Positions 1-61,720 of a DNA stretch of 61,720 nt are shown here, piece after piece. The DNA lies in the NCBI GenBank assembly GCA_042584405.1, contig JBHOSR010000003.1:1-61720 (forward strand). The letters are read 5' to 3'. The DNA comes from Bacteroidota bacterium. Its GTDB lineage: Bacteria; Bacteroidota; Bacteroidia; Bacteroidales; UBA12077. Position 1 is the first letter of the stretch. The number at the start of each line of letters is the position of its first letter. The position numbers and the translations under genes are program-made. Under the pieces are notes generated by a model, which ran no database searches, was not told the origin of the DNA, and was given only the letters and a program-made list of their open reading frames with translations.

Positions 1-26
1 GATATAAGGAAGGCGAGATTCCAGAA
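1..26 (+). repeat. Direct repeat copy A (gatataaggaaggcgagattccagaa). It may extend upstream beyond the window edge.
   Basis: Identical to 3784-3809. Confidence 0.8.
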
Positions 27-59
27 GGTTTTATGATAAATCCTGTTTTTACAAAATAA
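1..59 (+). pseudogene. 3' end of an ORF entering from upstream (...YKEGEIPEGFMINPVFTK*). Nt 1-26 are identical to 3784-3809 inside the MetH-activation-domain-like gene and then diverge. Probable truncated duplicate or rearrangement scar.
   Basis: Manual translation of frame 3 to TAA at 57-59. Exact 26-nt match read directly from the sequence. Confidence 0.3.
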
Positions 60-71
60 AATTATCTAAAA

Positions 72-695
72 GTGAAAAATGTTTATATAATCATTTTAAT
101 AGGACTGCTAATCACGTCCTGTTTGCCTGGAAGTATGATAGAAGGAAAAATCATATTGGAAAATGATAGTTTAAATGTATCATTTAATATACCTGCAAGA
201 ACTTTTAAAGACGAACCTCATTTTGAAGAAATGCAATATGAAATAAGTTTTATTAATGAAGAGGGAGAAGTAAAGACTTTAAGCCCAAATGAGCTAAAAG
301 CGATAGAGTTTTCTTACAATAACAGTATGTATAAAATGGTATCGGTTAAAAATACTTTTGAAGACAGTAAACTAACACACCTATTACTAAAACTGGAAAT
401 TGATGGTCCCTTGAAACTGTATTCATACTGGAATAAAGGAAGTTCCAGCACTATGTATAATCCTGCAAATGGGGGTGTTTCCGGTGGGCGCAATACTACT
501 GAAAAAACTTTTATGCTGCAAAAGGAAAATGATAAACCGTTCCCAGTAAAGACTCTTTCTTTTAAAAAGCGAATGATTAACTACTTTAATGATTGTCCAG
601 AATTATGTACAAAAATTGAGAGCCAGGAATTTCGAAAAAGAGATATTAAGGCTATTGTCAATTATTATAATTCCAGTTGCAAAACAAATAAATGA
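72..695 (+). CDS. Hypothetical lipoprotein (GTG start, signal peptide ending LITSC).
   Basis: ORF track. N-terminal hydrophobic segment plus lipobox Cys. No recognisable family. Confidence 0.55.
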   Translation: MKNVYIIILIGLLITSCLPGSMIEGKIILENDSLNVSFNIPARTFKDEPHFEEMQYEISFINEEGEVKTLSPNELKAIEFSYNNSMYKMVSVKNTFEDSKLTHLLLKLEIDGPLKLYSYWNKGSSSTMYNPANGGVSGGRNTTEKTFMLQKENDKPFPVKTLSFKKRMINYFNDCPELCTKIESQEFRKRDIKAIVNYYNSSCKTNK

Positions 696-715
696 AATAG
701 TAATAATAAAGGTAC

Positions 716-748
716 AAAAGGACTTCTAGTTTCTTAGAAGTCCTTTTT
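716..748. terminator. Bidirectional rho-independent terminator between convergent genes.
   Basis: AAAA-GGACTTCTA-loop-TAGAAGTCC-TTTTT, a 9-bp stem flanked by A and T runs. Confidence 0.7.
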
Positions 749-772
749 CTTAATTATTTTTGTTATTACGAT

Positions 773-1918
773 CTACATTATTGTTTCTTCTGATATTTCC
801 CAATTAACACCTCTTTCTTTCAATCCTTTCTTCATATATTCGACACATTCCGGGCATTTACCCATATATTCGGGAGGAGATATTCCTTTATGAGTATAAA
901 GTCCATCGGCCATCATCCTAATTGCCATGGTAGCTGTATAACCAGTAGTTCTTGCCATAGAAATTACATCAGTTTCAGGATCATATTTATCAAACATATC
1001 AATTGTATATTTGATTTTTTTCCCATTCTTTATTCCTTCAATGATGGATTGAAAAATAGTGATATCGCCTTCACCCTGTTTCAGTTTCCAGTTTGGAAAC
1101 AATACTTGTGCTGTCATTTCAAGCGGACTAATTTTATTACCTTTAATATTAATAGTTTTTTCTTTTGAAAAGAAACCAAGTTCGCGTAACACCGACATCT
1201 TTTCAATATGTCCAGGATACCTTAGTGTCTTCTCTTTCATGTTTGGTGCTTCAATAGTTTGAGCCAAGGTTCTCAATCCATCGGTATTAAATGCTTCTAA
1301 AGTACCTATTTTCGGAAAAAATATATATTCCGGATCTGATAATGCTGGACGTACGATTTCGTAACCATTTTCTATATAACGAGCAGGCCGAATATATTCT
1401 TCAATTACATCAATTGGAGAAAAAACAGCTTTATACTCGCTTGGCCATTCTCTAATTTCAGGTAATCCACCAACAAATGTTAAAATATTATCTACCTTAT
1501 CCAGTTGCTGAGCTACATTCATAATCAATGCACTGCCCATTCCGGGATAAACCCCGCAATCCATAATCATGGTCACATTATTCTCTTTGGCTAACTGATC
1601 AAGTTCGAAAGGATCTTCTTCGTAAAATGCAATACAAGCACAATTTTTACCTGCTCTTATTATTGCTTTGGCAGTTTCAAATCCCATAAAACCCGGAACT
1701 GCATTGACAACGAGATCATAATCGCTCGCTAGTTTTGTTACATCCTCAGGATTTGATAAATCTTTTTGAAGTTTTTTTATTTCGGGACATTCAGCCTGTA
1801 CTTTATCTAAAGCTTCATTACTAAAATCTGCAACAGTTACTTCAAATCTTTCTTCTTTATTTAAATCTATTGCCATTGGTGCTCCAACCAAGCCAGCACC
1901 TAAAACTACAATTTTCAT
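773..1918 (-). CDS. Saccharopine dehydrogenase family NAD(P)-binding oxidoreductase.
   Basis: N-terminal Rossmann motif MKIVVLGAGLVG. Length and overall pattern are typical of saccharopine/carboxynorspermidine dehydrogenase-like proteins. Confidence 0.75.
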   Translation of the reverse strand: MKIVVLGAGLVGAPMAIDLNKEERFEVTVADFSNEALDKVQAECPEIKKLQKDLSNPEDVTKLASDYDLVVNAVPGFMGFETAKAIIRAGKNCACIAFYEEDPFELDQLAKENNVTMIMDCGVYPGMGSALIMNVAQQLDKVDNILTFVGGLPEIREWPSEYKAVFSPIDVIEEYIRPARYIENGYEIVRPALSDPEYIFFPKIGTLEAFNTDGLRTLAQTIEAPNMKEKTLRYPGHIEKMSVLRELGFFSKEKTINIKGNKISPLEMTAQVLFPNWKLKQGEGDITIFQSIIEGIKNGKKIKYTIDMFDKYDPETDVISMARTTGYTATMAIRMMADGLYTHKGISPPEYMGKCPECVEYMKKGLKERGVNWEISEETIM

Positions 1919-2132
1919 ATTTTCTTTTATTTAATTAATACTCTGATTGAAAGTGATTTCTTAAAGTCGCTGTTTTATAATCCAGAAAAGCGATTTATAT
2001 AGGACACAAGAATAGAAGAATTAATATGCTTTTTAAAGCCTTTAAGTCTGTAAGATAGATTTTTCATTAACCCAAATATACTCATAATTTAAAAGTCGCT
2101 TCCTTTAATTTTAAATAATTGACTAATATTTA

Positions 2133-2140
2133 TATATTTG
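2133..2140 (+). promoter_or_regulatory. Candidate Bacteroidota -7 promoter box (TATATTTG, matching TAnnTTTG) for the corrinoid operon.
   Basis: Motif lies 16 nt upstream of the ATG at 2156. Confidence 0.3.
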
Positions 2141-2155
2141 GATATAATCAATATT

Positions 2156-2821
2156 ATGGATACAATTCTCGAAAAACTATCAAATTGTGTTGAGAGGGGA
2201 AAAGTTGATAAAGATGCTTTATTCCCTCCTGACATGAAAGACTTGCCTGGATCTGATGAATTAACTCTTGCTGCTATTCAAAATAAAATTCCTCCTGAAG
2301 ATATTCTTAACCTAGCCCTAATACCGGGAATGGAACGTATAGGATTAAAATTCAAAGAAAATAAAGTTTTTGTTCCGGAAGTATTAATGGCTGCAAAAGC
2401 AATGTCAAAAGCAATGGAACATCTAAAGCCTTTTTTTCAAAAAGGAATTGCCAAACAAAAAGGAACTTTAGTAATAGGAACCGTAGCAGGCGATTTACAT
2501 GACATTGGAAAAAACCTTGTTTCTGTAATTGTTGAAGGAAGTGGCTGGGAAATTATTGATTTAGGTACAAGCGTAACAACCGAAAAGTTTATTGAATTTG
2601 CAAGTAAGTATCCTGATTGCTATGTTGGTTTATCAGCACTTCTTACTACTACTATGATAAACATGGAAGCTACAACCAAAGCTTTAAAAAACAAATTTCC
2701 GAATATTAAAATCTTGATTGGTGGAGCACCAGTTACTAAAGAGTTTTCGAAAAAAATAGGTGCTGATTTTTATGCACCAGATCCTCAAGGAGCATTAGAA
2801 TATTTAAATAAAATAACATAA
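2156..2821 (+). CDS. Methyltransferase cognate corrinoid protein (B12-binding cap plus Rossmann B12-binding domain).
   Basis: DxHxxG motif GDLHDIGKN (nt 2492-2509), then SALLTTT and LIGGAPVT motifs. I prefer the ATG at 2156 over the TTG at 2138. Confidence 0.85.
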   Translation: MDTILEKLSNCVERGKVDKDALFPPDMKDLPGSDELTLAAIQNKIPPEDILNLALIPGMERIGLKFKENKVFVPEVLMAAKAMSKAMEHLKPFFQKGIAKQKGTLVIGTVAGDLHDIGKNLVSVIVEGSGWEIIDLGTSVTTEKFIEFASKYPDCYVGLSALLTTTMINMEATTKALKNKFPNIKILIGGAPVTKEFSKKIGADFYAPDPQGALEYLNKIT

Positions 2822-3711
2822 TGATTGATTTATTCGAAAAAATCAAATCACAAAAAATTCTATTAGCTGATGGAGCTTGGGGAACCATGCTTTTTGAGAA
2901 AGGATTGCAGCAAGGAGAATGTCCTGAATTATGGAATATTACAAATAAAGAGAGGGTATTTGACATAGCAAAGCAATATGTTGCAGCAGGTTCTGATATA
3001 GTAGAAACAAATAGTTTTGGTGGTTCAGTTATAAAACTTGAGCATTATAATTTAGGATCAAGAACTGAAGAAATAAATATTGAAGCAGCGAACATATCAA
3101 GAGAAGCCGCAGGTAATGAGAAATTAGTTTTTGGATCAATGGGACCTTGTGGAAAAATACTAATTATGGGTGACGTAACTGAAGATCAAATTTATGATTC
3201 TTTTAGTCTCCAAGCGAAATCCCTTGTAAAAGGGGGTTCAGATGCACTTATTATTGAAACAATGACTGCTTTGGATGAAGCTTTAATTGCTATACGAGCT
3301 TGTAAAGAAAATACATCTGTTCCAATAATTTGTACTTTTACTTTTGATAAAACTATAAATAATGATTACAGAACAATGATGGGGATAAGCCCAGAAGAAA
3401 TGTGTAAAGCACTCATAAGTGCAGGTGTTGATGTGGTTGGATCTAACTGTGGAAATGGTTTCGATGGAATGATAGAAATTGCTAAAGAATTAAGAAAAAT
3501 AAGCTCCAAAATTCCTATTATGATTCAAGCCAATGCAGGCATGCCTGAGTTAGTAGAAGAAAAAGTTGTTTATCCGGAAAAACCAGATGAAATGGCAGAA
3601 AAAATACCAGCATTAATTAACCTAGGAGTTAGTATAATAGGGGGTTGTTGTGGAACAACGCCAGCTCATATCTCAAAATTTTCTCAAATCATAAATCAAT
3701 TTGCACATTGA
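2821..3711 (+). CDS. Homocysteine S-methyltransferase-domain protein (MetH N-terminal/BHMT-like Zn-dependent thiol methyltransferase).
   Basis: Zn-ligand pattern VGSNCG ... GGCCGTTPAHI. The ATG overlaps the upstream TAA (TAATG). Confidence 0.85.
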   Translation: MIDLFEKIKSQKILLADGAWGTMLFEKGLQQGECPELWNITNKERVFDIAKQYVAAGSDIVETNSFGGSVIKLEHYNLGSRTEEINIEAANISREAAGNEKLVFGSMGPCGKILIMGDVTEDQIYDSFSLQAKSLVKGGSDALIIETMTALDEALIAIRACKENTSVPIICTFTFDKTINNDYRTMMGISPEEMCKALISAGVDVVGSNCGNGFDGMIEIAKELRKISSKIPIMIQANAGMPELVEEKVVYPEKPDEMAEKIPALINLGVSIIGGCCGTTPAHISKFSQIINQFAH

Positions 3712-4391
3712 TCAATATAAAAGAATTCTCTATAAACCTTAACGAAATTAATATCAATCCAAAAGATATTAGTAAAATAATCGGATATAAGGAAGGCGAG
3801 ATTCCAGAAATGATTGACCAGGAGATTGAATCCGTACTGTCTGAAATTAATAAAAATTGTAGTTTAAAAGGTGGATATAGAATAATTGAAAATGTTCAGT
3901 TTGATAAAGAATCTACTATAGTTCAAAATATAACATTTCATACAAAAGGAGTAATTACTAATTTTTTAAAAGGTAGCGATTCGATCGCTATTTTGGTATG
4001 CACAGCGGGTAAAGAAATAAGTGATTGGACAAACAACTTATTTAAAGAAAATAATTCTCTTAAAGCTTATGTTGTTGATGTTGCTGCTTCTATTATGGTT
4101 GAAAAAGCTGCCGATGTTGTACAAAGTAGAATCGAAAAGCTTATAAAATCAAATCTCAAGAAAATTACAAATCGATATAGTCCTGGATATTGTGATTGGG
4201 AGTTAAAAGAACAATTTAAACTTTTCTCACTCTTACCAGATAATTTTTGTGGTATTCAATTAAATGAAGAAGCTCTTATGCTACCAACAAAATCGATTAG
4301 TGCAATAATAGGTATTGGTAACAAAGTTGAAAAAAAGGCATATCAATGTGATGTATGCAACAGGAAGGACTGTATTTATAAGCTTAAATAA
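3708..4391 (+). CDS. Stand-alone vitamin-B12-dependent methionine synthase activation (reactivation) domain-like protein.
   Basis: RYSPGYCDWELKEQFKLFSLLP ... GIQLNEEALMLPTKSISAIIGIG resembles split-MetH activation subunits. Proposed TTG start at 3708 overlaps the upstream TGA. There is no in-frame ATG near the N-terminus. Confidence 0.65.
   Translation: MINIKEFSINLNEININPKDISKIIGYKEGEIPEMIDQEIESVLSEINKNCSLKGGYRIIENVQFDKESTIVQNITFHTKGVITNFLKGSDSIAILVCTAGKEISDWTNNLFKENNSLKAYVVDVAASIMVEKAADVVQSRIEKLIKSNLKKITNRYSPGYCDWELKEQFKLFSLLPDNFCGIQLNEEALMLPTKSISAIIGIGNKVEKKAYQCDVCNRKDCIYKLK
3784..3809 (+). repeat. Direct repeat copy B, identical to nt 1-26.
   Basis: Exact 26-nt identity. Confidence 0.8.
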
Positions 4392-4418
4392 AGTTATACA
4401 TTTAATAATCTAAAAATT

Positions 4419-5852
4419 ATGAATCCTGCTAATATATCCGAAATTGTAAAACCTAACTTGTCTTTGCTCAGCGAAGAACAAATTAATAATGTGCATGAAT
4501 TTTCGATAAAAATTTTAGAAGAGACAGGAATTAAAGTTGAATCAAAATCTGCCCTCCAAATATTTGCTAAATCGAATGCTGTAAAAGTTAAAAATGATAT
4601 TGTTTTTATTCAGCGCGAAATTATTGAGCATTCAATAAAGTTTGCTCCTAAAACTGTTGATATTTATGATAAAAAAGGTAAGGTGTCTTTTAATTTAGGG
4701 AATAATAATGATACCTTTTTCGGTATTGGTGTTACAAATACCAATTATCAAGATATTGAAACAAATAAAATTCGGCCATTCACACGCAAACATCAACAAA
4801 ACTGCACCAAATTAGGCGATTTACTAAATAATTATGATACAGTTTCAACCATAGGAATTCCATCAGATGTTTCGGCAGATAAAATGGATTTGTACAATAC
4901 TGTCGACATGTATGCAAATACCACAAAACCATTAATTCTTTTAATCTCTGAAGGTGAAAACATTAATAAAGTATTTGATCTACTTTCAAACTTGCATGGT
5001 GATATTTCTAACAAGCCATTTATTATACCTTATTTTAATCCTATTACACCTTTAGTATTTAATGAAGCTACAAGTGATAAAATGATAGCTTCTATTAATA
5101 GTAATTTTCCAATTATTTTCTCTAACTATAGCATGTATGGTGCTACTTCTCCTATTACAGAAGGTGGTTCATTGGCTTTGCTAAATGCTGAATTGCTTGC
5201 AGGATTAGTTTTCAGTCAATTAATTAAAGAAGGTAGTCCTATTATTTTAGGTAGCTTGCCTGCTTCCTTTAATATGACATCCATGGGAAGTAATTACACT
5301 ACTTCTTCATATTTATTGAATTTGGCTTGTGCAGAAATGATGCTTTTCTATTCAATACCACATTGTGGAACATCGGGAAGTGGAAAAGCATGGGGCCCTG
5401 ATTTAATTGCAGCTGGAGAATATTGGATGAATCATATAACAAGCTGTATAGGAAAAGCTGGTTTAGTTCCATTTGTTGGTGGAAGTTTTGATTCCATGGC
5501 ATTTTCTCCTGCAAGTGCAGTATTTTCAGATTTTATAATTGGCGAAACTAAAAAGCTCTCCAAAGGCTTCATCTTAAATACTGAGACAGTAGATCTTGAA
5601 GAAATTAAATCAATTGGACATGGTGGTAATTATCTTACCTCAAATCAAACGCTTCAATCATTATCAAATTTTGGAGAAACGAATAAAATATGGCCATCGT
5701 TAAACATGCATTCATGGGAAGAATTAGGATATCCTGAAGCAAAAAAATATTTAATCGATCATTCCAAAGAATTATATAATCAAGCTGAATCATTAGTGAA
5801 GGAAAATATAGATGTAATAAAAAAAGGAGAAGAATTCATTAATAGGCTTTAA
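4419..5852 (+). CDS. Trimethylamine methyltransferase (MttB) superfamily protein, non-pyrrolysine type (substrate:corrinoid methyltransferase).
   Basis: N-terminal pattern LSEEQINNVHEFSIKILEETGIKVES...FAPK and the ~477 aa length are typical of the MttB family. The ORF is uninterrupted, with no in-frame TAG. Confidence 0.8.
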   Translation: MNPANISEIVKPNLSLLSEEQINNVHEFSIKILEETGIKVESKSALQIFAKSNAVKVKNDIVFIQREIIEHSIKFAPKTVDIYDKKGKVSFNLGNNNDTFFGIGVTNTNYQDIETNKIRPFTRKHQQNCTKLGDLLNNYDTVSTIGIPSDVSADKMDLYNTVDMYANTTKPLILLISEGENINKVFDLLSNLHGDISNKPFIIPYFNPITPLVFNEATSDKMIASINSNFPIIFSNYSMYGATSPITEGGSLALLNAELLAGLVFSQLIKEGSPIILGSLPASFNMTSMGSNYTTSSYLLNLACAEMMLFYSIPHCGTSGSGKAWGPDLIAAGEYWMNHITSCIGKAGLVPFVGGSFDSMAFSPASAVFSDFIIGETKKLSKGFILNTETVDLEEIKSIGHGGNYLTSNQTLQSLSNFGETNKIWPSLNMHSWEELGYPEAKKYLIDHSKELYNQAESLVKENIDVIKKGEEFINRL

Positions 5853-5868
5853 GAAGAAAATTCTCTTT

Positions 5869-7185
5869 ATGCAAAAAGCTAATCCCGGCGAACAGTCCAA
5901 GATAGGTTTTTGGACAAGCACATCACTTGTAGTAGGAAACATGACAGGTTCTGGAATTTTCCTTCTTCCTGCTGCTCTTGCATTTTATGGTGGAATTAGT
6001 CTCTTCGGTTGGCTTTTTACTACAATTGGTTCAATTTTTTTAGCCCTGGTTTTTGCTCGATTAAGTAAAATCATACCCAAAGCTGGTGGTCCGTATGCTT
6101 ATGCACGAGAAGGTTTTGGCGATTTTGCAGGATTTATTGTGGTATGGGGTTATTGGGTTTCCATTTGGTGTGGAAATGCAGCGATTTCTGTTGCTGGAGT
6201 TGGTTATTTGTCGGTTTTTATTCCTGTATTAAAAAATAATAATTTTCTATCGGGAGCATTGGCAATTCTTGCGATTTGGATTTTCACGTATATCAACTCA
6301 ATGAACATCAGAAAAGTTGGTAAAGTACAAATTGTTACAACTATTCTAAAAATAATTCCATTAGTTGCATTTGGCACAATTGGCTTTTTATATTTTAAAG
6401 TTGAGAGCTTTACACCATTTAATGTGAGTGAAAAATCAACTTTCGATGCTATAACAAGTTGTGCTGCCTTAACGTTATGGGCTTTTTTAGGCCTTGAGTC
6501 AGCTACTATACCATCAGATAAAGTTAAAAATTCCCAAAAAACAATTCCAAGAGCAACTATTACAGGAACATTAATCGCTGCTATAATTTATATTTCGGCT
6601 ACTATGGCCGTAATGGGAATTATTAGTCCTTTTGAATTACAAAAATCTTCTGCTCCATTTGCCGATGCAGCCAAGGTTGTTTGGGGAAACTGGGGATTAT
6701 ATATAGTAGCGATCGGAGCTGCTATTTCTTGTTTTGGAGCACTAAATGGTTGGATATTGATACAAGGCCAAATGCCTTATGCAGCAGCCAAGGATAAGTT
6801 ATTCCCTGAAAGATTTCAAAAAGTTTCCAAAAAAAATGTCCCTATATTCGGAATCATCTTTGCAAGTATTTTGGCTACTATACTGGTATCAATGAATTAT
6901 ACTAAAGGATTAGTTGGCATGTTTTCTTTTATGATTATGCTTGCAACATTAACTGTACTATTCCCTTATGTGTTATCATCATGTGCTGAAATAACGATTT
7001 ATTTTAAGAAAAAAATCAAAGTACCCAAAAAAACTTACATTTCAGTATTATTCATTTCTATTCCTGCCCTCCTCTATTCAATTTGGGCTGTAATTGGGTT
7101 GGGTTTTGAAATTATTTTATGGGGAGTTTTACTTTTATTATTTGGTATTCCGATTTACCTAATTTTAAACTTTAAAAGAAAATAA
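5869..7185 (+). CDS. APC-superfamily amino acid/amine permease (basic amino acid/polyamine antiporter-like).
   Basis: About 12 hydrophobic segments. N-terminal motif VVGNMTGSGIFLLPA ... GGPYAYAREGFG is typical of AdiC/PotE-like transporters. Confidence 0.8.
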   Translation: MQKANPGEQSKIGFWTSTSLVVGNMTGSGIFLLPAALAFYGGISLFGWLFTTIGSIFLALVFARLSKIIPKAGGPYAYAREGFGDFAGFIVVWGYWVSIWCGNAAISVAGVGYLSVFIPVLKNNNFLSGALAILAIWIFTYINSMNIRKVGKVQIVTTILKIIPLVAFGTIGFLYFKVESFTPFNVSEKSTFDAITSCAALTLWAFLGLESATIPSDKVKNSQKTIPRATITGTLIAAIIYISATMAVMGIISPFELQKSSAPFADAAKVVWGNWGLYIVAIGAAISCFGALNGWILIQGQMPYAAAKDKLFPERFQKVSKKNVPIFGIIFASILATILVSMNYTKGLVGMFSFMIMLATLTVLFPYVLSSCAEITIYFKKKIKVPKKTYISVLFISIPALLYSIWAVIGLGFEIILWGVLLLLFGIPIYLILNFKRK

Positions 7186-7282
7186 ATCTTCTAAACGAGC
7201 GAAGTAATATCATCCCAATTGCCATAGGAACATGTTGAAAATTTTCGTTTGCCGAAGGTATAAAGGAATGAACTCCCCAGAC

Positions 7283-7316
7283 AAAAAAGACTTCTAGAAA
7301 ACTAGAAGTCTTTTTT
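7283..7316. terminator. Bidirectional rho-independent terminator.
   Basis: AAAAAA-AGACTTCTAG-aaaa-CTAGAAGTCT-TTTTTT, a 10-bp perfect stem. Confidence 0.8.
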
Positions 7317-7338
7317 AATATAAATATTTATAAAACTG

Positions 7339-9495
7339 TTAATCAACGAAAGTTAACTCATCTACAATACGTTGCGCGCCCATGAATTTCTCCAAAAGCC
7401 ACATAATGTATTTAATGTCGGTACAAACCGTTTTTGACATTTCTTCTTCAAATTCAATATCACCAGTCATTCCTTCCCAGTTGCTATCAAATGCAAGACC
7501 AATTAATTCTCCTTTACCATTCATAACAGGACTTCCTGAGTTACCTCCTGTAATATCGTTATTGGTGGTAAAACAAACATACATTTCGTCATCATAAGCA
7601 TATCTCCCATAATCCCTTGCTTCGTATAATTGCTTAATCTTGTCTGGAACAATAAACTCATAATTAGTTGGATCTTCTTTTTCCATTACACCAGTTAGTG
7701 TTGTATAATACTTATAACTCACTCCATCACGAGGACTATACCCTCCTACTTTACCATAAGTAAGTCGCATGGTAAAATTTGCATCAGGATAAAAAATTCC
7801 ATCATCATTCATTTCCATAACTCCTTGTATAAATAAACGTTGACCCTTTGCTAGCTGCTCATCATAGTTCCTTGATTGAGCAAATAAGTTATTATATTTA
7901 GCTCTAACTGATAAAGCTAATTGCAAAATAGGATCTTCAGCTAAAACTTTGCTCTTTGGATCTTTTATAAAATTATTAAAAGCATCTTCGTTAGCAAAAA
8001 TTGAATTATCATATAAATCTTCCACAAACCTCTCAACATCCTGGTTATATTGCTCCATTGCTGAACTAAAATATTCGGGATAATATTTTGCTTCCAAATC
8101 ATCTTTTAGAATTTGAAAAAGGGCAATTGCAATTTTTTGATCCGTTTCTTTATGATAGTCTCGATAATATCGCTTCCCATAAGAAGCTAATTCTTCTGTT
8201 AAAGCCCTTATTTTTTCTTTATCTCGATCTGATTTATCCTTATTTAACTCCTTAAATAAATCATTTGCTCTGCTTGCAAATCCAACTACTTCAGAGCCAC
8301 GCCTCATAGTTTCGCTTATATACTGACTTGCATTAGCAAATTCTTTTCGTGCAGTATAAGCATCCTCAATAAGTTTTAGAGTTTCTCCATATTTCTTTTC
8401 CCTATCTGCATTTTGCAAAATCCATTGTGTAAATTCTTTCTCTAATTCTGCACGTTGCTCTAGTACATTATTACGTTCAAATCCAGCCATTTGGGCTACA
8501 GAATATTTCCAATAATTACTTGCTCCTTTGTATTTTGCAGCATACATAATTCGATGTGCAGGACTAATAGACATGGTTTCGTTCATGATCTCAAGTTTAG
8601 CACTACGTATTTTTATACGATTAGGATGTTCTATTTCCATCAACTCTTTTATCCCGAATGTTGTCATAAAACGATCGGTAGAACCGGGATTCCCTAAAAT
8701 CATTGCGAAATCATCAGGTTGAACACCTTTTAAAGAAACAGGAAGATGATGTTTCGGTTTTAAAGGTATGTTTTCAGGAGAATATTCTGCAGGTTTACCA
8801 TCAGGACCAGTATATACTCTAAACAGCGAAAAATCAGCTTTATGTCGTGGCCACATCCAATTATCAGTCAAGCTACCAAAGTCACCAATAGATACTGGAG
8901 GATTAGCAACTAATCTAACATCGTAATAAGTTTCATAAATTAATACATAAAATTGATTTCCACCATAATATGATTTAAAAACAGATTGATAATTTGTTCC
9001 TTTAACAGCATCCTTAGCTAATTCTTCTCCTAAAGTTTTTATTTTTTCATTTCTTTCATTCTCACTCATTTCATCTAAAAGCTGACTATTTACATTTTCG
9101 GAAACATCTTCAACCCGAATAAGAAACCTTACAGTTAATCCCGGGTTTGGCAATTCATCCTTTAGCTCTTTTGCCCAAAAACCATCTTTTAAATAATCAT
9201 TCTCAACGGTAGTATGCGATTGCACCTGACGATATCCGCAATGCATATTGGTAAGCAATAATCCCTGGTCAGAAATGATTTCTCCGGTGCATCCTCTACC
9301 AAAAATCACAATAGCGTCTTTCAAGCTCGAATGATTAACATCATAAATTTCTTTGGCTGAAAGTTGCAAACCCATTTCCTGCATTTTTTCAATAGTTACC
9401 TGGTTAAGTAAAAACGGAAGCCACATTCCCTCGTCGGCAAGAGTTAATCGGGCTATTAAGGTAAATAACAATACGAAAACTAATCCTTTTTTCAT
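7339..9495 (-). CDS. S46 family dipeptidyl-peptidase (DPP7/DPP11-like serine peptidase).
   Basis: Signal peptide then ADEGMWLP. Catalytic motifs TNMHCG and GGNSGSPV. About 718 aa. Confidence 0.9.
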   Translation of the reverse strand: MKKGLVFVLLFTLIARLTLADEGMWLPFLLNQVTIEKMQEMGLQLSAKEIYDVNHSSLKDAIVIFGRGCTGEIISDQGLLLTNMHCGYRQVQSHTTVENDYLKDGFWAKELKDELPNPGLTVRFLIRVEDVSENVNSQLLDEMSENERNEKIKTLGEELAKDAVKGTNYQSVFKSYYGGNQFYVLIYETYYDVRLVANPPVSIGDFGSLTDNWMWPRHKADFSLFRVYTGPDGKPAEYSPENIPLKPKHHLPVSLKGVQPDDFAMILGNPGSTDRFMTTFGIKELMEIEHPNRIKIRSAKLEIMNETMSISPAHRIMYAAKYKGASNYWKYSVAQMAGFERNNVLEQRAELEKEFTQWILQNADREKKYGETLKLIEDAYTARKEFANASQYISETMRRGSEVVGFASRANDLFKELNKDKSDRDKEKIRALTEELASYGKRYYRDYHKETDQKIAIALFQILKDDLEAKYYPEYFSSAMEQYNQDVERFVEDLYDNSIFANEDAFNNFIKDPKSKVLAEDPILQLALSVRAKYNNLFAQSRNYDEQLAKGQRLFIQGVMEMNDDGIFYPDANFTMRLTYGKVGGYSPRDGVSYKYYTTLTGVMEKEDPTNYEFIVPDKIKQLYEARDYGRYAYDDEMYVCFTTNNDITGGNSGSPVMNGKGELIGLAFDSNWEGMTGDIEFEEEMSKTVCTDIKYIMWLLEKFMGAQRIVDELTFVD

Positions 9496-9581
9496 TTGTA
9501 TATAATTTTGTTTTAATTTAAATATATCTTATACAATAATAAGAATTCTATTTGATTTTGTAAAGCAGTAAAGGTTTAAAC

Positions 9582-9613
9582 AAAAAGACTCCTGGTTTCC
9601 CAGGAGTCTTTTT
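9582..9613. terminator. Rho-independent terminator, immediately downstream of the small minus-strand ORF at 9637-9801.
   Basis: AAAAA-AGACTCCTGG-tttc-CCAGGAGTCT-TTTTT. Confidence 0.75.
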
Positions 9614-9636
9614 ATTAATTAGGTAAAACAGTTATT

Positions 9637-9801
9637 TTATTTCTTTACATATTTAGCATTTATTTGCTCTAAGTACCGTTTTTTTGCTTTTACAGGGTCA
9701 GCACCAATTGGAATATAAATGGTTGTTTTAAAATCAACTTTAACACTCTGCAATTTATTTAAATCAGGTGATTGAAAGGTATTCGGTTTTTTTTCGTACA
9801 T
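9637..9801 (-). CDS. Candidate small protein, 54 aa (MYEKKPNTFQSPDLNKLQSVKVDFKTTIYIPIGADPVKAKKRYLEQINAKYVKK).
   Basis: Manual translation (below the ORF-track length cutoff). ATG start, and its own strong terminator 24 nt after the stop. No family recognised. Confidence 0.3.
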   Translation of the reverse strand: MYEKKPNTFQSPDLNKLQSVKVDFKTTIYIPIGADPVKAKKRYLEQINAKYVKK

Positions 9802-10404
9802 ACAATTTTTCCCTTCTATTAAATTAATTATTCGTTCTTAACAAAGAACTTTTCAACTATTAAGCTTTATGCATCATTATTTATAATCCGTTCCGAAATC
9901 AAAGGTCCTAAAGAGAAGTAAGCCTGTCTCTGTCTATATTAAGAGATTTTTTATTTACACTCTTTATAGTCGATTTTATAGCTTCTGATATAACATTTAA
10001 CTACCGGAATAATTCAGAACTGCAAAGGTAGTCTAAAATACTGACAATCACTAATTTTATGATGCAATAATTTATCATTCAACTAAATCGTACTGTGTAC
10101 TTAATATACCTCTTTTTTAAAATTGTGTATGAACCTTTCAATAAATTATCTTTTTTGCATAATTCATTTATTTAACCATTTTATATATCAACAATTATTG
10201 TGATTGTGCAATCTGCTGAATATCTGAGCTATAGTTATAAGCATTTCAAAATTTCATTAAAATACCAAAGAATAATATTTCCAATTTAAGTAGCATTTTT
10301 TTATAAAATTGAGTATTTTGCCAAACTATTTAAAAAACTTATTGTCTTATAAGTAATTTTAAAGTTATTTAGGTTAAACATAAAAACTAACGGAGAAACG
10401 AGAG

Positions 10405-11232
10405 ATGGCATGGTATAGCGAAACTACAACCGTTAAGAAAAAATCAAAAAAAGAAATTTGGGTAAAATGTAAAAAATGCCAGTCGTATGTTTACAAATCA
10501 GAATGGGAGAAAAATCTGAATGTTTGCCCAAACTGTAATTTCCACGGTGCTATTACTTCATACGAACGTATTAATCAGTTATTCGATAAAAAAACTTTCG
10601 AAGAACTTTTCAATAATATTAGTCCAACAGATTCACTTAAGTTTGTTGATTTGAAAGGAAGCTATAAAGATAAGTACGAAGCCAATATCAAAAAAACAGG
10701 AATTAACGAAGCAGTTGTTACCGGACATGGTAAAATTAATGGGATTCCGGCCGTAATAGCAGTTATGGATTTTAGATTTTTAGGTGGAAGTCTTGGAAGT
10801 GCAACAGGAGAGAAAATTCTTCAAGCTGCCAACTATGCCTACGATCATAACTTACCGTATATCGTTATATCAGCATCCGGAGGTGCTCGTATGCAAGAAG
10901 GAGCTTTATCCTTAATGCAAATGGCAAAAACATGCGCTGGAGTTGCTCGATTAAACAGAAAGAATATTCCATATATTTCAATTCTAACTAATCCAACAAC
11001 AGGTGGTGTTTCAGCAAGCTACGCTATGATGGGCGACATTAATGTTTCAGAACCCGGAGCTGTAATCGGATTTGCAGGACGAAGAGTAATAGAACAAACT
11101 ATTGGAGAAAAGCTTCCTGATGATTTTCAAACTGCTGAATATTTGCGCGAACATGGATTCGTAGATTCCATAGTTAATCGAAAAGATTTAAAAGATTATT
11201 TAAGCAATGTTCTAAGCTATTATAATCGATAA
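10405..11232 (+). CDS. accD: Acetyl-CoA carboxylase carboxyltransferase subunit beta.
   Basis: N-terminal Zn ribbon CKKC...CPNC. GGSLG and GGARMQEG motifs. Confidence 0.9.
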   Translation: MAWYSETTTVKKKSKKEIWVKCKKCQSYVYKSEWEKNLNVCPNCNFHGAITSYERINQLFDKKTFEELFNNISPTDSLKFVDLKGSYKDKYEANIKKTGINEAVVTGHGKINGIPAVIAVMDFRFLGGSLGSATGEKILQAANYAYDHNLPYIVISASGGARMQEGALSLMQMAKTCAGVARLNRKNIPYISILTNPTTGGVSASYAMMGDINVSEPGAVIGFAGRRVIEQTIGEKLPDDFQTAEYLREHGFVDSIVNRKDLKDYLSNVLSYYNR

Positions 11233-11269
11233 TCTGTAAAAATCCCTCAATTATTTCAAATACCTTATT

Positions 11270-12145
11270 ATGGGACAAAAAACTGATAATATTGCAACTG
11301 AAGAACCAAAGGTGAAAAAAATGAATAAAAAAGCTAAAAAAGAATTAACACCTTGGGAAATTGTTCAAATAAGCAGACATCCTAAAAGACCAATTTTACA
11401 AGACTATATTTCACATATCGTTAACAACTTTGTTGAACTTCATGGCGACAGATGTTTTTCTGATGATATGGCTATGATAGGTGGTTTTGCTGAAATTGGA
11501 GGTCAAAAAATAATGCTTATTGGTCATAATAAAGGTAAAAAGACACATGAAAATATTGCCCGTAACTTCGGAATGGCAAAACCCGATGGTTATAGAAAAG
11601 CTTTGCGCTTAATGAAATTAGCCCAACGTTTTAATGTTCCAATTGTTACCATAATTGATACTCCAGGAGCCTTTCCTGGCCTTGAAGCTGAAGAACGCGG
11701 TCAAGCAGAAGCAATTGCAAAGAACCTTACCGAAATGGCTTCAATTGAAGTACCTATCGTTTGTGTTGTTATTGGTGAAGGAGGTAGTGGCGGTGCTTTA
11801 GGAATTGGTGTTGGCGACAGAATATTAATGTTGTCCAATGCAATATATTCTGTTATCTCACCAGAAGGATGTGCTTCTATTTTATGGCGCGATGCTGCAT
11901 ATGCTCCTGATGCTGCAAAAGCTCTTAATCTTACTGCAAAAGAATTGTTAAAGCATGGTGTGATTGATGAAATTATTGATGAACCAGGTGAAGGAGCTCA
12001 TACCGATGTAAAAGCAATTGCCGAATCAATAAAAAAAGCTGTACTTAAAAATATTAAACCATTACAAAAATTATCTGTTGACGAATTAATTCAAAGCAGA
12101 TTTGAAAAATTCTCAGCAATGGGAAAATTCTCTGTTAATAAATAA
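11270..12145 (+). CDS. accA: Acetyl-CoA carboxylase carboxyltransferase subunit alpha.
   Basis: IIDTPGAFPG, AEERGQAEAIA and GEGGSGGALG motifs. Confidence 0.9.
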   Translation: MGQKTDNIATEEPKVKKMNKKAKKELTPWEIVQISRHPKRPILQDYISHIVNNFVELHGDRCFSDDMAMIGGFAEIGGQKIMLIGHNKGKKTHENIARNFGMAKPDGYRKALRLMKLAQRFNVPIVTIIDTPGAFPGLEAEERGQAEAIAKNLTEMASIEVPIVCVVIGEGGSGGALGIGVGDRILMLSNAIYSVISPEGCASILWRDAAYAPDAAKALNLTAKELLKHGVIDEIIDEPGEGAHTDVKAIAESIKKAVLKNIKPLQKLSVDELIQSRFEKFSAMGKFSVNK

Positions 12146-12158
12146 TTGACTTTTAGTT

Positions 12159-14111
12159 ATGAAAAAAAATACACTAAGAATTACCGATACAACCTTAAGA
12201 GATGGACATCAGTCGCTTTGGGCAACAAGAATGCGCACTAAAGATATTATTGATATTATTGATACTATCGATAAGGTAGGATATTATTCATTGGAAGTTT
12301 GGGGCGGTGCCACCTTTGATGTTTGCCTTCGTTTTCTGCGTGAAAATCCCTGGGATAGATTAAGACAGATAAAAGCAAAAGCTAAAAAGACTCCTCTTCA
12401 AATGTTGTTAAGAGGTCAGAATATTGTAGGATATAAAAATTATCCTGACGATTTAGTGGATCGTTTTGTTGAAACAGCACATGAAAATGGTGTTGATATT
12501 TTCAGAATTTTTGATGCATTGAATGATTCTCGAAATTTAGAAGCTGCAATAAAAGCAGTAAAGAAACATGGTGCTCATGCACAAGGTTCACTTTCCTACA
12601 CCATTAGCCCTGTTCATACCATTGAAAAATTTGTAAGCGACGCAAAAGAACAGGTTCAAATGGGAATCGATTCATTATGTATTAAGGATATGGCAGGATT
12701 ACTTTCACCTACAATGTCAAAAAATTTAATGTCGGCTCTAAAGAAAGAATTAGACATTCCTATTCAGATACATTGCCACGCTACTAGCGGAATGGCTGAA
12801 ACAGCCTATTTAGAAGGCGTAAGAGCCGGTGCTGGTGCTGTTGACTGCGCTATTTCTTCTATGGCAGGATTCTCATCACAACCACCCGTAGAAACTATTA
12901 ACGCAATATTTGCAGAAACCGAATTTGATGTAAACTTAGATTTAGATGCTTTACGAAAAGTAAATAAATATTTTGCTGATTTAACTCCTAAACGCTCAAA
13001 AGGAAGAGGTTATGAACCAATTATTGATTCTGAAATTTTAGTTCACCAGATTCCTGGTGGTATGATTTCAAATTTTCGTTCACAACTTGAACAGCAAGGA
13101 GCAAGTGAAAAATTAAGTGAAGCTCTCGAGGAAGTTACAAAAGTGCGAAAAGATTTAGGATATCCTCCATTGGTAACTCCCACAAGCCAAATTGTAGGAA
13201 CACAAGCAGTAATGAACGTATTAACTGGTGCACGATATAAGGTAGTGCCTCAAGAAGTTAAAAATTATGTAAAAGGAATGTATGGTCGTCCACCTGCTCC
13301 TATTGAACCAAAATTTATTAAGCAAATATTAGGTAAAGAAAAACCTATTGATCACCGTCCTGCTGACGATCTTAAACCAATTCTACCTAATGCAACTAAG
13401 AATGTTGCTGATCCTAAATTAATCGAAAACGAAGAGGACATTTTATCCTACTGTTTATTCCCTGAAGTTTCGATGGAATATTTCAAATGGAGAGCACATG
13501 CGGAAGATAAAAGACCAAAAACTCCTGCTGATATTGAAACGGAAGAATTAGTTAAAGTTCCAGAAGCAGAAAACGTACAGGTTAAAGCAAGCGTTTCAGG
13601 TACCGCGGATCCAATGTTACATCGTGATGATTATGATGGAATGAACGCTATGCTTGAAAAAGCTTCAAGAATGCAAATTAATGAATTGATTATTAGAAAA
13701 GGCGATTTTAATCTTTCAATGCGATCAGGAAATGGTGCTGCAAAAACGCATGTAATTTCTGAAGCGATTGTTGGATCTGCTCATCCGGAAGTTCATGATG
13801 AAGTTAGAGAAGCTGCAGAACCTACAGGCAAAACAGAAGAGAAACCTATCGAAAAAGATACCCAGGAATATAAAGACACCATAGATGCTGTAATGGCTGG
13901 AACTTTTTATCGTTGTCCTTCTTCGGATAAACCACCTTTTGTTGAAGAAGGAACGGTAGTTAATGAAGGCGATCCGATTTGTATTTTAGAAGCGATGAAA
14001 CTTTTCAACGAAATTGAAGCTCCTTTCAAATGTAAAATCCTTAAGATTTTGGTTGAGGATACTAACACGATTACAAAAGGACAATCTCTAATGGCTGTAG
14101 AGAAATTATAA
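12159..14111 (+). CDS. Oxaloacetate decarboxylase alpha / pyruvate carboxylase subunit B-like carboxyltransferase (5S-like), fused to a complete AccB-type biotin carboxyl carrier protein.
   Basis: ITDTTLRDGHQSLWATRMR, CIKDMAG (K176) and HCHATSG motifs. The C-terminal ~155 aa resemble AccB (INELIIRKGDFNLSMRSG ... AGTFYRCPSSDKPPFVEEG ... EAMKLFNEIEAP). Biotinyl-Lys K614 is encoded at nt 13998-14000. Confidence 0.85.
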   Translation: MKKNTLRITDTTLRDGHQSLWATRMRTKDIIDIIDTIDKVGYYSLEVWGGATFDVCLRFLRENPWDRLRQIKAKAKKTPLQMLLRGQNIVGYKNYPDDLVDRFVETAHENGVDIFRIFDALNDSRNLEAAIKAVKKHGAHAQGSLSYTISPVHTIEKFVSDAKEQVQMGIDSLCIKDMAGLLSPTMSKNLMSALKKELDIPIQIHCHATSGMAETAYLEGVRAGAGAVDCAISSMAGFSSQPPVETINAIFAETEFDVNLDLDALRKVNKYFADLTPKRSKGRGYEPIIDSEILVHQIPGGMISNFRSQLEQQGASEKLSEALEEVTKVRKDLGYPPLVTPTSQIVGTQAVMNVLTGARYKVVPQEVKNYVKGMYGRPPAPIEPKFIKQILGKEKPIDHRPADDLKPILPNATKNVADPKLIENEEDILSYCLFPEVSMEYFKWRAHAEDKRPKTPADIETEELVKVPEAENVQVKASVSGTADPMLHRDDYDGMNAMLEKASRMQINELIIRKGDFNLSMRSGNGAAKTHVISEAIVGSAHPEVHDEVREAAEPTGKTEEKPIEKDTQEYKDTIDAVMAGTFYRCPSSDKPPFVEEGTVVNEGDPICILEAMKLFNEIEAPFKCKILKILVEDTNTITKGQSLMAVEKL

Positions 14112-14133
14112 GCTTTAGTATAAATTTATTATT

Positions 14134-14162
14134 AAAAGCCATCTTGATTAGATGGCTTTTTT
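14134..14162. terminator. Bidirectional terminator between convergent operons.
   Basis: AAAA-GCCATCT-tgatt-AGATGGC-TTTTTT. Confidence 0.7.
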
Positions 14163-15456
14163 ACTCTGGTTCATTCAGGAATCCACCTGTCAATCTTGTT
14201 AATGTTGTATTCGAATAAATCAGGTTATAAATGGATTGAAGTTGATTTATTGCTGAGTTTAAATAATTTAACTGTATGTCGCGATAATTAAACGAATTTA
14301 TAGCACCTGACTTAAATTTTTCATCTGCTATTTGAAGATTTAGTTCCGCAGCTTCTAAACTTTCATTAGCTACATTTAAAAGTACTTTTCTCAGATTATA
14401 TGTTTCGTACTCGTTATACAATTGATTTGTTAAACTATGTTTTATTTCCTCCAATTCAACTTGTGTTATTTGCTTGTTAATCTTTGCAATATCAATTGCT
14501 CTTTTTCTGTTTCCAGCAGAAAAAATGTCGTAAGACAAAGTAAGATTTCCATAAGGAGTTAAATCTTCATTGTAAATTTCAGCTTGCCCTTCATTATTTA
14601 TCCATGAATACGAATTATCAACTCCTGCCGATAAACTAACCCTTGGGTATAATGATCCATTTTGAAATCGAATCTCATCTTGTTGTAAAAGCAGATTTGC
14701 ATACTGATTTTGCAGAGTTTGATTATTAGCCATCATTTTGTCCAGCATATCACCTAAAATATATTCTACAGTGTCTGAGCTAAATTCTTCTATAAAATTC
14801 CACACTACAGTTGGCTGTTCCCCTAATATAAAGTTTAGATTACGAATAGCATTTCGAACAACAACTTCCTGGTTTAAATAAGAAGCTTTATCGTCCAAAT
14901 AAATATTCTTAGCCAATAATACATTATAAGTTACAGAGCTCCCTAAGTCGTATTTTGTTTGTTCGTAATCATACCTGTCTTTTGAAAGTTGCATAACTTT
15001 ATTTAAAACATCGAGTCGTTCTTTTTGAAGTAAAATATTGTAGTAACTCATAACAACATCTTGTATTGTATTTTCTACCACAACTGCAGATCGACCTTTC
15101 GATAATTGCTCCAGTTTCTCGAGCTTATCTTTGGTAATATTTACTTTAAATCCGTTGAATAAGGTCCAATTTAATCCAACTCCTCCCGAAATTCGACTAT
15201 TTGCAGAATTATCAATCAAATCCTTACTGTTTGTCGAAGCCACATCAAATCCAATGCTTGGATATCGGCCTGCATTTCCCCACGAATTATTTAGTTCTGC
15301 AATATCAATATCAGATTTTGAAATAATAATTCCATAGTTACTTTCTAAAGCTTTTTCAATAGCACCAGAAAGACTTAATTCACTCTCCTGTGCATTAGTG
15401 AAAATAGTTACTGAAATGAAAATAATTGAAAGAATATATTTTGTAATTGTATTCAT
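14161..15456 (-). CDS. TolC-family outer membrane efflux protein.
   Basis: Signal peptide and two-repeat OEP-like pattern. Co-operonic with RND and MFP genes. Confidence 0.8.
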   Translation of the reverse strand: MNTITKYILSIIFISVTIFTNAQESELSLSGAIEKALESNYGIIISKSDIDIAELNNSWGNAGRYPSIGFDVASTNSKDLIDNSANSRISGGVGLNWTLFNGFKVNITKDKLEKLEQLSKGRSAVVVENTIQDVVMSYYNILLQKERLDVLNKVMQLSKDRYDYEQTKYDLGSSVTYNVLLAKNIYLDDKASYLNQEVVVRNAIRNLNFILGEQPTVVWNFIEEFSSDTVEYILGDMLDKMMANNQTLQNQYANLLLQQDEIRFQNGSLYPRVSLSAGVDNSYSWINNEGQAEIYNEDLTPYGNLTLSYDIFSAGNRKRAIDIAKINKQITQVELEEIKHSLTNQLYNEYETYNLRKVLLNVANESLEAAELNLQIADEKFKSGAINSFNYRDIQLNYLNSAINQLQSIYNLIYSNTTLTRLTGGFLNEPE

Positions 15457-15476
15457 AATTTCATGTTTAAATATGC

Positions 15477-18400
15477 TTATTCCTTTATTTCCTGAATAGG
15501 AGCATGACTGTTTTTTTCATATTTTGTCTTACGCTTATGTAATATTATAGCCACCTCAACATCTTCACGTTCAGGTCTGACTCCCGTCCAAAGATGTTTT
15601 AGGTAAACACGAACATCATTCAGTAACATAATTAAAACTGGGAAAAATATTAAAATAAATATTGTACCGACTGCCACCCCATAAGCTAAGCTAAGAGCCA
15701 TTGGAATTAGGAATTGTGCTTGCACACTTTTTTCCATAATAATTGGGAATAACCCAACAGCAGTAGTCAAAGTTGTTAGAATAATAGGTCTTAATCTTAG
15801 TTTACCAGCTTCCACAATTGCATCATGCACATTTCTTCCTTCCAATAAATTACTATCGTATTTCGACAGAAAGACAATGGCGTCATTAATAATTACTCCC
15901 GTTAAAGCAATCATCCCCCACAAGCTAATAATTGATAATGGCTGACCATGAATTCCATGACCCCAGAATACACCTAGCATTGATAATGGAATCATAGCTA
16001 TAATAATAATTGTCTGATTAAAACTTTTAAAATGAATGATCATTACAAAAATGATCATAGCAAAAGCGACAAGAAAATACATCCTTATTTTTTTTAATGC
16101 TTCATTGCTTGACTTTTGTTGACCTTGATATTCATAACGTATGCCTGAATATTGAGCTAATAATTCGGGCATTATTTCAATACTTATTTGATTTAATATT
16201 TCCGGTACTGGTGCATATGGATCAACAGTTTCTGCTTCAATACGAATCTCACGCGATCCATTATAACGAGTAATAGCAACAGGACCTCTTTCCAAGTGAT
16301 AATCTGCTAACTCAGTTAATGGATATTCACCCATTGGAGTTTTGATTTTCATTTTTTCCATTTGACCAATGGTAAGTCTGTCTGACTTTGGATAGCGAAC
16401 CCAAACTCTTAGTTCATCTCTTCCCTCTTGTAAGCGTTGTGCTTGACCGCCATAAAATCCCTGCCTGATTTGGCGTGAAATTGTATTTTCATTTAATCCT
16501 AAAAAATATGCTTTAGGTTTTAAACTCAATCTAACTTCTTGTTTCCCTAATGCGATATTTTCATTAATATCTTTCAATTGTGGTAACTCAGTCAATCGAT
16601 TCATCAGATAATTCTTGGCTTCTTCCAGTTCCTGAAGGTTTTTAGACATTAAACTAATTGATACTGGAGATCCCCATCGATTTCTTCCTGCCACTGAAAA
16701 TTTCCTTGCATCAGGAACAGCTCCTATTTTTTGTCTAACTAGATTCGCTATCTTATATCCTGTAAGGTCATATCCTTCTAGATCAATTGGATAAACACGA
16801 ATATTTCCTGCATGAGCTCCAGATTCTTGCCCGCTAAATGCACTTCCTACACTAGTTCTTACCTGTTCTATAATATTTCCATCAACTCCCTGTTCTTTTG
16901 AAAGCTCCTCATTTACTTCCCAAATTGCTTTTTCAAATCGAGCCAAAAATTCTTTAGTTTGCTTTTCACCATCACCGGGTGTAAATGCAATATTTAACTC
17001 AAAACTGTCAAAATCAACCATTGGGAAGAAGGTGCTCTTTATGTGTCCTCCCATAAATAATCCGGCAGTAATTAAAAATAATGCAATTGGTATAGCAATA
17101 ACAATATGACGCCATTTTAATAACCATTCCAACATATAATGGTAAATATCCTCTCGAAGCCATACAATAAATCTTTCGAAGTACTTTTTAATTCCTTTAT
17201 TTTTAGATTCTAAACTTCGTCGGCTTAATACGTGATGAGAACTTAAATGTGCAGGTAATACAAAAAATGCTTCGACCAATGAAAAAACTAAACTAACAAT
17301 AATTACAACAGCAACATCGTACATCATTTCCATTCTTGTTCCAGATAAAAACAACAATGGCGAAAAAGCAATAACTGTTGTTGTTACTGATGTTAGAACC
17401 GCGGGATATACTTCCATTGTACCATCCACTGCTGCCTGCATTGGAGTTTTACCTCTTTCGAAATGCAGATAGATATTTTCAGCAATTACAATTCCGTCGT
17501 CAACCAAAATACCAACTACCAGAATCATCCCAAATAGTGAAGTCATATTAATTGTAATCCCAATAAAGTTCCCCAAAATAAACATAGCTAAAAAGCTGAA
17601 TGGAATACCCCAAGATACCCATAAGGATAATCGAACGCTTAAAAACATGGATAATGCTAGAATAACCAGAACTAATCCTATTAAGCCATTTCTTGTGAGT
17701 AAATCTAAACGACTATGTAAAATATCGAGGTATGCTCTTGTTATTTCAAGATTTACACCCTGATTTTTTTCGTTAAACTCTTTTGTATATTTTATTGCGT
17801 ATTCAGTAATTGCATCTAAATCTTCTTCTGGTAATTTCTCAACATATATTGAAACCGATTTCTTACCATTTATCCAAGATTCACTTGATGTATCAGCAAA
17901 TTTCTTTTTTACTTCTGCAACATCTCTTATTCGAATAAAACTCCCATCGGCCTGTCCTTTAATAATAATTTCTCCAATTTTGTTGGGATCAGTACTTCTT
18001 GATCGTAATCGAATTAACAATTCTTCTTCTTCCGATTTTATTTGTCCACCAGAAACATCTTGGTTGTTTGTTTGAATAGCGCTAATTAAATCATCAAAAG
18101 TAAGATTATACCTAAGTAATTCTTCTTCTTTTATTTCGACAGAAATTTCCGGTGAGGGATATCCTGATAAAGTAACCTGACTTATAACTCCTGATGAAAG
18201 AAAATCTTCCTCAACCCGCTGTGCATATTCTTTCAAGGTCATCAGATTTACAATTGAACTATCACCCGCGAGTAAAGACATTCTAAGTGCACCAGCTCTG
18301 GATCTACGTTTTGCAACAATCGGCCTTTCAGCTGCCGTAGGTAACGACGAAATTCCATCAACTGCATTTTTTACTTCCATTAATATTTCATCAATAGGAT

Positions 18401-18698
18401 ACTCGCCTGTAGTTTCAATAGTAACTCTAGCACTATTTTCAACAGATGTAGAATTCATTTCTTTAATTCCGATTAATCCTCGAACTGCTTCTTCGATTCT
18501 TGCAGTAACACCTTCTTCCATTTCAATAGGTGATGCTCCCGGATAAAAAACTGATATTGTAATAATTCTACTCTCAGCTTCAGGGAAAAAAGCTTTTTTC
18601 ATTGAAAACATACTATACAGACCAGCAATAACAACAAAAGCAATAATCAGATTTGCATAAATCGGATATTCAACAAATCGCTCTATTAATTTCCTCAT
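15477..18698 (-). CDS. RND-family efflux transporter permease (AcrB/CzcA-like).
   Basis: 1073 aa, 12-TM organisation with two large loops, typical AcrB-family motifs. Confidence 0.9.
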   Translation of the reverse strand: MRKLIERFVEYPIYANLIIAFVVIAGLYSMFSMKKAFFPEAESRIITISVFYPGASPIEMEEGVTARIEEAVRGLIGIKEMNSTSVENSARVTIETTGEYPIDEILMEVKNAVDGISSLPTAAERPIVAKRRSRAGALRMSLLAGDSSIVNLMTLKEYAQRVEEDFLSSGVISQVTLSGYPSPEISVEIKEEELLRYNLTFDDLISAIQTNNQDVSGGQIKSEEEELLIRLRSRSTDPNKIGEIIIKGQADGSFIRIRDVAEVKKKFADTSSESWINGKKSVSIYVEKLPEEDLDAITEYAIKYTKEFNEKNQGVNLEITRAYLDILHSRLDLLTRNGLIGLVLVILALSMFLSVRLSLWVSWGIPFSFLAMFILGNFIGITINMTSLFGMILVVGILVDDGIVIAENIYLHFERGKTPMQAAVDGTMEVYPAVLTSVTTTVIAFSPLLFLSGTRMEMMYDVAVVIIVSLVFSLVEAFFVLPAHLSSHHVLSRRSLESKNKGIKKYFERFIVWLREDIYHYMLEWLLKWRHIVIAIPIALFLITAGLFMGGHIKSTFFPMVDFDSFELNIAFTPGDGEKQTKEFLARFEKAIWEVNEELSKEQGVDGNIIEQVRTSVGSAFSGQESGAHAGNIRVYPIDLEGYDLTGYKIANLVRQKIGAVPDARKFSVAGRNRWGSPVSISLMSKNLQELEEAKNYLMNRLTELPQLKDINENIALGKQEVRLSLKPKAYFLGLNENTISRQIRQGFYGGQAQRLQEGRDELRVWVRYPKSDRLTIGQMEKMKIKTPMGEYPLTELADYHLERGPVAITRYNGSREIRIEAETVDPYAPVPEILNQISIEIMPELLAQYSGIRYEYQGQQKSSNEALKKIRMYFLVAFAMIIFVMIIHFKSFNQTIIIIAMIPLSMLGVFWGHGIHGQPLSIISLWGMIALTGVIINDAIVFLSKYDSNLLEGRNVHDAIVEAGKLRLRPIILTTLTTAVGLFPIIMEKSVQAQFLIPMALSLAYGVAVGTIFILIFFPVLIMLLNDVRVYLKHLWTGVRPEREDVEVAIILHKRKTKYEKNSHAPIQEIKE

Positions 18699-18721
18699 AA
18701 TTTCTTTGATTTGATGATTAA

Positions 18722-19906
18722 CTAATTCTTTTTACGTTGAGCTTTTACAGGCTTCTGATTTTGCTGCTCTCTTTGTTGCCCTTGAATTTCAACCTGAGTA
18801 CCTTCTAAAACATTGATTAAAGGTTGCATAACAATTACCGCTCCCTCTTCCAAACCATTAAATATGAGAGACTTTTCGTTTACTTTTACAATATTTATTT
18901 TCTTTTTATGAATTCTACCATCGTTTACAATAAAGACTTCGTTTGAGTTAAAAACAACATTCCGAGGCACTTCCATTACATTTTTGATAGGATGACCAGG
19001 AAAAATAGCTTCAACATATTCACCAACAAGCAATTTGTTCTTTTTATTATTTTCTAATCTTAAAAAAATACTTTGAGATTGTGTATTAGGATCAACAAAT
19101 TGACTTTTACGAATTACTTTAGCGTTTCGTTCATTTATGTATGTTTCGGAAACTAGTTTTACATCGTCACCAATTCTTACCCATTCTGCGTCAAATCGTT
19201 CGAGAGGAATTTCGATTTCAAGCAGATCCGTTCGAATTGCATGAGCAACCTTACCTCCGATATTTGCATATGCTCCAGATTCTAAATATACATCAGAATA
19301 TGTTCCGTCGAAAGGCGCTACAACTGTATAACGACTTAATTGTAACTCATCTTTTTGGATATTATAATATTCACTTAAAATATTACGACTTGATAGAAAT
19401 ATTTTTAATTTTTCTTCTTTAATTTCAGGGAATTCAGGAAGCTTATTATTAATGTCAATAGCATTAAAAAAAGTTTTAAATTCGGTTTCCTGATCGGGAT
19501 AATCAATCTTAATATCTGGAAGTACTTTAGCCAAAGTATTCAAAAATTGACTTTTCTTTGATTTAAGTGCAAGCATAGCCTCATCAGGATATATAGCAAA
19601 AAGCACATCTCCCTTTGCAAATTCACTACCTTTCTTTAATGAAATTTTTAATGTTAATATTTTACCTGATGCCTCAGCAATAATATCAATCTCTGATATT
19701 GACGAAACTCTTCCTGGTGCTGAGACCGGAGAAATTATGGTTGTGTATTTTACTTCATTAGCTTTAACATATCTTTTTGCTTCAATTGCCGGACGCATAA
19801 AAGGATCTTCCTTTTGCGCAATTAAAAATTTCATGATTCCGAATGCTAAACCTACAATAAAAATGAAGGCTCCAACAATGACTATTCTTCTGTCAATTTG
19901 TTTCAT
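18722..19906 (-). CDS. RND efflux membrane fusion protein (HlyD family periplasmic adaptor).
   Basis: N-terminal anchor, lipoyl/barrel-like pattern, and operon context. Confidence 0.8.
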   Translation of the reverse strand: MKQIDRRIVIVGAFIFIVGLAFGIMKFLIAQKEDPFMRPAIEAKRYVKANEVKYTTIISPVSAPGRVSSISEIDIIAEASGKILTLKISLKKGSEFAKGDVLFAIYPDEAMLALKSKKSQFLNTLAKVLPDIKIDYPDQETEFKTFFNAIDINNKLPEFPEIKEEKLKIFLSSRNILSEYYNIQKDELQLSRYTVVAPFDGTYSDVYLESGAYANIGGKVAHAIRTDLLEIEIPLERFDAEWVRIGDDVKLVSETYINERNAKVIRKSQFVDPNTQSQSIFLRLENNKKNKLLVGEYVEAIFPGHPIKNVMEVPRNVVFNSNEVFIVNDGRIHKKKINIVKVNEKSLIFNGLEEGAVIVMQPLINVLEGTQVEIQGQQREQQNQKPVKAQRKKN

Positions 19907-20048
19907 CGTTTAAGAATTTATATAAAAAGATTTGACCCCAATTTTTTATTTTTATTACACTTAAGACAAAAAAGTTTAAACAAAGTTTAACTTTAGTAAA
20001 TTTAAATAAATTTTTAACTTGTACATTATTTACAAAATACAAAATACA

Positions 20049-20531
20049 ATGAAACAATTACTTGCACTTTCATTATTAAGCTTTATTCTTTTTTCTTGTC
20101 AACAAAAAACAGAGATTACAACAGTAAACATTGAATCAGAAAAAGCTATTGTTGAAGAAACCATTAAAAACACTATTGCATGGGCAAAAGATAAAGACAC
20201 AAGCCTCCTTTACAGCATTATTGCTAATGATGAGAATTATTTAGAAGTACATCCTGAAAATACAGTGGTAAAAAGTATTACAGAATTTAAAAAAGCAGAA
20301 AAATTTTGGTTAGATCCACGATTTAAACATGTAAAATTCGAAACCTGGGATATGCATATTAATATTTCTCAAGATGGAACCGTAGCATGGTATTATTGTA
20401 TGTTAAATGATATAAATGATTGGGATGGACAATCCGTTAGTTGGGAAAATACCCGTTGGACAGGAGTTTTAGAAAAGCGTAACGGTAGTTGGAGAATGGT
20501 TCAAATGCATTTTTCATATCCCTTACAATAG
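20049..20531 (+). CDS. NTF2/SnoaL-like fold lipoprotein (DUF4440-like).
   Basis: Signal plus lipobox LFSC from the ATG at 20049. The WTGVLEKRNGSWRMVQMHFS C-terminus is typical of SnoaL-like domains. Confidence 0.5.
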   Translation: MKQLLALSLLSFILFSCQQKTEITTVNIESEKAIVEETIKNTIAWAKDKDTSLLYSIIANDENYLEVHPENTVVKSITEFKKAEKFWLDPRFKHVKFETWDMHINISQDGTVAWYYCMLNDINDWDGQSVSWENTRWTGVLEKRNGSWRMVQMHFSYPLQ

Positions 20532-20534
20532 AGA

Positions 20535-20565
20535 AGAAACTGTCGTCAACGACAGTTTCTATTTT
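20535..20565. terminator. Hairpin terminator between convergent genes.
   Basis: 11-bp perfect stem AGAAACTGTCG-tcaa-CGACAGTTTCT followed by ATTTT. Confidence 0.65.
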
Positions 20566-20600
20566 AAAAACGTCACATGAATAATTATAAAATTCAAATT

Positions 20601-21122
20601 TTACATTTCAACACCTAGTCTAGCCTGAACACCTTCGCTGAAATAGTGTTTAATTTCATTCATCTCTGTAACCAGATCTGCCATTTCTATTATCTTCTCA
20701 TGAGCATATCTTCCGGTAATGACAATCTCAACGTGTTTAGGTTTTTGTTTAATAATTTCAAGGACCTTAGCTATGTCTAGTAATTTATAATAAAGGGCAA
20801 TATTTAGTTCATCCATAATAACCAAATCATATTCACCTGATTTAATTATCTTTTCCATTTCATTAAAACCATTTTGCGCAGCAACAATATCTTTTTCTTC
20901 TGGTTCATTAACAATAAAACAATCCAAACCATATTGTTTAATTACGATCTCATCCAAATATTTTTCGATCGAATCCAGTTCACTATAATGTTTTCCTTTT
21001 ATAAATTGCCCTATAAAAATCTTTTTATCGGCTCCGTAAGCTCTGAGAGCCAAGCCAAGTGCAGCAGTAGTCTTCCCCTTTCCATTGCCTGTATAAACCT
21101 GAATAAATCCTTGATTCTTCAT
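20601..21122 (-). CDS. cobO: Cob(I)yrinic acid a,c-diamide / cob(I)alamin adenosyltransferase (CobO/BtuR type).
   Basis: IQVYTGNGKGKTTAALGLALRA P-loop and DELNIAL motif. ATG at 21122 preferred over the extended start. Confidence 0.85.
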   Translation of the reverse strand: MKNQGFIQVYTGNGKGKTTAALGLALRAYGADKKIFIGQFIKGKHYSELDSIEKYLDEIVIKQYGLDCFIVNEPEEKDIVAAQNGFNEMEKIIKSGEYDLVIMDELNIALYYKLLDIAKVLEIIKQKPKHVEIVITGRYAHEKIIEMADLVTEMNEIKHYFSEGVQARLGVEM

Positions 21123-21141
21123 TTTGTGAAATATGTAAAAA

Positions 21142-21591
21142 TTAATTATAGATGAACCGGATTTTCTCATCAGCTAAAGTTGGCTCGATTAATTCGTTCC
21201 ATTCATTAGTATTCCATGTTTTTAGCTTTGTATGTGTTTGATAATATTTTTCAGGAATTGGATGAGTACCTACCACTACATGCAAACCGTATTTTTCTTG
21301 TATAAACTTACGAAAATGATCAATATATGGACATGGGGGATAACCCACAATAAATCCTGTTGCAAGATGAATTACATTAACCCCATTTTTAATCATTTCT
21401 TCAGGAGTATATTCAATATTTCCCCCTGGACAACCACCGCAACTTGTGTAACCCACAATTTCTATTTCTTCATCTTTACTATAAATACTAAAAGCTCCTT
21501 CACGATTTTTTAAGGCTCTAAAACATTTACCTCCGGCACAATCACGGTATCTATCGCATATTATAATTCCTATTTTAGTTGTTTTTTTCAC
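21142..21591 (-). CDS. CGGC domain-containing metal-binding protein.
   Basis: IIICDRYRDCAGGKCF ... YTSCGGCPG pattern. Confidence 0.65.
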   Translation of the reverse strand: MKKTTKIGIIICDRYRDCAGGKCFRALKNREGAFSIYSKDEEIEIVGYTSCGGCPGGNIEYTPEEMIKNGVNVIHLATGFIVGYPPCPYIDHFRKFIQEKYGLHVVVGTHPIPEKYYQTHTKLKTWNTNEWNELIEPTLADEKIRFIYN

Positions 21592-22369
21592 GATTCTTTG
21601 ATTTTTGATATGAATCTATAATGGATTCTATTTCGCTCATTTTAAAACCATATTGTTTTCGTAAATGACCTAATTGATTCGAACCGGATACAGAAGAAGG
21701 AAGATTTAATTTTCTTTTTAAATAATCTTCCGGGATATTATACTCATTGGTTACTTCTGACAAAGTCATGTATCCTTTAACTTCTATTGAAGGATCAGTG
21801 TTATGATGCTCATGTTGGGCGTGTTCTTCAGGTCTGTTTTGTTCGTATTTTTTATCTTGTATTGTTTTTCGATCTGAATTTTCGTCTTGAAAAACTTCTT
21901 TTATCGCTGGTTGTTCCTCAAAGAGTTTTGTTTCCGACTCTGCAGGAACAGTTGTTTCTATTGAAGAGTAATACCTTTCTCTACCACTTAATGTCTCTTC
22001 TACATCAATTTGAAAAAGAAATGGAAAGCAAATCAGAAAAAGTGTAATTATAGTAAATGATAACGCACATGCAATTCGAACAGCTTTTCTTTTTATTATA
22101 TTTTTATATAAACAAATTATGACTTTCCAGTGCAAAATAATATGAAGTATAAGCAACACAACTAACGTAATTCCAAGAATAAAATGAATGGTCCCCCAAT
22201 CATGTCGATCAAACCCCCAAAAAGTCATATCAACATTTCTTCCAAACTTCACCCAGCGTTCAGTTCCAGGTAGTAGAACATATTTTATTAGCAGACCTAA
22301 TCCTGCTATGATGCCCATTAAAATGAACATAATAGCATCAATTACAAAATTCCATTTTGATTTATTCAT
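21575..22369 (-). CDS. DUF4405-like membrane protein (3-4 TM, conserved His residues) with a soluble C-terminal domain.
   Basis: Hydrophobic N-terminal half with HDWGTIHFILG...HIILHWK. No assigned function. Confidence 0.45.
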   Translation of the reverse strand: MNKSKWNFVIDAIMFILMGIIAGLGLLIKYVLLPGTERWVKFGRNVDMTFWGFDRHDWGTIHFILGITLVVLLILHIILHWKVIICLYKNIIKRKAVRIACALSFTIITLFLICFPFLFQIDVEETLSGRERYYSSIETTVPAESETKLFEEQPAIKEVFQDENSDRKTIQDKKYEQNRPEEHAQHEHHNTDPSIEVKGYMTLSEVTNEYNIPEDYLKRKLNLPSSVSGSNQLGHLRKQYGFKMSEIESIIDSYQKSKNREKNN

Positions 22370-22380
22370 GACTTGTTTTT

Positions 22381-23568
22381 TTAATTTGATATTTTATCTA
22401 AAGCAATTGCTAAATCATTAATTATATCTTCAACATTCTCTATTCCTACAGAATATCTAACCAATCCTTCAGTAATATTAGCTGCAAGTTTATCTTCTTT
22501 TGATACACCCGCATGTGTCATTGAAGCTGGGTGCTGTATTAAACTCTCAACTCCACCCAGTGATACTGCTAATTTTGCTAGATGAACATTATCCATAAGG
22601 ATTTTTCCAGCTTCAAAACCTCCTTTTAAGGCAAAACTTATCATACTTCCAAAACCTTGCATTTGCTCCTTAGCCAATTTGTGTTGCTGAAAAGATTTTA
22701 AACCCGGATATTTTACCCATTCCACTTTAGGATGACTTTCAAGGAATTCTGCAACTTTCATGGCACTTTCCTGGGCTTTATCAATTCTTAAGGATAAAGT
22801 TTTAACTCCTCTTATTACCAAATAAGCTTGGTGAGGATCCATGTTCCCTCCCATGTAAATCATTGTTTTACGAATAGTATTGTATAATTCATTATCTTTT
22901 GCAACTATTATACCGCCAACAATATCGGCATGACCATTAATAAATTTGGTTAAAGAATGTAAAACAACGTCAGCTCCTAAATCTAAAGGCTTTTGAAGAT
23001 ATGGACTGCAAAAGGTATTATCAACACAGACTAAAATATTATGTTTGTGTGCTATTTGAGAAGCTTTCTTAATATCTGTAAGCTGAATTGTTGGATTAGC
23101 TGGAGTTTCAAGGTAAAGCAATTTGGTATTAGGTTTAATAGCTTTTTCAATTTCATCAAGGTTTGAAGTATCGATATATGAATACTCTACTCCAAATTTT
23201 GAAAAATGACTTTCCATTACGCCTCTACTTGGACCATAAACAGCACTTGTACTTATCATATGGTCTCCCTGGCTTAATAGAGCCAAATAAACAGTTGTAA
23301 CAGCAGCCATACCAGAAGCTAATGCAATTCCTCTATACCCATTTTCTAATTCTGCAATTTTATTTTCAAGTACATTTATTGTTGGATTCCCAATTCTTGT
23401 ATAGATATAACCCTTTTCTTTACCGGCAAATAAATCAGCACCGTGTTGTGCATTTTTAAACGAAAAAGTTGATGTTTGATAAATCGGAGTTACTGCACTT
23501 CCGAATTCATCCTGATAATCACCTGCATGTACTAGTTTGGAGTTAAATCCCATGTTTTTTGTTTCCAT
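22381..23568 (-). CDS. PLP-dependent methionine gamma-lyase / Cys-Met metabolism family enzyme.
   Basis: PLP-Lys motif HSLTKFINGHAD. Family-typical TRIGNPT and VESLIQHPASMTH. Confidence 0.85.
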   Translation of the reverse strand: METKNMGFNSKLVHAGDYQDEFGSAVTPIYQTSTFSFKNAQHGADLFAGKEKGYIYTRIGNPTINVLENKIAELENGYRGIALASGMAAVTTVYLALLSQGDHMISTSAVYGPSRGVMESHFSKFGVEYSYIDTSNLDEIEKAIKPNTKLLYLETPANPTIQLTDIKKASQIAHKHNILVCVDNTFCSPYLQKPLDLGADVVLHSLTKFINGHADIVGGIIVAKDNELYNTIRKTMIYMGGNMDPHQAYLVIRGVKTLSLRIDKAQESAMKVAEFLESHPKVEWVKYPGLKSFQQHKLAKEQMQGFGSMISFALKGGFEAGKILMDNVHLAKLAVSLGGVESLIQHPASMTHAGVSKEDKLAANITEGLVRYSVGIENVEDIINDLAIALDKISN

Positions 23569-23610
23569 AATATTTTCTTGTTTTAATAAGGTTTATGTAT
23601 ATTAATATTT

Positions 23611-24387
23611 CTAAATATTAAGAACCATGCCTGATTTTAGTTGCTTTATTTTAAGCTCATCATAAAATGCGGCTAAAGCCGGCAATTCAGTACAATGTGA
23701 TGGATATATTTCAGCAATATCCTGAGATTTGAGATATTTGATAGTTTCTTTTGTTTGGAGATTATTATATTTCAAATGAAATCCTCCTATAACTGCCCTG
23801 ATTTCATTAATTCCAGTTATTTTTTTCGCATATTCAATCATATTACAAATACCGGAATGAGCACAACCTGAGATAATTACAATTTCATCATTCAATTTAA
23901 TTACCAAACCTGAATCATCGGTAATATAATCCTCTGTTTTATCACTTAATTCAAATGCAGTTGTTATTGCTTCAAAAGAATTTAAACGGGGAATTTCTCC
24001 TAAGAATATTATATTTTTTGAAATAGGATAAGGTTTTCGTGAGGGAATAATATCAAACCTGTTTGTTAACTCTTTAAAAGATAGTTCAAGTCCAATATTT
24101 TCATCATCATTTTTTCTGAAACGCTTTTGAAAAACATCAGGATGGCATATCAACTTCTTGTCGTTAATATACCTTAATCCGTTTCCATGATCCCAATGAC
24201 CATGGCTTAGAACAACAGCTTCAATTTTATCAATATCTATATTAAATCTTTGAGCATTTTTTAAAAAAACATTTGAATGGCCAGTGTCAAAAAGAATATT
24301 GCTATCTTCATTAATATGATAAGATAAGCCATGTTCTGCTAAAAACTTACCCGATGCAGTATTTTCTGTTAAAACCGTTAATTTCAT
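23611..24387 (-). CDS. MBL-fold metallo-hydrolase.
   Basis: HGHWDHGNG (HxHxDH) motif. Confidence 0.75.
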   Translation of the reverse strand: MKLTVLTENTASGKFLAEHGLSYHINEDSNILFDTGHSNVFLKNAQRFNIDIDKIEAVVLSHGHWDHGNGLRYINDKKLICHPDVFQKRFRKNDDENIGLELSFKELTNRFDIIPSRKPYPISKNIIFLGEIPRLNSFEAITTAFELSDKTEDYITDDSGLVIKLNDEIVIISGCAHSGICNMIEYAKKITGINEIRAVIGGFHLKYNNLQTKETIKYLKSQDIAEIYPSHCTELPALAAFYDELKIKQLKSGMVLNI

Positions 24388-24429
24388 TTTCTTAATTCCG
24401 TATTGTCCTCTTTGACTCTATTATAATTA

Positions 24430-24771
24430 TTATAAAAACTTTTTTAAACTACTGTTTTTGTAAGCATCAAATGCTTCTTTTACACTCATTTGTCCTGCAC
24501 CTATATAAATCTTTATTCCGGCCTTTTCTAAAACTGTAGCAGCATTTCCACCGGGTCCATTTCCGGTAATTAAAACTTCAGGACCCATCTCAAATAAATT
24601 CTGAGAAGTTTTTGGTCCGGCTCCATGAGCTTCATTTTCAATATCATGGTTATCAAATGAAGTAAACTCATCTTTCTCATCATCATAAACTAAAATAAAT
24701 TCAGTTCGTCCAAATCGCGGATCCATTTCCGAATTCCAATCTGTTCCTTTTGTTGTAAATGCTATTTTCAT
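24430..24771 (-). CDS. NifB/NifX-family (dinitrogenase FeMo-cofactor-binding fold) small protein.
   Basis: PRFGRTEFILVYD ... LITGNGPGGNA pattern, ~113 aa. Confidence 0.7.
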   Translation of the reverse strand: MKIAFTTKGTDWNSEMDPRFGRTEFILVYDDEKDEFTSFDNHDIENEAHGAGPKTSQNLFEMGPEVLITGNGPGGNAATVLEKAGIKIYIGAGQMSVKEAFDAYKNSSLKKFL

Positions 24772-24837
24772 TTCTATATAATTTTATGTTTCATTTTTCT
24801 AATTAATGTTATAAATTTTATCAATCTCATTGCATCT

Positions 24838-24856
24838 AAAAAAAAGCTGTCAGCTT
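24838..24856 (-). terminator. Weak candidate terminator/attenuator in the 186-nt gap after the second MinD-ferredoxin gene.
   Basis: On the minus strand, AAGCT-gac-AGCTT followed by 8 T. The stem is only 5 bp. Confidence 0.3.
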
Positions 24857-24957
24857 CATGCTACAAGTTTCAATCTGCCAACTGATTACTGCCTCTGTAT
24901 CCTTTATCTTGTATAATTTTTAATTTATAATTATTCATTAAAAATTCTCCTTTTCTT

Positions 24958-25839
24958 TTATATACTCCCAACTAATTCTTTAATTTTATGCCAGCTATTA
25001 ACAATCATTAATGTTAACTCTCCTGAACCATATTCAACAATCGTTTGTCCATTAGTCATAGCTTTTGTAAAATTTTCATCGTAAGGTAAACTGGAAATAT
25101 GTGCAATTGATTCATCATTCAGAAATTGAATAATATCCTGTGTTACTTTCGGATTTATATCATATTTATTAATAATACATCCAGCTTTCAAATTGAATTT
25201 TTTAACCAATTCATGTACTCTTTTTAAATCGTGCAATCCCGATAAAGATGGTTCTGTAACTAAAACAACAAAATCAGCTCCTGAAAGTGAGGAGACAACA
25301 GGGCAACCTATTCCAGGAGAACCATCAACAATGATATAGTTCATTTTATTTTCTTTGGCCAATTGTTTAGCCTCATTTTTAACTTTAGCAACTAATTTAC
25401 CAGAGTTTTCGGCTCCTATTCCCAGTTTTGCATGAACAAGTGTATTTCCGACTTTGGTTTTAGAAATATACCAGTCTCCAACATTTTGATTGAACATATT
25501 AATAGCTTCAACAGGACATACCCGTGCACAATATCCACAACCTTCACAATTCAAAGTTTTAATTGTATATAGATCATTTATTACAGAAATTGCGTCAAAT
25601 CGGCAAATATCAGCACACATCCCACAATTAGTACATTTATCAGAATCAATATTAGCAATTACACCACTGAAAAAATCTTCTGAATTTATTACCGTTGGTT
25701 TCATTAATAAATGCATATCAGCCGCATCAACATCACAGTCTGCAACAATAGCATCGTTACCAGATAAAACTGCAAATGATGCTGTTACAGATGTTTTGCC
25801 TGTTCCTCCCTTACCGGAAATAATTACAATCTCCTTCAT
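24958..25839 (-). CDS. MinD/ParA-superfamily P-loop ATPase with an inserted 2x[4Fe-4S] ferredoxin domain.
   Basis: GKGGTGKTS P-loop. CTNCGMCADIC and CEGCGYCARVCP motifs. Confidence 0.8.
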   Translation of the reverse strand: MKEIVIISGKGGTGKTSVTASFAVLSGNDAIVADCDVDAADMHLLMKPTVINSEDFFSGVIANIDSDKCTNCGMCADICRFDAISVINDLYTIKTLNCEGCGYCARVCPVEAINMFNQNVGDWYISKTKVGNTLVHAKLGIGAENSGKLVAKVKNEAKQLAKENKMNYIIVDGSPGIGCPVVSSLSGADFVVLVTEPSLSGLHDLKRVHELVKKFNLKAGCIINKYDINPKVTQDIIQFLNDESIAHISSLPYDENFTKAMTNGQTIVEYGSGELTLMIVNSWHKIKELVGSI

Positions 25840-25846
25840 CTCGGTA

Positions 25847-26701
25847 CTAATTATTTAAATCTAAAATGTAATTCTTAACATTTTGAAGTTCTTCTTTAAA
25901 CTCAGGTATTTCAGAATATATCAATTTCCCTTTTGAATAAAGCTCTGCTACTTTTCTGTTATTAGGTATTTTTGCCAGGATTGGAATATTATTACTCACA
26001 CAGTAATCAACAACATCATTATTCCCAATACCATATCGATTAATTACTACTCCAAAATCCTTATCCAATTTTTTCATAGTTTCAACTGCAAGTTTCAAAT
26101 CATGCAGACCAAAAGGAGTTGGTTCCGTGACAAGAATTACAAAATCTACTTCTTTTGTTGCTTCAATAACAGGACATGAAGTTCCAGGTGGTGCATCAAA
26201 TATTTTTACTATATGCTGATTAAAAGTTTTATCAATATAATCATTGGTTTGAGCTATCAATGGTACGGCTTGTTCTTGCCCAATATCCAAACGACTTTCA
26301 ATAAAAGAAATATTTCCTTTTGTGTATTGATTTAATGTACCCATTCTTTGTTTAATCATAGGTAAAGATGATACAGGACATAACTCAGAACAAGCAAAAC
26401 AGCTATGGCATAATTCCGGAAAAACCATTATTTGTGGACCTAATTGTATAACAGCATGGAAATTGCAAACTTTCTGACATTCGCCACATAAAGTACAAGT
26501 ATCTTCCTTCCACTCAGGAATCATTTTATATTTTATTTCTTCTTGAATTAATTCCCCCTTAATAAATAATCCGGAGTTAGGTTCTTCAACATCCAGGTCT
26601 GTTAAAACTACTTTTTCAGTTTCTGAAAAAAGGGCGGCTAAATTCGTTGACAAGGTTGTCTTGCCTGTTCCGCCCTTTCCACTAGCGATAGTAATCTTCA
26701 T
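25847..26701 (-). CDS. MinD/ParA-superfamily P-loop ATPase with an inserted 2x[4Fe-4S] ferredoxin domain (paralog).
   Basis: GKGGTGKTT P-loop. CTLCGECQKVC and CHSCFACSELCP motifs. Confidence 0.8.
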   Translation of the reverse strand: MKITIASGKGGTGKTTLSTNLAALFSETEKVVLTDLDVEEPNSGLFIKGELIQEEIKYKMIPEWKEDTCTLCGECQKVCNFHAVIQLGPQIMVFPELCHSCFACSELCPVSSLPMIKQRMGTLNQYTKGNISFIESRLDIGQEQAVPLIAQTNDYIDKTFNQHIVKIFDAPPGTSCPVIEATKEVDFVILVTEPTPFGLHDLKLAVETMKKLDKDFGVVINRYGIGNNDVVDYCVSNNIPILAKIPNNRKVAELYSKGKLIYSEIPEFKEELQNVKNYILDLNN

Positions 26702-26716
26702 TTGTAAACTAATAAC

Positions 26717-27112
26717 TTATCCTAAACTATTATTATCAAGAAATAATTGGATTGTTTTTTCCAATGTCCTTCTTGCCAAACAAACGCAATCTGTTTTTGT
26801 CAAGGGAACTCCTCCCAAATGTTCTATAATATCACCTTCAGTTATTACTTTTGCAAAAGATAATGTTTTGTTTTTGATCATTTCCATAAGTGCTGAACCT
26901 GCAGAAAAAGCTCCTGCGCATCCTATAGCTTCAAATTTTGCTTCTGTTATAATTTCAGAATCAATTTTTAAATAAATTTTCATTGTATCACCACAATGTC
27001 CAGTATACGACGAAGAAACACTTGGATTTTCAATGCTGCCAACATTTAATTTTTTTTTATAGTATTCAATTGCCTTATCTGAATAACCGGATTTTTTCAA
27101 TAATTCATTCAT
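26717..27112 (-). CDS. NifU/IscU N-terminal-like Fe-S scaffold protein.
   Basis: Three conserved Cys contexts: GHCGD, IGCAGA and DCVCLA. Confidence 0.7.
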   Translation of the reverse strand: MNELLKKSGYSDKAIEYYKKKLNVGSIENPSVSSSYTGHCGDTMKIYLKIDSEIITEAKFEAIGCAGAFSAGSALMEMIKNKTLSFAKVITEGDIIEHLGGVPLTKTDCVCLARRTLEKTIQLFLDNNSLG

Positions 27113-27175
27113 TTTATTTGAGTTTAATTATTGATTTATTCAAACATAATTAACAGCCACTCATCAAAACAATTT

Positions 27176-27514
27176 TTAATGATCACATAAATTCTGTCCT
27201 GTTTGAAGTTGATTGGTTAAATATTGCTCAACTAATTCAGAAGGAGAACCATCTTGAACACCCATATGGACTTCAATATTGTTCATTGCAAATAAATCCT
27301 GAGCTTTTTGCCCCATTCCTCCTGCAATAATTACATGAACTCCATGATCAGCCAAAAACTTTGGATATACTCCTGGTTGATGTACTGGTGGAGTTATGAA
27401 TTCTTCCTTTACAACTTTATGGTCTTCCACATCGACAATTGCAAATTTTTCACAATGTCCAAAATGTGCTGTTAATTGATTTCCTAATGTAGGTATCGCA
27501 AACTTCATTTTCAT
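27176..27514 (-). CDS. NifB/NifX-family small protein (second copy).
   Basis: HFGHCEKFAIVDV ... IIAGGMGQKA pattern. Confidence 0.7.
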   Translation of the reverse strand: MKMKFAIPTLGNQLTAHFGHCEKFAIVDVEDHKVVKEEFITPPVHQPGVYPKFLADHGVHVIIAGGMGQKAQDLFAMNNIEVHMGVQDGSPSELVEQYLTNQLQTGQNLCDH

Positions 27515-27541
27515 CTTTTCATAATTTTATTAATAATTTAT

Positions 27542-27763
27542 TTATTTCTTTAGTAATTCTTCTCTAATTAGAGTATTTCCGCAATTGGGGCACTTAAGAG
27601 TTGTACACTTTATGCCTTGTTGATGTGGAACTTTTTCACCACATTTTGCACAAATACAATATCCACCGGGGCCAAAGGCTCCACCTTTATTTTTACCTTT
27701 TCCTCCACCACGACCAAGTCCTCTTCCATCACCTTGATTATGTTTATTATCTGAATTTTTCAT
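27542..27763 (-). CDS. Small Gly/Arg/Lys-rich protein with a GGYC motif and a Cys-rich zinc-ribbon-like C-terminus.
   Basis: GRGLGRGGGKGKNKGG...GGYCICAKCG...CTTLKCPNCG. Confidence 0.5.
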   Translation of the reverse strand: MKNSDNKHNQGDGRGLGRGGGKGKNKGGAFGPGGYCICAKCGEKVPHQQGIKCTTLKCPNCGNTLIREELLKK

Positions 27764-27876
27764 GTTTTTTCATTTTTAGGATTTCTAAGAAAAGCCATTA
27801 GCATTAAACCCATATGGACCACATAAGTTTTAAAAACTAAAGCTTTAAGCTAACGGCTTTTCAGACAAATAACAAC

Positions 27877-28182
27877 CTAATGTAATTTTTCAAGTTCTTT
27901 TTCAAGAAATGATAATTGTTGTTTTAAAATTTCAATTTCATTTTCTATTACAGATTTTTGATCAGTAGCACTGATTTCTTGATTTTCAGAATGAATTTGA
28001 TTTCTTCCAAAACCATGCTGGCCTTTCCTTCTAACTTGACCACCTCTAAATCCTTTTCCTAAACCAAAACCAAATTTCGAATTGTTGTTGAATCCCGGAT
28101 TATCATTTCCTGCGCAATACCCCATGCGCCTTCCTGTCATTGGGCCTAATCCCCCAGGCCCTGTTTTATCTCCTCTTGGCAT
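27877..28182 (-). CDS. DUF5320-like small protein (Gly-rich N-terminus with a GYC motif, C-terminal coiled coil).
   Basis: MPRGDKTGPGGLGPMTGRRMGYCAG... then the heptad-like ENEIEILKQQLSFLEKELEKL. Confidence 0.55.
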   Translation of the reverse strand: MPRGDKTGPGGLGPMTGRRMGYCAGNDNPGFNNNSKFGFGLGKGFRGGQVRRKGQHGFGRNQIHSENQEISATDQKSVIENEIEILKQQLSFLEKELEKLH

Positions 28183-28205
28183 AACAACCTCCTTTTTTTA
28201 AATGA

Positions 28206-29054
28206 TTAATGTTTCGTTATTTTTACAATTTTAGTAGGTTCTAAATTTTTATTTCTATCATTTACTTTTATAATTAATTGATCTGCCAAATTTTTAAAAG
28301 CATCACCAATAACAGTACTTTCCATAACAGTTGGCATCCCTGAATCACCACCTTCTCTTATACTTTGTACTAAGGGGATTTGACCTAAAAGTGGCACATT
28401 ATACTCCTTAGATAACTTCTTACAGCCATCTTTCCCAAATATGAAGTATTTATTATCAGGTAATTCTTCAGGTGTAAACCAGGACATATTCTCAATTAAT
28501 CCAATTACAGGAACTTTAATATGCTCTCCCTGAAACATGCTAATTCCTTTAACAGCATCAGCTAAAGCAACATCCTGTGGAGTACTAACTATAACAGCGC
28601 CTGTTACTGAGAGTGTTTGGACTAAGGTTAGATGAATATCGCTTGTACCCGGCGGCAGGTCAAAAAACAAATAATCTAATTCACCCCACTCTGTATCACC
28701 AATAAGTTGTTTTAAGGCTTTCGATGCCATTGGCCCCCGCCATACTGTTGCATCTCCAGCATCAATAAACATACCTATTGAAAGTAACTTAACTCCATAT
28801 TTCTGAATTGGTATAATTCTGTTTTTAAGCCCAATTATTTTAAATTCAGGCCTTTCATTTTCTATATTAAACATTTTTGGTATTGATGGCCCAAATATGT
28901 CTGCATCAATTAATCCAACTTTTTGCCCCTTATTTGCCAGGGCAACTGCCAGGTTTGTAGCTATAGTTGATTTCCCAACACCTCCTTTCCCTGAAGCTAT
29001 GACTACAATATTTTTTATTCCAGTCTGCTCAATTGTATCTTTCGTATTTTCCAT
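28206..29054 (-). CDS. mrp: Mrp/NBP35 (ApbC) family Fe-S cluster carrier ATPase.
   Basis: SGKGGVGKST deviant Walker A. DLPPGTSD. ENMSWF. Confidence 0.85.
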   Translation of the reverse strand: MENTKDTIEQTGIKNIVVIASGKGGVGKSTIATNLAVALANKGQKVGLIDADIFGPSIPKMFNIENERPEFKIIGLKNRIIPIQKYGVKLLSIGMFIDAGDATVWRGPMASKALKQLIGDTEWGELDYLFFDLPPGTSDIHLTLVQTLSVTGAVIVSTPQDVALADAVKGISMFQGEHIKVPVIGLIENMSWFTPEELPDNKYFIFGKDGCKKLSKEYNVPLLGQIPLVQSIREGGDSGMPTVMESTVIGDAFKNLADQLIIKVNDRNKNLEPTKIVKITKH

Positions 29055-29058
29055 AATC

Positions 29059-29484
29059 TTACTGTTGAAATGCTTTTACTTTTTTTAGTTGTTTAATAAA
29101 TATCTCCGGAGCCATCATAGGTTTGCGTGTTTCCGAGTCAACAAAAGCCAGCACAACATCGGCTCTGGTCACAAGCTTTTTATTCTGATTTAAAACTTCA
29201 TAATAAAATTTTAACCTGGTACGCGGAATTTCTTTTAAAATGGTCATAATAGTTAATACATCATCATAATAAACCGGTGATAAAAACTTTGTATTTATTG
29301 AAATTACAGGTAAAATAATTCCAGAATCCTCCAGATCTTTGTAATTTAAATCCAAACTTCGCAATAATTCCATTCTGCCTTCTTCAAAGTACAAAGGATA
29401 ATTTGCATGATGAGCATACCCCATCCTGTCTGTTTCTCCATAACGAATTCTTGTTTTTGTTTCATGGCTATACATAATCTCCAC
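29059..29484 (-). CDS. YbgC/4HBT-family acyl-CoA thioesterase.
   Basis: RIRYGETDRMGYAHHANY hot-dog thioesterase motif. Confidence 0.75.
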   Translation of the reverse strand: MEIMYSHETKTRIRYGETDRMGYAHHANYPLYFEEGRMELLRSLDLNYKDLEDSGIILPVISINTKFLSPVYYDDVLTIMTILKEIPRTRLKFYYEVLNQNKKLVTRADVVLAFVDSETRKPMMAPEIFIKQLKKVKAFQQ

Positions 29485-29932
29485 CCCTTTTTCGCTTTTG
29501 GTTCATACAACATTTACCATGTCCAAATCCACCTGCGAGATTTATAAGATTCTTAGAATGACATTCAGGACATTCAGTAAACGATTCTCCAAAATTAGTA
29601 TTAAACATATGTCCACAATCATGACAGCGAATAATATTATTTCGAAAATGTATATTTCCTCCTTCTATGGTAAGAAGTTTACCTTGAATAATAAAATCAG
29701 CAACTTTTTTTCTTGCTTTTTCAATTAAACGAGAAAAAGTAGGACGAGAAATCTCCATCTCTTCTGCTGCATCTTCTTGCGAAAACCCTTCGTAATCCGC
29801 AAGTCGTAAAGCTTCATACTCATCAATAGAAAGTTGTATCTGATCTAGTAACCTGCCAGCAACACCAATCGGTTTAAATTCTGAAAAGAGCGGTGGTTTA
29901 TGTACAATTCTTTCTTTTTCTGGTCGAGACAT
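29468..29932 (-). CDS. DUF134 (UPF0251) putative DNA-binding protein with a C-terminal zinc ribbon.
   Basis: KPPLFSEFKPIGV..., a sigma-70 region-4-like HTH (EYEALRLADYEGFSQEDAAEEMEISRPTFSRL), and CHDCGH...CPECH. Confidence 0.7.
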   Translation of the reverse strand: MSRPEKERIVHKPPLFSEFKPIGVAGRLLDQIQLSIDEYEALRLADYEGFSQEDAAEEMEISRPTFSRLIEKARKKVADFIIQGKLLTIEGGNIHFRNNIIRCHDCGHMFNTNFGESFTECPECHSKNLINLAGGFGHGKCCMNQKRKRGGDYV

Positions 29933-29966
29933 AGTATTTTAACTTTAATATTACAATACAAAAGTA

Positions 29967-29982
29967 ATGAACATATGCTCAT
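29967..29982. promoter_or_regulatory. Near-perfect palindrome ATGAaCATATGcTCAT 35 nt upstream of the DUF134 start. Candidate operator.
   Basis: Read directly. 14 of 16 positions are self-complementary. Confidence 0.25.
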
Positions 29983-30357
29983 AATGCAAATATTTTTATC
30001 TTTTTTTGATTAAAAACATGAAGAAAAGAATTAGTAATTAAACTAATAATCTACATTTAACTTGTTTATTATCCTTTTGAGTAAAATACCTTCAAAAAGC
30101 AGTAGAAAACTTCAAACATAATTGGTATTTGAAATCTATTCTATAGATATCATTAATAAAAGTTCATTTTCAAATTAAGGAAAGTCTTAATAGTTTATAA
30201 TAAATAGAACTCTAAGGTAAAGGGATATTTACCAAACTTACTAATTGAATCTAATTTTTCCTTATCAATAATTTTGATATGATGTTTTTTTAAAATAGAT
30301 CTGATTTTTGTTATTTGTATAAAATTGATTTACTTGCTTTATGGTAAAAAAACAGAA

Positions 30358-31008
30358 ATGCTTAAAAAGTATTTTAACATTAAAGATAATTGCAGAAAAG
30401 GGCTCATAAAACATCTTTCAAAAGCGCTTTCAATAATTCCGGTAATAGAAAATCCATTAATGCTAGATGTTGGATGTGGTTCCGGAGTGCCTACATTGGC
30501 TTTAACTGAAATTTATGATGGTAATATTATTGCCGTTGATATTGATGCTAAATCTATTAATAGGTTGACAGAGAAAATGGAAGAATTAAGTTTATCTAAC
30601 CGAATTTCAATTTTCAACTGTTCTTTGCATGATCTGAAATTCGAAGAAAAACAATTTGATATTATTTTGGCAGAAGGATTTCTTAATAATGTAGGTTTTA
30701 AGAAAGGTTTTTTGTTATTAATAAAATTATTAAAAAGGAACAGGTTCTTTATAATTCATGATGAGTTTCGAAATTATAATAAGAAAATTGAAATCATTGA
30801 AAGTAATAACTGTAAGGTATTAGATTCGTTTAGTTTGGACGAACAAGTATGGTGGGACGATTATTATAAATGTCTTGAAAAAGAAATATCATCTCTGAAG
30901 AATAAAGATTTACTGAAATTATTTAAGATCGACTTGCATGAAATCAAATCATTTAAGCAAGATTCATCTCAATTCAATTCAATGTATTATGTAGTAGAGA
31001 AAAAATAA
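30358..31008 (+). CDS. Class I SAM-dependent methyltransferase.
   Basis: Motif I LDVGCGSGVPTLAL. ATG at 30358 preferred over the TTG at 30325. Confidence 0.7.
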   Translation: MLKKYFNIKDNCRKGLIKHLSKALSIIPVIENPLMLDVGCGSGVPTLALTEIYDGNIIAVDIDAKSINRLTEKMEELSLSNRISIFNCSLHDLKFEEKQFDIILAEGFLNNVGFKKGFLLLIKLLKRNRFFIIHDEFRNYNKKIEIIESNNCKVLDSFSLDEQVWWDDYYKCLEKEISSLKNKDLLKLFKIDLHEIKSFKQDSSQFNSMYYVVEKK

Positions 31009-31062
31009 CTGCCTCAAATTTATCAAGACAGCTATTTATCAATTTGCTATCAAATTAACTTT

Positions 31063-31911
31063 TTAATTAAATACTTTTTTATACAATGCTCCAAACAATA
31101 AAAACACTGCTAACATTATTATGATCAAAGGAGCAACAGGCATATCTATATTCCAAGACAAATATAACCCCACTGCTGAAACGATTATGCCAATTACTGA
31201 ACCAATAATAATTCTAGTTTTCCAACTTTGACTAAATAAAGCCGAAAATGATGCAGGTAAAATCAAAAATGCAAATACTGTTAATATTCCGCTAATATTA
31301 ACTGCCTCAATAATTACCACACCAAAAGTTAGATAAAACAAGAAATCCCAAAATATAGATGCTTTCATTTTGCAATCCTTATTATGGTAATTATCGGATA
31401 GTTGAGTAAATTTTTTCCTCAATGTAAAATGAATTATTCCTACTAAAGCCACAACAATGGCTAATTTTATTACTTGAGCCCACGACACCCAAAGTATCGA
31501 TCCTATTAACATGTCATGTATATGTACATCACCACCAGCACCTTTATCTAATATTATTACTGCGGCTGTTGTTGCAAAAGCATAAGAAATACCTATAATT
31601 GCCTCTAAAGGAATACCAAGTTTTCTGTTTTTTAAAAATGAGAAAACCAGTGCTGAAAAAATTATAAATCCTAAAGCCAGTAAATATGCCAGCATCGAAT
31701 CTTCAGAATGATCATGGCTATGTGCATGCCCTTCATGCAATGCATGATGCACTACAGCAGCAACAGCTGTACCAAAAGCAGCTATTTGAGCGAGTGCTAT
31801 ATCAATGAAAATGATCTCACGTTTTAAGACATGTATCCCAAAATATACATTTATTAATATCAAAAGTATACATGCCACTAAAGGAGCTAACATAAATTCT
31901 AATATCGTCAT
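31063..31911 (-). CDS. ABC-3 family metal (Zn/Mn/Fe) ABC transporter permease with a His-rich loop.
   Basis: 8-9 TM ZnuB/TroD-like pattern. HHALHEGHAHSHDHSEDS loop. Confidence 0.8.
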   Translation of the reverse strand: MTILEFMLAPLVACILLILINVYFGIHVLKREIIFIDIALAQIAAFGTAVAAVVHHALHEGHAHSHDHSEDSMLAYLLALGFIIFSALVFSFLKNRKLGIPLEAIIGISYAFATTAAVIILDKGAGGDVHIHDMLIGSILWVSWAQVIKLAIVVALVGIIHFTLRKKFTQLSDNYHNKDCKMKASIFWDFLFYLTFGVVIIEAVNISGILTVFAFLILPASFSALFSQSWKTRIIIGSVIGIIVSAVGLYLSWNIDMPVAPLIIIMLAVFLLFGALYKKVFN

Positions 31912-31934
31912 ATCAAATAATTTTAAATGTTTAA

Positions 31935-32774
31935 CTATTTAGCCAAGATTTTATTTGCAAATATTTTTTGAAAAGCCTTAACAAATGCAGCTATAAACAC
32001 AAAAGTTCCTAATAAACATACAATCGCCGGTCCATTGGAAACATTATATTCATACGAAATATAAATTCCGATAATAGAACCTAATATTCCAATAACCCAG
32101 CTCCATATAAATCTTTGTTTCCAATCGGTTGTAAACAATCTTACTATAGATGCAGGTGCTATTAGTAGAATAAAAACTAAGAATATACCCTGAATAAATA
32201 CTGCTTTTACAATAACAAATCCAAAGCTTATATAAAACAGTAGTTCAAGCATTCTCTTGTCATCCGCGCCTTTTTTATCTCTGATATTTTCTGAGATTTC
32301 TATAAACTTTTTAGAAAATAAAATATGTATTAATCCTACAATTCCAATTACTAGCAGAGTGTATAAAACTTGTTTCCATGTTACCCATAAAATATTTCCT
32401 GTAATTGTTTTTGTTATATAATTAGATCCTCCGGATATTCTTTCGGCAAGCAATAAAGCTAAACCTAAGGCAACACAATAAAATATTCCAATTAATGCTT
32501 CTTGCGAAATTTGCATTTTACGTGTTTTTGTAAGTGCAAAAAATGATATCACAATAATTGTAAATGCATATGAAATAACCTGCACAGATGCTGACTCTTC
32601 AGGAAAACCAAGCAATAAACCAGTCATTGTTCCAAGCGCAGCAATTTGGGCAATTGCAATATCAATAAAAATAATTCCGCGTGTAAGGATATGATTCCCG
32701 AAATAACTCAGTATCCCTGCAAGTATAACGCAAGCAGCAATTGGTGGTGCTAGAAAAATTAAATTATCTATCAT
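31935..32774 (-). CDS. ABC-3 family metal ABC transporter permease (second permease).
   Basis: ZnuB/TroC-like TM pattern. IFIDIAIAQIAALG motif shared with the neighbouring gene. Confidence 0.8.
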   Translation of the reverse strand: MIDNLIFLAPPIAACVILAGILSYFGNHILTRGIIFIDIAIAQIAALGTMTGLLLGFPEESASVQVISYAFTIIVISFFALTKTRKMQISQEALIGIFYCVALGLALLLAERISGGSNYITKTITGNILWVTWKQVLYTLLVIGIVGLIHILFSKKFIEISENIRDKKGADDKRMLELLFYISFGFVIVKAVFIQGIFLVFILLIAPASIVRLFTTDWKQRFIWSWVIGILGSIIGIYISYEYNVSNGPAIVCLLGTFVFIAAFVKAFQKIFANKILAK

Positions 32775-32781
32775 AATTTTA

Positions 32782-33807
32782 TTATTTTATATTCTGCAAT
32801 ACTTGCTCAATCCAATAATCCATGAGTTGAAAATTATCATCAACACCCTCTACACTTTTACAGAAAAGTGGGAGATAAAGAGCTTTTATGCCTGTTTTAG
32901 ATTCAATCATTTGTGGTGATTTTTTCTCGAAATAACTTGCTACAAGCATTAATTTAATATCCTGTTCTTTAATTAAGTTAGTCATGTATTGAACATGTTT
33001 TGCAGAAGGTGGAATACCAGGTTTCGGTTCTATAAAACCAATAATATTTAGTCCGAAAGCGTCGGCAAAGTATGCCCAATTTTTATGATAAGCTATTATA
33101 TCTTTATTCCTGAAAGGTAGAGCTACTTTTAGCCAACCTCCTAAAAGATCAATCAACTTTTGTTCTTCGTATTCACTTTCCAAAAACTCAAACAGCGTAT
33201 GATTTAGGAGCATTTCAGTTAATGTTTCACCACCGAAAATTTCAACCAACTTTTCTCCAAACATGGCATTATCCACCTTTTTAATAAAATTATCTCTATT
33301 TTTTTCGTAAAAAGCAGTATTAGCAGGATCAACCTTTTTTAAGCCAATTGTAATATTTTTTGCAATAACTTTCCAGTTAACCGGGCTGGTTGTAATATGC
33401 GGATTCCCCATTAAGTGCACATCACCTTCCGTACGATCTCCTTTTTCAACTTTTTGTAAGATTTTCGCTCCATCAGAAACACCTACAAATCCTATAGCTC
33501 CATCAATAATTTTTTTGTTATGTGCTTTATCTAATAAAGTAGTTGACCATCCTTCTAGATCCATCCCTGTAGTTACCCACATATCTGCTTTATTAAGTAG
33601 CATTGCATAACTTGGTTTAGGAGCTACAAAGTGAGGATCTTGGTTTCCTGATGCTATATATTCAACATCGGCTTTGTCTTTAGCAATTTGTTCAACAATC
33701 GTTGCATAATCTGAAAACGAACAAATAACTTTCACTTTACCATCACTTGCAAAAGAAATATTTGCAAAAATTAATAAAGCAACTAGTAATGATTTAATTT
33801 TTTTCAT
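32782..33807 (-). CDS. TroA/ZnuA-family metal-binding ABC substrate-binding protein.
   Basis: Signal peptide from the ATG at 33807. QDPHFV, GNPHITTSP and YHKNWAYF motifs. Confidence 0.8.
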   Translation of the reverse strand: MKKIKSLLVALLIFANISFASDGKVKVICSFSDYATIVEQIAKDKADVEYIASGNQDPHFVAPKPSYAMLLNKADMWVTTGMDLEGWSTTLLDKAHNKKIIDGAIGFVGVSDGAKILQKVEKGDRTEGDVHLMGNPHITTSPVNWKVIAKNITIGLKKVDPANTAFYEKNRDNFIKKVDNAMFGEKLVEIFGGETLTEMLLNHTLFEFLESEYEEQKLIDLLGGWLKVALPFRNKDIIAYHKNWAYFADAFGLNIIGFIEPKPGIPPSAKHVQYMTNLIKEQDIKLMLVASYFEKKSPQMIESKTGIKALYLPLFCKSVEGVDDNFQLMDYWIEQVLQNIK

Positions 33808-33832
33808 GTGTCTATTTTTAAATTTTTTACAA

Positions 33833-35110
33833 TTAATATGCTTCGTGTTTGTGCGGACCCATTGCCCAAGATACATGCAATGTAAATACATGATCGCTTG
33901 GCATTTCGCCTAAATATCCCATCATGTTGTTAATATGTCTGTCGTTATATTGATATTGAAATCGGAAGAATACAAACTCACTTTGCCAAAAATCAAGACA
34001 AACTGCATAATTCATTTCATGTTCCGTTTTATCATAAGGCAATTCACTATAACCAACACGAGCGGCTAACCAGAATCTTGCGTTTAACTTATTTTGAATG
34101 GATGAATAGAATCCAAAAGTTTCAACATCTTTTAAAGGTCCTTCGTGATATCCATAAATGAATTCAGTTTTCCAATCAAAGGTTCTATATTTCGATCTTG
34201 CAACAGGAGCCCATCTATAGTGTAATCCAAAACTACCAACATGAGAATTATAGTTACCTGTACTGTCGTTTAGTCCCCTTACGCCACTTATGGTAAATTC
34301 AAAATAACTATCATTATTAATATCATAGTAATTCTTAAAATGTCCAACATATAGTAAATTGAGATTTCTTTCTGATGTAAAAGACATATCATTGCCTCCG
34401 TCAACAACAGAAAAATCCAAACTTGAAGCGTGAGCTAAAATTGGTTTTGGAAACATGAAGTTTGCGGCAAGACCAGCACCACCAATTCCTGGTTCTCCAA
34501 AATGATACATTAATGCTTTAGGTTTATCAAACTGAGGTAATGCATGCGGATGGTATCGATTTAATAAACCATACTCTGGTTTAAAAATACCAGCTTTAAT
34601 ATTTAGATTAAGCGGTAAATTAATTAACTCCATGTATCCTTCTTCAAGAGCTATTCCACCTTCAGTAACACTTAAAAATGCTTTACCCCTGGTAAATGGA
34701 TCGAGCGGAGCAACAAATCCTAATTCAAGTTCTCTCATTAAGAAATTATTGTTCCCGTAGGAAAACTCACTGGATTCTGTAATTAATTTGTTATCCGATG
34801 AACTAAAAGAAGTAAAAAAATCACCACCAACACTTATGTTCGGATTAAGGCCTTGCTGTTGTCTTATTCCACTATGAAATTTTTTGGAAATATCATCGCT
34901 TTCCTTTTTCTTTTGCGATGATAATTGTTTGGCCTTTTCCATTAATGCATTGCGCTTATCTAACTTCTCTTTTTCAATACTTTTTTGCTGTAACTCATAT
35001 AATTGAGTTTCTAAAGAATCAATCCGATTCTCCAATTTTTTATCAATCTGTGCTAATAAAGCACTGGCCTGAATAAAGAATATCAGTACTAAAAATATTT
35101 TTAATCTCAT
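33833..35110 (-). CDS. Putative outer-membrane beta-barrel/porin-like protein with an N-terminal coiled coil.
   Basis: Signal peptide, coiled-coil segment, alternating beta-strand-like C-terminal ~330 aa ending in an aromatic residue (..HEAY). First gene of the metal uptake operon. Confidence 0.45.
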   Translation of the reverse strand: MRLKIFLVLIFFIQASALLAQIDKKLENRIDSLETQLYELQQKSIEKEKLDKRNALMEKAKQLSSQKKKESDDISKKFHSGIRQQQGLNPNISVGGDFFTSFSSSDNKLITESSEFSYGNNNFLMRELELGFVAPLDPFTRGKAFLSVTEGGIALEEGYMELINLPLNLNIKAGIFKPEYGLLNRYHPHALPQFDKPKALMYHFGEPGIGGAGLAANFMFPKPILAHASSLDFSVVDGGNDMSFTSERNLNLLYVGHFKNYYDINNDSYFEFTISGVRGLNDSTGNYNSHVGSFGLHYRWAPVARSKYRTFDWKTEFIYGYHEGPLKDVETFGFYSSIQNKLNARFWLAARVGYSELPYDKTEHEMNYAVCLDFWQSEFVFFRFQYQYNDRHINNMMGYLGEMPSDHVFTLHVSWAMGPHKHEAY

Positions 35111-35227
35111 TATTATCGATTTTAAGTATCCCCAAATTCACTTTATGGATAAGTTTAAATTTCAAAAAATTCTAATTAAATTCTAGCCAATATTCTATTG
35201 GCTAATTAATTTTCATTTAAGTATTAA

Positions 35228-35605
35228 TTAGAAATTTGAAGGAGGTCCTCGATAATTTTGGAGTAAATAATAGTCGGATTTATAAATTCTTTCCTGAAGT
35301 ACTAAATTATTCCTTTCAGTAAGAATCTGAAATAATAGAAGTAATATAAACAATCCAACTAAAACTGGTAAAATTGTATTTGAAATTATATCATATAAAA
35401 CAAATTCAGATTTGCTATGCTCATGTGATGCAAAAGGATATGATGTATTATTATCTGTAGTTTTATTAAAAGGGTGAGCATGTGATATTACAAAACCGGT
35501 TGTTGATTGATGTAAATGACGATAGTAAACAGAATTAAAAAATAACCAGCTTATGGCAGGGAGTAAAATTAAAACAACTAATTTTTTATAAAAACTGTTT
35601 TTCAT
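35228..35605 (-). CDS. Small membrane protein with a His-rich loop (HLHQS..SHAHPF..SHEHSKSE).
   Basis: ORF track trimmed to the ATG at 35605. Two hydrophobic segments. No family recognised. Confidence 0.4.
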   Translation of the reverse strand: MKNSFYKKLVVLILLPAISWLFFNSVYYRHLHQSTTGFVISHAHPFNKTTDNNTSYPFASHEHSKSEFVLYDIISNTILPVLVGLFILLLLFQILTERNNLVLQERIYKSDYYLLQNYRGPPSNF

Positions 35606-35847
35606 TTTATAGGTTAATACAAGGCATTGCAAATATATAAATTCTTACTTAAAACAAGACTCATTTAGACTCTACAATATTATTAATATTAAATTTAGAA
35701 TAAGTTTAAACTATTTTAAATCAATTCTTTTTATGATCATTATTTTAATTTAAAACTATTATTTTTGTTTCGTTAATTAGTTAAACGAATCGTAATTAAT
35801 TCGGTCTTATGCACATTGAACAAATAACATAAATAAATCTTTAAACT

Positions 35848-37896
35848 ATGAAAAAATACTTAACGTTAATTCCCTTAATCTTTTTATTAATGATTACTCT
35901 ATTTATCTCTGGGTGCACAGAAAAGCCAATTCTGCAAGATGAAGAATTTCAATATCAAATTGATCGTTTCGGAGAAGTTCAAATCTTAAGATATCAGATT
36001 CCTGATTTTGAAAACCTGGATTTGCGCCAAAAGAAACTTTTATATTATTTAAGTGAAGCTGCGAAATGTGGGCGAGATATAACTTTCGACCAGAATTTTA
36101 AATACAATCTTTTCATAAGAAAAACTCTCGATGCAATTGTTACAACATACTCAGGTGACAAGGCAAGTGAGGATTTTGAGAAATTCATGATTTATACCAA
36201 AAAAGTGTGGTTTTCGAGAGGAATTCATCATCATTATTCAACCGACAAATTCCTACCTGAATTTAGCGAAGAGTATTTCAAAACTTTAGTTTTAAATTCT
36301 GATGCAGTAAAACTTCCATTAAAAGAAAATAAAACTGTTGACGAATTTATTTCTGAAATTACCCCAATTATGTACAGCCCTGATTTATATGCTAAAAAAG
36401 TAGCTTCTGAACAGGGAACAGATATTGTCGCCACATCTGCTACAAATTTTTACGAAGGTGTAACACAAGATGAAGTAACTAAATATTATGCTAAACAAAT
36501 TGATAAAAATGACCCTACTCCAATTAGCTATGGATTGAATACTAAAGTTGTTAAAGAAAAGGAAGAAGTAAAAGAAGTTGCATACGCTGTTGATGGAATG
36601 TATGGAGAAGCTATTTCAAAAATTATTTATTGGTTAGAAAAAGCTATTCCGGTAGCTGAAAATGGAAAGCAAGCAAAAGAATTTGAATTGCTTATTGAAT
36701 ATTATAAAACGGGTGATTTAGAAGTGTGGGACGAATATAATGTTCTCTGGGCTGGCAATACCGACGTAATAATTGATAATACAAATGGTTTCATTGAAGT
36801 ATATGACGATCCATTAGCTATGAAAGCTACCTGGGAAGCAGTTGTAAATGTTAAAAACGAAAAAGCAACTGAGTTAACTAAAATTATTGGCGAACAAGCT
36901 CAATGGTTCGAAGATCATTCTCCCGTTGATCCAAAATTCAAAAAAGAAAAAGTAACCGGGGTTTCTGCAAAAGTAATTGATGTTGTTCAATTAGGTGGCG
37001 CTTGTTACCCAACAGCTCCTCTTGGCATTAACCTTCCTAATGCAGATTGGATCAGAAAAGATCATGGTTCTAAATCGGTAACTTTAAAAAATATTGGGTT
37101 TGCATACGATCAGGTTGGGCGATCTGGTTACCTGGATGAATTCATCGAAATTGAAGAAGTAAAAGAAAGAATTAAAAAGTACGGTAATACCACAGGAATG
37201 TTACACACAGATTTACATGAAGTTGTAGGACATGGTAGTGGACAGTTATTACCAGGGACAGATCCTGGAGCATTAAAAGGTTATCAGACTCCTCTTGAAG
37301 AAGCTCGAGCTGATTTATTCGGACTGTATTATTTACCAGATATAAAACTTGTTGAACTTGAATTACTTCCTGATACTGAAGCTTACAAAGCCCAATACGA
37401 TTCATATATTTTAAATGGATTAATGGGACAGTTAGCTAGAATAAAATTAGGAAAGAATGTTGAACAAGCTCATATGCGTGGTCGCCAAATGATATCAAAG
37501 TGGGTATATGAAAAAGGTAAAGCAGAAAACATAATTGAAATGTACCAAAAAGATGGTAAAACGTTTATCCGAATAAACGATTATGGAAAGCTTCGCGTTC
37601 TTTTTAGTGAATTATTAGCCGAAATTCAACGTGTTAAATCTGAAGGTGATTATGATGCTGGTGAAAAATTAGTTGAAAACTATGGTGTAAAAATTAACCA
37701 GGAATTACATAAAGAATTATTGGAACGATATGCAAAATTAAACCGTGCTGTTTTTGCTGGATTTGTAAATCCGGAACTAGTTCCGGTTATAGAAAATGAT
37801 GATATAATTGATGTGAAAGTTGAATATCCCGATGATTATGCAAAACAAATGATCAAATACGGAGAAGAATATTCTTTTTTACCAATATATAACTAA
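35848..37896 (+). CDS. M49 family dipeptidyl-peptidase III (lipoprotein).
   Basis: HEVVGHGSGQ (HExxGH) and EEARADLFGLYY (EExRAE/D) zinc motifs. Lipobox ISGC. Confidence 0.85.
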   Translation: MKKYLTLIPLIFLLMITLFISGCTEKPILQDEEFQYQIDRFGEVQILRYQIPDFENLDLRQKKLLYYLSEAAKCGRDITFDQNFKYNLFIRKTLDAIVTTYSGDKASEDFEKFMIYTKKVWFSRGIHHHYSTDKFLPEFSEEYFKTLVLNSDAVKLPLKENKTVDEFISEITPIMYSPDLYAKKVASEQGTDIVATSATNFYEGVTQDEVTKYYAKQIDKNDPTPISYGLNTKVVKEKEEVKEVAYAVDGMYGEAISKIIYWLEKAIPVAENGKQAKEFELLIEYYKTGDLEVWDEYNVLWAGNTDVIIDNTNGFIEVYDDPLAMKATWEAVVNVKNEKATELTKIIGEQAQWFEDHSPVDPKFKKEKVTGVSAKVIDVVQLGGACYPTAPLGINLPNADWIRKDHGSKSVTLKNIGFAYDQVGRSGYLDEFIEIEEVKERIKKYGNTTGMLHTDLHEVVGHGSGQLLPGTDPGALKGYQTPLEEARADLFGLYYLPDIKLVELELLPDTEAYKAQYDSYILNGLMGQLARIKLGKNVEQAHMRGRQMISKWVYEKGKAENIIEMYQKDGKTFIRINDYGKLRVLFSELLAEIQRVKSEGDYDAGEKLVENYGVKINQELHKELLERYAKLNRAVFAGFVNPELVPVIENDDIIDVKVEYPDDYAKQMIKYGEEYSFLPIYN

Positions 37897-37900
37897 TATT

Positions 37901-37926
37901 AAAGGGTGGCGTGAGTCACCCTTTTT
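37901..37926 (+). terminator. Rho-independent terminator.
   Basis: AAAGGGTG-loop-CACCCTTTTT. Confidence 0.6.
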
Positions 37927-38052
37927 ATTGTTAAATCAAATCAGTCTAGGCAATTATAAAAATTATATTCGTTTAAAACATTATTTCTATATAAGTGTTT
38001 ATTAGATAATACTTATCTTAGCATATAATGTATCTAAAAAAAGTAAATTGTT

Positions 38053-38586
38053 ATGAAGACTAAACTAATAGTTCTTTTTACCATAAGTCTAATATCTGCT
38101 AAACTATATAGCCAAAATTTTAAAGTTGGAGATAAAGCACCTGATATTATTCAAAATTTAGTAACAGGTGAAGAATTTCAGTTATCTGAATTAAAAGGAA
38201 AAATGGTATTAATTGACTTTTGGGCTTCGTGGTGTAAACCATGTAGAAAGGAAAATCCACATATTGTTGAGGTTTATAATAAATATAAAGATGCAAGCTT
38301 TAAAAATGGCGAAGGATTTACTGTATTGAGCGTTTCATTAGATTTTAAACAAGAAATGTGGGAAAAAGCTATTGAGGCAGATCAGCTTGAATGGCCATAC
38401 CATGTAGGCGATTTAAAAGGATGGAAAAACTCTGCTGCGCTGCAATATAATGTAAAAAGTATACCAATCAGTTATTTAATTGATGGTGATGGTATTATTG
38501 TTGGTGTTGACTTAAGGGGAGACGATTTGGATTCGAAGTTAAAAAAACAACTTAAAAAAAAATCCTTATTTTCTTCACAGAATTAA
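38053..38586 (+). CDS. TlpA/AhpC-TSA family thiol:disulfide oxidoreductase.
   Basis: FWASWCKPC active site. Signal peptide. Confidence 0.8.
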   Translation: MKTKLIVLFTISLISAKLYSQNFKVGDKAPDIIQNLVTGEEFQLSELKGKMVLIDFWASWCKPCRKENPHIVEVYNKYKDASFKNGEGFTVLSVSLDFKQEMWEKAIEADQLEWPYHVGDLKGWKNSAALQYNVKSIPISYLIDGDGIIVGVDLRGDDLDSKLKKQLKKKSLFSSQN

Positions 38587-38610
38587 TCAAGCGTAATAAA
38601 TATAAAAATT

Positions 38611-38648
38611 AAAAGAGCCGGAATATTAACATTTTCCGGCTCTTTTTT
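38611..38648. terminator. Bidirectional terminator.
   Basis: AAAA-GAGCCGGA-12 nt loop-TCCGGCTC-TTTTTT. Confidence 0.7.
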
Positions 38649-38660
38649 ACTTCTTAATAT

Positions 38661-38987
38661 TTACTGTTTACTTAATTTCCTTGCTTCTTCTAATAAAGCT
38701 TGTAATCTTACAACCATATAGTCATCTCCATCAATAGAAACTGATTTTGTTGAACAATCCAAGGCTTCAATTAAATCAAGTAATCCCTGATCTGTATCAG
38801 GATAATTTATTCCATTATAAGTATAATAACAATTTGCACCATCAGTGCAACAAGCAGTAACTTCTACAGTATCATCACAGAATAAATCTTGTTCACATGC
38901 TTCCTTTGGATCATCTTCACAACTAGTATTAACAACAAATATAGCTCCAGTTAATACGAACGTTAAAATTAATAATAGCTTTTTCAT
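38661..38987 (-). CDS. Cys-rich small lipoprotein, unknown function.
   Basis: Signal plus lipobox (VNTSC). 9 Cys in the mature region. Confidence 0.45.
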   Translation of the reverse strand: MKKLLLILTFVLTGAIFVVNTSCEDDPKEACEQDLFCDDTVEVTACCTDGANCYYTYNGINYPDTDQGLLDLIEALDCSTKSVSIDGDDYMVVRLQALLEEARKLSKQ

Positions 38988-39006
38988 AATATTACATATT
39001 TTTAAA

Positions 39007-42000
39007 TTATCGGTTATTTTTATCTAAATATACTTTAGTGTCAAAATTAAACATTCCAGGATAAAATCTTAATTTTAACTTTGTTTCTTGTAACTTTATT
39101 TTATTTCTCATAGCTCTTTGTAGATCATCATTGTCAAAACCATATTTGGTTTTTCCGTCTAATTCAGAATATATAAGTTCTCGCATATTTCTATCATCCT
39201 TAAAATCGTCTTCTCCTGCTTTTCTTTCTTTTCTTTTTTGTTTCTTTGATTTACCGAACAATATATCACTTAGTTTTATTTCTAAATGATATTCATAATC
39301 TTCTCCTAAACTCTGCATTCCATATGCAGTAATATTTAATGCCGTACTTGAAATAAAAGTTTCAGGCACATAAATTGCATCTTTAAATACAAATATCGTA
39401 CTATTTAATGTTTTGAATTTAATGTTGTCGAGTTCATCAATACCTGTAAACTTAGAAAGATTTGTTGCTGGCTCAAAATCATATACACCACCATCATCAA
39501 GTGTTATTTCTCCTCTTACCCTCATATCTTTTTGAACAAGAGAATCTCCTATCATATTAAATCTACTATACAAATCTGTTGAAAATAACCCGCTTAAATT
39601 TTCAGATCTAATTGAAGGTTCATAAAATTCTTCAAAGTCATTAAAATCAGTCAACAACTTATTAATATCCATTTTATCAATAATATGATGTGTTTCAATA
39701 ACTGATTTATTATCGGGTTTAATCATATATTTTACAGAAGTGTTCATTAAGCCATCAAAAGCCTTAAATTTAAATTGATCAATAATATATACGCTATCCG
39801 TTATATTAAATAAAGTTGAAATATCATGAATAAAAACACTATCATATTTAAATGATTTAACCTTTGCAACACCTTTTACCAACATAGTATAATTTAAAGG
39901 ATCTGATTCAGGTTCCCTGCTTTCATTATCTGTTGATTGAGTCGAATCTGAAACCATGAATGGAGCAAACATAGAGTAATCTAAATTACCTAAACTAAGT
40001 CGGGTATTTATGGTTAATTGTTCTGCTTGATTCTTTATAACTGAATTATATAAATTTTCGATTTTTGTTGAGTCTATTCTAAATTCAATTCCTGCAAGTT
40101 TACCTTTCATTTTATTAATAGAAATCAACATGGGGCTCATTTGAAATTTCCCCGAAAAATCTTCCACTTTATACAAAGTATCATCTGGCATTTCAACAAA
40201 AATCTTATCAAAATCAATATTAAATGAACTGCTTGTAAACAATATATCCATTACCTGACCTGCAATAGAGTCAAGATTCACAGTTCCTGAAGACTGAATA
40301 TTACCAGATATTTTACCTCTTAGTTTTGTTAATAAAGTATCAGGAAGAGCAGGTTTTAACTCATCTAAGAATAGTTTTATGTTGGTGTTAATTTTATAAG
40401 TTGGATTTTCTAAATTATTTATCGATGCCGACCCTTTTATTTCTGACCTGTTTATCTCTATTTGATAAGATTTAAGCTCCAAACTCATTTCTGATATTTT
40501 ATTTATACTCCCGCTAAACTTAGTCTCCAATGAAGTGTTTTTTATGTAAATTTTATACGCTGGAACAGAAACATTTAGATCCTCAACTTTAAAATCACAT
40601 GGTTTATAAATGAATTTACCCGAAAAGTCCTTAATCGACAAGCTTGAATCCATATCAATATTGAAATTTCTTAGTTCTAAATTAGCAGAACTTTTAACCA
40701 AAATATAATCTACAAAATCATCTCCAATAGAATCTGGCAATTCACCTCTTGTTGATACACTCGCTTTAATATCTCCGTCAATATATTCTATAAGTGAGTC
40801 AGGTATAAAATCACTAAATTCTCCTACATTAACTTCCATATCTGTTTTTACATTATATTTTGGATGATCAATATCTAAGACTGAGAATGCAACATCGAAC
40901 TTACTTTTATCTGTTTCGAAATGGAAAGATGAAAAATCGGCTTGCGTAGATTGATTATTGCGTAGTATGCCATTAGTAACTCTTCCGTCAAACGAAACAT
41001 TTTTAAGTTCGGGGTAATCTGTTGTTACTATATTTCCATCACTAAAATTTATCTTTAAATCAACATGAGGCATTTCATTATCAGCATAAGAGCCTTTTAC
41101 CGTTGCATACAAGTCCAATTTGCCTGAAACATTATTTAATCCATATTCTTTTAATATTTCTTTTGGTGCATATTTAATTAACTCATCTATAATTAAATTG
41201 GTTCCCTGAAACTCAATATCGGTTTTAATTGCATCGCCAAGTATTACATTTCCTTTTATTTTTAACTCAGCTCCATCTGTATTTACTATTAGTTCCTTAA
41301 TGTTAATTGAATCATTTTCATAATCTACATCAAAATTAATTTCAGTTTCATTCATTAAATGCAAATTTGTTTCGCTAAAACTAGAATTGCTAAGCTTAAT
41401 TACACCTTTTGCTGATGTTATTATATTTATGCTATCAATTTTGGCTTTTATCTTTAGCTCTGGGATTACAAGCTTTGATGCAGCATTTAATTTTTTATCA
41501 ATATAATTACAGCTTATATTTTTCACTGAAATATCTGTTAAAGTCAAATTTAATGGTTTTGATGGCAAGGTATCCGTAACAACCGTATCTGTAGAATTAA
41601 TCAAAAAATCAATGTTTGTTGTTCCGCTTGTATCAACCTTATAATTAATATAGGCACCATCAATATTAACCTTCATGATTTCAAAATTTCCTTTCATCAA
41701 GGGTTTTGATTTTACCGATACATATATCTTTTTAATACTGATAATTGTATCAGGATTGTTTGTATTACTTGTATCACCTAACAGATTAGATTCATTTAAT
41801 AACACATTATTTAATTCAATAGTTGCTAATGGAAATTTTCGAAGTAGGTTAAATGAAACCTGACCAATTTTGACAGGAGCTTTAATGCTTTCACTTACTT
41901 TTTTAAGCGCTATATCGGTTATCTTATTTTCAGTTAATTTGGCAGTTACAGCTAATGCTACGATTAGTAAGATTAAAATAATAAAGAAATAAGTAATTAT

Positions 42001-42042
42001 CTTGATGATTTTTTTCATTCGAGTATAACGATTTGTGTCCAT
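39007..42042 (-). CDS. AsmA/TamB-like large envelope protein.
   Basis: Single N-terminal TM anchor followed by ~950 aa of beta-rich repetitive sequence. The true start is possibly M9 (MKKIIKI). Confidence 0.6.
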   Translation of the reverse strand: MDTNRYTRMKKIIKIITYFFIILILLIVALAVTAKLTENKITDIALKKVSESIKAPVKIGQVSFNLLRKFPLATIELNNVLLNESNLLGDTSNTNNPDTIISIKKIYVSVKSKPLMKGNFEIMKVNIDGAYINYKVDTSGTTNIDFLINSTDTVVTDTLPSKPLNLTLTDISVKNISCNYIDKKLNAASKLVIPELKIKAKIDSINIITSAKGVIKLSNSSFSETNLHLMNETEINFDVDYENDSINIKELIVNTDGAELKIKGNVILGDAIKTDIEFQGTNLIIDELIKYAPKEILKEYGLNNVSGKLDLYATVKGSYADNEMPHVDLKINFSDGNIVTTDYPELKNVSFDGRVTNGILRNNQSTQADFSSFHFETDKSKFDVAFSVLDIDHPKYNVKTDMEVNVGEFSDFIPDSLIEYIDGDIKASVSTRGELPDSIGDDFVDYILVKSSANLELRNFNIDMDSSLSIKDFSGKFIYKPCDFKVEDLNVSVPAYKIYIKNTSLETKFSGSINKISEMSLELKSYQIEINRSEIKGSASINNLENPTYKINTNIKLFLDELKPALPDTLLTKLRGKISGNIQSSGTVNLDSIAGQVMDILFTSSSFNIDFDKIFVEMPDDTLYKVEDFSGKFQMSPMLISINKMKGKLAGIEFRIDSTKIENLYNSVIKNQAEQLTINTRLSLGNLDYSMFAPFMVSDSTQSTDNESREPESDPLNYTMLVKGVAKVKSFKYDSVFIHDISTLFNITDSVYIIDQFKFKAFDGLMNTSVKYMIKPDNKSVIETHHIIDKMDINKLLTDFNDFEEFYEPSIRSENLSGLFSTDLYSRFNMIGDSLVQKDMRVRGEITLDDGGVYDFEPATNLSKFTGIDELDNIKFKTLNSTIFVFKDAIYVPETFISSTALNITAYGMQSLGEDYEYHLEIKLSDILFGKSKKQKRKERKAGEDDFKDDRNMRELIYSELDGKTKYGFDNDDLQRAMRNKIKLQETKLKLRFYPGMFNFDTKVYLDKNNR

Positions 42043-42177
42043 CTTATTTACTAACCGAAAATACCATTATTTAGTTTAACTAAAAACTCAAAATGAAGAA
42101 TTTTTTATTCTACATAGGTAACTAAGGTCATAAGATAAACAATTAATATACCAGAATATTTTGACTTGTTAAAGAAG

Positions 42178-43575
42178 CTATTCTAAACCATATTTATCAA
42201 CTAAGTATATTAAAGCTGCCATAGCCGCAGCTCCATTTTGCATTTCTTTTTTATCGACCTGATCAAAAGTGTCGTTTCCGCAATGGTGCCAATCAAAATA
42301 ATTCGTTGGATCTGTTAATAATCCTGATAGCGGCGTTCCCAGTTGTTTTAAGGGCCCAATATCAACTCCTCCTCCACCTTTTACAAAAAGATCAATATCA
42401 TATGGTTTAAACAAGTAGCTCCACTCATTTATTTTATTAATTTTTGTCTGTGACATATCAAAAGAAAATCCGGTTGGTTTTGTAACTCCACGATCACTTT
42501 CAATAGCAAAAATATGTCTCTCTCCTTTTCGTTTTGCTTCCTCTGCATATGCTCTACCACCACCTTGCGAAATCTCCTCGTCCATGTACATCACGGCTCT
42601 AATCGAATGCCGTGGCGTATATCCTATTTCTTTAAATATTCTTAATACTTCAATAGACTGCATGCAACCACCACCATCATCATGTGCACCCGGGCTATTA
42701 TCCCATGAATCTAAATGGCCTCCTACTACAATATATTTGTTTGGGAATTCAGATCCCTTAATTTGTCCAATGGCATTGTATGAAATAGTATCCGGTAGAT
42801 TTTTACAGCTTGTTTTAAAATAAAATTTAAGCGTAGGATCAGTTTTTAACATTTCACTAAGGAGATTAGCGTGTTGCGTTGCAATACAAATAGCAGGTAC
42901 GGTTTCTCCTTTCTCAGCTTTTCGTGTTGTTCCTGCATGCGGAAATTTATCAATTGAAGTAGTTAGTGATCTTATTACCGCACCAACAGCGCCGTATTCT
43001 GCAGCCAATATTGGTCCTGTAAATCTTTGTCCAGCAGCTTCACTATATGCCCTAAAAGTATTCTCTTTTGACGGGTCCATGGGCTTGTTGAAAAAAACAA
43101 TTTTACCCTTTATTTGCTCTTTCGTAAAACGGTTTAATCCCTCTAAATCATACACTTCAATTACTTCGGCTTCAAGGCCTTCTTTATCAGTTGCAATTCC
43201 TCTGCCTAAAGCACAAACATTAACAGGTATTATTTCGTCTTTAAATTTAATTTGGCCTATTTCCTCTTCGCCTCTCTTCCAATTCATGACTTGAGCTTCC
43301 TGTAAAAAAACTTTATCAAGCTCCATTTGTTCCATTATTTCTTTGGTCCAATTTGCAGCTTCTATTCCCTGAGGATAACATGCTAAGCGTTTAGGAAATC
43401 TTTCGGTTAAATACTGCAAATTTTTATATGCAACTAAACTTGAATTAGCAGACTCAAAAATTAATTTAATAACTTCTTCATCAGATTGTTTTTTAATGGA
43501 ATCGTTATTACACGAAAATAAAAAGAGCACTAAAGCTATCAAACCAAATATCTTTTTCATAATTGTTTTTTTCAT
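42178..43575 (-). CDS. M28 family metallo-aminopeptidase (lipoprotein).
   Basis: GGHLDSWDNSPGAHDDGGG and YMDEE motifs. Lipobox LFSC. Confidence 0.8.
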   Translation of the reverse strand: MKKTIMKKIFGLIALVLFLFSCNNDSIKKQSDEEVIKLIFESANSSLVAYKNLQYLTERFPKRLACYPQGIEAANWTKEIMEQMELDKVFLQEAQVMNWKRGEEEIGQIKFKDEIIPVNVCALGRGIATDKEGLEAEVIEVYDLEGLNRFTKEQIKGKIVFFNKPMDPSKENTFRAYSEAAGQRFTGPILAAEYGAVGAVIRSLTTSIDKFPHAGTTRKAEKGETVPAICIATQHANLLSEMLKTDPTLKFYFKTSCKNLPDTISYNAIGQIKGSEFPNKYIVVGGHLDSWDNSPGAHDDGGGCMQSIEVLRIFKEIGYTPRHSIRAVMYMDEEISQGGGRAYAEEAKRKGERHIFAIESDRGVTKPTGFSFDMSQTKINKINEWSYLFKPYDIDLFVKGGGGVDIGPLKQLGTPLSGLLTDPTNYFDWHHCGNDTFDQVDKKEMQNGAAAMAALIYLVDKYGLE

Positions 43576-43770
43576 TTTGACATAAGTATTACGAAAAAGA
43601 TTAATTGAAGTTCAATTTAAAATAAAAGAGCCAAAGGCTCTTTTAGGTTAAGACTAATAAATTAGAGTGTTTGGGTTAAGTTGAGTGTTAGACCAAGGGG
43701 CCTTTTTGTAATTTTATATTGAATAACCATGAAATTAACAAGCCGCAAAATAATAATCCTTTTTCTTTTA

Positions 43771-43840
43771 TTTTTTGATTGTCGACAAACGACAATTTCC
43801 TACCTACAAAAAGCAATTTGCTTTGAAATTTTTAGTTTTT
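43771..43840 (+). repeat. Intergenic element copy B, similar to 47148-47217 (core AAAAAGCAATTTGCT).
   Basis: Hand alignment: roughly 70 percent identity over ~65 nt with one gap. 14 of 15 core positions are identical. Confidence 0.4.
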
Positions 43841-43862
43841 AAAATTCTATAATATAAAATGT

Positions 43863-43896
43863 AAAAAAAAGAGTGCCAATAAATCGGCACTCTTTT
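43863..43896 (-). terminator. Rho-independent terminator of the T9SS peptidase gene.
   Basis: AAAAAAAA-AGAGTGCC-loop-GGCACTCT-TTTT. Confidence 0.7.
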
Positions 43897-43945
43897 GGTT
43901 TAGGTCAAATATTTGGGTTAATACCAAAGTATACGTTAATTAGAA

Positions 43946-46900
43946 TTATTGCTTAATAAAAGTTTCAGTAATTGGACCCTTCTCATCCTCAACTGAAATA
44001 ATATAAAGACCTGTAGCTAAATCAGAAATATTAACTATTTTTTCGTCATTTAATATAAGTTCTTTTACAATAGCTCCAGTAGAATTAATAATTCGAACCT
44101 TTGCATTTTCATAAGGAACTTCAATATTTAATTCATCTTTAGCAGGATTTGGGAATACCTTAATGCTAACAACTTCATCATTTCCTAACAATTTGCCATC
44201 TTTCATTTGGGCAATAGGAGCTGTTTTTGCTGCTATATTTACAGTGTAGTCCTCAACCTCACCATACCTGAATGATCCACAAGATGATGGATATCCTCCG
44301 TCTGACATAGCAACTCTCATTCTAGTTTGTCCAATCGTTGCAGTAGATGGAATGTCAATTGTTGCTGTATAAACATCTCCATCTGCAACAGTTCCTTGTA
44401 AAATAATTTCATCACTTGTAAAATCACCATCAACATTAAAGTCTATCCATACATTCCAGTATTCTGTATAAGTTCTTCTTTTAAATCCAGCACTAACATA
44501 TGCAGTATAAGAAGTTCCTGTAGAGACATTTGCGCTTAAATTAGTATAGTCACCATAACCACCATTAGCAGCGGAAGTATTATACAAATCATTTAATCCA
44601 AATACATCAATCCATTCAAATCTAGTGCTATTACCATAAAGATCGCAATACTCAACTACAATAACGTCATCTAATGTGGTTACATTTAATGTGCTACTTG
44701 CACCTGAGACATTTCCAGCTGCATCTTCTGCAGTAACATAATATGAATATGTAGTTGCTGGTGACAATCCAGTAACAGCCGCAGATGTGTTTGATGTGCT
44801 TGTTAAATATGATCCGTTTTGATAAATGTTATATTCAGTAACTCCAACATTATCTGTTGATGCATTCCAAGATAAAGTAAAGCTACTTTGTGTAATACCA
44901 GAACTAACCAGATTTGTAGGAGCCGTTGGAGCCTCGGTATCTGTTAATGTAGTCATATTAATTGTATTACTTGCATTAGATTCGTTTCCTGCTGCATCCT
45001 CAGCGATTACATAATAAGAATAAACCGTTCCAGAATTTAATCCTGTTACATCATACCATGTATTTGCTGTATTAGCAATTAATGAACCATTTTGATATAC
45101 TTGATATCCTGTTACACCAACATTATCAGTTGAAGCATCCCAGTTTAAATCAACTGATGTCATTGTAATATTTGTACCTGCTAAATTAGCTGGTGCACTT
45201 GGAGCTTCATCATCTCCTCCGCCAATAAACACAGAATAATCTTCTACTTCACCATAGCTAAATGTATTTTCACAAGCAGTTGGTTCTCCATTATACTTCA
45301 TAGTAACTCTCATACGAGTTGTTGTTGAAGCTGTACCTGCAGGAATTGTTATTGTGCCGGTAACTGTAGACTTACTCATTCCACCCTGGTCAAATACATT
45401 TTCTCCAGAATCATCAAAATCTCCATCACGATTTAAATCAATCCAGATTTTCCAGTACTCATCATAAGTTGTGCTAGCGAACCCTGGAGTTAATGTAATA
45501 TTATATGCTTGACCAGCTGTTAAATTAGCAGTTAAATTTGTAAAATCTGTATATGTTGCAGCGCCTGATGTATTTGAAAAATCGCCTACTTCGACCCCAG
45601 CTATCCATTCATAATTAGAATTGTTCCCTGCAGAAGCACAATAATTTATAATTTCATCAACAACACTAATATAATTCGTTTTTATTTCAGTATCGTTACC
45701 TTCAGCATTTGTAACTGTTAATGAAACATCATAAGTTCCAAGCGTATTATAAGTTACAGTTGGATTTTGAGAAGTACTTGTTGATGGAGTACCTCCTTCA
45801 AATGTCCATGACCATGAAGTTGGATTATTTGCAGATGCATCAGAAAAGTTTATTGTATTTCCAACAACAATAGTTGTTTCATCTGCGTTAAAATTAGCAA
45901 CTGGAGGTTGTGGAATATCTTCATAAACCATATAACATACAGCACAATCAACGGCAGCAGAATTTACTGAAATTCTCATGTAACCGTTTTCGCCCCAGCT
46001 TGAACCCCATGAGTTTCTTAAAATCCAATAATCACCTTCTGTAGCGTCAGTACCCCAACCTACCAAAGCTATAGCATGGTTAGTAGTTGTATAAGCACCA
46101 TTACTACATGAGTTGTTACTATCTGACCATATACCACCACTATAACTTTGAAATGATGTGGTAACATAAACAGCAGCATCAACAACACCATAAGTCATTA
46201 TAGCAGTTTTGATTGCGTCAACATCGCTACTAGGAACCCTATGCCATGATTGGAATATTGTTTTAGGAGCAGTTAAAGTAGAAGACGGACAAGATTGATT
46301 ATTAGCATCTGAATATGGAAAATAAGATTCATCAATAATTCCCCAATCACTATCAGTTAATGCTTCTAATTCATAGTAATCATAATCAGCACCGTTACAT
46401 CCGCTAAAATGACTGCTATAAGGAGAAGCATCACTTATACACCAAGCTATATAAGCTTCAGAAAAGTCTGCAACATTACCATCGTAACTTCCAGTAGCAA
46501 AATTATATGTTCCTTCTGCCGCTGCTGCAGCACCAAAAGCATAACATGATCCACAACCACCCTGATCTCTTGCACCTCCAATATAAGCGTGACCATTATA
46601 ATCTCTCCAGTCAAAAGAAGTAGGTAGCGCTTTTGCAGTCGTAAAATTTGGATCTATCGTAGCAATATCCAGAAAAGAAGGCGTTGTTCTTTCAACTTCA
46701 GCAATTAAAGGCTCCCCATTTAATTCCATTAATTCTAATAATGGAATTCTTTCTTCGACACCTTTGTTCATACGAACACAGATAGGTCTTTCAACAGTAA
46801 ATCCATTTTCTTCAACAACTTCAGTTTCAATTTCGAAACCTAATCGAGCTGCATAAGAATATTCCTGGGCAACTTTACCTTTGTAAAAATCCCAGGCGTT

Positions 46901-47086
46901 TACTATTCTGCCGTCAGGTAAGTGAACCATACCAACGTCACCGCTGGCTTTTGTTGAAGTAATTTCGTAACGATAACCAAGCATATCACAATACTTAGCA
47001 GCAGGGTTTACGTAACTCTTCTGAGCAAACATCGTAAACACAAACATTGTTAGAAAAACAAAAGTTAAAAAAGTAGACTTTCTCAT
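43946..47086 (-). CDS. Secreted multidomain C1 (papain-like) cysteine peptidase. Domain order: DUF333-like N-domain, C1 catalytic domain, PKD, GEVED, 2x FN3, GEVED, T9SS C-terminal sorting domain.
   Basis: Catalytic contexts QGGCGSCYAF (C181), NHAIALVGWG (H337) and NSWGSSWGENGY (N358). YGEVEDY occurs twice. Two FN3 repeats. C-terminal KVFPNPAKDELNI...GLYIISV. Confidence 0.85.
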   Translation of the reverse strand: MRKSTFLTFVFLTMFVFTMFAQKSYVNPAAKYCDMLGYRYEITSTKASGDVGMVHLPDGRIVNAWDFYKGKVAQEYSYAARLGFEIETEVVEENGFTVERPICVRMNKGVEERIPLLELMELNGEPLIAEVERTTPSFLDIATIDPNFTTAKALPTSFDWRDYNGHAYIGGARDQGGCGSCYAFGAAAAAEGTYNFATGSYDGNVADFSEAYIAWCISDASPYSSHFSGCNGADYDYYELEALTDSDWGIIDESYFPYSDANNQSCPSSTLTAPKTIFQSWHRVPSSDVDAIKTAIMTYGVVDAAVYVTTSFQSYSGGIWSDSNNSCSNGAYTTTNHAIALVGWGTDATEGDYWILRNSWGSSWGENGYMRISVNSAAVDCAVCYMVYEDIPQPPVANFNADETTIVVGNTINFSDASANNPTSWSWTFEGGTPSTSTSQNPTVTYNTLGTYDVSLTVTNAEGNDTEIKTNYISVVDEIINYCASAGNNSNYEWIAGVEVGDFSNTSGAATYTDFTNLTANLTAGQAYNITLTPGFASTTYDEYWKIWIDLNRDGDFDDSGENVFDQGGMSKSTVTGTITIPAGTASTTTRMRVTMKYNGEPTACENTFSYGEVEDYSVFIGGGDDEAPSAPANLAGTNITMTSVDLNWDASTDNVGVTGYQVYQNGSLIANTANTWYDVTGLNSGTVYSYYVIAEDAAGNESNASNTINMTTLTDTEAPTAPTNLVSSGITQSSFTLSWNASTDNVGVTEYNIYQNGSYLTSTSNTSAAVTGLSPATTYSYYVTAEDAAGNVSGASSTLNVTTLDDVIVVEYCDLYGNSTRFEWIDVFGLNDLYNTSAANGGYGDYTNLSANVSTGTSYTAYVSAGFKRRTYTEYWNVWIDFNVDGDFTSDEIILQGTVADGDVYTATIDIPSTATIGQTRMRVAMSDGGYPSSCGSFRYGEVEDYTVNIAAKTAPIAQMKDGKLLGNDEVVSIKVFPNPAKDELNIEVPYENAKVRIINSTGAIVKELILNDEKIVNISDLATGLYIISVEDEKGPITETFIKQ
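44672..45205 (-). repeat. Tandem FN3-coding repeat inside the peptidase gene (aa 628-715 and 719-805).
   Basis: The peptide blocks align: AP[ST]AP[AT]NL...W[DN]ASTDNVGVT.Y..YQNGS....GL...T.YSYYV.AEDAAGN.S.AS. Confidence 0.8.
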
Positions 47087-47147
47087 AGTAAATTGGTTTT
47101 TAGGGTTAAAAAATATTTCGCATAAAGTATTATGAAATTTTTAAATA

Positions 47148-47217
47148 TTTTTTAACCGTAGACAAAAAACAGGTTTCAACCCCTAAAAAGTAATTTGCTC
47201 AGATTTATTGAATTTTT
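47148..47217 (+). repeat. Intergenic element copy A, similar to 43771-43840 (core AAAAAGTAATTTGCT).
   Basis: Hand alignment as for copy B. Confidence 0.4.
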
Positions 47218-47311
47218 ATTTGCCTATCCTATTGTTTTTTAAAAATAATTTTTAAATTGCTCGTTAATTGAAATTGGGACTTACACCTAACCATCTAATT
47301 TTAAATTATTT

Positions 47312-48028
47312 ATGAATCTACGTTGTGTTATAGTCGATGATGAACCATTAGCTATAACTATTATAGAAGGTTATTTAAATAAAATACCATATGTCGAAAT
47401 TATTGGCAAATTCGATAGTGCAATACCTGTATATGAATTTCTTAAAGAAAATAATGTTGATTTGATTTTACTCGATATCGAGATGCCAAATATTACAGGT
47501 GTAGATTTTTTAAAAAGTCTTTCATCTGCACCTTCCGTTATTTTTACAACAGCTAATAAAAATTATGCACTTGAGGGCTACGATTTAAATGTTGAAGATT
47601 ATATTTTAAAACCTGTTACATTCGAACGCCTATATAAAGCCATTAATCGTGTCTACGAAAAATTAACTCCTGAAAAGGAATCTGAAGATAATGACTCTGG
47701 TGAATTCCTCTATTTGAAAGAAAATAAAAAAATGGTAAAAGTATATTTCAAAAATATACTTTATATGGAAAGTATTAAAGATTATGTTAAAATAGTTACT
47801 CTTCGTAAAACTGTTATTACCAAACAACAATTAAGCTATTTTGAGTCGTTGCTAGATGTTAATAAATTTCTAAGAATACATAGATCTTTTGTTGTTGCAA
47901 CTGATAAAATTGATGCTTATAGTTTATCTGGCATTGACGTTGGCAACATGGAATTACCAATTGGTAGAAAATATAAAGAAATCGTAATTGAAAAATTAGA
48001 AAAGTTAAATCATTTAAAAAATAATTAG
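47312..48028 (+). CDS. LytTR/AlgR-family response regulator.
   Basis: Receiver domain (VIVDDEP...LLDIEMP...K) plus a LytTR DNA-binding domain (FLRIHRSFVV). Confidence 0.9.
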   Translation: MNLRCVIVDDEPLAITIIEGYLNKIPYVEIIGKFDSAIPVYEFLKENNVDLILLDIEMPNITGVDFLKSLSSAPSVIFTTANKNYALEGYDLNVEDYILKPVTFERLYKAINRVYEKLTPEKESEDNDSGEFLYLKENKKMVKVYFKNILYMESIKDYVKIVTLRKTVITKQQLSYFESLLDVNKFLRIHRSFVVATDKIDAYSLSGIDVGNMELPIGRKYKEIVIEKLEKLNHLKNN

Positions 48029-48087
48029 CACTGAAATCAATTGTAAATCATATTGTACTTATTGTATATTTCCTTTTCAATGTTTTC

Positions 48088-51000
48088 GTGTTAACGGCTC
48101 AGGAAAGAGGCTTATTATTAACAAACTATTACTCTCCCGAGGAGTATAATGCTCCTCTGCAAAATTGGTCAATAGTACAAGATAAGCGAGGAGTTTTATA
48201 TTTCGGAAATTCTAATTGTGTTTTAGAATATGATGGTACCGAATGGAGAAAAATTTATGTACCAAATTACTCAACTGTTCGAGCTGTAGCAATCGATAAT
48301 AATGATATTTTATATTTAGGTGCGTATAAAGAACTAGGGCATTTAGCGCCAGATAAAAATGGTACTCTTGAATTCAAATCATTAACTCATTTAATTGATT
48401 CTAATTATTATAATTTTGGAGATGTTTGGGATGTACACTGTATTGAAAACGATGTGTTTTTCCTAACAGACCAATACTTATTTCGTTATAAAAATAACAA
48501 GTTTAATTACTGGGCAAAAACAAAAGAACGGTTTTATTTAAGTTTTAAAGTCAATAATGAGTTTTATGTTCAGGAAATTGGAAAAGGATTGTTAAGGTTT
48601 TCAAATGATTCTTTACAGTTGATTGATAAAGGAAGTTTTTTTGCTGATAAAAGAATACATTCCATAATACCATTTAATAATCAGCTTTTGATTTGTACAA
48701 GAACAAAAGGATTGTATTTATATAATGATTCTAATAAGCAAGTAAAAATAACAGCCTTATCTGATATCTCTTCAAACGCAAAGAATTTAAATGACTTCTT
48801 TCTTAAGAATACATTGTATCATGGTGTTAAAATTACTGATAACTTAATTGCTCTAAGTTCAATAGGTGATGGTGTTTTAATCGTTGATAACAAATGGAAT
48901 GTTATAGATGTAATTAGTCATGAATCAACTGGTGTTGTAAGTTCTGCACAATATCTATATTATGAAAAAGGAAAAGCTTTATGGATGGCTCTTGCTAATG
49001 GTATTTGTCAAGTAGATTTATTATCTCCGTTCAGATATTGGAACGATGAAACAGGAATTAACGGTTCCATTTCCGATGTCGCAAGTTTAGACCACAACCT
49101 ATATATTTCAACAGGATCTGGCGTTTATATGACACCTAGAAAAAGAGATAATCGGAATTATTCTGTAACTAATTTTGAACCAGTTGAAGGTAAGTTTGAA
49201 CAGGCATGGGGCTTTTTATATTTTATTCTTCCAAATAAAGATTATAAAGTTACTGAAGAGTTGCTTAGCAGAGACGATGTTCTGTTTTCTCCTGGTTCAG
49301 ATAAATTAATGCTTTTAGTTTCAACGAGTACAGGTCTTTTCCAGATTAACAATAATAAATCAATTAAAATTTCGGACTACAGAGCAATATTTGATGTTTA
49401 TCAGTATAAAAAAGATCCGTCAAAAGTATTTCTTGGTTTATCTAATGGTATTGCATTGCTTAGTTTTTCGAATGGTAAATGGACTGATCACGGAATGAAA
49501 TTTGAAATTACTGATAGAATTCGTCAGTTAAGTGAAGATTCTTTAGGCAACTTGTGGGCCAGTGCAAGCTATAAAGGTGTATATAGAATACAAAATCCTT
49601 TACAAAACAAAGAACAATATACTATTGATCTATTTAATGAGAACAATGGATTACCATCTGTTCAGTCAGTTCAATTTGCATCATATGGAGACGAATTACT
49701 TTTTATAAGCGAAATTGATTACTTTAGTTTTAATAGTTCTATTGATAGTTTTAAAGTATTTGAATTTCCTATTATTGAGGAAGATATTACAGAGGAATTT
49801 ATTGATACTTTATCATGGTATAAAGTTTATGAAAATCGCATCTCCAATTTTTACGTTGCTACATATTCTGATTCATCGGAATGGTTTGGAACTACTGATG
49901 GAATTTTCAGGCACTATTATTCTCAACCTAAAGATTATCATAATATCAATCCTACGCTTATCAGAAAAGTAATTACCGGTGATTCTCTAATTTTTGACGG
50001 AACAAACTATCAGTTAGAGAAAAACAGGATTGACACAGGTCATGTAAGAATTGTAAATTCTAAACCACAAATTGATCTTGGAACTGTTCTTGAGTATAAG
50101 GATAATTCATTAACTTTTAATTATTCATTCCCTTTTTACGAAGACGAATCAAAAAATGAATATAGTTATTTTCTAGAAGGATATGACAAAACATGGTCAC
50201 AGTGGAGCACAGAAACCAAAAAGGAATATACCAATTTAAGAGAAGGAGATTATATTTTTAAAGTTAAATCAAAAAACCTATACACACTAGAAAGTCCAAT
50301 CGCTGAATTTAAATTTACAGTTCTTGCCCCATGGTATAGAAGATTTGCTGCCATTTTAGGCTATATCATATTCGGAATAATTTTAATTATTGCAATCGTA
50401 CGTTTGTATACCTATCGGTTAATAAAAGAAAAGGATAAGCTTGAAAAAATTGTTGTTGAGCGCACTCAGGAAATTTTAATGCAAAAAGAAGAGATTCTTG
50501 TGCAATCAGAACATTTAAAAGAAGCAAACGAAGGTATCAGTGCTAAAAACGAAGAGTTAGAAAAACAAAAATGGGAGATTACAAATCAGGCTCTTAAACT
50601 TAAAAAAGCCAATGTAGATTTAATAAAATTATCAAAAGTTGCCAGCGAAACAGATAATGCTATTGCAATTTTCGATAAAGCAGGTAGCATGGAATGGGTT
50701 AATGAAGGTTTTACCAGAATGTATGGATATACTTTTGAGCAATATAAAAAGGAAAGGAATATAAATTTACTTGAAGGAAGTGACAATCCTAACATACGCG
50801 AAGCAGTTAAATCTTGTATTGATGAAAAAAAATCTGTGCTTTATGAGTTTAAAACTAAAACCCGCGATGGAAAGGAAATTTGGGCACAAACAACCCTTAC
50901 TCATGTAATTGATAAAAACGGAGACACAATCAATTTAATTGCTATTGATTCTGATATTACCAAAATTAAATTAGCAGAAAAAGAAATATTAAAACAAAAG

Positions 51001-51729
51001 CAAGAAATAGAAGAACAGAGGGATAAACTTGCTATTAGTAATGCAACTAAAAATAAGTTTTTTAGAATTATTGCCCATGACTTAAGAAATCCAATAAGCA
51101 CACTAGCTGGTTCTACCAACCTTATTTTTAACGATTTCGATGAGTATAATAAAGAACAAACCAAAATATTTATCGGCGAATTAAACAAACTCTCGCAAAC
51201 TACTTTTAACTTACTTGAAAACTTACTTGATTGGTCTTCAACTCAGATGGGCGAAATCCAGTTTTTACCAAAACTTATTGATCTTCATTCATTAACAGCA
51301 GAAAACGTAGAGCTTGTTGCTCGAAAAATTGATTCTAAAAAGATTCAATTAAAATTAAACGTTGAAAAAAACACTTTTGCTTTTGCTGATGAAAATATGG
51401 TAAAAACAGTTATTCGTAATTTACTGTCTAATGCAGTTAAGTTTACTCCGGATAATGGAGAAATTGAAATCTCTTGTTCTTCGAATCATGAATTTGTGAA
51501 TTACTCTGTAAAAGATTCTGGCATCGGAATTAAAGAAGAAGATCAAAAGAAACTCTTTAGGATAGATACTCACCATACAACACCTGGATTATCAAATGAA
51601 AAGGGTTCAGGCCTTGGACTTATCCTTTGCAAAGAATTTGTTGAAAAAAATGGAGGAAAAATTGACATTTCAAGCGAACCAAATATAGGTACTACCATAG
51701 AATTTACGCTTCGAAAACATTCAACCTAA
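48088..51729 (+). CDS. Sensor histidine kinase. Large periplasmic beta-propeller/Y_Y_Y sensor, TM, coiled coil, PAS, HisKA, HATPase. The true start is probably upstream of the GTG.
   Basis: H-box FFRIIAHDLRNPIS, N-box NLLSNAVKF, G-boxes DSGIGI and GSGLGL. TM segment FAAILGYIIFGIILIIAIV. The frame is open from 48025 and encodes a signal-like segment before 48088. Confidence 0.8.
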   Translation: MLTAQERGLLLTNYYSPEEYNAPLQNWSIVQDKRGVLYFGNSNCVLEYDGTEWRKIYVPNYSTVRAVAIDNNDILYLGAYKELGHLAPDKNGTLEFKSLTHLIDSNYYNFGDVWDVHCIENDVFFLTDQYLFRYKNNKFNYWAKTKERFYLSFKVNNEFYVQEIGKGLLRFSNDSLQLIDKGSFFADKRIHSIIPFNNQLLICTRTKGLYLYNDSNKQVKITALSDISSNAKNLNDFFLKNTLYHGVKITDNLIALSSIGDGVLIVDNKWNVIDVISHESTGVVSSAQYLYYEKGKALWMALANGICQVDLLSPFRYWNDETGINGSISDVASLDHNLYISTGSGVYMTPRKRDNRNYSVTNFEPVEGKFEQAWGFLYFILPNKDYKVTEELLSRDDVLFSPGSDKLMLLVSTSTGLFQINNNKSIKISDYRAIFDVYQYKKDPSKVFLGLSNGIALLSFSNGKWTDHGMKFEITDRIRQLSEDSLGNLWASASYKGVYRIQNPLQNKEQYTIDLFNENNGLPSVQSVQFASYGDELLFISEIDYFSFNSSIDSFKVFEFPIIEEDITEEFIDTLSWYKVYENRISNFYVATYSDSSEWFGTTDGIFRHYYSQPKDYHNINPTLIRKVITGDSLIFDGTNYQLEKNRIDTGHVRIVNSKPQIDLGTVLEYKDNSLTFNYSFPFYEDESKNEYSYFLEGYDKTWSQWSTETKKEYTNLREGDYIFKVKSKNLYTLESPIAEFKFTVLAPWYRRFAAILGYIIFGIILIIAIVRLYTYRLIKEKDKLEKIVVERTQEILMQKEEILVQSEHLKEANEGISAKNEELEKQKWEITNQALKLKKANVDLIKLSKVASETDNAIAIFDKAGSMEWVNEGFTRMYGYTFEQYKKERNINLLEGSDNPNIREAVKSCIDEKKSVLYEFKTKTRDGKEIWAQTTLTHVIDKNGDTINLIAIDSDITKIKLAEKEILKQKQEIEEQRDKLAISNATKNKFFRIIAHDLRNPISTLAGSTNLIFNDFDEYNKEQTKIFIGELNKLSQTTFNLLENLLDWSSTQMGEIQFLPKLIDLHSLTAENVELVARKIDSKKIQLKLNVEKNTFAFADENMVKTVIRNLLSNAVKFTPDNGEIEISCSSNHEFVNYSVKDSGIGIKEEDQKKLFRIDTHHTTPGLSNEKGSGLGLILCKEFVEKNGGKIDISSEPNIGTTIEFTLRKHST

Positions 51730-51825
51730 CACCTCATTCTTTCTTTTTAACTTTTATTAACTATCAGAGGAACAATTTTTTTCTTCAATTTGAGTATTTA
51801 TAATACTAACTAATTACTCAAATTT

Positions 51826-53157
51826 ATGTCCGAAAAAAAAGATGCCAGTTTCTGGATTAGAAATTCAATAACGATTAAATCAATCATTATTGGATTACTT
51901 ATTTTAATCCTTCTAATTCCTGCAGGAATGATTAAACGACTTATTCAGGAAAGAAACTCCCTTAGAAACTCTGCAATATCTGAAGTCAGTTATAAATGGG
52001 GTAATCCACAAACAATTGCAGGACCGATTGTAACCATACCTTATAAAAAATATTATAAAAAGGATAAAGAAATAATTGAAGAAATTAGGTATGCTTATTT
52101 TTTACCTGAAGAATTAAACGTAACCGGAAATGTTTATCCTGAAGAAAGGCATAGAGGTATTTATAAAGCTGTAGTTTATAATACAACCTTAAATTTTTCA
52201 GGAACTATGCATAAACCAGATTTTAGTGATTGGAAAGTTGATGATAGAAATATCTTATGGGATCAAGCTACAGTATCGATAAGAATTCCTGATATGAGAG
52301 GAATCAAAGATGTAATAAAAGTTAAATGGAATAAAAAAGAATACGATGTTAGTCCCGGAATTAGATATCAGAATCATTATACAGGTGTTTCTTCCTTTAT
52401 CGATTTTTCTGATGAAACTATATATGATTTTCAGTTTAATTTAGTACTAAATGGAAGTGAGTTTTTAAATTTTATTCCATTAGGTAAACAAACAAATGTC
52501 AATTTATCATCGGATTGGGCAAATCCCAGCTTCGATGGTGCTTTTCTTCCCAACGATCATGATATAAACGAGCAAGGTTTTAAAGCTTACTGGAAAGTAC
52601 TTCATTTAAATCGTTCTTATCCTCAACAGTGGATTGGAGATAGCTACGATATTAATGCTTCGTCATTTGGTGTTAAATTGTTACTTCCAGTCGATCATTA
52701 TCAAAAATCATTGCGCTCTGCAAAATATGCGATTATGTTTATCTCATTAACATTTTTAATTTTCTTTTTTACCGAGATTTTAAATAAAAAAAGGATTCAT
52801 CCGATACAATACTTGCTAGTAGGTTTAGGTTTAAGCATCTTTTACACTCTCCTAGTATCATTATCCGAACATTTAAGTTTTAACCTAGCCTACTTAATAG
52901 CAAGTTTTTCAATTATAGCATTGATTACAGCATATTCGTACAGCATGTTAAAAAATACCTGGTTAACAGTAATTGTTGCTTTTGTTCTAGTTGTGCTGTA
53001 CGTATTCTTATTTACGATTTTACAATTACAAGATTACTCACTATTGCTTGGAAGTATCGGCTTGTTCGTAGCACTGGCTATAGTTATGTATTTATCAAGA
53101 AAAGTGAATTGGTATGCTAATTTAAATAGTGAAGAGGATTCAGATGTAGTAAGTTGA
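51826..53157 (+). CDS. creD: CreD-family inner membrane (cell envelope integrity) protein.
   Basis: N-terminal TM, large periplasmic portion, 5 C-terminal TM. ER..LR..A..E....WG..Q...GP.. pattern. Confidence 0.75.
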   Translation: MSEKKDASFWIRNSITIKSIIIGLLILILLIPAGMIKRLIQERNSLRNSAISEVSYKWGNPQTIAGPIVTIPYKKYYKKDKEIIEEIRYAYFLPEELNVTGNVYPEERHRGIYKAVVYNTTLNFSGTMHKPDFSDWKVDDRNILWDQATVSIRIPDMRGIKDVIKVKWNKKEYDVSPGIRYQNHYTGVSSFIDFSDETIYDFQFNLVLNGSEFLNFIPLGKQTNVNLSSDWANPSFDGAFLPNDHDINEQGFKAYWKVLHLNRSYPQQWIGDSYDINASSFGVKLLLPVDHYQKSLRSAKYAIMFISLTFLIFFFTEILNKKRIHPIQYLLVGLGLSIFYTLLVSLSEHLSFNLAYLIASFSIIALITAYSYSMLKNTWLTVIVAFVLVVLYVFLFTILQLQDYSLLLGSIGLFVALAIVMYLSRKVNWYANLNSEEDSDVVS

Positions 53158-53178
53158 TTTGTTTAATTTAGTTTTCGT

Positions 53179-53210
53179 GAAATCCGGTTACGTTCATGGC
53201 CGGATTTCTT
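53179..53210. terminator. Hairpin terminator between convergent creD and dnaG.
   Basis: GAAATCCGG-12 nt-CCGGATTTC followed by TT. Confidence 0.6.
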
Positions 53211-55158
53211 ATTTAAATGCTACCCAGCCTCTATCTTTTGATATAGCATTAATTACTGATGTAATTTGCATAAATTCCTTTTGTATTGTACTCATCTCTT
53301 CATCTGAAATTTTATTAGCTTGAGCTTCTTTCAATTTTTCCTGGGAATGACTTTGAGCTATTTCCAATATTTTTCGCTTATATGCAATTATTGTTTCAGG
53401 AACAATTTGTTTTAGTTTCATTTCTTCGGTTTCAATATGCACCCCTCCCCGTTTAAAGATCTTGCTCAAGGTATATGAAGTACTAAGCAAATCTGCTGCA
53501 AGTGTGCTTATTTGCGGATCTGAGTGATAAATAAAATGTTTGCTCTCTAATTTTTCGCCAGTATTTAGTGCATCCAAATATTCCTGAAAGATTTGCTTAT
53601 AAACTAAATTTTTAAATTCAAGATCATCATTTAGAATTTCGCTTATTGTATATTCTGCTACAGATACGTTTCGTGGTTCGTCGTATTTATCTTCCTGATA
53701 GGTATACAAGGTATTATCTGAATAGTGCAATAATAATCGAATTATTTCCTTTTCCTGAGCTTCAGAATAAACGTCATCAATAAATGATGGTAATGTTGGC
53801 GATGCTGTTTTAAAATTTTCGTCAGGCGATATTGTCTTTTTATATTCTTTTTCAAAATTCTTTCTTCGAATTTTATTTATTTCACTATAAAGAACTTTTT
53901 CATCAATTTCCAGAATATTACTACATTCTTTAATATACACAGATCGAACAATTGTTTCAGGTATAACAGCAATCGATCTTACAATATCAGAAATCAAATT
54001 TGCCCTTCTTACAGGATCATTTTTTGCTTCATTAAATAATAAGCGTGTTTTAAAAGTGATAAAATCCTCTTCGTTTTTTTCAATAAATTCAACAAGTTCT
54101 GTTGCACTATGACTTTTTGCAAACGAATCGGGATCTTCACCTTCTGGTAGTAAAAGTACTCGAACATTTAATCCCTGCTCTAAAATCAGGTCTATTCCTC
54201 GAAGAGATGCTTTAATTCCTGCTGGATCACCATCATAAATAATTGTTACATTCGGGGTAAATCGTTTTATTAAACGTATTTGCTCAACAGTTAACGAAGT
54301 TCCCGATGAAGCAACTACATTTTCAATCCCTGACTGATACATTGAAATAACATCAGTGTAACCTTCTACTAAGTAACATTTATCTAATTGAGTAATTGCT
54401 TTTTTTGCGAAGAACAATCCGTATAGTACCTTGCTTTTATGATAAATGTCGGATTCAGGAGAATTTAGATATTTAGCTGCTTTTGCATCTTTCTTTAGAA
54501 TTCGACCACCAAAACCAACTACATTCCCAGACAATCCATGAATTGGAAATATTACTCGACCCCTAAATCGATCAAAATTTCCATTCTCATTAACAATTGT
54601 TAATCCTGTTTTTTCGAGGAAATCAATTTTATATCCTTTTTCTTTTGCTGCAACGGTAAATGCATCGCGAACATCTAAGCTATAACCCAACTCAAATTTC
54701 TTAATTATTTCTTCTCGAAATCCACGTTCTTTAAAATAGCTTAACCCAATTGCCCTGCCTTCTGTGTTGTTCTGAAGTTTTTCCTGGAAATATGTATTTG
54801 CAAATTTTGTAACAACTAAAAGACTATCTCTTTCGTTTTGTTGCTGAATTTCTTCGGCTGTTAATTCCTTTTCAACAACCTCGATATTATATTTTTTAGC
54901 TAAATATTTTAAAGCATCAGGGTAGCTAAGATGCTCCTGCTCCATGATAAAGTTTACAGCATTTCCGCCTTTTCCGCACCCAAAACACTTATAAATTCCT
55001 TTTGAAGGTGATACTGTAAATGAAGGTGTTTTTTCGTTATGAAAAGGACATAATCCTAAATAATTAACACCTCGTTTTTTCAGGTTTACAAAATCCTGAA
55101 CCACTTCTGTAATTTCAGCGGTATCAATTATTCGTTGTATGGTATTATAATCAATCAT
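53209..55158 (-). CDS. dnaG: DNA primase.
   Basis: Zn finger CPFHNEKTPSFTV...CFGCGKGG. TOPRIM region EGYTDV and DGDPAG. Confidence 0.9.
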   Translation of the reverse strand: MIDYNTIQRIIDTAEITEVVQDFVNLKKRGVNYLGLCPFHNEKTPSFTVSPSKGIYKCFGCGKGGNAVNFIMEQEHLSYPDALKYLAKKYNIEVVEKELTAEEIQQQNERDSLLVVTKFANTYFQEKLQNNTEGRAIGLSYFKERGFREEIIKKFELGYSLDVRDAFTVAAKEKGYKIDFLEKTGLTIVNENGNFDRFRGRVIFPIHGLSGNVVGFGGRILKKDAKAAKYLNSPESDIYHKSKVLYGLFFAKKAITQLDKCYLVEGYTDVISMYQSGIENVVASSGTSLTVEQIRLIKRFTPNVTIIYDGDPAGIKASLRGIDLILEQGLNVRVLLLPEGEDPDSFAKSHSATELVEFIEKNEEDFITFKTRLLFNEAKNDPVRRANLISDIVRSIAVIPETIVRSVYIKECSNILEIDEKVLYSEINKIRRKNFEKEYKKTISPDENFKTASPTLPSFIDDVYSEAQEKEIIRLLLHYSDNTLYTYQEDKYDEPRNVSVAEYTISEILNDDLEFKNLVYKQIFQEYLDALNTGEKLESKHFIYHSDPQISTLAADLLSTSYTLSKIFKRGGVHIETEEMKLKQIVPETIIAYKRKILEIAQSHSQEKLKEAQANKISDEEMSTIQKEFMQITSVINAISKDRGWVAFK

Positions 55159-55309
55159 TGGGTTATGTCTCAGAAATTCAGCATCTTATTTAAACAAGAT
55201 GATTAGCTAAAATACTAAATTTTCAACGCAATTATTGTATTATTTACTTAAAATAAAAACTTCTTTTAAATTCGATTAATAATAATTAATTTGGTATAAA
55301 ATAACGAAT

Positions 55310-55990
55310 ATGAAAAAACTTGTTGTGCTAACAGGTGCTGGAATAAGTGCCGAAAGCGGAATTAAAACCTTTCGTGAAATGGGTGGCCTTTGGGAAGAAT
55401 ATGATGTTATGGAAGTTGCAAGCCCTCAGGCCTGGAATAGCAATCCTGAATTAGTAATGCGTTTTTATAACGAACGACGAAAAAAGCTTTTAGAAGCAGA
55501 ACCTAATGAAGGTCATAAAGGATTAGTTGAGCTTGAAAAATATTTTGATGTTCATATTATTACTCAGAATGTTGATGATTTACACGAAAGAGCAGGAAGC
55601 AATAAGATCCTACATTTACACGGTGAATTAAAAAAGGCAAGAAGTACTGCTGATCCTAATTTGATTTATGACATAACTGGATGGGAATTAAAACTGGGTG
55701 ATCTATGCGATAAAGGATCACAGCTTCGGCCACACATTGTGTGGTTTGGAGAAGCCGTTCCTGCAATTATGGATGCAGCTCTTATATGTGAACAAGCAGA
55801 TATATTCGTTGTTGTAGGAACTTCGCTTAATGTTTATCCTGCAGCAGGATTGTTAGACTACGCTCCAAACGGAATTCCTGGTTTCTTAATAGACCCGAAT
55901 GATGTGCCTACTTCAAACAAAAATATAACATTTATAAAAGAAAAAGCCAGCGTTGGTGTGCGCAGGCTTATTGAGTTATTGAAAAATTAA
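55310..55990 (+). CDS. cobB: Sir2-family NAD-dependent protein deacylase.
   Basis: GAGISAESGIKTFR, QNVDDLHERAG and LHLHGEL motifs. Confidence 0.85.
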   Translation: MKKLVVLTGAGISAESGIKTFREMGGLWEEYDVMEVASPQAWNSNPELVMRFYNERRKKLLEAEPNEGHKGLVELEKYFDVHIITQNVDDLHERAGSNKILHLHGELKKARSTADPNLIYDITGWELKLGDLCDKGSQLRPHIVWFGEAVPAIMDAALICEQADIFVVVGTSLNVYPAAGLLDYAPNGIPGFLIDPNDVPTSNKNITFIKEKASVGVRRLIELLKN

Positions 55991-55995
55991 AAATG

Positions 55996-56379
55996 TTAAT
56001 GATTAATAAGTATTTTCCGAGTATTTAAAAGTTTTCCATCAATTTGAAGGGAACAGAAATATAATCCGTTTTTATAATCACTAACTGATATTTTAATATT
56101 ATCTGACTTATTTTCTAAAACCTTAGTATATACAACTGCACCAATTGAGTTATAAATAAGAAGTTTTGCTTCTTTTATAAAAATAACATCGTATTCAATA
56201 AATAAATAATTTGATGCTGGGTTTGGATATAATTTCAGTTTTTGAATTTCATATAATTTATTTGTAGAAGTGTCAGTTGGATTTTGATCATTTATAATAC
56301 TTTCGAACAAATTATCTTGATTTGCGAAAACAGACCCTAAAATAAAGATTGAAGTTATAAGGAGTAAAAACTTTTTCAT
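55996..56379 (-). CDS. Small T9SS-secreted protein of unknown function.
   Basis: Signal peptide from the ATG at 56379. C-terminal Por sorting domain (KLYPNPASNYLFIEY...GLYFCSLQ). Confidence 0.6.
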   Translation of the reverse strand: MKKFLLLITSIFILGSVFANQDNLFESIINDQNPTDTSTNKLYEIQKLKLYPNPASNYLFIEYDVIFIKEAKLLIYNSIGAVVYTKVLENKSDNIKISVSDYKNGLYFCSLQIDGKLLNTRKILINH

Positions 56380-56528
56380 AAACAAGGGGTGTTAATTGTT
56401 ATCTAATTTACAAAATAACAAAAACTATACCTATCTATACGGAGGAAAAATGTTAAAGTTTGCAAAAGTTTCTTAATTTATTCTATTATAAAAAAAGACA
56501 AACAGGTCGTTTTATTCAATTTAAATTA

Positions 56529-56536
56529 TAATTTTG
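56529..56536 (+). promoter_or_regulatory. Candidate Bacteroidota -7 box TAATTTTG.
   Basis: Exact TAnnTTTG match 41 nt upstream of the ATG at 56577. Confidence 0.35.
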
Positions 56537-56576
56537 AGCATAATTAACACCCTTAAACCATTAAATTCGTATTCTC

Positions 56577-57302
56577 ATGAAAAGATTTTTACTTTTAATA
56601 GTTCTCGGAATATTTATACAAATAAGTGCATTTGCACAAAGTTTAGAGTTGATAAAAAAGGATGGATCAGCGATTGTAAACGATTCAATTAACATAGCCA
56701 CTTCTAACGATTCATCAGTCATTGAAGTTCCTGTTTATGTAAAAAACATTTCAACTAAAACACTAGATGTTTTTGTAAAAGTTTATATTAAAAACCTTGT
56801 TTCAGGAAGCACAGCTTCTTATTGCTGGGGCTCAAGTTGTTTTGATATTTCTACATCACCTTCAACAACTTCTACTTCAATTCTTGCTACTGATACAGCT
56901 AAAGAATTTCATAGCGACTATAATCCTCAAAAAAATCTTGGAATAACTGAGATCATGTATACTTTTTATGTTGATAAAGAAGAAGAGGATTCTGTATCTG
57001 TTTCAGTTTTTTATGAGATAATGGCTACAGGAATTAATAGCTTATCTGAAATAACTGAAAGCATTTCTTCATATCCTAATCCTGTTGAAAGCACATTGTA
57101 TTTTGGCTATGACTTGAAGAATGCAGGTAATTCGTTTATTAAAATTTATGACATTGTTGGGAAACAAATAAAAAGTCAAAAAATAAATAGAATGGATAAG
57201 ACTGCAGAAATAAGTGTTGCAGAGCTTAATACAGGATTATATATTTGGACATTTGAGTTAGATGGAAATCCAATAAAATCGAATAAGTTCATAAAAAAAT
57301 AA
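56577..57302 (+). CDS. T9SS-secreted protein of unknown function.
   Basis: Signal peptide. C-terminal sorting domain (SYPNPVESTLYFGY...GLYIWTFE). Confidence 0.6.
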   Translation: MKRFLLLIVLGIFIQISAFAQSLELIKKDGSAIVNDSINIATSNDSSVIEVPVYVKNISTKTLDVFVKVYIKNLVSGSTASYCWGSSCFDISTSPSTTSTSILATDTAKEFHSDYNPQKNLGITEIMYTFYVDKEEEDSVSVSVFYEIMATGINSLSEITESISSYPNPVESTLYFGYDLKNAGNSFIKIYDIVGKQIKSQKINRMDKTAEISVAELNTGLYIWTFELDGNPIKSNKFIKK

Positions 57303-57308
57303 TAAAAT

Positions 57309-57338
57309 AAAAAACCTGCAAAATTTTGCAGGTTTTTT
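57309..57338. terminator. Bidirectional terminator (perfect palindrome).
   Basis: AAAAAACCTGCAAAATTTTGCAGGTTTTTT. Confidence 0.8.
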
Positions 57339-57342
57339 ATTG

Positions 57343-58194
57343 CTAATGCATTATGTGTTCTTGCGAAGCCTGTAAGACTTCCTTAGTATCGTTCTTATAA
57401 ACAAAGGCTACTATAGAACAATTCTCAATTTTCCAATCTGTATTAACAGAATAACTATATGATTTACTTTTAACATCGTTAGCATTTACTTGTCCGTTCA
57501 AAATTTCTTCACCCCATGCACTATTAACAGCATCTCTAAAAACATGGTTGTGAGTATAAAATTCGACGTCTTGTTCTCCGCTTGGCAAAGAATAATCTTT
57601 TTGCCACGAAACAATGGAATCTTCAATAAAATATACCGATAACATTAATTTTTCATTCATTGCATCAATAAAAACAGCATCTATATCCACATCCAGATTT
57701 CTAGAACCAGAGTTGTAACTTAAAGCAATATTAATATCCATTACAGGTTCTTGCAAAAGTAATTCACTTACAGCTGATGTCCAATATGATTGACCCAAGG
57801 TTAAATCACCATTATATTCTGTTCTGTTAATTATTGCACTTGGATATTCGCTTGGACCAAAGAATTCGCTAATAGTATTACCATCTTCGGTATTATAATC
57901 GTAGGTATATTCTCCTGAAGAATTAGTTTGAGCAAAAATTCCTGTATGTATTGAAACAGGAATTACATGATCGCAATACAATTCTTTTAATAGTTCAATA
58001 GTTTCATCACCTCCAGGACAATATCCGCATTTATGGCCTGTAAATTCTTCAATTAAAATCTGCTTAATTGAAATAGGTAATGTTGCATCACCGCACTGAC
58101 CACTATACTCTATAAATGGTTCTTCAATATCATCACAACTTCCAATAAATAATAAACCTATCGCCAATATTAATAATCTAATTTCTTTCATCAT
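57343..58194 (-). CDS. Omp28-related outer-membrane lipoprotein (thioredoxin-like fold with CxxC).
   Basis: Lipobox IGSC. EEFTGHKCGYCPGG motif is typical of Omp28-related proteins. Confidence 0.65.
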   Translation of the reverse strand: MMKEIRLLILAIGLLFIGSCDDIEEPFIEYSGQCGDATLPISIKQILIEEFTGHKCGYCPGGDETIELLKELYCDHVIPVSIHTGIFAQTNSSGEYTYDYNTEDGNTISEFFGPSEYPSAIINRTEYNGDLTLGQSYWTSAVSELLLQEPVMDINIALSYNSGSRNLDVDIDAVFIDAMNEKLMLSVYFIEDSIVSWQKDYSLPSGEQDVEFYTHNHVFRDAVNSAWGEEILNGQVNANDVKSKSYSYSVNTDWKIENCSIVAFVYKNDTKEVLQASQEHIMH

Positions 58195-58202
58195 TCAAAA
58201 AT

Positions 58203-59852
58203 TTAAAAACTACTTGTAATTGAAATATTAAAACCACTTGCTGCAGGTACATTTCTGCATACACCGCCAATACATATAACTCCTTCTCGTTGTCTACCAT
58301 AACCTACCTGAATTCGATTTGCATTCTTTTTAAACCCTGCTGCCACATTAAAGTAATGTAGTTTATTGTATGTATTTCCGTAATTGTATTGATCTGAAAT
58401 ACTTAAAAACCATTTTGGTGCAATAGTGTATTCCAGTAAGCCCATAGTCCAATCTCCTTTATCCTCTTCAGTAAATAATCCTTGCAACTCCATTCTTAAT
58501 GAATGGCGTGGTTTTATTTTATAAGTAACATCTAAAATACCGATATTTGCATTTAGGGTTCCGAAGCTAATAACTTTTGCTATATAATCATCTTGTATTA
58601 GCTTAACTACATCATTGTTAAAGGTAATATTCAAATAACTTATATCTAATTTCCATTTTGCATTTATCTTTTTATGAATATTAGCATTAATATCTCTAAA
58701 ATAAATCTCATCACCTATTTCAAAATACTTTGATTTGTAACCAGTAATATCAGCATTTGGTGTTGTTTTTAAGCTATTTACCTGAGAGTAACTTATTGTA
58801 ATATTTGTTCCGTATTTACCCCCTAAAAAAGAACCTTTGCTGAAATTATACATTATTTCTCCATGAAATCCAATCTCACCTTTTGGCTGTGTTGCATATG
58901 GATACATTGCAGCTAAAGAATATGTATGATTCTTTGTTATTGAAGGAATATAATTGATTTGTAAATTATTTAAACTTGCATTTCTGTCTGAACGAAAACT
59001 CATATTATCAACACGTTTCATGCTTAAATAAATCCCTAATCCTTTTTGTGAATAGGTTGCATTAATTAAAAGAGCATCGCCATATTTTATAATATATCCA
59101 TTATCAGATGATGGATCGGGATATTTATAAGCATATTCCCCTGTTAAATTAAATCCACCTCGAACATAAGAAAGTCTACCTGCAAATGCACCCACATTTT
59201 CAGGTAAATTATAAATCGGTTCTTCATCTTTTTGATATTTACTTATAAAACTACCTCCAAGAATAAATTGTGATTTAAACTCACTTGTTAATGAAAACAA
59301 ATCATTAATAAAAACTTCACCATCAATACCACGAACAATACCAGGACCCAAATCAAAATAAGATCGTTGTTTTCCTGTAAATCCTTTTAAATAAATTCCT
59401 TTATACGGATTAAATTTAATTTTTATTCCATCTAATGCATTATCGTAACCAAGAGATTTGTCTTCGTATGATCTGAATATTAATCCACTTCCGAACTGTT
59501 CATAAAAATTACCTACTGTAACTTCTAAATCATCGTTTTGATAAGTTATAAAACGATAAGGAACACCAACTCCGTTATATTCATCATCATAACCAAGCAT
59601 TGCATCCATATATCCTTCGTATCGTAATCCTGCAGTAAAATTTCTCTTGGTATAGGTAAAATTGGCATATGAATTTAATCCCATTTTCGAAGGTGGCACT
59701 TCCGCACCAATTGCAGAATCGTTTCTGTAGACTTGTGCATCCACCTGAAAGTTACCATGCAACTGACCTTCGTTATTTTGTGCAAAAACTATTGTATTTG
59801 ATAAAACTATTATGCTTAAACATACTAGCCTTTTCACTTTAATTATGTTCAT
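58203..59852 (-). CDS. Outer-membrane beta-barrel protein (DUF6029-like).
   Basis: Signal peptide, alternating beta-strand pattern, GNFYEQFGSGLIFRSYEDKSLGYDNALDG motif, C-terminal ...SITSSF. Confidence 0.55.
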   Translation of the reverse strand: MNIIKVKRLVCLSIIVLSNTIVFAQNNEGQLHGNFQVDAQVYRNDSAIGAEVPPSKMGLNSYANFTYTKRNFTAGLRYEGYMDAMLGYDDEYNGVGVPYRFITYQNDDLEVTVGNFYEQFGSGLIFRSYEDKSLGYDNALDGIKIKFNPYKGIYLKGFTGKQRSYFDLGPGIVRGIDGEVFINDLFSLTSEFKSQFILGGSFISKYQKDEEPIYNLPENVGAFAGRLSYVRGGFNLTGEYAYKYPDPSSDNGYIIKYGDALLINATYSQKGLGIYLSMKRVDNMSFRSDRNASLNNLQINYIPSITKNHTYSLAAMYPYATQPKGEIGFHGEIMYNFSKGSFLGGKYGTNITISYSQVNSLKTTPNADITGYKSKYFEIGDEIYFRDINANIHKKINAKWKLDISYLNITFNNDVVKLIQDDYIAKVISFGTLNANIGILDVTYKIKPRHSLRMELQGLFTEEDKGDWTMGLLEYTIAPKWFLSISDQYNYGNTYNKLHYFNVAAGFKKNANRIQVGYGRQREGVICIGGVCRNVPAASGFNISITSSF

Positions 59853-59853
59853 T

Positions 59854-60351
59854 TTATTTTAAGCTTTTTTCTTTTATAGCATCGTAAAGTTCATATTCGT
59901 CGCCCTCGGAATATGATGTATGTTGCCATAAGATTTTTCCATTTCCGTCTAACAATAATGTATGAGGTACATTTACCACATTCATAGCTCGTTTGAAATC
60001 TTCGTTTGGATCTAAATAAAACTGAATATTCTCCCAACCACGGCCATTAACAAATGGTGCTACACGACTCATACTTCTTGTGTTATCGATAGAAACTGCA
60101 AAAAGTTTAACCCCTGTTTCTTCGGACCAGTCAATAATATTTTCGTTATAAGAATCTAGCTCTTTAATACATGGTTTGCACCATGTTGCCCAAAAGCTTA
60201 TTATTACCAGAGATTTCCCATCAAACAAATCTTGGGTATTAACTATTTCGTTTTGTAAATTCTTTATCTGGATATTTTGCAAGTTTTTAGTTTGAGATAA
60301 AACGACCAAACCAATAATTGCTAAAATAAAAGTTAAAACGGTTTTTTTCAT
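59854..60351 (-). CDS. TlpA-family thiol:disulfide oxidoreductase.
   Basis: FWATWCKPC. The ATG at 60351 gives a signal peptide. The longer track ORF would run through a terminator hairpin. Confidence 0.8.
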   Translation of the reverse strand: MKKTVLTFILAIIGLVVLSQTKNLQNIQIKNLQNEIVNTQDLFDGKSLVIISFWATWCKPCIKELDSYNENIIDWSEETGVKLFAVSIDNTRSMSRVAPFVNGRGWENIQFYLDPNEDFKRAMNVVNVPHTLLLDGNGKILWQHTSYSEGDEYELYDAIKEKSLK

Positions 60352-60372
60352 AACTATTATGTTACAATAAAT

Positions 60373-60397
60373 GGATGGTAGATTAAATCTACCATCC
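60373..60397 (-). terminator. Hairpin terminator downstream of the partial Omp28-like/Ig/T9SS gene.
   Basis: 11-bp perfect stem GGATGGTAGAT-taa-ATCTACCATCC. Confidence 0.6.
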
Positions 60398-60426
60398 AAA
60401 TAAAATTTATATTAATTAATCTCTTA

Positions 60427-61720
60427 TTATTTAATTATTTGTATTTTTTTAGTTGTGTTTTTACCACCTAACGAAACTTTAACAAAATACAATCCATTAT
60501 CAAACTTGCTTAAATCCAGTTCAAGATTATGAACTCCATTTTTTAATTTCCCTTTATCAGAAACTTTTACAAGTTGTCCGGATTCATTATACACATGTAT
60601 AACTACATTAGCAGATTCAACTATACTTAATTTAAGATTTAAATAATCTTTTGTTGGATTAGGATAAATTTTAAAACCTGTACTTAAAAAATTATCATGA
60701 ATTCCTGTTGCAGCTTCAGTTGTAAATATTGAACTTACAGGTTCAATAGGAACGTCATATTCATTTTCAACATCGGCACTAATGCTAATATAATAATCTT
60801 GACTTGCATCTAAAACTGCATCCGGATCAACTGTGATAATTGTTTTATCATTATTAATAATTGCTGTAAACGCTACATCTTCCCCAGTATCATTGTCTTT
60901 CTTAAATGTTATAAGAGGAGAAGGATCCGAAATTGCATCGTCATTTAGTAATCGAACTGCCATATCAAATGAAATTGTTATATCGTGATCACGTACCACG
61001 TTTGTAGTTCCATTTTCAGGGTCAATTGTTGCAGTTGCCACCGGATAATCGCCGGTAGTAAACGAAATACTTGTTTCTTCAACAGGTGTCCCATTATATC
61101 CCTCTAATCCAGTTTTTACTCCTAAATAATATGTTGTTTGAGCATTTAAGTCATCATTAGGTTCAACATCAATAGTTTTTTTAGTGTCCGAAATTATTAT
61201 GGTACTTGGCACATCTTCACCGTCAGTGCTACCCTCTCTTAAATACACAAGAGTATCTGCTTCAGTTATAACCTCACCTCCAATATATCTTACGGCTATA
61301 TCGAAGTTCACTTCAAAGTCTTTGCTTATAGTAACATTTTCTTCTCCTTCTGTAACATTAAAAGTAACTTCAGGGGCTGATACATCTGAAATAAGCTGAT
61401 AAACAGCATACATTTCTTTATCGTCATTGTTTTGAACAAAAACAACTAATTCCATTTCCTCACTTACTTCAGAATCCATTTTATCATCATCGTAAGCTGG
61501 TAGACCGATATCAGTGCCATTAACATCAGGAAACATATAGCGCATGACATCAGGAAATTCTGTTTCACCATTAGAACCAGGTGCTGAGCTATATTCCTTA
61601 TCTTCAATTAAAACAGTATGAACCACTATTTCCCCAGCACTAAATTCAGCCAATGAGTTTAATTGAACATCAACATAAACTGAATCATTTGCATAGGTTA
61701 AATCAGCAGTAATATCAAAC
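60427..61720 (-). CDS. Partial (5' end outside the window) Omp28-like domain, 2 Ig-like (SbsA/Big-type) domains and a T9SS C-terminal sorting domain.
   Basis: The frame stays open to the window edge (..FDITADLTYANDSVYVDVQLNS LAEF..). The N-part parallels the 57343-58194 protein (VHTVLIEDKEY../..VVFVQNNDDKEMY). There are two ~95-aa repeats. C-terminal KIYPNPTKDYLNL...GLYFVKV. Confidence 0.65.
   Translation of the reverse strand, partial: FDITADLTYANDSVYVDVQLNSLAEFSAGEIVVHTVLIEDKEYSSAPGSNGETEFPDVMRYMFPDVNGTDIGLPAYDDDKMDSEVSEEMELVVFVQNNDDKEMYAVYQLISDVSAPEVTFNVTEGEENVTISKDFEVNFDIAVRYIGGEVITEADTLVYLREGSTDGEDVPSTIIISDTKKTIDVEPNDDLNAQTTYYLGVKTGLEGYNGTPVEETSISFTTGDYPVATATIDPENGTTNVVRDHDITISFDMAVRLLNDDAISDPSPLITFKKDNDTGEDVAFTAIINNDKTIITVDPDAVLDASQDYYISISADVENEYDVPIEPVSSIFTTEAATGIHDNFLSTGFKIYPNPTKDYLNLKLSIVESANVVIHVYNESGQLVKVSDKGKLKNGVHNLELDLSKFDNGLYFVKVSLGGKNTTKKIQIIK

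Follow-up and report, generated by a model that had tools for sequence, protein, structure and literature searches.

A five-gene operon that appears to carry methyl groups from an imported methylated amine via cobalamin to homocysteine

Can methionine be made by passing a methyl group from an amine through cobalamin to homocysteine, with no part played by folate? This question is raised by five genes within a 61.7-kb stretch of DNA from a Bacteroidota bacterium (61,720 nucleotides; here termed the window, to which all coordinates refer). The original prediction was that they hold the modules of MetH except the pterin module, together with an MttB-family enzyme and a permease, and that they make methionine from an imported methylated amine and homocysteine. 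Our analysis fits this prediction: it appears that the five-gene operon, from an anaerobic Bacteroidota-type bacterium, takes up a methylated amine (possibly a methyl-lysine) and transfers a methyl group of it via B12 to homocysteine, yielding methionine without folate. As an idea this is not new, having been put forward by Williams et al. 2022 (PMC9324843). What we add is the association of three of the components, as a portable trio, with three types of methyl-donor enzyme, a conserved MttB-permease module, the loss of the substrate-binding residues of MtgB, and a link to enzymes of lysine metabolism.

Organization of the operon and identities of its products

ORF calls and direct reading of the junctions bore out the initial description of five tightly packed, co-directional genes (Table 1). 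The genes of the corrinoid protein and the homocysteine methyltransferase (Hcy-MT) share a TAATG at 2819-2823, the latter overlaps the gene of the activation protein (Act) by TTG/TGA at 3708-3711, and gaps of 27 nt and 16 nt precede the MttB and permease genes, respectively. The corrinoid ORF (2138-2821) is open from TTG 2138, ATG 2156 being the likelier start, and the Act ORF extends over 3645-4391 with TTG 3708 as its likely start. A sequence at 2133-2140 agrees with TAnnTTTG, the -7 consensus of Bacteroidetes sigma-A promoters, and is a candidate promoter element. The hairpin downstream is likely to be a bidirectional terminator that separates the permease gene from a convergent Dpp7 gene; it was not among the matches listed by a terminator consensus scan. 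A search for a SAM or B12 riboswitch linking the operon to methionine regulation found none.

Table 1. Features of the operon and its surroundings
Feature	Position	Strand	Remark
Sacchrp_dh-family oxidoreductase gene, L-lysine 6-dehydrogenase homolog	773..1918	-	Divergent from operon
Candidate Bacteroidota-type -7 promoter element, TAnnTTTG (TATATTTG)	2133..2140	+	Sequence reading; inferred
Corrinoid protein gene	2156..2821	+	221 aa from ATG 2156
Hcy S-methyltransferase gene, stand-alone MetH-type module (MT2 role)	2821..3711	+	
Act gene, stand-alone TM0269-like MetH activation protein	3708..4391	+	
Non-pyrrolysine MttB-superfamily methyltransferase gene, "clade 1" (MT1 role, substrate:corrinoid)	4419..5852	+	
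AdiC-like APC-superfamily permease gene	5869..7185	+	
Hairpin GACTTCTAG-AAAA-CTAGAAGTC between A-run and T-run	7289..7316	.	Sequence reading

All domain assignments of the original prediction were confirmed by profile searches of the operon proteins, and the four soluble proteins bear the expected catalytic motifs. The corrinoid protein combines B12-binding_2 (PF02607, 64.6 bits) and B12-binding (PF02310, 80.4 bits) domains and carries DLHDIG, SAL and GG, which correspond to the DxHxxG...SxL...GG pattern of the B12 cap and B12-binding domain of MetH. It is MtgC/MttC-like by profile search, and its best PDB match is 1Y80 (163 bits), followed by MttC (118 bits) and MetH (~100 bits).

In Hcy-MT, an S-methyl_trans domain (PF02574, 232.5 bits) covers residues 14-289 of 296 and holds the zinc Cys triad of the homocysteine-binding module of MetH (C210/C276/C277), which is invariant in 120/120 homologs. 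D17 and E146 are likewise invariant, at positions that contact homocysteine in MetH and BHMT. The module is of the MetH type, as had been proposed, since it scores 162 bits with the Hcy domain of Thermotoga maritima MetH (1Q7M) versus 60 bits with BHMT and 34 bits with HMT; its relatives are labelled methionine synthase in source annotation.

Act gave a partial match to Met_synt_B12 (PF02965, 36.6 bits), and its sole PDB sequence match is 1J6R (TM0269). For its AF2 model (pLDDT 92.2), 1J6R is also the top Foldseek match (TMt 0.86), and the significant matches are MetH activation domains in 19 of 19 cases. RYSPGY, an instance of the AdoMet-binding RxxxGY motif of MetH activation domains, is invariant across the Act family, as are the cysteines C162, C181, C214, C217 and C222. 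Act thus resembles TM0269 as a stand-alone activation protein of the same fold with the RxxxGY motif. By contrast, the Cys-rich C-terminal tail of the Act family (CxxCxxxxC) is missing in the TM0269 alignment, and the T. maritima partner TM0268 unites Hcy, pterin and B12 modules in a single chain, whereas the operon encodes separate proteins and no pterin module. The original prediction regarded this mode of reactivation as a second unusual feature of the operon. Its MetH type held up, but it is not peculiar to the operon, since in the same lineages the Act family also works with cassettes of the pterin type (L007) and with short MetH proteins (L134, L159, L160).

The MttB-family enzyme matches MTTB (PF06253) over residues 12-454 of 477 with 185.2 bits (cutoff 25). 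It is of the non-pyrrolysine (non-Pyl) type because its ORF has no internal stop, in contrast to an MttB paralog at locus L044 that has an in-frame TAG; it scores 225 bits with TIGR02369 (cutoff 525) and was rejected as a Pyl-dependent trimethylamine methyltransferase. Scores with characterized relatives are 129.6 bits for DhMtgB, 115 for Pyl-MttB and 83 for 4YYC.

The permease (AA_permease_2, 206.5 bits) scores 304 bits with AdiC structures. It lies below the equivalog cutoffs of NF007929 for AdiC (380 bits, cutoff 574) and of TIGR00905 (352 bits, cutoff 409), and is a relative of AdiC rather than this arginine/agmatine antiporter of the APA family itself. Of the AdiC site residues, N22, S26, Y93, N101, W202, E208, W293 and Y365 are kept; among 29 MttB-linked orthologs, I23M, C97I, M104I and S203A are fixed substitutions, and A96S and I205L are nearly fixed. 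The permease is presumed to import or antiport the methyl donor.

That the operon lacks a pterin module, as originally stated, agrees with a profile search in which Pterin_bind (PF00809) matched none of the five proteins of the operon, neither of the genes that flank it, and none of 30 further window ORFs (29 of the 35 ORFs of at least 150 aa at 9500-61720, plus 72-695). A pterin probe HMM had no match within the window, and its scanned ORFs yielded no gene for MTHFR or MetE.

On these grounds, 2156-7185 may be read as one operon coding for a complete corrinoid methyl-transfer relay that ends on homocysteine, and we put the probability of this reading at roughly 0.6. The permease would bring in an N-methylated cation, perhaps by exchange with the demethylated product, and the MttB-family enzyme would methylate the Co(I) center of the small corrinoid protein with one of its methyl groups. 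From CH3-Co(III), the MetH-type zinc enzyme would pass the methyl group to homocysteine, giving methionine and Co(I). Upon oxidation to Co(II), Act would restore the cofactor by AdoMet-dependent reductive methylation with electrons from flavodoxin or ferredoxin, perhaps via its conserved cysteine site. Domain identities, catalytic motifs, gene organization and recurrence in several lineages are direct findings; the course of methyl flow, homocysteine as its end point, the exchange mode of transport and the donor are inferred.

Recurrence of the operon and of its parts

Three further MAGs of Bacteroidota (L003, L010, L014) have the five genes in identical order, and partial versions are present at L019 and in a Melainabacteria (L055) and a KSB1 (L077) MAG. 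The four MAGs with the identical order have differing flanks. Furthermore, the permease gene lies directly downstream of a clade-1 MttB gene in 29 loci and forms a conserved module with it, which supports the functional link between the two that had been suggested. The recurrence of the five-gene order and of this pairing argues that the arrangement is not due to chance.

Most copies of the MttB-permease module are without an adjacent Hcy cassette, corrinoid or MT2 gene, and the Hcy cassette accompanies clade-1 MttB in only 4-7 of 84 loci. Methionine synthesis is thus not the general role of clade-1 MttB, and the partners that receive the methyl group are, in most genomes, encoded at other sites; in this respect the original prediction does not extend to the clade as a whole.

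The B12/Hcy-MT/Act trio, in turn, is found with other methyl-donor enzymes. Members of a second MttB clade, with no more than 23-28% identity, are accompanied by a like cassette in the order MttB-Act-B12-Hcy-MT (L113, L126, L135, L137, L138), and methyltransferases of the URO-D family occupy the position of the donor enzyme at L005, L089-L091, L096, L097 and L130, with an additional CobW-type zinc chaperone at L091. The trio is a portable cassette that lies beside three different methyl-donor enzymes, and it therefore repeatedly recruits non-folate methyl donors. The net outcome would be a folate-independent, B12-dependent methionine synthase composed of this cassette and a swappable donor enzyme.

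Pterin modules occur in related arrangements: B12-Pterin_bind-Act cassettes (L007) and Hcy-MT-Pterin_bind pairs (L093) exist in related lineages, whose corrinoid and Act proteins share 44-57% identity with those of the window, so a distal pterin module could also use the window corrinoid protein. The latter is 66% identical to its ortholog at L003, 57% to its counterpart in the L007 pterin cassette, and 53-55% to those of the URO-D cassettes. Hcy-MT genes often stand alone (L006, L092, L104), and at L098 a stand-alone Hcy-MT adjoins a full-length MetH. The scarcity of the Hcy cassette beside clade-1 MttB, the pterin modules of related lineages, the full-length MetH at L098 and in MAGs with a similar cluster (see below), and the negative riboswitch search count against the relay reading.

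Relation to known systems and alternative readings

The nearest precedent is a cluster from Ca. Electryoneota MAGs, also said to occur in diverse bacteria, for which Williams et al. 2022 (PMC9324843) proposed a corrinoid-dependent route from an unknown methyl donor to methionine. By its description it has the same four soluble components in clustered genes, including an MttB homolog of the non-Pyl type that belongs neither to the MtgB nor to the MttB clade, as found here. The Electryoneota MAGs with the cluster also encode a normal full-length MetH. The proposal is a bioinformatic hypothesis, and the text links neither a permease nor a lysine-catabolic gene to the cluster (PMC9324843).

An experimentally supported parallel is the MtgBCDE system of Ruegeria pomeroyi, with the split MetH of Phaeobacter inhibens (PMC12478193; Price et al. 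2018, bioRxiv 10.1101/192971). There, too, one B12 hub is shared by an MT1 of the MttB family, a separate corrinoid protein and a PF02574 Hcy module that forms a protein of its own, tying amine demethylation to methionine synthesis; in Ruegeria, the sharing of one corrinoid protein between MtgB and split MetH was shown genetically (Mausz et al. 2025, PMC12478193). MtgBCDE differs in that a pterin module, MtgD, is essential, reactivation involves RamA-like/DUF4445 and DUF1638 proteins with no PF02965 protein, the genes are mostly dispersed, the donor is glycine betaine, and the hosts are aerobic Proteobacteria (PMC12478193). The window, by comparison, has a TM0269-type AdoMet-dependent reactivation protein and a single operon, no pterin gene was found in it, and the glycine betaine residues of MtgB are absent. 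Since no MtgD pterin module, RamA-like (DUF4445) or DUF1638 protein was among the Pfam matches of the scanned window ORFs, the window was not classified as an MtgBCDE-type system.

The Ruegeria system nevertheless suggests another reading, in which the trio is a housekeeping split MetH with its pterin partner elsewhere, MttB is mainly catabolic and delivers methyl groups to THF via the same corrinoid protein, and amine-derived methionine is a side branch. In Ruegeria, MtgC takes part in transfer from MtgB to MtgD (THF) as well as from MtgD to MtgE (methionine) (PMC12478193). The pterin arrangements at L007 and L093 with their closely related corrinoid and Act proteins, the frequency of lone Hcy-MT genes, and the many MttB-permease modules that lack a neighboring corrinoid or MT2 gene all agree with such a hub, and the link to lysine-catabolic genes (see below) suggests catabolism of the donor skeleton. 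However, we found no pterin gene in or near the four complete operons, nor among the scanned ORFs of the window at large; it is the Hcy-MT gene, not a pterin module, that is translationally coupled to the corrinoid gene; and the cassette is joined, with no pterin gene, to MT1 enzymes of three unrelated types. We consider this reading possible but rather unlikely. The two readings are not mutually exclusive, because methyl flow from MttB via the corrinoid protein to homocysteine can occur in both.

Other known systems share features with the operon. Desulfitobacterium hafniense MtgB/MtgC/MtgA with RamA and Eubacterium limosum MtpB/MtcB/MtyB/MthB are likewise three-component relays with an MT1 of the same superfamily and an MtgC/MttC-like corrinoid protein, but they pass the methyl group to THF by means of a pterin-binding MT2, and their activation requires ATP. 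The folate-independent methionine synthases MesA-D and core-MetE (Price et al. 2021, PMC7857596; PMC7005905) resemble the proposed relay in that a methyl-corrinoid protein, not methyl-THF, is the immediate donor to homocysteine. They are MetE-like (PF01717 lineage), not MetH-type PF02574 proteins, and their methyl source is different or unknown (PMC7857596; PMC7005905). BHMT catalyzes the same net reaction, from an N-methyl donor and homocysteine to methionine, and has a Zn-thiolate domain of the same family, but it is a single enzyme that transfers the methyl group directly and without B12.

Varied donors and acceptors are used within the PF02574 family, and corrinoid MT2 enzymes can take non-native thiols (PMC13618148). 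It is nonetheless very improbable that Hcy-MT is an MtbA/MtaA-like MT2 that methylates another thiol in a purely catabolic pathway yielding no methionine, given its much greater similarity to the Hcy domain of MetH than to BHMT or HMT, the invariant D17 and E146, the MetH-specific activation protein as its partner, and the annotation of its relatives. Finally, MttB-permease pairs and B12/Hcy-MT/Act trios each stand alone in many genomes, yet it is hardly credible that part of a split MetH merely happens to lie next to an MttB-permease pair unrelated to it, or that the genes are not co-expressed, in view of the stop/start overlaps and short gaps, the identical order amid different flanks in four MAGs, and the analogous pairings with second-clade MttB and URO-D genes in several phyla.

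The methyl donor and a link to lysine metabolism

In MtgB, Y97 and F356 provide cation-pi contacts and R312 and H348 provide carboxylate contacts to glycine betaine. According to a pairwise HMMER alignment at ~30% identity, all four are replaced in the window MttB (Y97, R312, H348 and F356 by I103, C316, F352 and S359, respectively), and C316, F352 and S359 are invariant in 120 clade-1 homologs. We therefore did not classify the enzyme as a glycine betaine methyltransferase. Because the carboxylate anchor R312, which is conserved in the D. hafniense and E. limosum enzymes, is an invariant Cys in clade 1, glycine betaine and other acidic betaines are unlikely donors, and this part of the originally suggested donor list does not stand.

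A different lead comes from the gene divergent from the operon, which probably belongs to the same functional module. Its product contains Sacchrp_dh_NADP and Sacchrp_dh_C (Pfam) and matches 3ABI, an L-lysine 6-dehydrogenase (PMC10413350), over its full length with 207 bits, the next match having 75 bits. It scores 28 bits with the carboxynorspermidine synthase model; there is no curated family model for lysine 6-dehydrogenase. Homologs with 45-81% identity adjoin clade-1 MttB or stand-alone Hcy-MT genes at L011, L017, L018, L021-L024, L026, L029, L030, L038, L090 and L168, and a Sacchrp_dh-family gene neighbors clade-1 MttB in 16 of 84 loci. The types differ: the window has a lysine 6-dehydrogenase homolog, and Desulfobacterales have saccharopine dehydrogenase plus LKR.

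Since enzymes of the lysine ε-amine recur beside clade-1 MttB, an Nε-methylated lysine, for example trimethyllysine, is the best lead to the donor. The permease gene behind MttB in 29 loci and the loss of the carboxylate anchors of MtgB also speak for it. The lead is weakened by the occurrence of lysine-6-dehydrogenase-like genes next to Hcy-MT with no clade-1 MttB in view (L168, L090). A single demethylation of trimethyllysine does not give lysine, which also counts against it.

We tentatively suggest, while regarding it as rather unlikely, that clade-1 MttB is a cobalamin-dependent methyltransferase of Nε-trimethyllysine or another Nε-methyl-lysine, that the operon is a methyl-lysine:homocysteine methyltransferase, and that the adjacent lysine-6-dehydrogenase homolog handles the demethylated lysine skeleton. 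To our knowledge, no member of the MttB superfamily has so far been reported to act on substrates of this class. If this proposal were true, the clade-1 enzyme of Desulfobacterales would head a route from quaternary via tertiary and secondary amine to lysine and saccharopine, in which paralogs encoded nearby, Pyl-type MttB and MtbB, would take over at the dimethyl- and monomethyl-lysine stages.

Layout and proteins of the operon

The five ORFs of the original prediction are present as described, encoding in order a corrinoid protein, a stand-alone homocysteine methyltransferase (Hcy-MT), a stand-alone MetH-type activation protein (Act), an MttB homolog and an AdiC-like APC permease. Read directly in the sequence, their junctions are also those predicted: TAATG at 2819-2823, a TTG/TGA overlap at 3708-3711, and gaps of 27 nt and 16 nt. 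ATG 2156 is the most probable start codon of the corrinoid gene and TTG 3708, rather than the upstream TTG 3645, that of the Act gene; the products then have 221 and 227 amino acids, as do their orthologs.

Features of the operon and of the window around it
Feature	Position	Strand	Match or description
Sacchrp_dh-family gene	773-1918	-, divergent from operon	3ABI, 207 bits over full length; next match 75
TAnnTTTG element	2133-2140		ahead of corrinoid gene
Corrinoid protein	2156-2821	+	B12-binding_2 64.6 bits, B12-binding 80.4 bits (Pfam)
Hcy-MT	2821-3711	+	S-methyl_trans 232.5 bits, almost full length (Pfam)
Act	3708-4391	+	Met_synt_B12, partial, 36.6 bits (Pfam)
MttB homolog	4419-5852	+	MTTB 185.2 bits (Pfam)
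APC permease	5869-7185	+	AdiC model 380 bits, below the cutoff of 574
9-bp hairpin	7289-7316		A-run and T-run on its flanks
Cys/Met-metabolism PLP enzyme	22381-23568	-	516 bits
Paired CbiA/ParA-like P-loop proteins	24958-26701	-	4Fe-4S ferredoxin inserts

The TAnnTTTG sequence, read by eye, is one that we take to be a Bacteroidota-type element. The hairpin lies between the convergent permease and Dpp7 genes and is absent from the output of a consensus terminator scan; promoter and terminator scanning of the window was no more informative than shuffled controls. At gathering thresholds Rfam had no match anywhere in the window, and relaxing the thresholds for 1850-2250 yielded no credible one; there is thus no evidence of a SAM or B12 riboswitch.

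We consider it probable (about 0.6) that the operon encodes a methyl relay. A methyl donor would be imported, MttB would methylate the Co(I) of the corrinoid protein, the MetH-type module would pass the methyl group on to homocysteine, and Act would repair Co(II) in an AdoMet-dependent manner. Such a relay from methylated amine to methionine, as originally predicted, is a reasonable proposal, but it is not a novel one. A cluster of an MttB homolog, Hcy-MT, corrinoid and activation proteins has been described in Ca. Electryoneota MAGs and said to occur in diverse bacteria (Williams et al. 2022, PMC9324843). Genetic work in Ruegeria showed that a split MetH shares its corrinoid protein, MtgC, with a glycine betaine methyltransferase of the MttB family (Mausz et al. 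2025, PMC12478193). Given these two studies, the central inference already stood in print as a hypothesis.

The absence of a pterin module from the operon was borne out: Pfam identified no Pterin_bind domain in the five proteins. A domain scan of the operon, its two flanking genes and 30 further window ORFs (29 of the 35 ORFs of at least 150 amino acids at 9500-61720, plus 72-695) found no Pterin_bind, MTHFR or MetE, a pterin probe HMM had no match in the window, and RamA was not found among the ORFs scanned. The foremost alternative takes the corrinoid protein, Hcy-MT and Act to be the cell's split MetH, with a pterin methyltransferase from another locus as an additional partner, and gives MttB a mainly catabolic role. 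The Ruegeria system includes a pterin module, MtgD (PMC12478193), and the Ca. Electryoneota MAGs that carry the cluster also encode a normal full-length MetH (PMC9324843). We regard this alternative as rather unlikely; it overlaps with the relay, because both allow methyl flow from MttB through the corrinoid protein to homocysteine.

Domain calls were made with Pfam and NCBIfam, and the proteins were placed by comparison with solved structures. Hcy-MT scored 162 bits against the Hcy domain of T. maritima MetH, compared with 60 for BHMT and 34 for HMT, and is by these scores a MetH-type module. That the acceptor would be a thiol other than homocysteine seems very improbable. Among solved structures, the corrinoid protein is nearest to one from Moorella (163 bits), followed by MttC (118) and MetH (about 100). 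The MttB homolog is about equally far from DhMtgB and Pyl-MttB (129.6 and 115 bits), and is assigned as non-Pyl because its ORF has no internal stop codon. As judged from the alignments, the catalytic motifs are intact. The corrinoid protein retains DxHxxG, SxL and GG; the Zn triad C210/C276/C277 of Hcy-MT is invariant among 120 homologs; D17 and E146 of the same protein are also invariant; and RYSPGY, the AdoMet-binding RxxxGY motif, is invariant across the Act family.

The sole solved-structure match of Act was 1J6R (TM0269, a stand-alone Thermotoga activation protein). Its AlphaFold model (pLDDT 92.2) returned TM0269 as the top Foldseek match, with a target-normalised TM-score of 0.86, and all 19 significant matches were MetH activation domains. 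Five cysteines are invariant in the Act family (C162, C181, C214, C217 and C222 of the window protein): one immediately follows RxxxGY, and a CxxCxxxxC motif forms the C-terminal tail, which is modelled with lower confidence (pLDDT about 66). In TM0269 the residue aligned with C162 is Gly, and the chain stops short of the tail. The cysteine pattern points to a metal site, Zn or Fe-S, through which electrons might enter. It also occurs in Act of L003, L005, L007, L091, L097, L126, L134, L159 and L160, comparison loci from other genomes and metagenomes, whether the partner is an Hcy cassette, a pterin cassette or a short MetH. We thus rejected the idea that it is peculiar to the window operon; it is general to stand-alone Act in every context. 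In the Ruegeria system reactivation is by RamA-like and DUF1638 proteins, without a PF02965 protein, whereas the window operon encodes a PF02965 Act.

Window content is of Bacteroidota/FCB type (T9SS sorting domains, Dpp7, Omp28), with anaerobe-style CbiA/Fer4 genes in addition; at the MttB gene even the closest genome of the species collection is only 65% identical. The paired CbiA/ParA-like proteins with ferredoxin inserts, typical of anaerobes, also occur in the Bipolaricaulota locus L004 (1990-3698). The PLP enzyme lies about 15 kb from the window operon, and in L003 the distance between operon and counterpart (16492-17673) is about 5 kb; homocysteine supply or methionine degradation is a possible role.

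Partners of the corrinoid, Hcy-MT and Act cassette

The five-gene order was found again in L003 (GCA_042579485.1), L010 (contig CAYXUU010000057.1) and L014 (contig CAYQWA010000018.1), all Bacteroidota, in an MttB-side survey of 80 genome loci and individual look-ups annotated with HMMs built for this analysis. Partial operons are Hcy-MT-MttB-permease in L019, MttB-corrinoid-Hcy-MT in L055 (Melainabacteria) and MttB-Act-corrinoid in L077 (KSB1), and the majority of Bacteroidota loci have just MttB followed by the permease. We give hardly any credence to the view that the adjacency of the genes is fortuitous.

An Hcy-MT-side survey of 80 metagenome loci placed other enzymes beside the cassette. 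A URO-D-family methyltransferase occupies the place of MttB in L089-L091, L096, L097, L130 and the Rosettibacter firmus genome (L005), for instance at L005 9266-12692, L097 6080-9642 and L091 1256-6412; in L091 a CobW-type metallochaperone is inserted between Hcy-MT and Act. These cassettes point to further methyl donors for methionine synthesis, methoxylated aromatics or methylated thiols for example. In L113, L126, L135, L137 and L138 the order is MttB-Act-corrinoid-Hcy-MT, and the MttB belongs to a second clade (clade 2), whose members share 68-72% identity with one another but only 23-28% with the window's clade (clade 1). In L126 (5132-10657) a sodium:solute symporter (SSF) comes next.

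Elsewhere, Hcy-MT adjoins a Pterin_bind gene (L093) or stands alone (L006, L092, L104), L007 has a corrinoid-Pterin_bind-Act cassette, and Act precedes a short MetH of about 800 amino acids in L134, L159, L160 and L164. Identity to the pterin cassette is 57% for the window's corrinoid protein and 44% for its Act; to the URO-D cassettes it is 53-55% and 40-41%. Together, these contexts and identities indicate a single corrinoid/Act core combined with varied methyltransferase partners, of which the version with Hcy-MT, as judged from gene neighbourhoods, repeatedly recruits non-folate methyl-donor enzymes.

Two further loci show other arrangements. In L133 (549-4297) a 509-amino-acid protein, with an N-terminal region of about 300 amino acids without an assigned domain followed by a B12 cap and B12-binding domain, precedes Hcy-MT and an APC permease of the window family (HMM score 558). 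This protein is possibly a variant in which MT1 and corrinoid protein are fused. L098, an 8.9-kb metagenome contig, carries Hcy-MT (1055-1933) and an ORF of about 1216 amino acids with a PF02574-type match (3002-6652, minus strand), whose length is consistent with a full-length MetH; if it is one, stand-alone Hcy modules can coexist with canonical MetH.

The candidate methyl donor

In MtgB, glycine betaine is bound by Y97 and F356 through cation-pi contacts and by R312 and H348 at the carboxylate; the enzymes for carnitine, proline betaine, gamma-butyrobetaine and phosphocholine share R312 (PMC13080624). The corresponding residues of clade 1, mapped by pairwise alignment at about 30% identity, are I103, S359, C316 and F352; all but I103 are invariant across 120 sequences. 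Replacement of all four positions makes a carboxylate-anchored betaine an unlikely donor, and on these residues, subject to the same alignment, we rejected glycine betaine and the acidic betaines, which had been among the donors originally proposed. Read by eye, clade 2 has Gln, a gap, Glu and Ser at R312, H348, F356 and Y97.

The permease retains the AdiC core site (N22, S26, Y93, N101, W202, E208, W293, Y365), with the substitutions I23M, A96S, C97I, M104I, S203A and I205L; among 29 MttB-linked orthologs four of these are fixed and the other two almost so. This pattern fits a cationic amine or a basic amino-acid derivative as the predicted substrate.

An unbiased census within 5 kb of 84 clade-1 MttB genes counted the APC permease at 29 loci, Sacchrp_dh-family genes and other MttB paralogs at 16 each, corrinoid proteins and ABC-transporter ATPases at 10 each, MtbB at 8, Hcy-MT at 6, lysine-ketoglutarate reductase (LKR) at 5 and Act at 4. 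The structure matched by the window's Sacchrp_dh-family protein, 3ABI, is L-lysine 6-dehydrogenase (PMC10413350). The homolog of the window gene in L011 (3812-4954, 81% identity) lies upstream of MttB and co-directional with it; homologs are convergent and directly after the permease in L017 (12778-13923), L018, L021, L022, L023 and L030, and one gene farther off in L024, L026, L029 and L038. The remaining genes flanking MttB are unrelated and differ from locus to locus: upstream of MttB in Bacteroidales loci lacking the corrinoid/Hcy-MT/Act trio we found variably an acyltransferase, GT2, ROK, GH88, PagL or DcaP, and no hidden gene for a corrinoid protein or a methyl-corrinoid:acceptor methyltransferase.

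In Desulfobacterales, clade-1 MttB is followed by a true saccharopine dehydrogenase (295 bits to 1E5L), accompanied by LKR (269 bits to the LKR domain of human AASS), and then by genes for MttB and MtbB of the Pyl type, each with an in-frame TAG. L044 (9977-17059) has all five in the order clade-1 MttB, saccharopine dehydrogenase, LKR, Pyl-type MttB (TAG at 15479-15481) and Pyl-type MtbB (TAG at 17057-17059), and L048, L062, L074 and L085 are arranged likewise. The pairing of Pyl methyltransferases with a complete saccharopine pathway is unusual.

The L-lysine-6-dehydrogenase-like and saccharopine-dehydrogenase/LKR neighbours tie two non-orthologous systems acting on the lysine epsilon-amine to one MttB clade, which makes N-epsilon-methylated lysine, e.g., trimethyllysine, the best current candidate for the donor, though a tentative and on balance doubtful one. 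The lead is weakened by lysine-6-dehydrogenase-like genes directly upstream of a stand-alone Hcy-MT (L168, 6652-7791) and near a URO-D cassette (L090, 3217-4341), both with no clade-1 MttB in view, and by the fact that one demethylation of trimethyllysine does not yield lysine. Our literature search found nothing connecting MttB enzymes to saccharopine dehydrogenase or trimethyllysine.

Implications for methionine synthesis

The original observation is confirmed, and its interpretation is partly supported. The window locus, matched by description to the cluster of Williams et al., is a further member of a type already described; the system is widespread and the underlying idea is not new. New here are the modularity of the cassette, the conserved module of MttB and permease, in part with a lysine dehydrogenase, the loss of the residues that bind betaine in MtgB, and a specific proposal for the donor.

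If the relay operates, anaerobic Bacteroidota and several other sediment- and gut-type phyla would make methionine from environmental donors with B12 and without folate. The recently demonstrated coupling of amine demethylation to methionine synthesis would then reach beyond aerobic marine Proteobacteria into anoxic habitats, the known cobalamin demand would increase, and there would be a further route consuming methylated amines without release of trimethylamine. The association of one corrinoid/Hcy-MT/Act core with URO-D enzymes or with either MttB clade points to a general means of plugging different methyl sources into methionine synthesis. For the large orphan MttB clade of the window, whose relatives number over 2,000 at E <= 1e-20, the repeated association with enzymes of the lysine epsilon-amine provides a concrete and cheap substrate hypothesis.

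What the first reader, a model, noticed from the sequence alone, without database searches (positions are those of the whole stretch)
10405..14111. accD-accA-(5S-like carboxyltransferase::AccB) operon without a biotin carboxylase: possible ATP-independent malonyl-CoA:pyruvate transcarboxylase
Seen in sequence: accD, accA and a 650-aa ORF are separated by only 37 and 13 nt. The third ORF joins an OadA/PycB-type oxo-acid carboxyltransferase to what looks like a full-length AccB. The carboxyltransferase part carries TTLRDGHQS, the carbamyl-Lys context CIKDMAG, and HCHATSG. The AccB part has the N-terminal AccB-like segment, a charged linker, and the EAMK biotinyl domain. No accC-like ATP-grasp gene is in the operon or anywhere in the window, and no oadB/oadG membrane subunits are present.

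Established knowledge: Propionibacterium transcarboxylase works with three parts. These are a CoA-ester carboxyltransferase (12S, homologous to the AccD/AccA fold), a pyruvate/oxaloacetate carboxyltransferase (5S, homologous to OadA/PycB), and a biotin carrier (1.3S). It needs no ATP and no biotin carboxylase.

Inference: the three ORFs here supply exactly those three functions, but with an acetyl/malonyl-CoA-type carboxyltransferase. The predicted reaction is oxaloacetate + acetyl-CoA <-> pyruvate + malonyl-CoA. That would be an ATP-saving route to malonyl-CoA for an anaerobe. The covalent fusion of the ACC-type BCCP to the 5S-like domain is the most suggestive detail.
Basis: partly seen in the sequence, partly recalled or inferred. 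Interest (0 to 1): 0.7.

Follow-up and report, generated by a model that had tools for sequence, protein, structure and literature searches.

The report
Possible ATP-free malonyl-CoA enzyme operon
Three tightly packed genes encode both halves of the acetyl-CoA carboxylase carboxyltransferase plus a pyruvate/oxaloacetate carboxyltransferase fused to a biotin carrier; this set could make malonyl-CoA from oxaloacetate without ATP, as a known enzyme of Entamoeba and Giardia does, but I could not settle whether an ATP-using biotin carboxylase encoded elsewhere also serves it.

Summary
accD (10405-11232), accA (11270-12145) and a 650-aa ORF (12159-14111) are separated by 37 and 13 nt. The ORF joins a PycB/OadA/5S-type carboxyltransferase to a whole AccB-like module. 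No biotin carboxylase (BC) is encoded in the window.

The gene order is conserved in 68 of 73 evaluable species-level genomes, mostly uncultured Bacteroidales. In Kiritimatiellia and Lentisphaerae, accD and accA are fused into one gene next to the same partner. No BC lies within 10 kb in any of these loci.

The proposed reaction, oxaloacetate + acetyl-CoA <-> pyruvate + malonyl-CoA, is already known. A single-chain protein of anaerobic protists has the same modules in the same order. I found no paper on a bacterial split-gene form.

- The same fusion in a Firmicutes sister clade sits directly upstream of accC.
- AccD keeps Trp-3 and the zinc ribbon, which contact BC in E. coli.
- Absence of BC from the genome could not be tested.

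Verdict: BC-independent transcarboxylase about 0.5; BC-dependent dual acetyl-CoA/pyruvate carboxylase sharing one carrier about 0.4. It is a new variant of a known kind, of moderate interest.

The parts
10405..11232 (+). accD, the acetyl-CoA carboxylase carboxyltransferase beta subunit (275 aa). It has an N-terminal MAW motif and a C-x2-C...C-x2-C zinc ribbon.
   Evidence: TIGR00515 scores 382.7 bits, above the 317.45 cut-off, and PF17848 also matches. It is 47% identical to E. coli AccD from residue 1. Trp-3 is invariant in 63 clade members.
11270..12145 (+). accA, the carboxyltransferase alpha subunit (291 aa). It lacks the first roughly 32 residues (helix alpha1) of E. coli AccA.
   Evidence: NF004344 scores 447 bits against a cut-off of 357. 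The match starts at model position 35. It is 52% identical to E. coli AccA, with residues 14-285 aligned to 46-317.
12159..14111 (+). ORF3 (650 aa): a pyruvate/oxaloacetate carboxyltransferase fused to an AccB-like biotin carboxyl carrier.
   Evidence: Family matches are. PDB sequence matches are 5ks8_C at 475 bits, 2nx9_A at 461 and 1rqb_A at 431. The AF2 model has mean pLDDT 77.7. Foldseek gives TM-scores (normalised to the target) of 0.93 to OadA and 0.89 to the 5S subunit.
12174..13583 (+). Carboxyltransferase domain of ORF3: a TIM barrel (HMGL-like, residues 6-269) plus the PYC_OADA domain (residues 293-475). It carries the metal ligands D15, H205 and H207 and the carbamyl-Lys K176.
   Evidence: Domains are. 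The motifs are invariant in alignment A1.
13614..13730 (+). AccB N-terminal-like alpha/beta/beta motif of ORF3, residues about 486-524.
   Evidence: TIGR00531 model positions 7-45 align here, as do E. coli AccB residues 2-34. AF2 predicts helix 489-504 and strands 509-514 and 517-522. Conservation within the clade is 0.63-0.78, against 0.24 for the linker.
13731..13874 (+). Charged, variable and disordered linker, residues 525-572.
   Evidence: pLDDT is below 50. Column conservation is 0.24.
13875..14108 (+). Biotinyl domain with the ACC-type thumb, residues 573-650. The biotinyl-Lys K614 is encoded at 13998-14000.
   Evidence: PF00364 matches residues 574-646. EAMK starts at nt 13989. The thumb aligns to that of E. 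coli AccB. The match to 4hr7_B is 55.9 bits, against 28 bits to the transcarboxylase 1.3S subunit.
14135..14162 (.). Hairpin AAAGCCATCT-tgatt-AGATGGCTTT followed by a T-run. It lies between ORF3 and the convergent TolC-like gene and is a likely bidirectional terminator closing the operon.
   Evidence: Read directly from the sequence. The consensus scan did not list it.

Best explanation
The three genes encode one biotin enzyme with two different carboxyltransferase sites served by a single carrier.

Proposed mechanism:
1. The ORF3 carboxyltransferase domain takes CO2 from oxaloacetate onto the biotin of its own C-terminal carrier. This carrier is of the ACC type and bears the 'thumb'.
2. The roughly 48-residue flexible linker lets the carboxybiotin swing to the AccD/AccA site.
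3. There acetyl-CoA is carboxylated.

Net reaction: oxaloacetate + acetyl-CoA <-> pyruvate + malonyl-CoA, with no ATP and no biotin carboxylase. In a fermenting anaerobe that makes oxaloacetate with PEP carboxykinase, this would save one ATP per malonyl-CoA.

Shown here: the gene content, the intact catalytic motifs, operon conservation and the lack of any BC linkage. Inferred: that the carrier reaches both sites, the direction of flux, and BC independence.
For: 1. All parts needed are present and look intact, and both carboxyltransferases and the biotinyl-Lys motif are invariant across relatives.
2. The genes are packed with 37- and 13-nt gaps and closed by a hairpin.
3. accD-accA-ORF3 is collinear in 68 of 73 evaluable GTDB species loci. 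These span Bacteroidales, Victivallales and Verrucomicrobiota.
4. No AccC-like gene occurs in 1.25 Mb around these operons, nor next to the Kiritimatiellia and Lentisphaerae versions.
5. In those lineages accD and accA are fused into one chain, directly followed by the PycB::BCCP gene. The Kiritimatiellia partner is 63% identical to ORF3 over its carboxyltransferase domain.
6. This is one fusion step from the protist single-chain ACCT-PycB-BCCP protein, which has the same module order. [quoted passage not shown]
7. AccA has lost the N-terminal helix that contacts the BC C-terminus in E. coli (PMC11160672).
8. The usual accB-accC linkage is replaced here by a link between the carrier and accDA.
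Against: 1. The same PycB::full-AccB architecture in a Firmicutes sister clade is followed immediately by accC in 16 of 16 evaluable loci. The family therefore can work with a BC, and may have done so ancestrally.
2. AccD keeps Trp-3 in 63 of 63 clade members, and in the 10 fused proteins of PVC bacteria (Planctomycetota-Verrucomicrobiota-Chlamydiota group) whose sequences I read. It also keeps the Zn ribbon. In E. coli these elements bind BC and BCCP.
3. The AccB-like N-terminal motif is under purifying selection in this clade.
4. Whether the genomes lack BC is untested. Most Bacteroidota encode one (PMC3199775).
5. The ORF3 carboxyltransferase domain matches PycB, OadA and 5S about equally well, so similarity does not favour a transcarboxylase.
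6. There are no expression or biochemical data.
Confidence: 0.5

Rival explanations
1. BC-dependent dual carboxylase. A biotin carboxylase encoded elsewhere (an orphan accC or pycA) charges the ORF3 carrier with ATP and bicarbonate. The carboxybiotin is then delivered either to pyruvate in cis, giving pyruvate carboxylase activity, or to acetyl-CoA on AccD/AccA, giving acetyl-CoA carboxylase activity. ORF3 would be the cell's AccB and PycB in one chain, and transcarboxylation would be only a side reaction.
For: - The sister-clade fusion is immediately followed by accC, which is 54-58% identical to E. coli AccC. PGAP names that protein 'acetyl-CoA carboxylase biotin carboxyl carrier protein', and its TIGR00531 score is 161.7 bits, above the cut-off.
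- AccD Trp-3 and the Zn ribbon, which contact BC and BCCP in E. coli, are invariant here.
- The AccB-like N-terminal motif is conserved.
- The best PDB match is the beta subunit of a two-subunit pyruvate carboxylase.
Against: - No BC lies in or near the operon in more than 80 genomes of at least four phyla. This contrasts with the near-universal accB-accC linkage.
- The AccA helix that touches BC is lost.
- The AccB-like N-terminal motif is absent or degenerate in the lineages with fused accDA.
- The collinear protist enzyme works in organisms that lack conventional malonyl-CoA synthesis.
Confidence: 0.38
2. Chance co-location. ORF3 would be an ordinary PycB (or the soluble alpha subunit of an oxaloacetate decarboxylase) that merely sits next to the housekeeping accDA genes. 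The two would not share a carrier.
For: NCBI's domain-level model 'pyruvate carboxylase subunit B' (NF006761) matches at 790 bits. Public annotations call relatives PycB or OadA.
Against: - The gene order is kept in 68 of 73 loci across phyla and is tightened by gene fusion in PVC bacteria.
- The carrier is of the ACC type, with thumb and N-terminal motif. Ordinary OadA/PycB proteins match only the biotinyl part of TIGR00531, at 37-60 bits.
- The oadA, PycB and 5S equivalog models all fall below their cut-offs.
- No OAD_beta family was found in the window or in four related loci.
Confidence: 0.06
3. Reverse physiological direction. The complex would run malonyl-CoA + pyruvate -> acetyl-CoA + oxaloacetate, for example in malonate or malonyl-CoA catabolism or in anaplerosis, rather than supplying malonyl-CoA for lipid synthesis.
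For: The reaction should be close to equilibrium; this rests on established thermodynamics of the two decarboxylations and was not computed here. The operon is not linked to fab genes in the window.
Against: No malonate-uptake or malonate-activation genes lie nearby. AccD and AccA pass the equivalog models of housekeeping ACC. The protist homologue is assigned to malonyl-CoA supply.
Confidence: 0.05

Closest known systems
Protist ACCT-PycB-BCCP transcarboxylase of Giardia, Entamoeba, Mastigamoeba, retortamonads and Monocercomonoides (Jordan et al. 2003, PMID 12766347; Barbosa-Cabrera et al. 2012, PMID 22453500; cited in PMC8136499, PMC7985675 and PMC12308965)
   Same: It has the same three modules (an acetyl-CoA-type carboxyltransferase, a PycB-type carboxyltransferase and a BCCP) in the same order as the genes accD-accA-ORF3. 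It has no BC domain, and the proposed reaction is the same: oxaloacetate + acetyl-CoA -> pyruvate + malonyl-CoA.
   Different: It is one polypeptide in eukaryotes; here there are three genes, or two in Kiritimatiellia and Lentisphaerae. The sequence relationship was not tested: no protist sequence could be retrieved, and a concatenated query found no triple fusion in the protein collection. I do not know whether the protist enzyme has the AccB-like N-terminal motif or the AccD Trp-3.
Propionibacterium methylmalonyl-CoA:pyruvate transcarboxylase (12S, 5S and 1.3S subunits; EC 2.1.3.1)
   Same: It uses two carboxyltransferases plus a carrier, with no BC and no ATP. The ORF3 carboxyltransferase domain is a 5S homologue: 431 bits to 1rqb and a TM-score normalised to the target of 0.89.
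   Different: The CoA-ester carboxyltransferase here is the two-subunit AccD/AccA type, not a single-chain 12S. The carrier is fused to the 5S-like subunit and is of the ACC type with a thumb; it matches 4hr7_B at 55.9 bits against 28 bits for the 1.3S subunit. The 5S equivalog model is not met, at 526.8 bits against a cut-off of 827.
Two-subunit pyruvate carboxylase (PycA plus PycB; Methylobacillus flagellatus, PDB 5ks8)
   Same: It is the best sequence and fold match to ORF3 (475 bits; Foldseek E = 2e-55), and it also has a carboxyltransferase followed by a C-terminal BCCP.
   Different: No BC gene is adjacent in this clade. The PycB equivalog models are not met: 622.6 bits against 734, and 512.5 against 1182. 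The region after the carboxyltransferase domain is a whole AccB-like module.
PycB::AccB-accC loci of Syntrophomonadaceae/Firmicutes (P0122 clade, uncharacterised)
   Same: The fusion architecture is the same, including a canonical AccB N-terminal motif and the thumb. These proteins are 41-47% identical to ORF3.
   Different: They are followed directly by accC and have no accDA within 10 kb. The sequence after the PYC_OADA domain (ORF3 residues 441-460) and the N-terminal motif differ from the accDA-linked clade; the clade consensus sequences agree at only 20% of positions in the N-terminal motif.
E. coli-type heteromeric acetyl-CoA carboxylase (AccA, AccB, AccC, AccD)
   Same: AccD and AccA pass equivalog cut-offs and are 47% and 52% identical to the E. 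coli proteins. The carrier module has the AccB layout.
   Different: There is no accC in the operon. AccB is fused to a second carboxyltransferase. AccA lacks helix alpha1.

Membership tests
Biotin-dependent transcarboxylase (BC-independent) | Two distinct carboxyltransferase components, one for a CoA ester and one for a 2-oxo acid | tested here: met
   AccD/AccA pass equivalog models. The ORF3 carboxyltransferase domain has intact metal and carbamyl-Lys motifs.
Biotin-dependent transcarboxylase (BC-independent) | A biotin carrier with the biotinyl-Lys in an (A/E)-M-K motif | tested here: met
   EAMK occupies residues 611-614 and is invariant in 68 relatives. PF00364 matches at 53.4 bits.
Biotin-dependent transcarboxylase (BC-independent) | No biotin carboxylase partner | tested here: inconclusive
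   No BC was found in the 61.7-kb window, nor within 10 kb in 80 related loci, nor in the PVC loci. The rest of the genome could not be searched. AccD keeps the E. coli BC-contact residue Trp-3.
Biotin-dependent transcarboxylase (BC-independent) | ATP-independent carboxyl transfer between the two substrates | not testable with these tools
   This needs an enzyme assay.
Heteromeric acetyl-CoA carboxylase (AccABCD) | AccA and AccD carboxyltransferase subunits | tested here: met
   TIGR00515 scores 382.7 against 317.45. NF004344 scores 447 against 357. TIGR00513 scores 414.8 against 319.3.
Heteromeric acetyl-CoA carboxylase (AccABCD) | AccB-type BCCP with N-terminal motif, linker and thumb-bearing biotinyl domain | tested here: inconclusive
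   The layout is present. However, TIGR00531 scores 106.9 bits, below the 115.2 cut-off, and the module is fused to another enzyme.
Heteromeric acetyl-CoA carboxylase (AccABCD) | AccC biotin carboxylase | tested here: inconclusive
   It is absent from the window and from all related loci. The whole genome was not testable.
Two-subunit pyruvate carboxylase, subunit B | Passes a PycB equivalog model | tested here: not met
   NF010644 scores 622.6 against 734, and NF010645 scores 512.5 against 1182. Only the domain-level model NF006761 passes, at 790.5 against 402.
Two-subunit pyruvate carboxylase, subunit B | A PycA (BC) partner gene | tested here: inconclusive
   It is not adjacent in this clade but is adjacent in the sister clade. 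The genome was not searched.
Na+-pumping oxaloacetate decarboxylase, alpha subunit (OadA) | Passes the oadA equivalog and is encoded with oadB and oadG | tested here: not met
   TIGR01108 scores 707.1 bits against a cut-off of 756.5. No OAD_beta family occurs in the window ORFs or in the gene tables of L001, L165, L167 and L168.
Transcarboxylase 5S subunit (EC 2.1.3.1) | Passes the 5S equivalog model, with separate 12S and 1.3S subunits | tested here: not met
   NF008984 scores 526.8 against 827. The CoA-ester carboxyltransferase is AccD/AccA, and the carrier is fused rather than separate.

The most novel reading that the evidence does not exclude
A BC-free, ATP-independent route to malonyl-CoA (oxaloacetate:acetyl-CoA transcarboxylation) may be widespread in uncultured anaerobic Bacteroidales and in Lentisphaerota, Kiritimatiellota and Verrucomicrobiota. 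There it would replace conventional acetyl-CoA carboxylase. This operon, and especially the two-gene accD::accA plus pycB::BCCP form, would be the bacterial ancestor of the single-chain transcarboxylase that anaerobic protists acquired.
Probability: 0.4. Interest if true: 0.75.

Novelty: new variant of a known kind. Interest (0 to 1): 0.55.

Why it matters
Acetyl-CoA carboxylase is treated as the universal, ATP-consuming committed step of bacterial fatty-acid synthesis and as an antibiotic target.

If this operon works without a biotin carboxylase:
- Whole lineages of anaerobes would make malonyl-CoA at no ATP cost, by coupling it to the PEP carboxykinase / oxaloacetate node.
- Energy budgets and carbon-isotope expectations for their lipids would change.
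- Metabolic engineers would gain a compact three-gene module, with AccD/AccA specificity, for ATP-free malonyl-CoA supply.
- The protist transcarboxylase would have a concrete bacterial origin.

If instead a BC serves it, the finding is still of some interest. One carrier protein would be shared between pyruvate carboxylase and acetyl-CoA carboxylase, which I did not find described.

Tried and rejected
1. Public sequencing runs holding the operon: none were listed. Exact look-up of ORF3 found it is not on record. I therefore have no source genome and no expression data.

2. Hunt for a protist-like or bacterial triple fusion. I queried with AccD + AccA + ORF3 residues 1-300, joined so that fused proteins would outrank single ones. 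No hit was longer than 617 aa. The search found AccD::AccA fusions instead.

3. P0127 (1115 aa) from the representative search looked like a triple fusion. It is a tandem duplication of the PYC carboxyltransferase with no ACC part.

4. Plan to detect a BC on the closed 4,597,882-bp chromosome by matching the 'longest contig' column of protein hits. This needs a BC query from a close relative. None lay in 1.25 Mb of related loci. A tblastn of E. coli AccC against plasmids listed no Bacteroidota BC among the rows shown. The BCs next to ordinary PycB genes in the metagenome loci are 483-499-aa proteins, which I judged from length alone to be PycA-type from other organisms. The third protein search was therefore left unused rather than spent on a long shot.

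5. Rfam search of the 909-nt region upstream of accD. All matches were below threshold and centred on a terminator hairpin at 9580-9612.

6. Sigma-70 promoter scan. There was no enrichment: 20 sites against 21.8 expected. Bacteroidota promoters are not covered by that tool.

7. Fold and sequence similarity of the carboxyltransferase domain cannot separate PycB, OadA and 5S. I rejected it as a discriminator.

8. I first read the AccB-like N-terminal motif as a BC-docking element and therefore as evidence for a BC. The E. coli holoenzyme preprint instead proposes that this motif oligomerises to tether BCCP (PMC11160672). I now treat it as uninformative on the BC question.

Full report
**What is in the sequence**

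The window has about 32% G+C. Several of its proteins carry type IX secretion sorting domains, so the source is a Bacteroidota genome.

Three ORFs on the + strand match the finding:
- accD, 10405-11232, 275 aa.
- accA, 11270-12145, 291 aa.
- ORF3, 12159-14111, 650 aa.

The gaps are 37 and 13 nt. AccD and AccA pass NCBI's equivalog cut-offs: TIGR00515 scores 382.7 against 317.45, and NF004344 scores 447 against 357.

ORF3 contains an HMGL-like TIM barrel (residues 6-269), the PYC_OADA domain (293-475) and a biotinyl domain (574-646). Its catalytic motifs are invariant in 68 relatives. They are TTLRDGHQS at 11-19, CIKDMAG at 174-180, HCHATSG at 205-211 and EAMK at 611-614.

The C-terminal 155 residues align to AccB from end to end:
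- TIGR00531 model positions 7-156 match at 106.9 bits, against a cut-off of 115.2.
- E. coli AccB residues 2-156 align at 31% identity, including the ACC-specific thumb.
- AF2 gives helix 489-504 plus strands 509-514 and 517-522, then a disordered linker at 523-569, then a confident biotinyl domain.

A hairpin at 14135-14162 separates ORF3 from a convergent TolC-like gene. The flanking genes are unrelated: an S46 peptidase and an RND efflux pump. No ATP-grasp or biotin carboxylase (BC) gene and no OAD_beta gene occurs anywhere in the window.

**Is the arrangement real biology?**

More than 120 protein clusters are at least 70% identical to ORF3. Nearly all come from uncultured Bacteroidales and are annotated 'pyruvate carboxylase subunit B' or 'oxaloacetate decarboxylase alpha'.

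A scan of one genome per GTDB species found 419 species with a relative. I fetched the best 80 loci. Of the 73 with enough upstream DNA, 68 have accD-accA-ORF3 in the same order. These include Victivallales and Verrucomicrobiota at 57-63% identity. Five loci carry the fusion gene alone: Latescibacter, a Planctomycetia MAG, a Chitinivibrionia MAG and two unclassified MAGs.

One relative sits on a closed 4.6-Mb MAG chromosome, OY762280.1. A tblastn with E. coli AccC found no BC in the 1.25 Mb of these loci.

**The fusion is not restricted to this operon**

A search of 1.84 billion representative proteins, followed by NCBIfam scans, separates two classes of PycB/OadA-like proteins:
- Class I carries a whole AccB module. 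TIGR00531 aligns over about model positions 1-155, at 98-162 bits.
- Class II, the ordinary OadA/PycB proteins, matches only the biotinyl part, at 37-60 bits.

Class I includes P0122 from a Syntrophomonadaceae MAG. PGAP even names it 'acetyl-CoA carboxylase biotin carboxyl carrier protein'.

I fetched 80 metagenome loci around relatives of P0122. In the P0122 clade (L084-L101, 41-47% identical to ORF3), every locus with downstream DNA (16 of 16) has a full-length accC. It starts about 20-130 nt after the fusion and is 54-58% identical to E. coli AccC. No accD or accA lies within 10 kb.

So the same architecture is linked to BC in one clade and to the ACC carboxyltransferase in another, and never to both.

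**A fusion series in other phyla**

I built a query from AccD + AccA + the first 300 residues of ORF3, so that fused proteins would outrank single ones. It found no triple fusion. It did find AccD::AccA single-chain proteins of 556-603 aa, 51-60% identical, from Lentisphaerae and Kiritimatiellae.

In four of five contexts examined, the next gene, 12-48 nt downstream, is a PycB::BCCP gene or its frameshift-broken remains (the exception is). The intact partners are 563, 633 and 617 aa.

The Kiritimatiellia partner is 63% identical to ORF3 over residues 1-460. It keeps the thumb-bearing biotinyl domain but lacks the AccB-like N-terminal motif. In two other lineages that motif is degenerate.

The series runs as follows:
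1. [PycB::AccB]-accC in Firmicutes.
2. accD-accA-[PycB::AccB] in Bacteroidales and Victivallales.
3. [accD::accA]-[PycB::BCCP] in Kiritimatiellia and Lentisphaerae.
4. A single ACCT-PycB-BCCP chain in protists.

**What is already known**

[quoted passage not shown] Mastigamoeba has an orthologue, and neither organism has conventional malonyl-CoA synthesis (PMC8136499).

The Giardia fusion enzyme, described by Jordan et al. 2003, has orthologues in retortamonads (PMC7985675). It is labelled 'ACCT/PycB' in Monocercomonoides (PMC12308965).

I could not read Jordan et al. 2003. Five full-text searches found no paper describing a bacterial split-gene version, and a sixth, exact-phrase search returned nothing at all. 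The classic Propionibacterium transcarboxylase differs in two ways: it uses a 12S (PccB-like) carboxyltransferase and a separate 1.3S carrier.

**Evidence bearing on a hidden BC**

A cryo-EM preprint on the E. coli holoenzyme (PMC11160672) reports three relevant contacts:
- AccD residues 2-23 and the zinc domain contact BC and BCCP, with Trp-3 sitting in a pocket on BC.
- The AccA N-terminal helices contact the BC C-terminus.
- The first 30 residues of BCCP form an alpha/beta/beta motif that probably oligomerises to tether the carrier.

Compared with that structure, the picture here is mixed:
- The window AccD begins MAWY. Trp-3 is invariant in all 63 AccD N-termini I could read in the clade, and in the 10 fused PVC proteins whose sequences I read. 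The zinc-ribbon cysteines are kept. This argues for a BC partner, unless the peptide now binds something else.
- AccA lacks the first roughly 32 residues, which include helix alpha1. This argues against an E. coli-like BC contact.
- The AccB-like N-terminal motif is conserved within the clade, at 0.63-0.78 against 0.24 for the linker. It has diverged from the canonical form kept in the BC-linked clade. Given the tethering model, I treat this as uninformative.
- The carboxyltransferase domain matches PycB (475 bits), OadA (461) and 5S (431) about equally. It superposes on OadA and 5S with TM-scores normalised to the target of 0.93 and 0.89. Similarity therefore cannot assign the physiological role.

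**Conclusion**

The operon certainly encodes two carboxyltransferases that share, or at least sit beside, one ACC-type carrier. Both half-reactions are reversible (established enzymology of biotin carboxyltransferases). Oxaloacetate:acetyl-CoA transcarboxylation is therefore chemically available to this complex whether or not a BC exists.

I put about 0.5 on a BC-independent transcarboxylase as the physiological function. I put about 0.4 on a BC-dependent dual acetyl-CoA/pyruvate carboxylase whose BC is encoded elsewhere. The rest goes to chance co-location or a reversed direction.

The decisive computation is a BC search of OY762280.1 and the other operon-bearing genomes.

The finding is a new variant of a known kind: a bacterial, multi-gene form of the protist malonyl-CoA:pyruvate transcarboxylase, or else an undescribed shared-carrier carboxylase. 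Interest is moderate, at 0.55.

Noticed in passing
window 2138-7185: A cluster of five genes: a corrinoid-binding protein (B12-binding, 2138-2821), a homocysteine S-methyltransferase-like protein (2821-3711), a Met_synt_B12 activation-like protein (3645-4391, overlapping the previous ORF by 67 nt), an MttB-family methyltransferase (4419-5852) and an amino-acid permease (5869-7185). It looks like a non-pyrrolysine MttB-type demethylation system for a quaternary amine such as glycine betaine.
   Followed up: no
window 9496-10404: The intergenic region upstream of accD is unusually long, at 909 nt. It holds a 54-aa ORF on the minus strand (9637-9801), followed by a strong hairpin at 9580-9612. 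Rfam gave only sub-threshold matches on that hairpin.
   Followed up: partly
window 13458-13538 (ORF3 residues 434-460): The segment just after the PYC_OADA domain reads FPEV..YFKWRA.PEDKRPKTPAD.E. It is highly conserved in the accDA-linked and solitary clades, including Kiritimatiellia, but differs in the BC-linked Firmicutes clade. It could be a clade-specific docking element. Its partner is unknown.
   Followed up: partly
L165 10001-13393; L167 3129-6749; L168 6354-9927: In Kiritimatiellia and Lentisphaerae, accD and accA are fused into one gene of 556-565 aa, directly followed by the PycB::BCCP gene. In L167 and L168 the next gene encodes a CinA-domain protein.
   Followed up: yes
P0127 (representative protein, 1115 aa): This protein has two tandem copies of the pyruvate/oxaloacetate carboxyltransferase (HMGL-like + PYC_OADA, twice). 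No biotinyl domain was detected.
   Followed up: partly
L136 8411-12089; L148 6671-11335: These metagenome loci look like classic transcarboxylase or decarboxylase operons. A carboxyltransferase only 26-32% identical to AccD (and, in L136, to AccA), probably of the single-chain 12S/PccB type, lies next to a PycB-like gene and a separate small BCCP gene.
   Followed up: no
window 24958-29932: Three MinD/ParA/Mrp-like P-loop ATPase genes, two of them with 4Fe-4S ferredoxin inserts, lie next to a DUF134 / sigma-70 region 4-like gene.
   Followed up: no
window 43946-47086: A 1046-aa protein, presumably secreted, combines a papain-family C1 peptidase with PKD, fn3 and GEVED domains and a type IX secretion sorting tail.
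   Followed up: no
L169 6040-9377: On a long-read metagenome contig from the same ENA sample as the closed MAG, the gene after the fused accDA is split into several short ORFs matching HMGL-like and PYC_OADA. These are probably frameshift errors in the assembly rather than a pseudogene.
   Followed up: no

Follow-up and report, generated by a model that had tools for sequence, protein, structure and literature searches.

A Bacteroidales counterpart of the Desulfovibrio orp gene cluster, with a putative role in nitrogenase-independent handling of metal-sulfide species

A described counterpart of the locus analysed here is the orp gene cluster of the sulfate reducer Desulfovibrio. Its products form a physical complex, the genes are regulated through sigma54 and OrpR, and a morphology and cell-division phenotype has been described, a role in cell division being the published hypothesis for the ORP complex (PMC6345978, PMC8359166). 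Orp3, Orp4 and Orp8 co-purify and receive Fe-S from MrpORP (PMC6345978), and expression of orp is off at raised redox potential (PMC8359166). In addition, the orange protein of D. gigas carries a non-covalent [S2MoS2CuS2MoS2] cluster (PMC6345978).

Kinship with the Desulfovibrio orp cluster

By homology and synteny, the array at positions 24430-29932 of the window (the whole 61,720-nt stretch of Bacteroidales DNA that was analysed) belongs to the orp ("orange protein complex") type of gene cluster, which is specific to anaerobes, and is the form that it takes in Bacteroidales. The orp locus of Desulfovibrio sp. X2, located via a homologue 74% identical to the crystallised D. gigas ORP, showed reciprocal-best matches to the core of the array in identical order, with identities of 41% for MinD-Fd 1 (4e-79) and 45% for MinD-Fd 2 (1e-88), each to the MinD-Fd of the same rank, 36.5% for NifX2 to ORP and 35% for NifX1 to NifX126. 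On this comparison, the two MinD-Fd proteins are one-to-one orthologues of Orp3/Orp4 and NifX2 of Orp8 (ORP), with NifX1 corresponding to the His/Cys-motif Di-Nase type. The first-pass annotation had considered arrays of this kind to have no experimentally assigned function, a statement that does not hold for a core orthologous to studied orp genes (PMC6345978, PMC8359166); the array is thus not an orphan, but the Bacteroidales counterpart of Desulfovibrio genes already under study.

The MinD-Fd genes (MinD-Fd 1, 25847-26701; its paralogue MinD-Fd 2, 24958-25839; both on the minus strand and matching CbiA + Fer4) encode ATPases that carry a 2x[4Fe-4S] ferredoxin domain as an insert and contain two CxxCxxCxxxC motifs each, MinD-Fd 1 being of the Orp3/Orp4 type (COG1149). 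The deviant Walker A GKGGTGKT, the eight ferredoxin Cys, C176 and C234 of MinD-Fd 1 were invariant among 82 sequences, a switch-II Cys being among the invariant residues of the ATPases, and at least 568 relatives of MinD-Fd 1 were found in GTDB species genomes. The closest solved folds to the AlphaFold model of MinD-Fd 2 (pLDDT 89, pTM 0.80) were MinD and FleN/FlhG, followed by NifH/BchL, and the modelled fold is of the MinD/NifH class.

Both NifX-fold proteins belong to PF02579. NifX1 (27176-27514, minus strand; 6e-21) aligns with the MrpORP model over positions 264-365, corresponding to its C-terminal domain (1.6e-36), and has PH0822 and TM1816 as PDB relatives. It retains the HFGHC...CDH motif, with H17, H45 and C110 invariant and H20, C21 and H112 about 90% conserved, the same motif as that of Pardoux et al. 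(PMC6345978). NifX2 (24430-24771, minus strand; 1e-13) lacks Cys and is of the ORP/MTH1175/TM1290 (IssA-clade) type, with PDB matches to TM1290 (1rdu, 1e-14), MTH1175 (1eo1, 1e-10) and the D. gigas orange protein (2wfb, 1.3e-8).

Conserved core, inserted genes and downstream shell

The ORF listing and the Pfam/NCBIfam scans gave ten co-directional minus-strand genes in the array, one fewer than the first-pass annotation had counted, and bore out the strand and the gene families that it had assigned. The tight spacing that it had described is also found in the intergenic gaps, which measure, in order from DUF134 to NifX2, -17, 4, 23, 113, 27, 63, 15, 7 and 186 nt. No plausible ORF was found in the 186-nt gap (24772-24957) upstream of NifX2, where a weak hairpin occurs together with a T8 run, a point against co-transcription of the whole run of genes.

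A comparison with 80 related loci, including flanks of 10 kb on either side, revealed a conserved module of seven genes: DUF134, DUF5320, a Gly-rich Cys protein, NifX1, the two MinD-Fd and NifX2, the latter present in 72/80 loci. The same gene order was found in Bacteroidota, Cloacimonadota, Neomarinimicrobiota, Calditrichota, Aminicenantes, Ignavibacteria and Spirochaetes, with protein identities of 60-90%, and the arrangement is well beyond chance, the identical order returning in these 80 loci. In contrast, the genes most stressed by the first-pass annotation fall outside this core, with homologues of the thioesterase, Mrp and NifU in 1/80, 8/80 and 6/80 loci, respectively; the first two are lineage-specific insertions, found as such only in this window, and the third is an occasional accessory.

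Two core proteins are Gly-rich and cationic. The DUF5320 protein (27877-28182, minus strand; PF17253, 2e-25; 52/80 loci) has a cationic, Gly-rich N-terminal half (pI 11.6, 29% Gly) with one invariant Cys, and an acidic C-terminal half. The 73-aa protein encoded at 27542-27763 (minus strand; 56/80 loci), for which no family scored above cut-off in Pfam or NCBIfam, has a cationic Gly-rich N-terminus followed by a Cys module, CxCxxC-x5-H-x5-C-x4-CxxC, with seven invariant ligands. Its relatives form 995 representative clusters in a search of 1.84 billion proteins, and elsewhere the Gly-rich/Cys module is fused to PF02579 (NifX), DUF134, ferredoxin, rhodanese or CDF (cation-efflux) domains, fusions that are new here.

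Regarding the inserted genes, the YbgC/4HBT-type acyl-CoA thioesterase (29059-29484, minus strand) matches PF13279 (6e-17) and TIGR00051 (87 bits, above the cut-off). The Mrp/ApbC-type P-loop ATPase (28206-29054, minus strand; PF10609, 4e-91) scores 300 bits with the ApbC model and 257 bits with the MrpORP model, both under cut-off, and is 58% identical to the 375-aa DUF59-Mrp of locus L074; no Mrp was found at the same position in the closest relatives, L001-L004. This protein lacks the DUF59 N-domain and has ENMSWFTPEELPDNKYFIFG at the site of the ApbC CxxC, so the cluster ligands that define Mrp/NBP35 carriers are missing from what had been annotated as an Fe-S carrier of that kind, and a Desulfovibrio-style cluster transfer from Mrp to MinD-Fd cannot simply be assumed. 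The IscU/NifU-N-like scaffold (26717-27112, minus strand; PF01592, 1e-26; under all NCBIfam equivalog cut-offs) occupies the same slot in four of the loci that have it (L009, L012, L017 and L022), and contains four Cys, the three of the IscU positions plus one, instead of the three first reported.

The co-directional run extends past 24430 with five further minus-strand genes, separated by gaps of 42, 42, 11, -17 and -29 nt. These encode, in order, an MBL-fold hydrolase (23611-24387; PF00753; downstream of the core in 16/80 loci), a methionine-gamma-lyase-like PLP enzyme (22381-23568; PF01053, 5e-155; 8/80 loci), a DUF4405 membrane protein (21575-22369; PF14358; 6/80 loci), a CGGC-domain protein (21142-21591; PF08821, 2e-30), which is the commonest shell gene (22/80 loci, 56-84% identity), and the CobA/CobO corrinoid adenosyltransferase (20601-21170; TIGR00708, 182 bits against a cut-off of 168; 6/80 loci). 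The PLP enzyme, with 505 bits against the TIGR01328 cut-off of 550, might supply sulfide or thiol. Beyond CobA, an intrinsic-terminator-like hairpin with an 11 bp stem (20535-20560), the sole strong minus-strand terminator in 20000-30600, probably marks the end of the presumed 15-gene transcription unit. Recurrent neighbours with an Fe-S or sulfur flavour in the related loci were DUF59, DsrE-like, CoA-disulfide-reductase-like, radical SAM, CGGC, IscU and Mrp proteins.

DUF134 as a probable regulator, and the promoter palindrome

The leading gene of the array, here and in most of the 80 related loci, encodes a DUF134/UPF0251 protein (29468-29932, minus strand; PF02001, 4e-24) with a sigma-70 region-4-like HTH, a C-terminal 4-Cys ribbon and a GHGxCC tail. 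Among 44 orthologues, C103, C106, C121 and C124 were invariant, and H95, H138, C141 and C142 about 91% conserved; a search for a solved structure of DUF134 found none.

Upstream of its ATG at 29932, a promoter with an embedded putative operator could be read on the minus strand (29959-29990), consisting of a -33-like TTTG (29990-29987), a 16-bp palindrome ATGAGCATATGTTCAT (29982-29967) and, directly after it, a Bacteroidota -7 element TACTTTTG (29966-29959). The palindrome, of consensus TG[AC]ACATATGT[GT]CA, was counted 72 times over the 1.07 Mb of related loci but only twice after shuffling, and nearly all copies stand at the array head. It lies upstream of 41/44 DUF134 genes, filling the promoter spacer, a strikingly conserved element that is new here. 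The site at 29967-29982 is the sole good one in the window. Against binding by DUF134, arrays without a cis-encoded DUF134 also have the palindrome, it is absent from L083, a more distant DUF134-headed array, and its core, GAAC-N4-GTTC, resembles the LexA boxes of Gram-positive bacteria. Position and co-occurrence suggest that the palindrome is probably the DUF134 operator and DUF134 probably an autoregulated repressor and sensor. The control by DUF134 proposed in the first-pass annotation is therefore plausible by way of this palindrome, the binding itself being deduced from those two features.

Proposed role and alternative readings

By analogy with the described systems, we favour with moderate confidence a role of this orp-type array in handling labile iron-sulfur or metal-sulfide species, driven by ATP and redox power and without involvement of nitrogenase. 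A DUF134 dimer would bind the palindrome between the -33 and -7 elements and repress the whole array, its Cys/His tail sensing metal, cluster or redox state. Upon expression, the two MinD-Fd proteins would form an ATP-dependent sandwich heterodimer, proposed because the Walker A is deviant and because Orp3 and Orp4 co-purify in Desulfovibrio, with Fe-S clusters loaded by general or Mrp-type carriers. The NifX-fold proteins may hold labile anionic metal-sulfide species non-covalently, as IssA, ORP and the MrpORP Di-Nase domain do, and the cationic Gly-rich segments may stabilise them like the IssA tail. The ATPase pair could then couple ATP hydrolysis and low-potential electrons to metal-sulfide loading, mobilising or handover, the net role being anaerobic storage and trafficking of Fe-S (metal sulfide) without nitrogenase. 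As for the complex or heterometal cluster built for a client that was first envisaged, the neighbourhoods of the 80 related loci did not point to any conserved client enzyme.

It is unlikely, in our opinion, that the array handles thiometallates (Mo/W-Cu), whether by binding, buffering or detoxifying copper and thiomolybdate or thiotungstate in sulfide-rich surroundings, or by feeding Mo/W cofactor pathways. NifX2, as a homologue of the D. gigas protein, could carry a Mo-Cu-S cluster, although the same-fold IssA and MrpORP Di-Nase domain bind iron-sulfur species only and the accessory IscU and Mrp genes here point to Fe-S. Recurrent neighbours that would fit include an ArsP_2-type putative heavy-metal exporter, DUF364 ("heavy-metal chelation"), CDF-NifX fusions and a radical SAM protein weakly similar to tungsten-cofactor maturase and MoaA models, the latter similarities being far under the cut-offs; however, the Pfam scan detected no Mo/W transporter or molybdopterin gene in the window, and the Rfam scan gave no match, hence no Moco riboswitch.

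An anaerobe-specific MinD-like ATPase pair serving cell division or spatial positioning, with the metal clusters as mere redox sensors, is likewise improbable. The conserved partners are metal-sulfur-binding proteins, and minC, minE and other divisome genes are absent from the window and not recurrent in the 80 neighbourhoods, even though MinD, FleN and FlhG are the closest solved folds. In D. vulgaris, loss of OrpR leads to morphological defects, MrpORP is found at one pole and orp is annotated as "cell division" (PMC6345978, PMC8359166), but the Desulfovibrio authors themselves term the division role a hypothesis, and one that may be indirect (PMC8359166).

In diazotrophs, proteins of the NifX/NafY/NifB-C fold (PF02579) bind FeMo-co precursors, and the fold of MinD-Fd has NifH and BchL among its relatives as well. 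It is nevertheless very improbable that the array supplies accessory maturation factors to a nitrogenase, or to an enzyme like it (nif, nfl, cfb), whose genes lie elsewhere in the genome, beyond the 61.7 kb covered by the analysis. Family scans of the window, covering every ORF of 110 aa or more (51 in total), detected no nifHDK, nifEN, nifB, nflHD or cfbCD, confirming the absence reported in the first-pass annotation, and no nif-like gene recurs within 10 kb of the 80 loci, in agreement with its nitrogenase-independent metal-sulfur protein system. Moreover, NifX2 is ORP/MTH1175-like and NifX1 belongs to the PH0822/TM1816 subgroup, neither being NifX or NafY; PF02579 occurs in 65% of anaerobes versus 7.6% of aerobes (PMC13386939), the former being far above the nitrogen-fixing share; and the Desulfovibrio orthologues work without a nitrogenase link (PMC6345978, PMC8359166). 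Finally, that the genes are merely adjacent is the least credible reading. Housekeeping roles are plausible for the thioesterase, Mrp, CobA and PLP enzyme and the 113- and 186-nt gaps could hold internal promoters, but the order and identity kept across phyla contradict it for the core, whose members are also connected by domain fusions and a common putative operator at the array head.

Compared with known systems, the metal-sulfide handling proposed here names "Fe-S" as one cargo among several options, since proteins of the same fold carry Mo-Cu-S (ORP), thioferrate (IssA) or [3Fe-4S] (MrpORP Di-Nase domain). The cationic Gly-rich segments, with pI of 11.6 and 10.3, are close to the IssA tail (pI 10.7), a proposed thioferrate binder. 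With respect to the orp cluster of Desulfovibrio, the Bacteroidales array has DUF134, as the probable regulator, and the palindrome in place of sigma54/OrpR, and contains inserted thioesterase, CxxC-less Mrp and IscU-like genes, followed by the shell up to the terminator.

Gene content of the array and its surroundings

The ORF list and the profile searches confirmed that an array of co-directional genes of the families proposed in the first-pass annotation occupies the minus strand between positions 24430 and 29932. The first gene encodes a DUF134 protein (PF02001, 4e-24), with a HTH resembling region 4 of sigma-70 and a Cys ribbon at its end, and is followed by those of a YbgC/4HBT thioesterase (profile search), a 282 aa Mrp/ApbC-type ATPase (PF10609, 4e-91), a DUF5320 protein (2e-25), a 73 aa Gly-rich Cys protein without curated family (ZnR, 27542-27763), a 112 aa protein of the NifX fold (NifX1, PF02579 by profile search, 27176-27514), an IscU/NifU-N-like protein (PF01592, 1.3e-26), two CbiA/MinD ATPases with two CxxCxxCxxxC ferredoxin motifs each (MinD-Fd1, 25847-26701, and MinD-Fd2, 24958-25839), and, as the last one, a second PF02579 protein of 113 aa without tail (NifX2, 24430-24771). 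Ten genes were counted where eleven had been claimed, and nothing credible is encoded in the 186 nt gap that precedes NifX2. The spacing is mostly short, as annotated, with successive gaps of -17, 4, 23, 113, 27, 63, 15, 7, and 186 nt. In the gap at 24772-24957, the minus strand has a short hairpin and then T8 (AAGCTGACAGCTTTTTTTT), which may be an attenuator or a partial terminator; at related loci, the gap before NifX2 measures between -52 and 263 nt (median, 50).

The left end of the array had been set at 24430, and this had to be revised, as five further co-directional genes lie beyond it, preceded by gaps of 42, 42, 11, -17, and -29 nt. They encode an MBL hydrolase, a methionine-gamma-lyase-like PLP enzyme, a DUF4405 protein, a protein with a CGGC domain, and, last, a genuine CobA. 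The sole strong minus-strand terminator hairpin is located just 3' of CobA, at 20560-20535. In agreement with the first-pass annotation, nitrogenase genes are absent: the search of all ORFs of at least 110 aa against Pfam detected no nifB, nifEN, nifHDK, nflHD, or cfbCD gene in the 61.7 kb window, and no gene for a sigma54 activator. Likewise, no MinC/MinE families were found in the window or among the recurrent neighbourhoods, no riboswitch or other RNA family of Rfam was detected in the window, and an exact-sequence database look-up of a window protein gave no match. The T9SS sorting domains and the promoter type found in the window fit a Bacteroidota genome.

Other genes in the window were also annotated. 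A corrinoid-dependent methyltransferase cluster on the plus strand (2138-7185), with B12-binding, homocysteine-S-methyltransferase-like, Met_synt_B12 activation-domain, and MttB-family methyltransferase proteins and an amino-acid permease, probably constitutes a quaternary-amine demethylation system by its gene content, and CobA (20601-21170) may serve this cluster rather than the array. Upstream of the array, and separated from it by a plus-strand methyltransferase gene (30325-31008), the minus strand encodes a ZnuA-type metal-binding protein and two ABC-3 permeases (31063-35110); no ABC ATPase was seen beside them, no Pfam family was assigned to the ORFs of 425 aa (33833-35110) and 134 aa (35228-35632), and these ZnuA/ABC-3 genes do not recur beside the array at other loci. 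Finally, a large T9SS-sorted protein unrelated to the array, with DUF333, papain-family peptidase C1, PKD, fn3, and two GEVED domains, is encoded at 43946-47086 on the minus strand.

Kinship with the orp genes and conservation of the module

The first lead to the identity of the array came from NCBIfam, where NifX1 matched the C-terminal Di-Nase (PF02579) domain of MrpORP (positions 264-365, 1.6e-36); NifX2 matched the orange protein (ORP) of D. gigas, of crystal structure 2wfb (1.3e-8). A protein search with the window protein returned close relatives only, and Desulfovibrio was reached via the 2wfb sequence, which led to a 74%-identical homologue and its locus in Desulfovibrio sp. X2, encoding, in this order, a sigma54 activator, two Gly/Arg-rich proteins, ORP, two MinD-Fd proteins, and a PF02579 protein. 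In BLAST comparisons, MinD-Fd1 was 41% identical to the first of these MinD-Fd proteins (4e-79; cross-pair, 29%) and MinD-Fd2 was 45% identical to the second (1e-88; cross-pair, 27%), both pairs being reciprocal-best, whereas NifX2 paired with ORP (36.5%) and NifX1 with the second PF02579 protein, NifX126 (35%). The pairs being clean and one-to-one, the core is orthologous to the described orp system, and the window array is, on these alignments, in all probability an orp-type cluster. The array is not categorically new, since its core belongs to a system already described, and it is a distinct variant of it, in which the regulator is another one, with a putative operator that spans phyla, the Di-Nase protein is not fused, and DUF5320 and ZnR are conserved members.

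In D. vulgaris Hildenborough, the ORP genes are orp3-orp4-orp5 (DVU2103-2105) and orp7-orp8-orp9 (DVU2107-2109) (PMC6345978, PMC8359166). Orp3 and Orp4 are MinD-like proteins with two [4Fe-4S] motifs each, and the complex also includes Orp5, Orp8, and Orp9 (PMC6345978, PMC8359166, PMC4641369), Orp8 being a homologue of the orange protein, which holds a Mo-Cu-S cluster non-covalently (PMC6345978). The genes form two divergent operons dependent on sigma54 and OrpR, and a link to cell division was reported for them (PMC6345978, PMC8359166, PMC4641369). In D. vulgaris only, Orp3, Orp4, and Orp8 were found to co-purify and to receive Fe-S from MrpORP (PMC6345978), and orp expression to require reducing conditions (PMC8359166). 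The claim that arrays of this kind have no experimentally assigned function is out of date as far as experimental work is concerned, orthologues of the core having been studied, although proposals on their physiological role are still hypotheses (PMC8359166).

The residues HFGHC...CDH, proposed as cluster ligands by Pardoux et al. (PMC6345978), are kept in NifX1. The possibility that Mrp and NifX1 derive from a recently split MrpORP was considered and rejected. The two proteins are encoded separately, with two genes between them, and scored 257 (Mrp) and 126 (NifX1) bits against the MrpORP model NF041136, whose cut-off is 450 bits. Mrp is without the CxxC motif, matches ApbC with a higher score, and is similar to the housekeeping Mrp of Bacteroidales; the closest relatives of the window locus do not have it at this position. 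No MrpORP was found within 8 kb on either side of the Desulfovibrio sp. X2 locus either. The window Mrp has a deviant Walker A motif (SGKGGVGKST, residues 22-31), no DUF59 domain, and the sequence IENMSWFTPEELPDNKYFIFGKDGC in the region of the CxxC, and it is 58% identical to a 375 aa Bacteroidales Mrp (locus L074) that likewise lacks CxxC. Mrp-like genes with CPxC were found in six loci (L008, L015, L016, L040, L066, L071), and in a few loci of Cloacimonadota and Neomarinimicrobiota, a CPxC Nbp35-like Mrp is encoded directly before MinD-Fd1.

With MinD-Fd1 as query against GTDB, each species being represented by one genome, at least 568 relatives were obtained, and the neighbourhoods of the best 80 of them (64-82% identity) were compared by matching their ORFs to 15 window proteins. 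These 80 loci belong to Bacteroidales, Cloacimonadota, Neomarinimicrobiota, Calditrichota, Aminicenantes, Ignavibacteria-like, Chlorobiota, and spirochaete MAGs, the closest to the window locus being Bacteroidales MAGs, and showed a fixed order of DUF134, DUF5320, ZnR, NifX1, MinD-Fd1, MinD-Fd2, and NifX2. With many incomplete contigs included in the counts, MinD-Fd1 was present in 80/80 loci, MinD-Fd2 in 78, NifX2 in 72, ZnR and DUF134 in 56 each, DUF5320 in 52, and NifX1 in 50, whereas Mrp was found in eight, NifU in six, and the thioesterase in a single one. Thioesterase and Mrp are a lineage-specific insertion, since DUF134 directly precedes DUF5320 in the four closest relatives (L001-L004). 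NifU is an occasional extra and not part of the core, and sits in one common slot in L009, L012, L017, and L022, which are four of the six loci that have it; the window protein has Cys at 40 (GHCGD), 65 (GCAG), and 109/111, in keeping with the three ligands annotated, and represents a divergent IscU-like member, as it scores below all NCBIfam equivalog cut-offs.

The genes 3' of NifX2 vary by locus, and the five tail genes of the window are a subset of this shell of recurrent genes, which includes a third PF02579 protein (27/80 loci), CGGC and radical SAM proteins (22 each), ARMT1/DUF89 (20), MBL (16), and a CoA-disulfide-reductase-like flavoprotein (15), in addition to Cupin_7, glyoxalase, ArsP_2, SAM methyltransferases, DUF4405, CobA, the PLP enzyme, free-standing DUF59, DsrE-like proteins, and DUF364. 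In five loci (L044, L047, L065, L078, L080), a third MinD-Fd-like paralogue, 31-43% identical to MinD-Fd2, is encoded 3' of NifX2, and it often adjoins a radical SAM gene. No nitrogenase or nitrogenase-like gene that could explain the array recurred as a neighbour in the 80 loci, and no client enzyme accompanied it in more than a third of them. Hundreds of species carry the array, its genes being annotated one by one under names such as 'ATP-binding protein', 'NifB/NifX family', and 'DUF134'.

A palindrome in the promoter spacer and the DUF134 protein

The region 5' of the array head reads TTTG-N20-TACTTTTG, which we take to be the -33/-7 promoter form of Bacteroidota. The palindrome ATGAGCATATGTTCAT (29982-29967) takes up its whole spacer, and the site at 29968-29981 is the only good match in the window. 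The alignment of the DNA 5' of DUF134 genes revealed a consensus TG[A/C]ACATATGT[G/T]CA conserved across phyla, always between a -35/-33-like TTG and a -10/-7-like element, around 40-50 nt before the start codon. With at most one mismatch allowed, related loci totalling 1.07 Mb contained 72 occurrences of the palindrome, compared with two in shuffled sequence, and it lies upstream of 41 of the 44 DUF134 genes of the window type, with two more showing two mismatches. Where DUF134 is not the first gene, the palindrome is upstream of DUF5320 or ZnR, still at the array head, and two loci have tandem copies. It was missing, on the other hand, from the DNA 5' of a DUF134 gene of a more distantly related subtype (locus L083), so it is specific to the window-type DUF134 subfamily. 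No -24/-12 match was detected in 29933-30324, the search for sigma54 -24/-12 elements being otherwise at chance level, and the scan for sigma-70 promoters gave 54 sites versus 55.5 expected.

By its position and co-occurrence, the DUF134 protein is the obvious candidate to bind the palindrome, which is most simply a repressor site, as a dimer bound there would occlude RNA polymerase. The protein scores 85 bits against PF02001 (cut-off, 27) and has four invariant ribbon Cys and a conserved H...GHGxCC tail, a Cys/His ribbon and tail that could sense a metal or a cluster. Neither a functional study (literature searched) nor a solved structure of DUF134 was found. To our knowledge, and within the literature searched, the operator palindrome and the ZnR fusions have so far been unreported.

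A near-copy of the palindrome is present inside the DUF134 gene (29602-29615; TGGACATATGTT[C/T]A on the coding strand), where it codes for the residues C-G-H-M-F of the Cys ribbon, and near-copies are also found inside the DUF134 genes of seven other loci (L004, L047, L055, L058, L064, L071, L072); they could be auxiliary operators or coincidences at the codon level. In addition, two palindromes were detected away from the array head (L051, position 13157, and L077, position 498), one of them 5' of a CoA-disulfide-reductase-like gene and the other 5' of an unannotated conserved gene (cluster c21), so the regulon may include a few more promoters.

Protein components, proposed mechanism, and comparison with known systems

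In both MinD-Fd proteins, the eight ferredoxin Cys are all retained, the switch-II segment (PPGxxCP) has a Cys that never varies, and the invariant Walker A motif (GKGGTGKT) is of the deviant kind typical of ATP-sandwich dimers. The AlphaFold model of MinD-Fd2, which is confident (pLDDT 89, pTM 0.80), was compared by Foldseek with solved structures, none of which is of the MinD-Fd subfamily, and its nearest folds were archaeal and bacterial MinD (best matches 1hyq and 1ion, E around 1e-12) and FleN/FlhG, then NifH and BchL; the scores against MinD equivalog models were far below the cut-off. No functional study of COG1149 outside the ORP work was found in the literature searched.

NifX2 is acidic, has no Cys, and matches ORP, TM1290 (1e-14), and MTH1175 (1eo1, 1.2e-10). 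MTH1175 has been placed in the clade of IssA (PF2025), which serves Pyrococcus furiosus for iron-sulfur storage (PMC5524996), and the clusters that PF02579 proteins are known to hold non-covalently are of the thioferrate, Mo-Cu-S, or [3Fe-4S] kind (PMC5524996, PMC6345978). The tail of IssA has no counterpart in NifX2; segments matching it in chemical character are instead found at the N-termini of DUF5320 (62 residues, pI 11.6, 29% Gly, 6 aromatic) and ZnR (35 residues, pI 10.3, 37% Gly), as well as in the two small Desulfovibrio proteins, and in other organisms, cationic Gly-rich segments are fused to PF02579 (P0290 and others).

The ZnR protein has seven invariant ligands (CxCxxC-x5-H-x5-C-x4-CxxC), a module with no Pfam or NCBIfam model, of which 995 clusters were obtained when 1.84 billion representatives were searched in full with HMMER. 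It appears fused to PF02579 (five examples), DUF134, ferredoxin, a CDF cation-efflux transporter, a PDZ protein, and rhodanese, in the last case as three repeats together with a PF02579 domain, and the more distant locus L083 has the order DUF134::ZnR, NifX, CDF::NifX, HD protein, MinD-Fd, MinD-Fd. Through these fusions, ZnR is functionally linked with the NifX fold and with the regulator, as well as with the handling of metals and sulfur. Large proteins with PDZ, rhodanese, and PF02579 carry the module as 2-5 tandem copies (P0244, P0250, P0258). The CDF transporter with C-terminal PF02579, encoded at 6900-8144 of L083 inside its DUF134-headed array, hints by its domain composition that domains of the NifX fold can have a place in a step of metal transport.

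In the mechanism that we propose, the DUF134 protein would repress the array through the palindrome, and the NifX-fold proteins, aided by the cationic Gly-rich ones, would hold labile anionic metal-sulfide species, of either the Fe-S or the Mo/W-Cu-S kind, which the MinD-Fd pair, as an ATP-dependent heterodimer, would load or release using ATP and low-potential electrons. The net role would be anaerobic Fe-S storage and trafficking without nitrogenase, with IscU-like, Mrp-like, and sulfur-releasing PLP genes presumably recruited alongside in the source genome. We consider the combined statement, orp-type identity together with this mechanism, to be rather probable; the identity by itself is much firmer and the mechanism by itself weaker. 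An extended version appears unlikely to us, namely that the module is a multi-component bacterial counterpart of IssA, in which the NifX-fold proteins and cationic Gly-rich/Cys 'tails' provided in trans would nucleate a store of polymeric metal-sulfide, thioferrate-like or other, which a heterodimer of MinD-ferredoxin ATPases would load or mobilise with ATP and low-potential electrons, and DUF134 proteins would act as metal- or cluster-sensing repressors on a phylum-spanning 16 bp operator.

Proteins of the PF02579 and COG1149 types are among the strongest genomic markers of anaerobes, the former being present in 65% of anaerobes versus 7.6% of aerobes (PMC13386939). The array bears on how strict anaerobes store and traffic Fe-S species. 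Placing a very common array of the FCB group in the ORP family of Desulfovibrio joins two bodies of data, and the palindrome and the fusions supply handles on the putative DNA target of DUF134, candidate partners, and candidate cargo-binding segments. The palindrome and the ZnR fusions make the question of ORP-type function somewhat more testable, which specialists may find useful rather than surprising. If the mechanism is true, the module would give organisms of anoxic, sulfidic habitats a widespread way to store and deliver Fe-S in parallel with ISC and SUF.

Among known systems, NifX, NafY, and the C-terminal domain of NifB share the PF02579 fold family and bind complex metal-sulfur clusters non-covalently, whereas the window proteins have no linkage to nifB, nifEN, or nifHDK, fall in other subgroups by their best PDB relatives, and have no fused radical SAM domain. 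With MinD/FleN/FlhG and NifH/BchL, the MinD-Fd proteins share the core fold (E 1e-12 to 1e-8, target-length-normalised TM-scores 0.6-0.73), but the identity is 13-20%, a 2x[4Fe-4S] insertion of around 60 residues follows the first beta-alpha unit, and there are no MinC/MinE or nitrogenase partners. The Mrp/NBP35/ApbC family and Nbp35-Cfd1 are likewise SIMIBI P-loop proteins with deviant Walker A, a Mrp homologue is encoded within the array itself, and the two MinD-Fd paralogues probably form a heterodimer by analogy with Nbp35-Cfd1, although they carry a complete ferredoxin insert instead of the bridging CxxC site. As regards IssA, the array shares the PF02579/IPR003731 globular domain and the cationic, Gly/aromatic-rich, probably disordered segments of pI 10-11.6 that accompany the NifX-fold protein; these segments are, in contrast, on separate small proteins with conserved Cys and not on a C-terminal tail, and dedicated ATPases are present.

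The closest of the known systems is orp, with which the array shares two paralogous MinD-type ATPases with 2x[4Fe-4S] in like order, an ORP-type PF02579 protein together with a His/Cys-motif PF02579 (Di-Nase) protein, small Gly/Arg-rich proteins alongside, and a distribution confined to anaerobes. It differs in that the regulator is DUF134, with a putative palindromic operator and a housekeeping-type promoter, whereas D. vulgaris uses sigma54, OrpR, and IHF; in that the genes form one co-directional array instead of two divergent operons; and in that the MrpORP fusion is absent, the Di-Nase domain being the free-standing NifX1 and Mrp being of the CxxC-less Bacteroidota type, outside the conserved module. 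In addition, the two NifX types have swapped positions, and DUF5320 and the CxCxxC-H-C-CxxC protein ZnR are conserved members of the window-type module.
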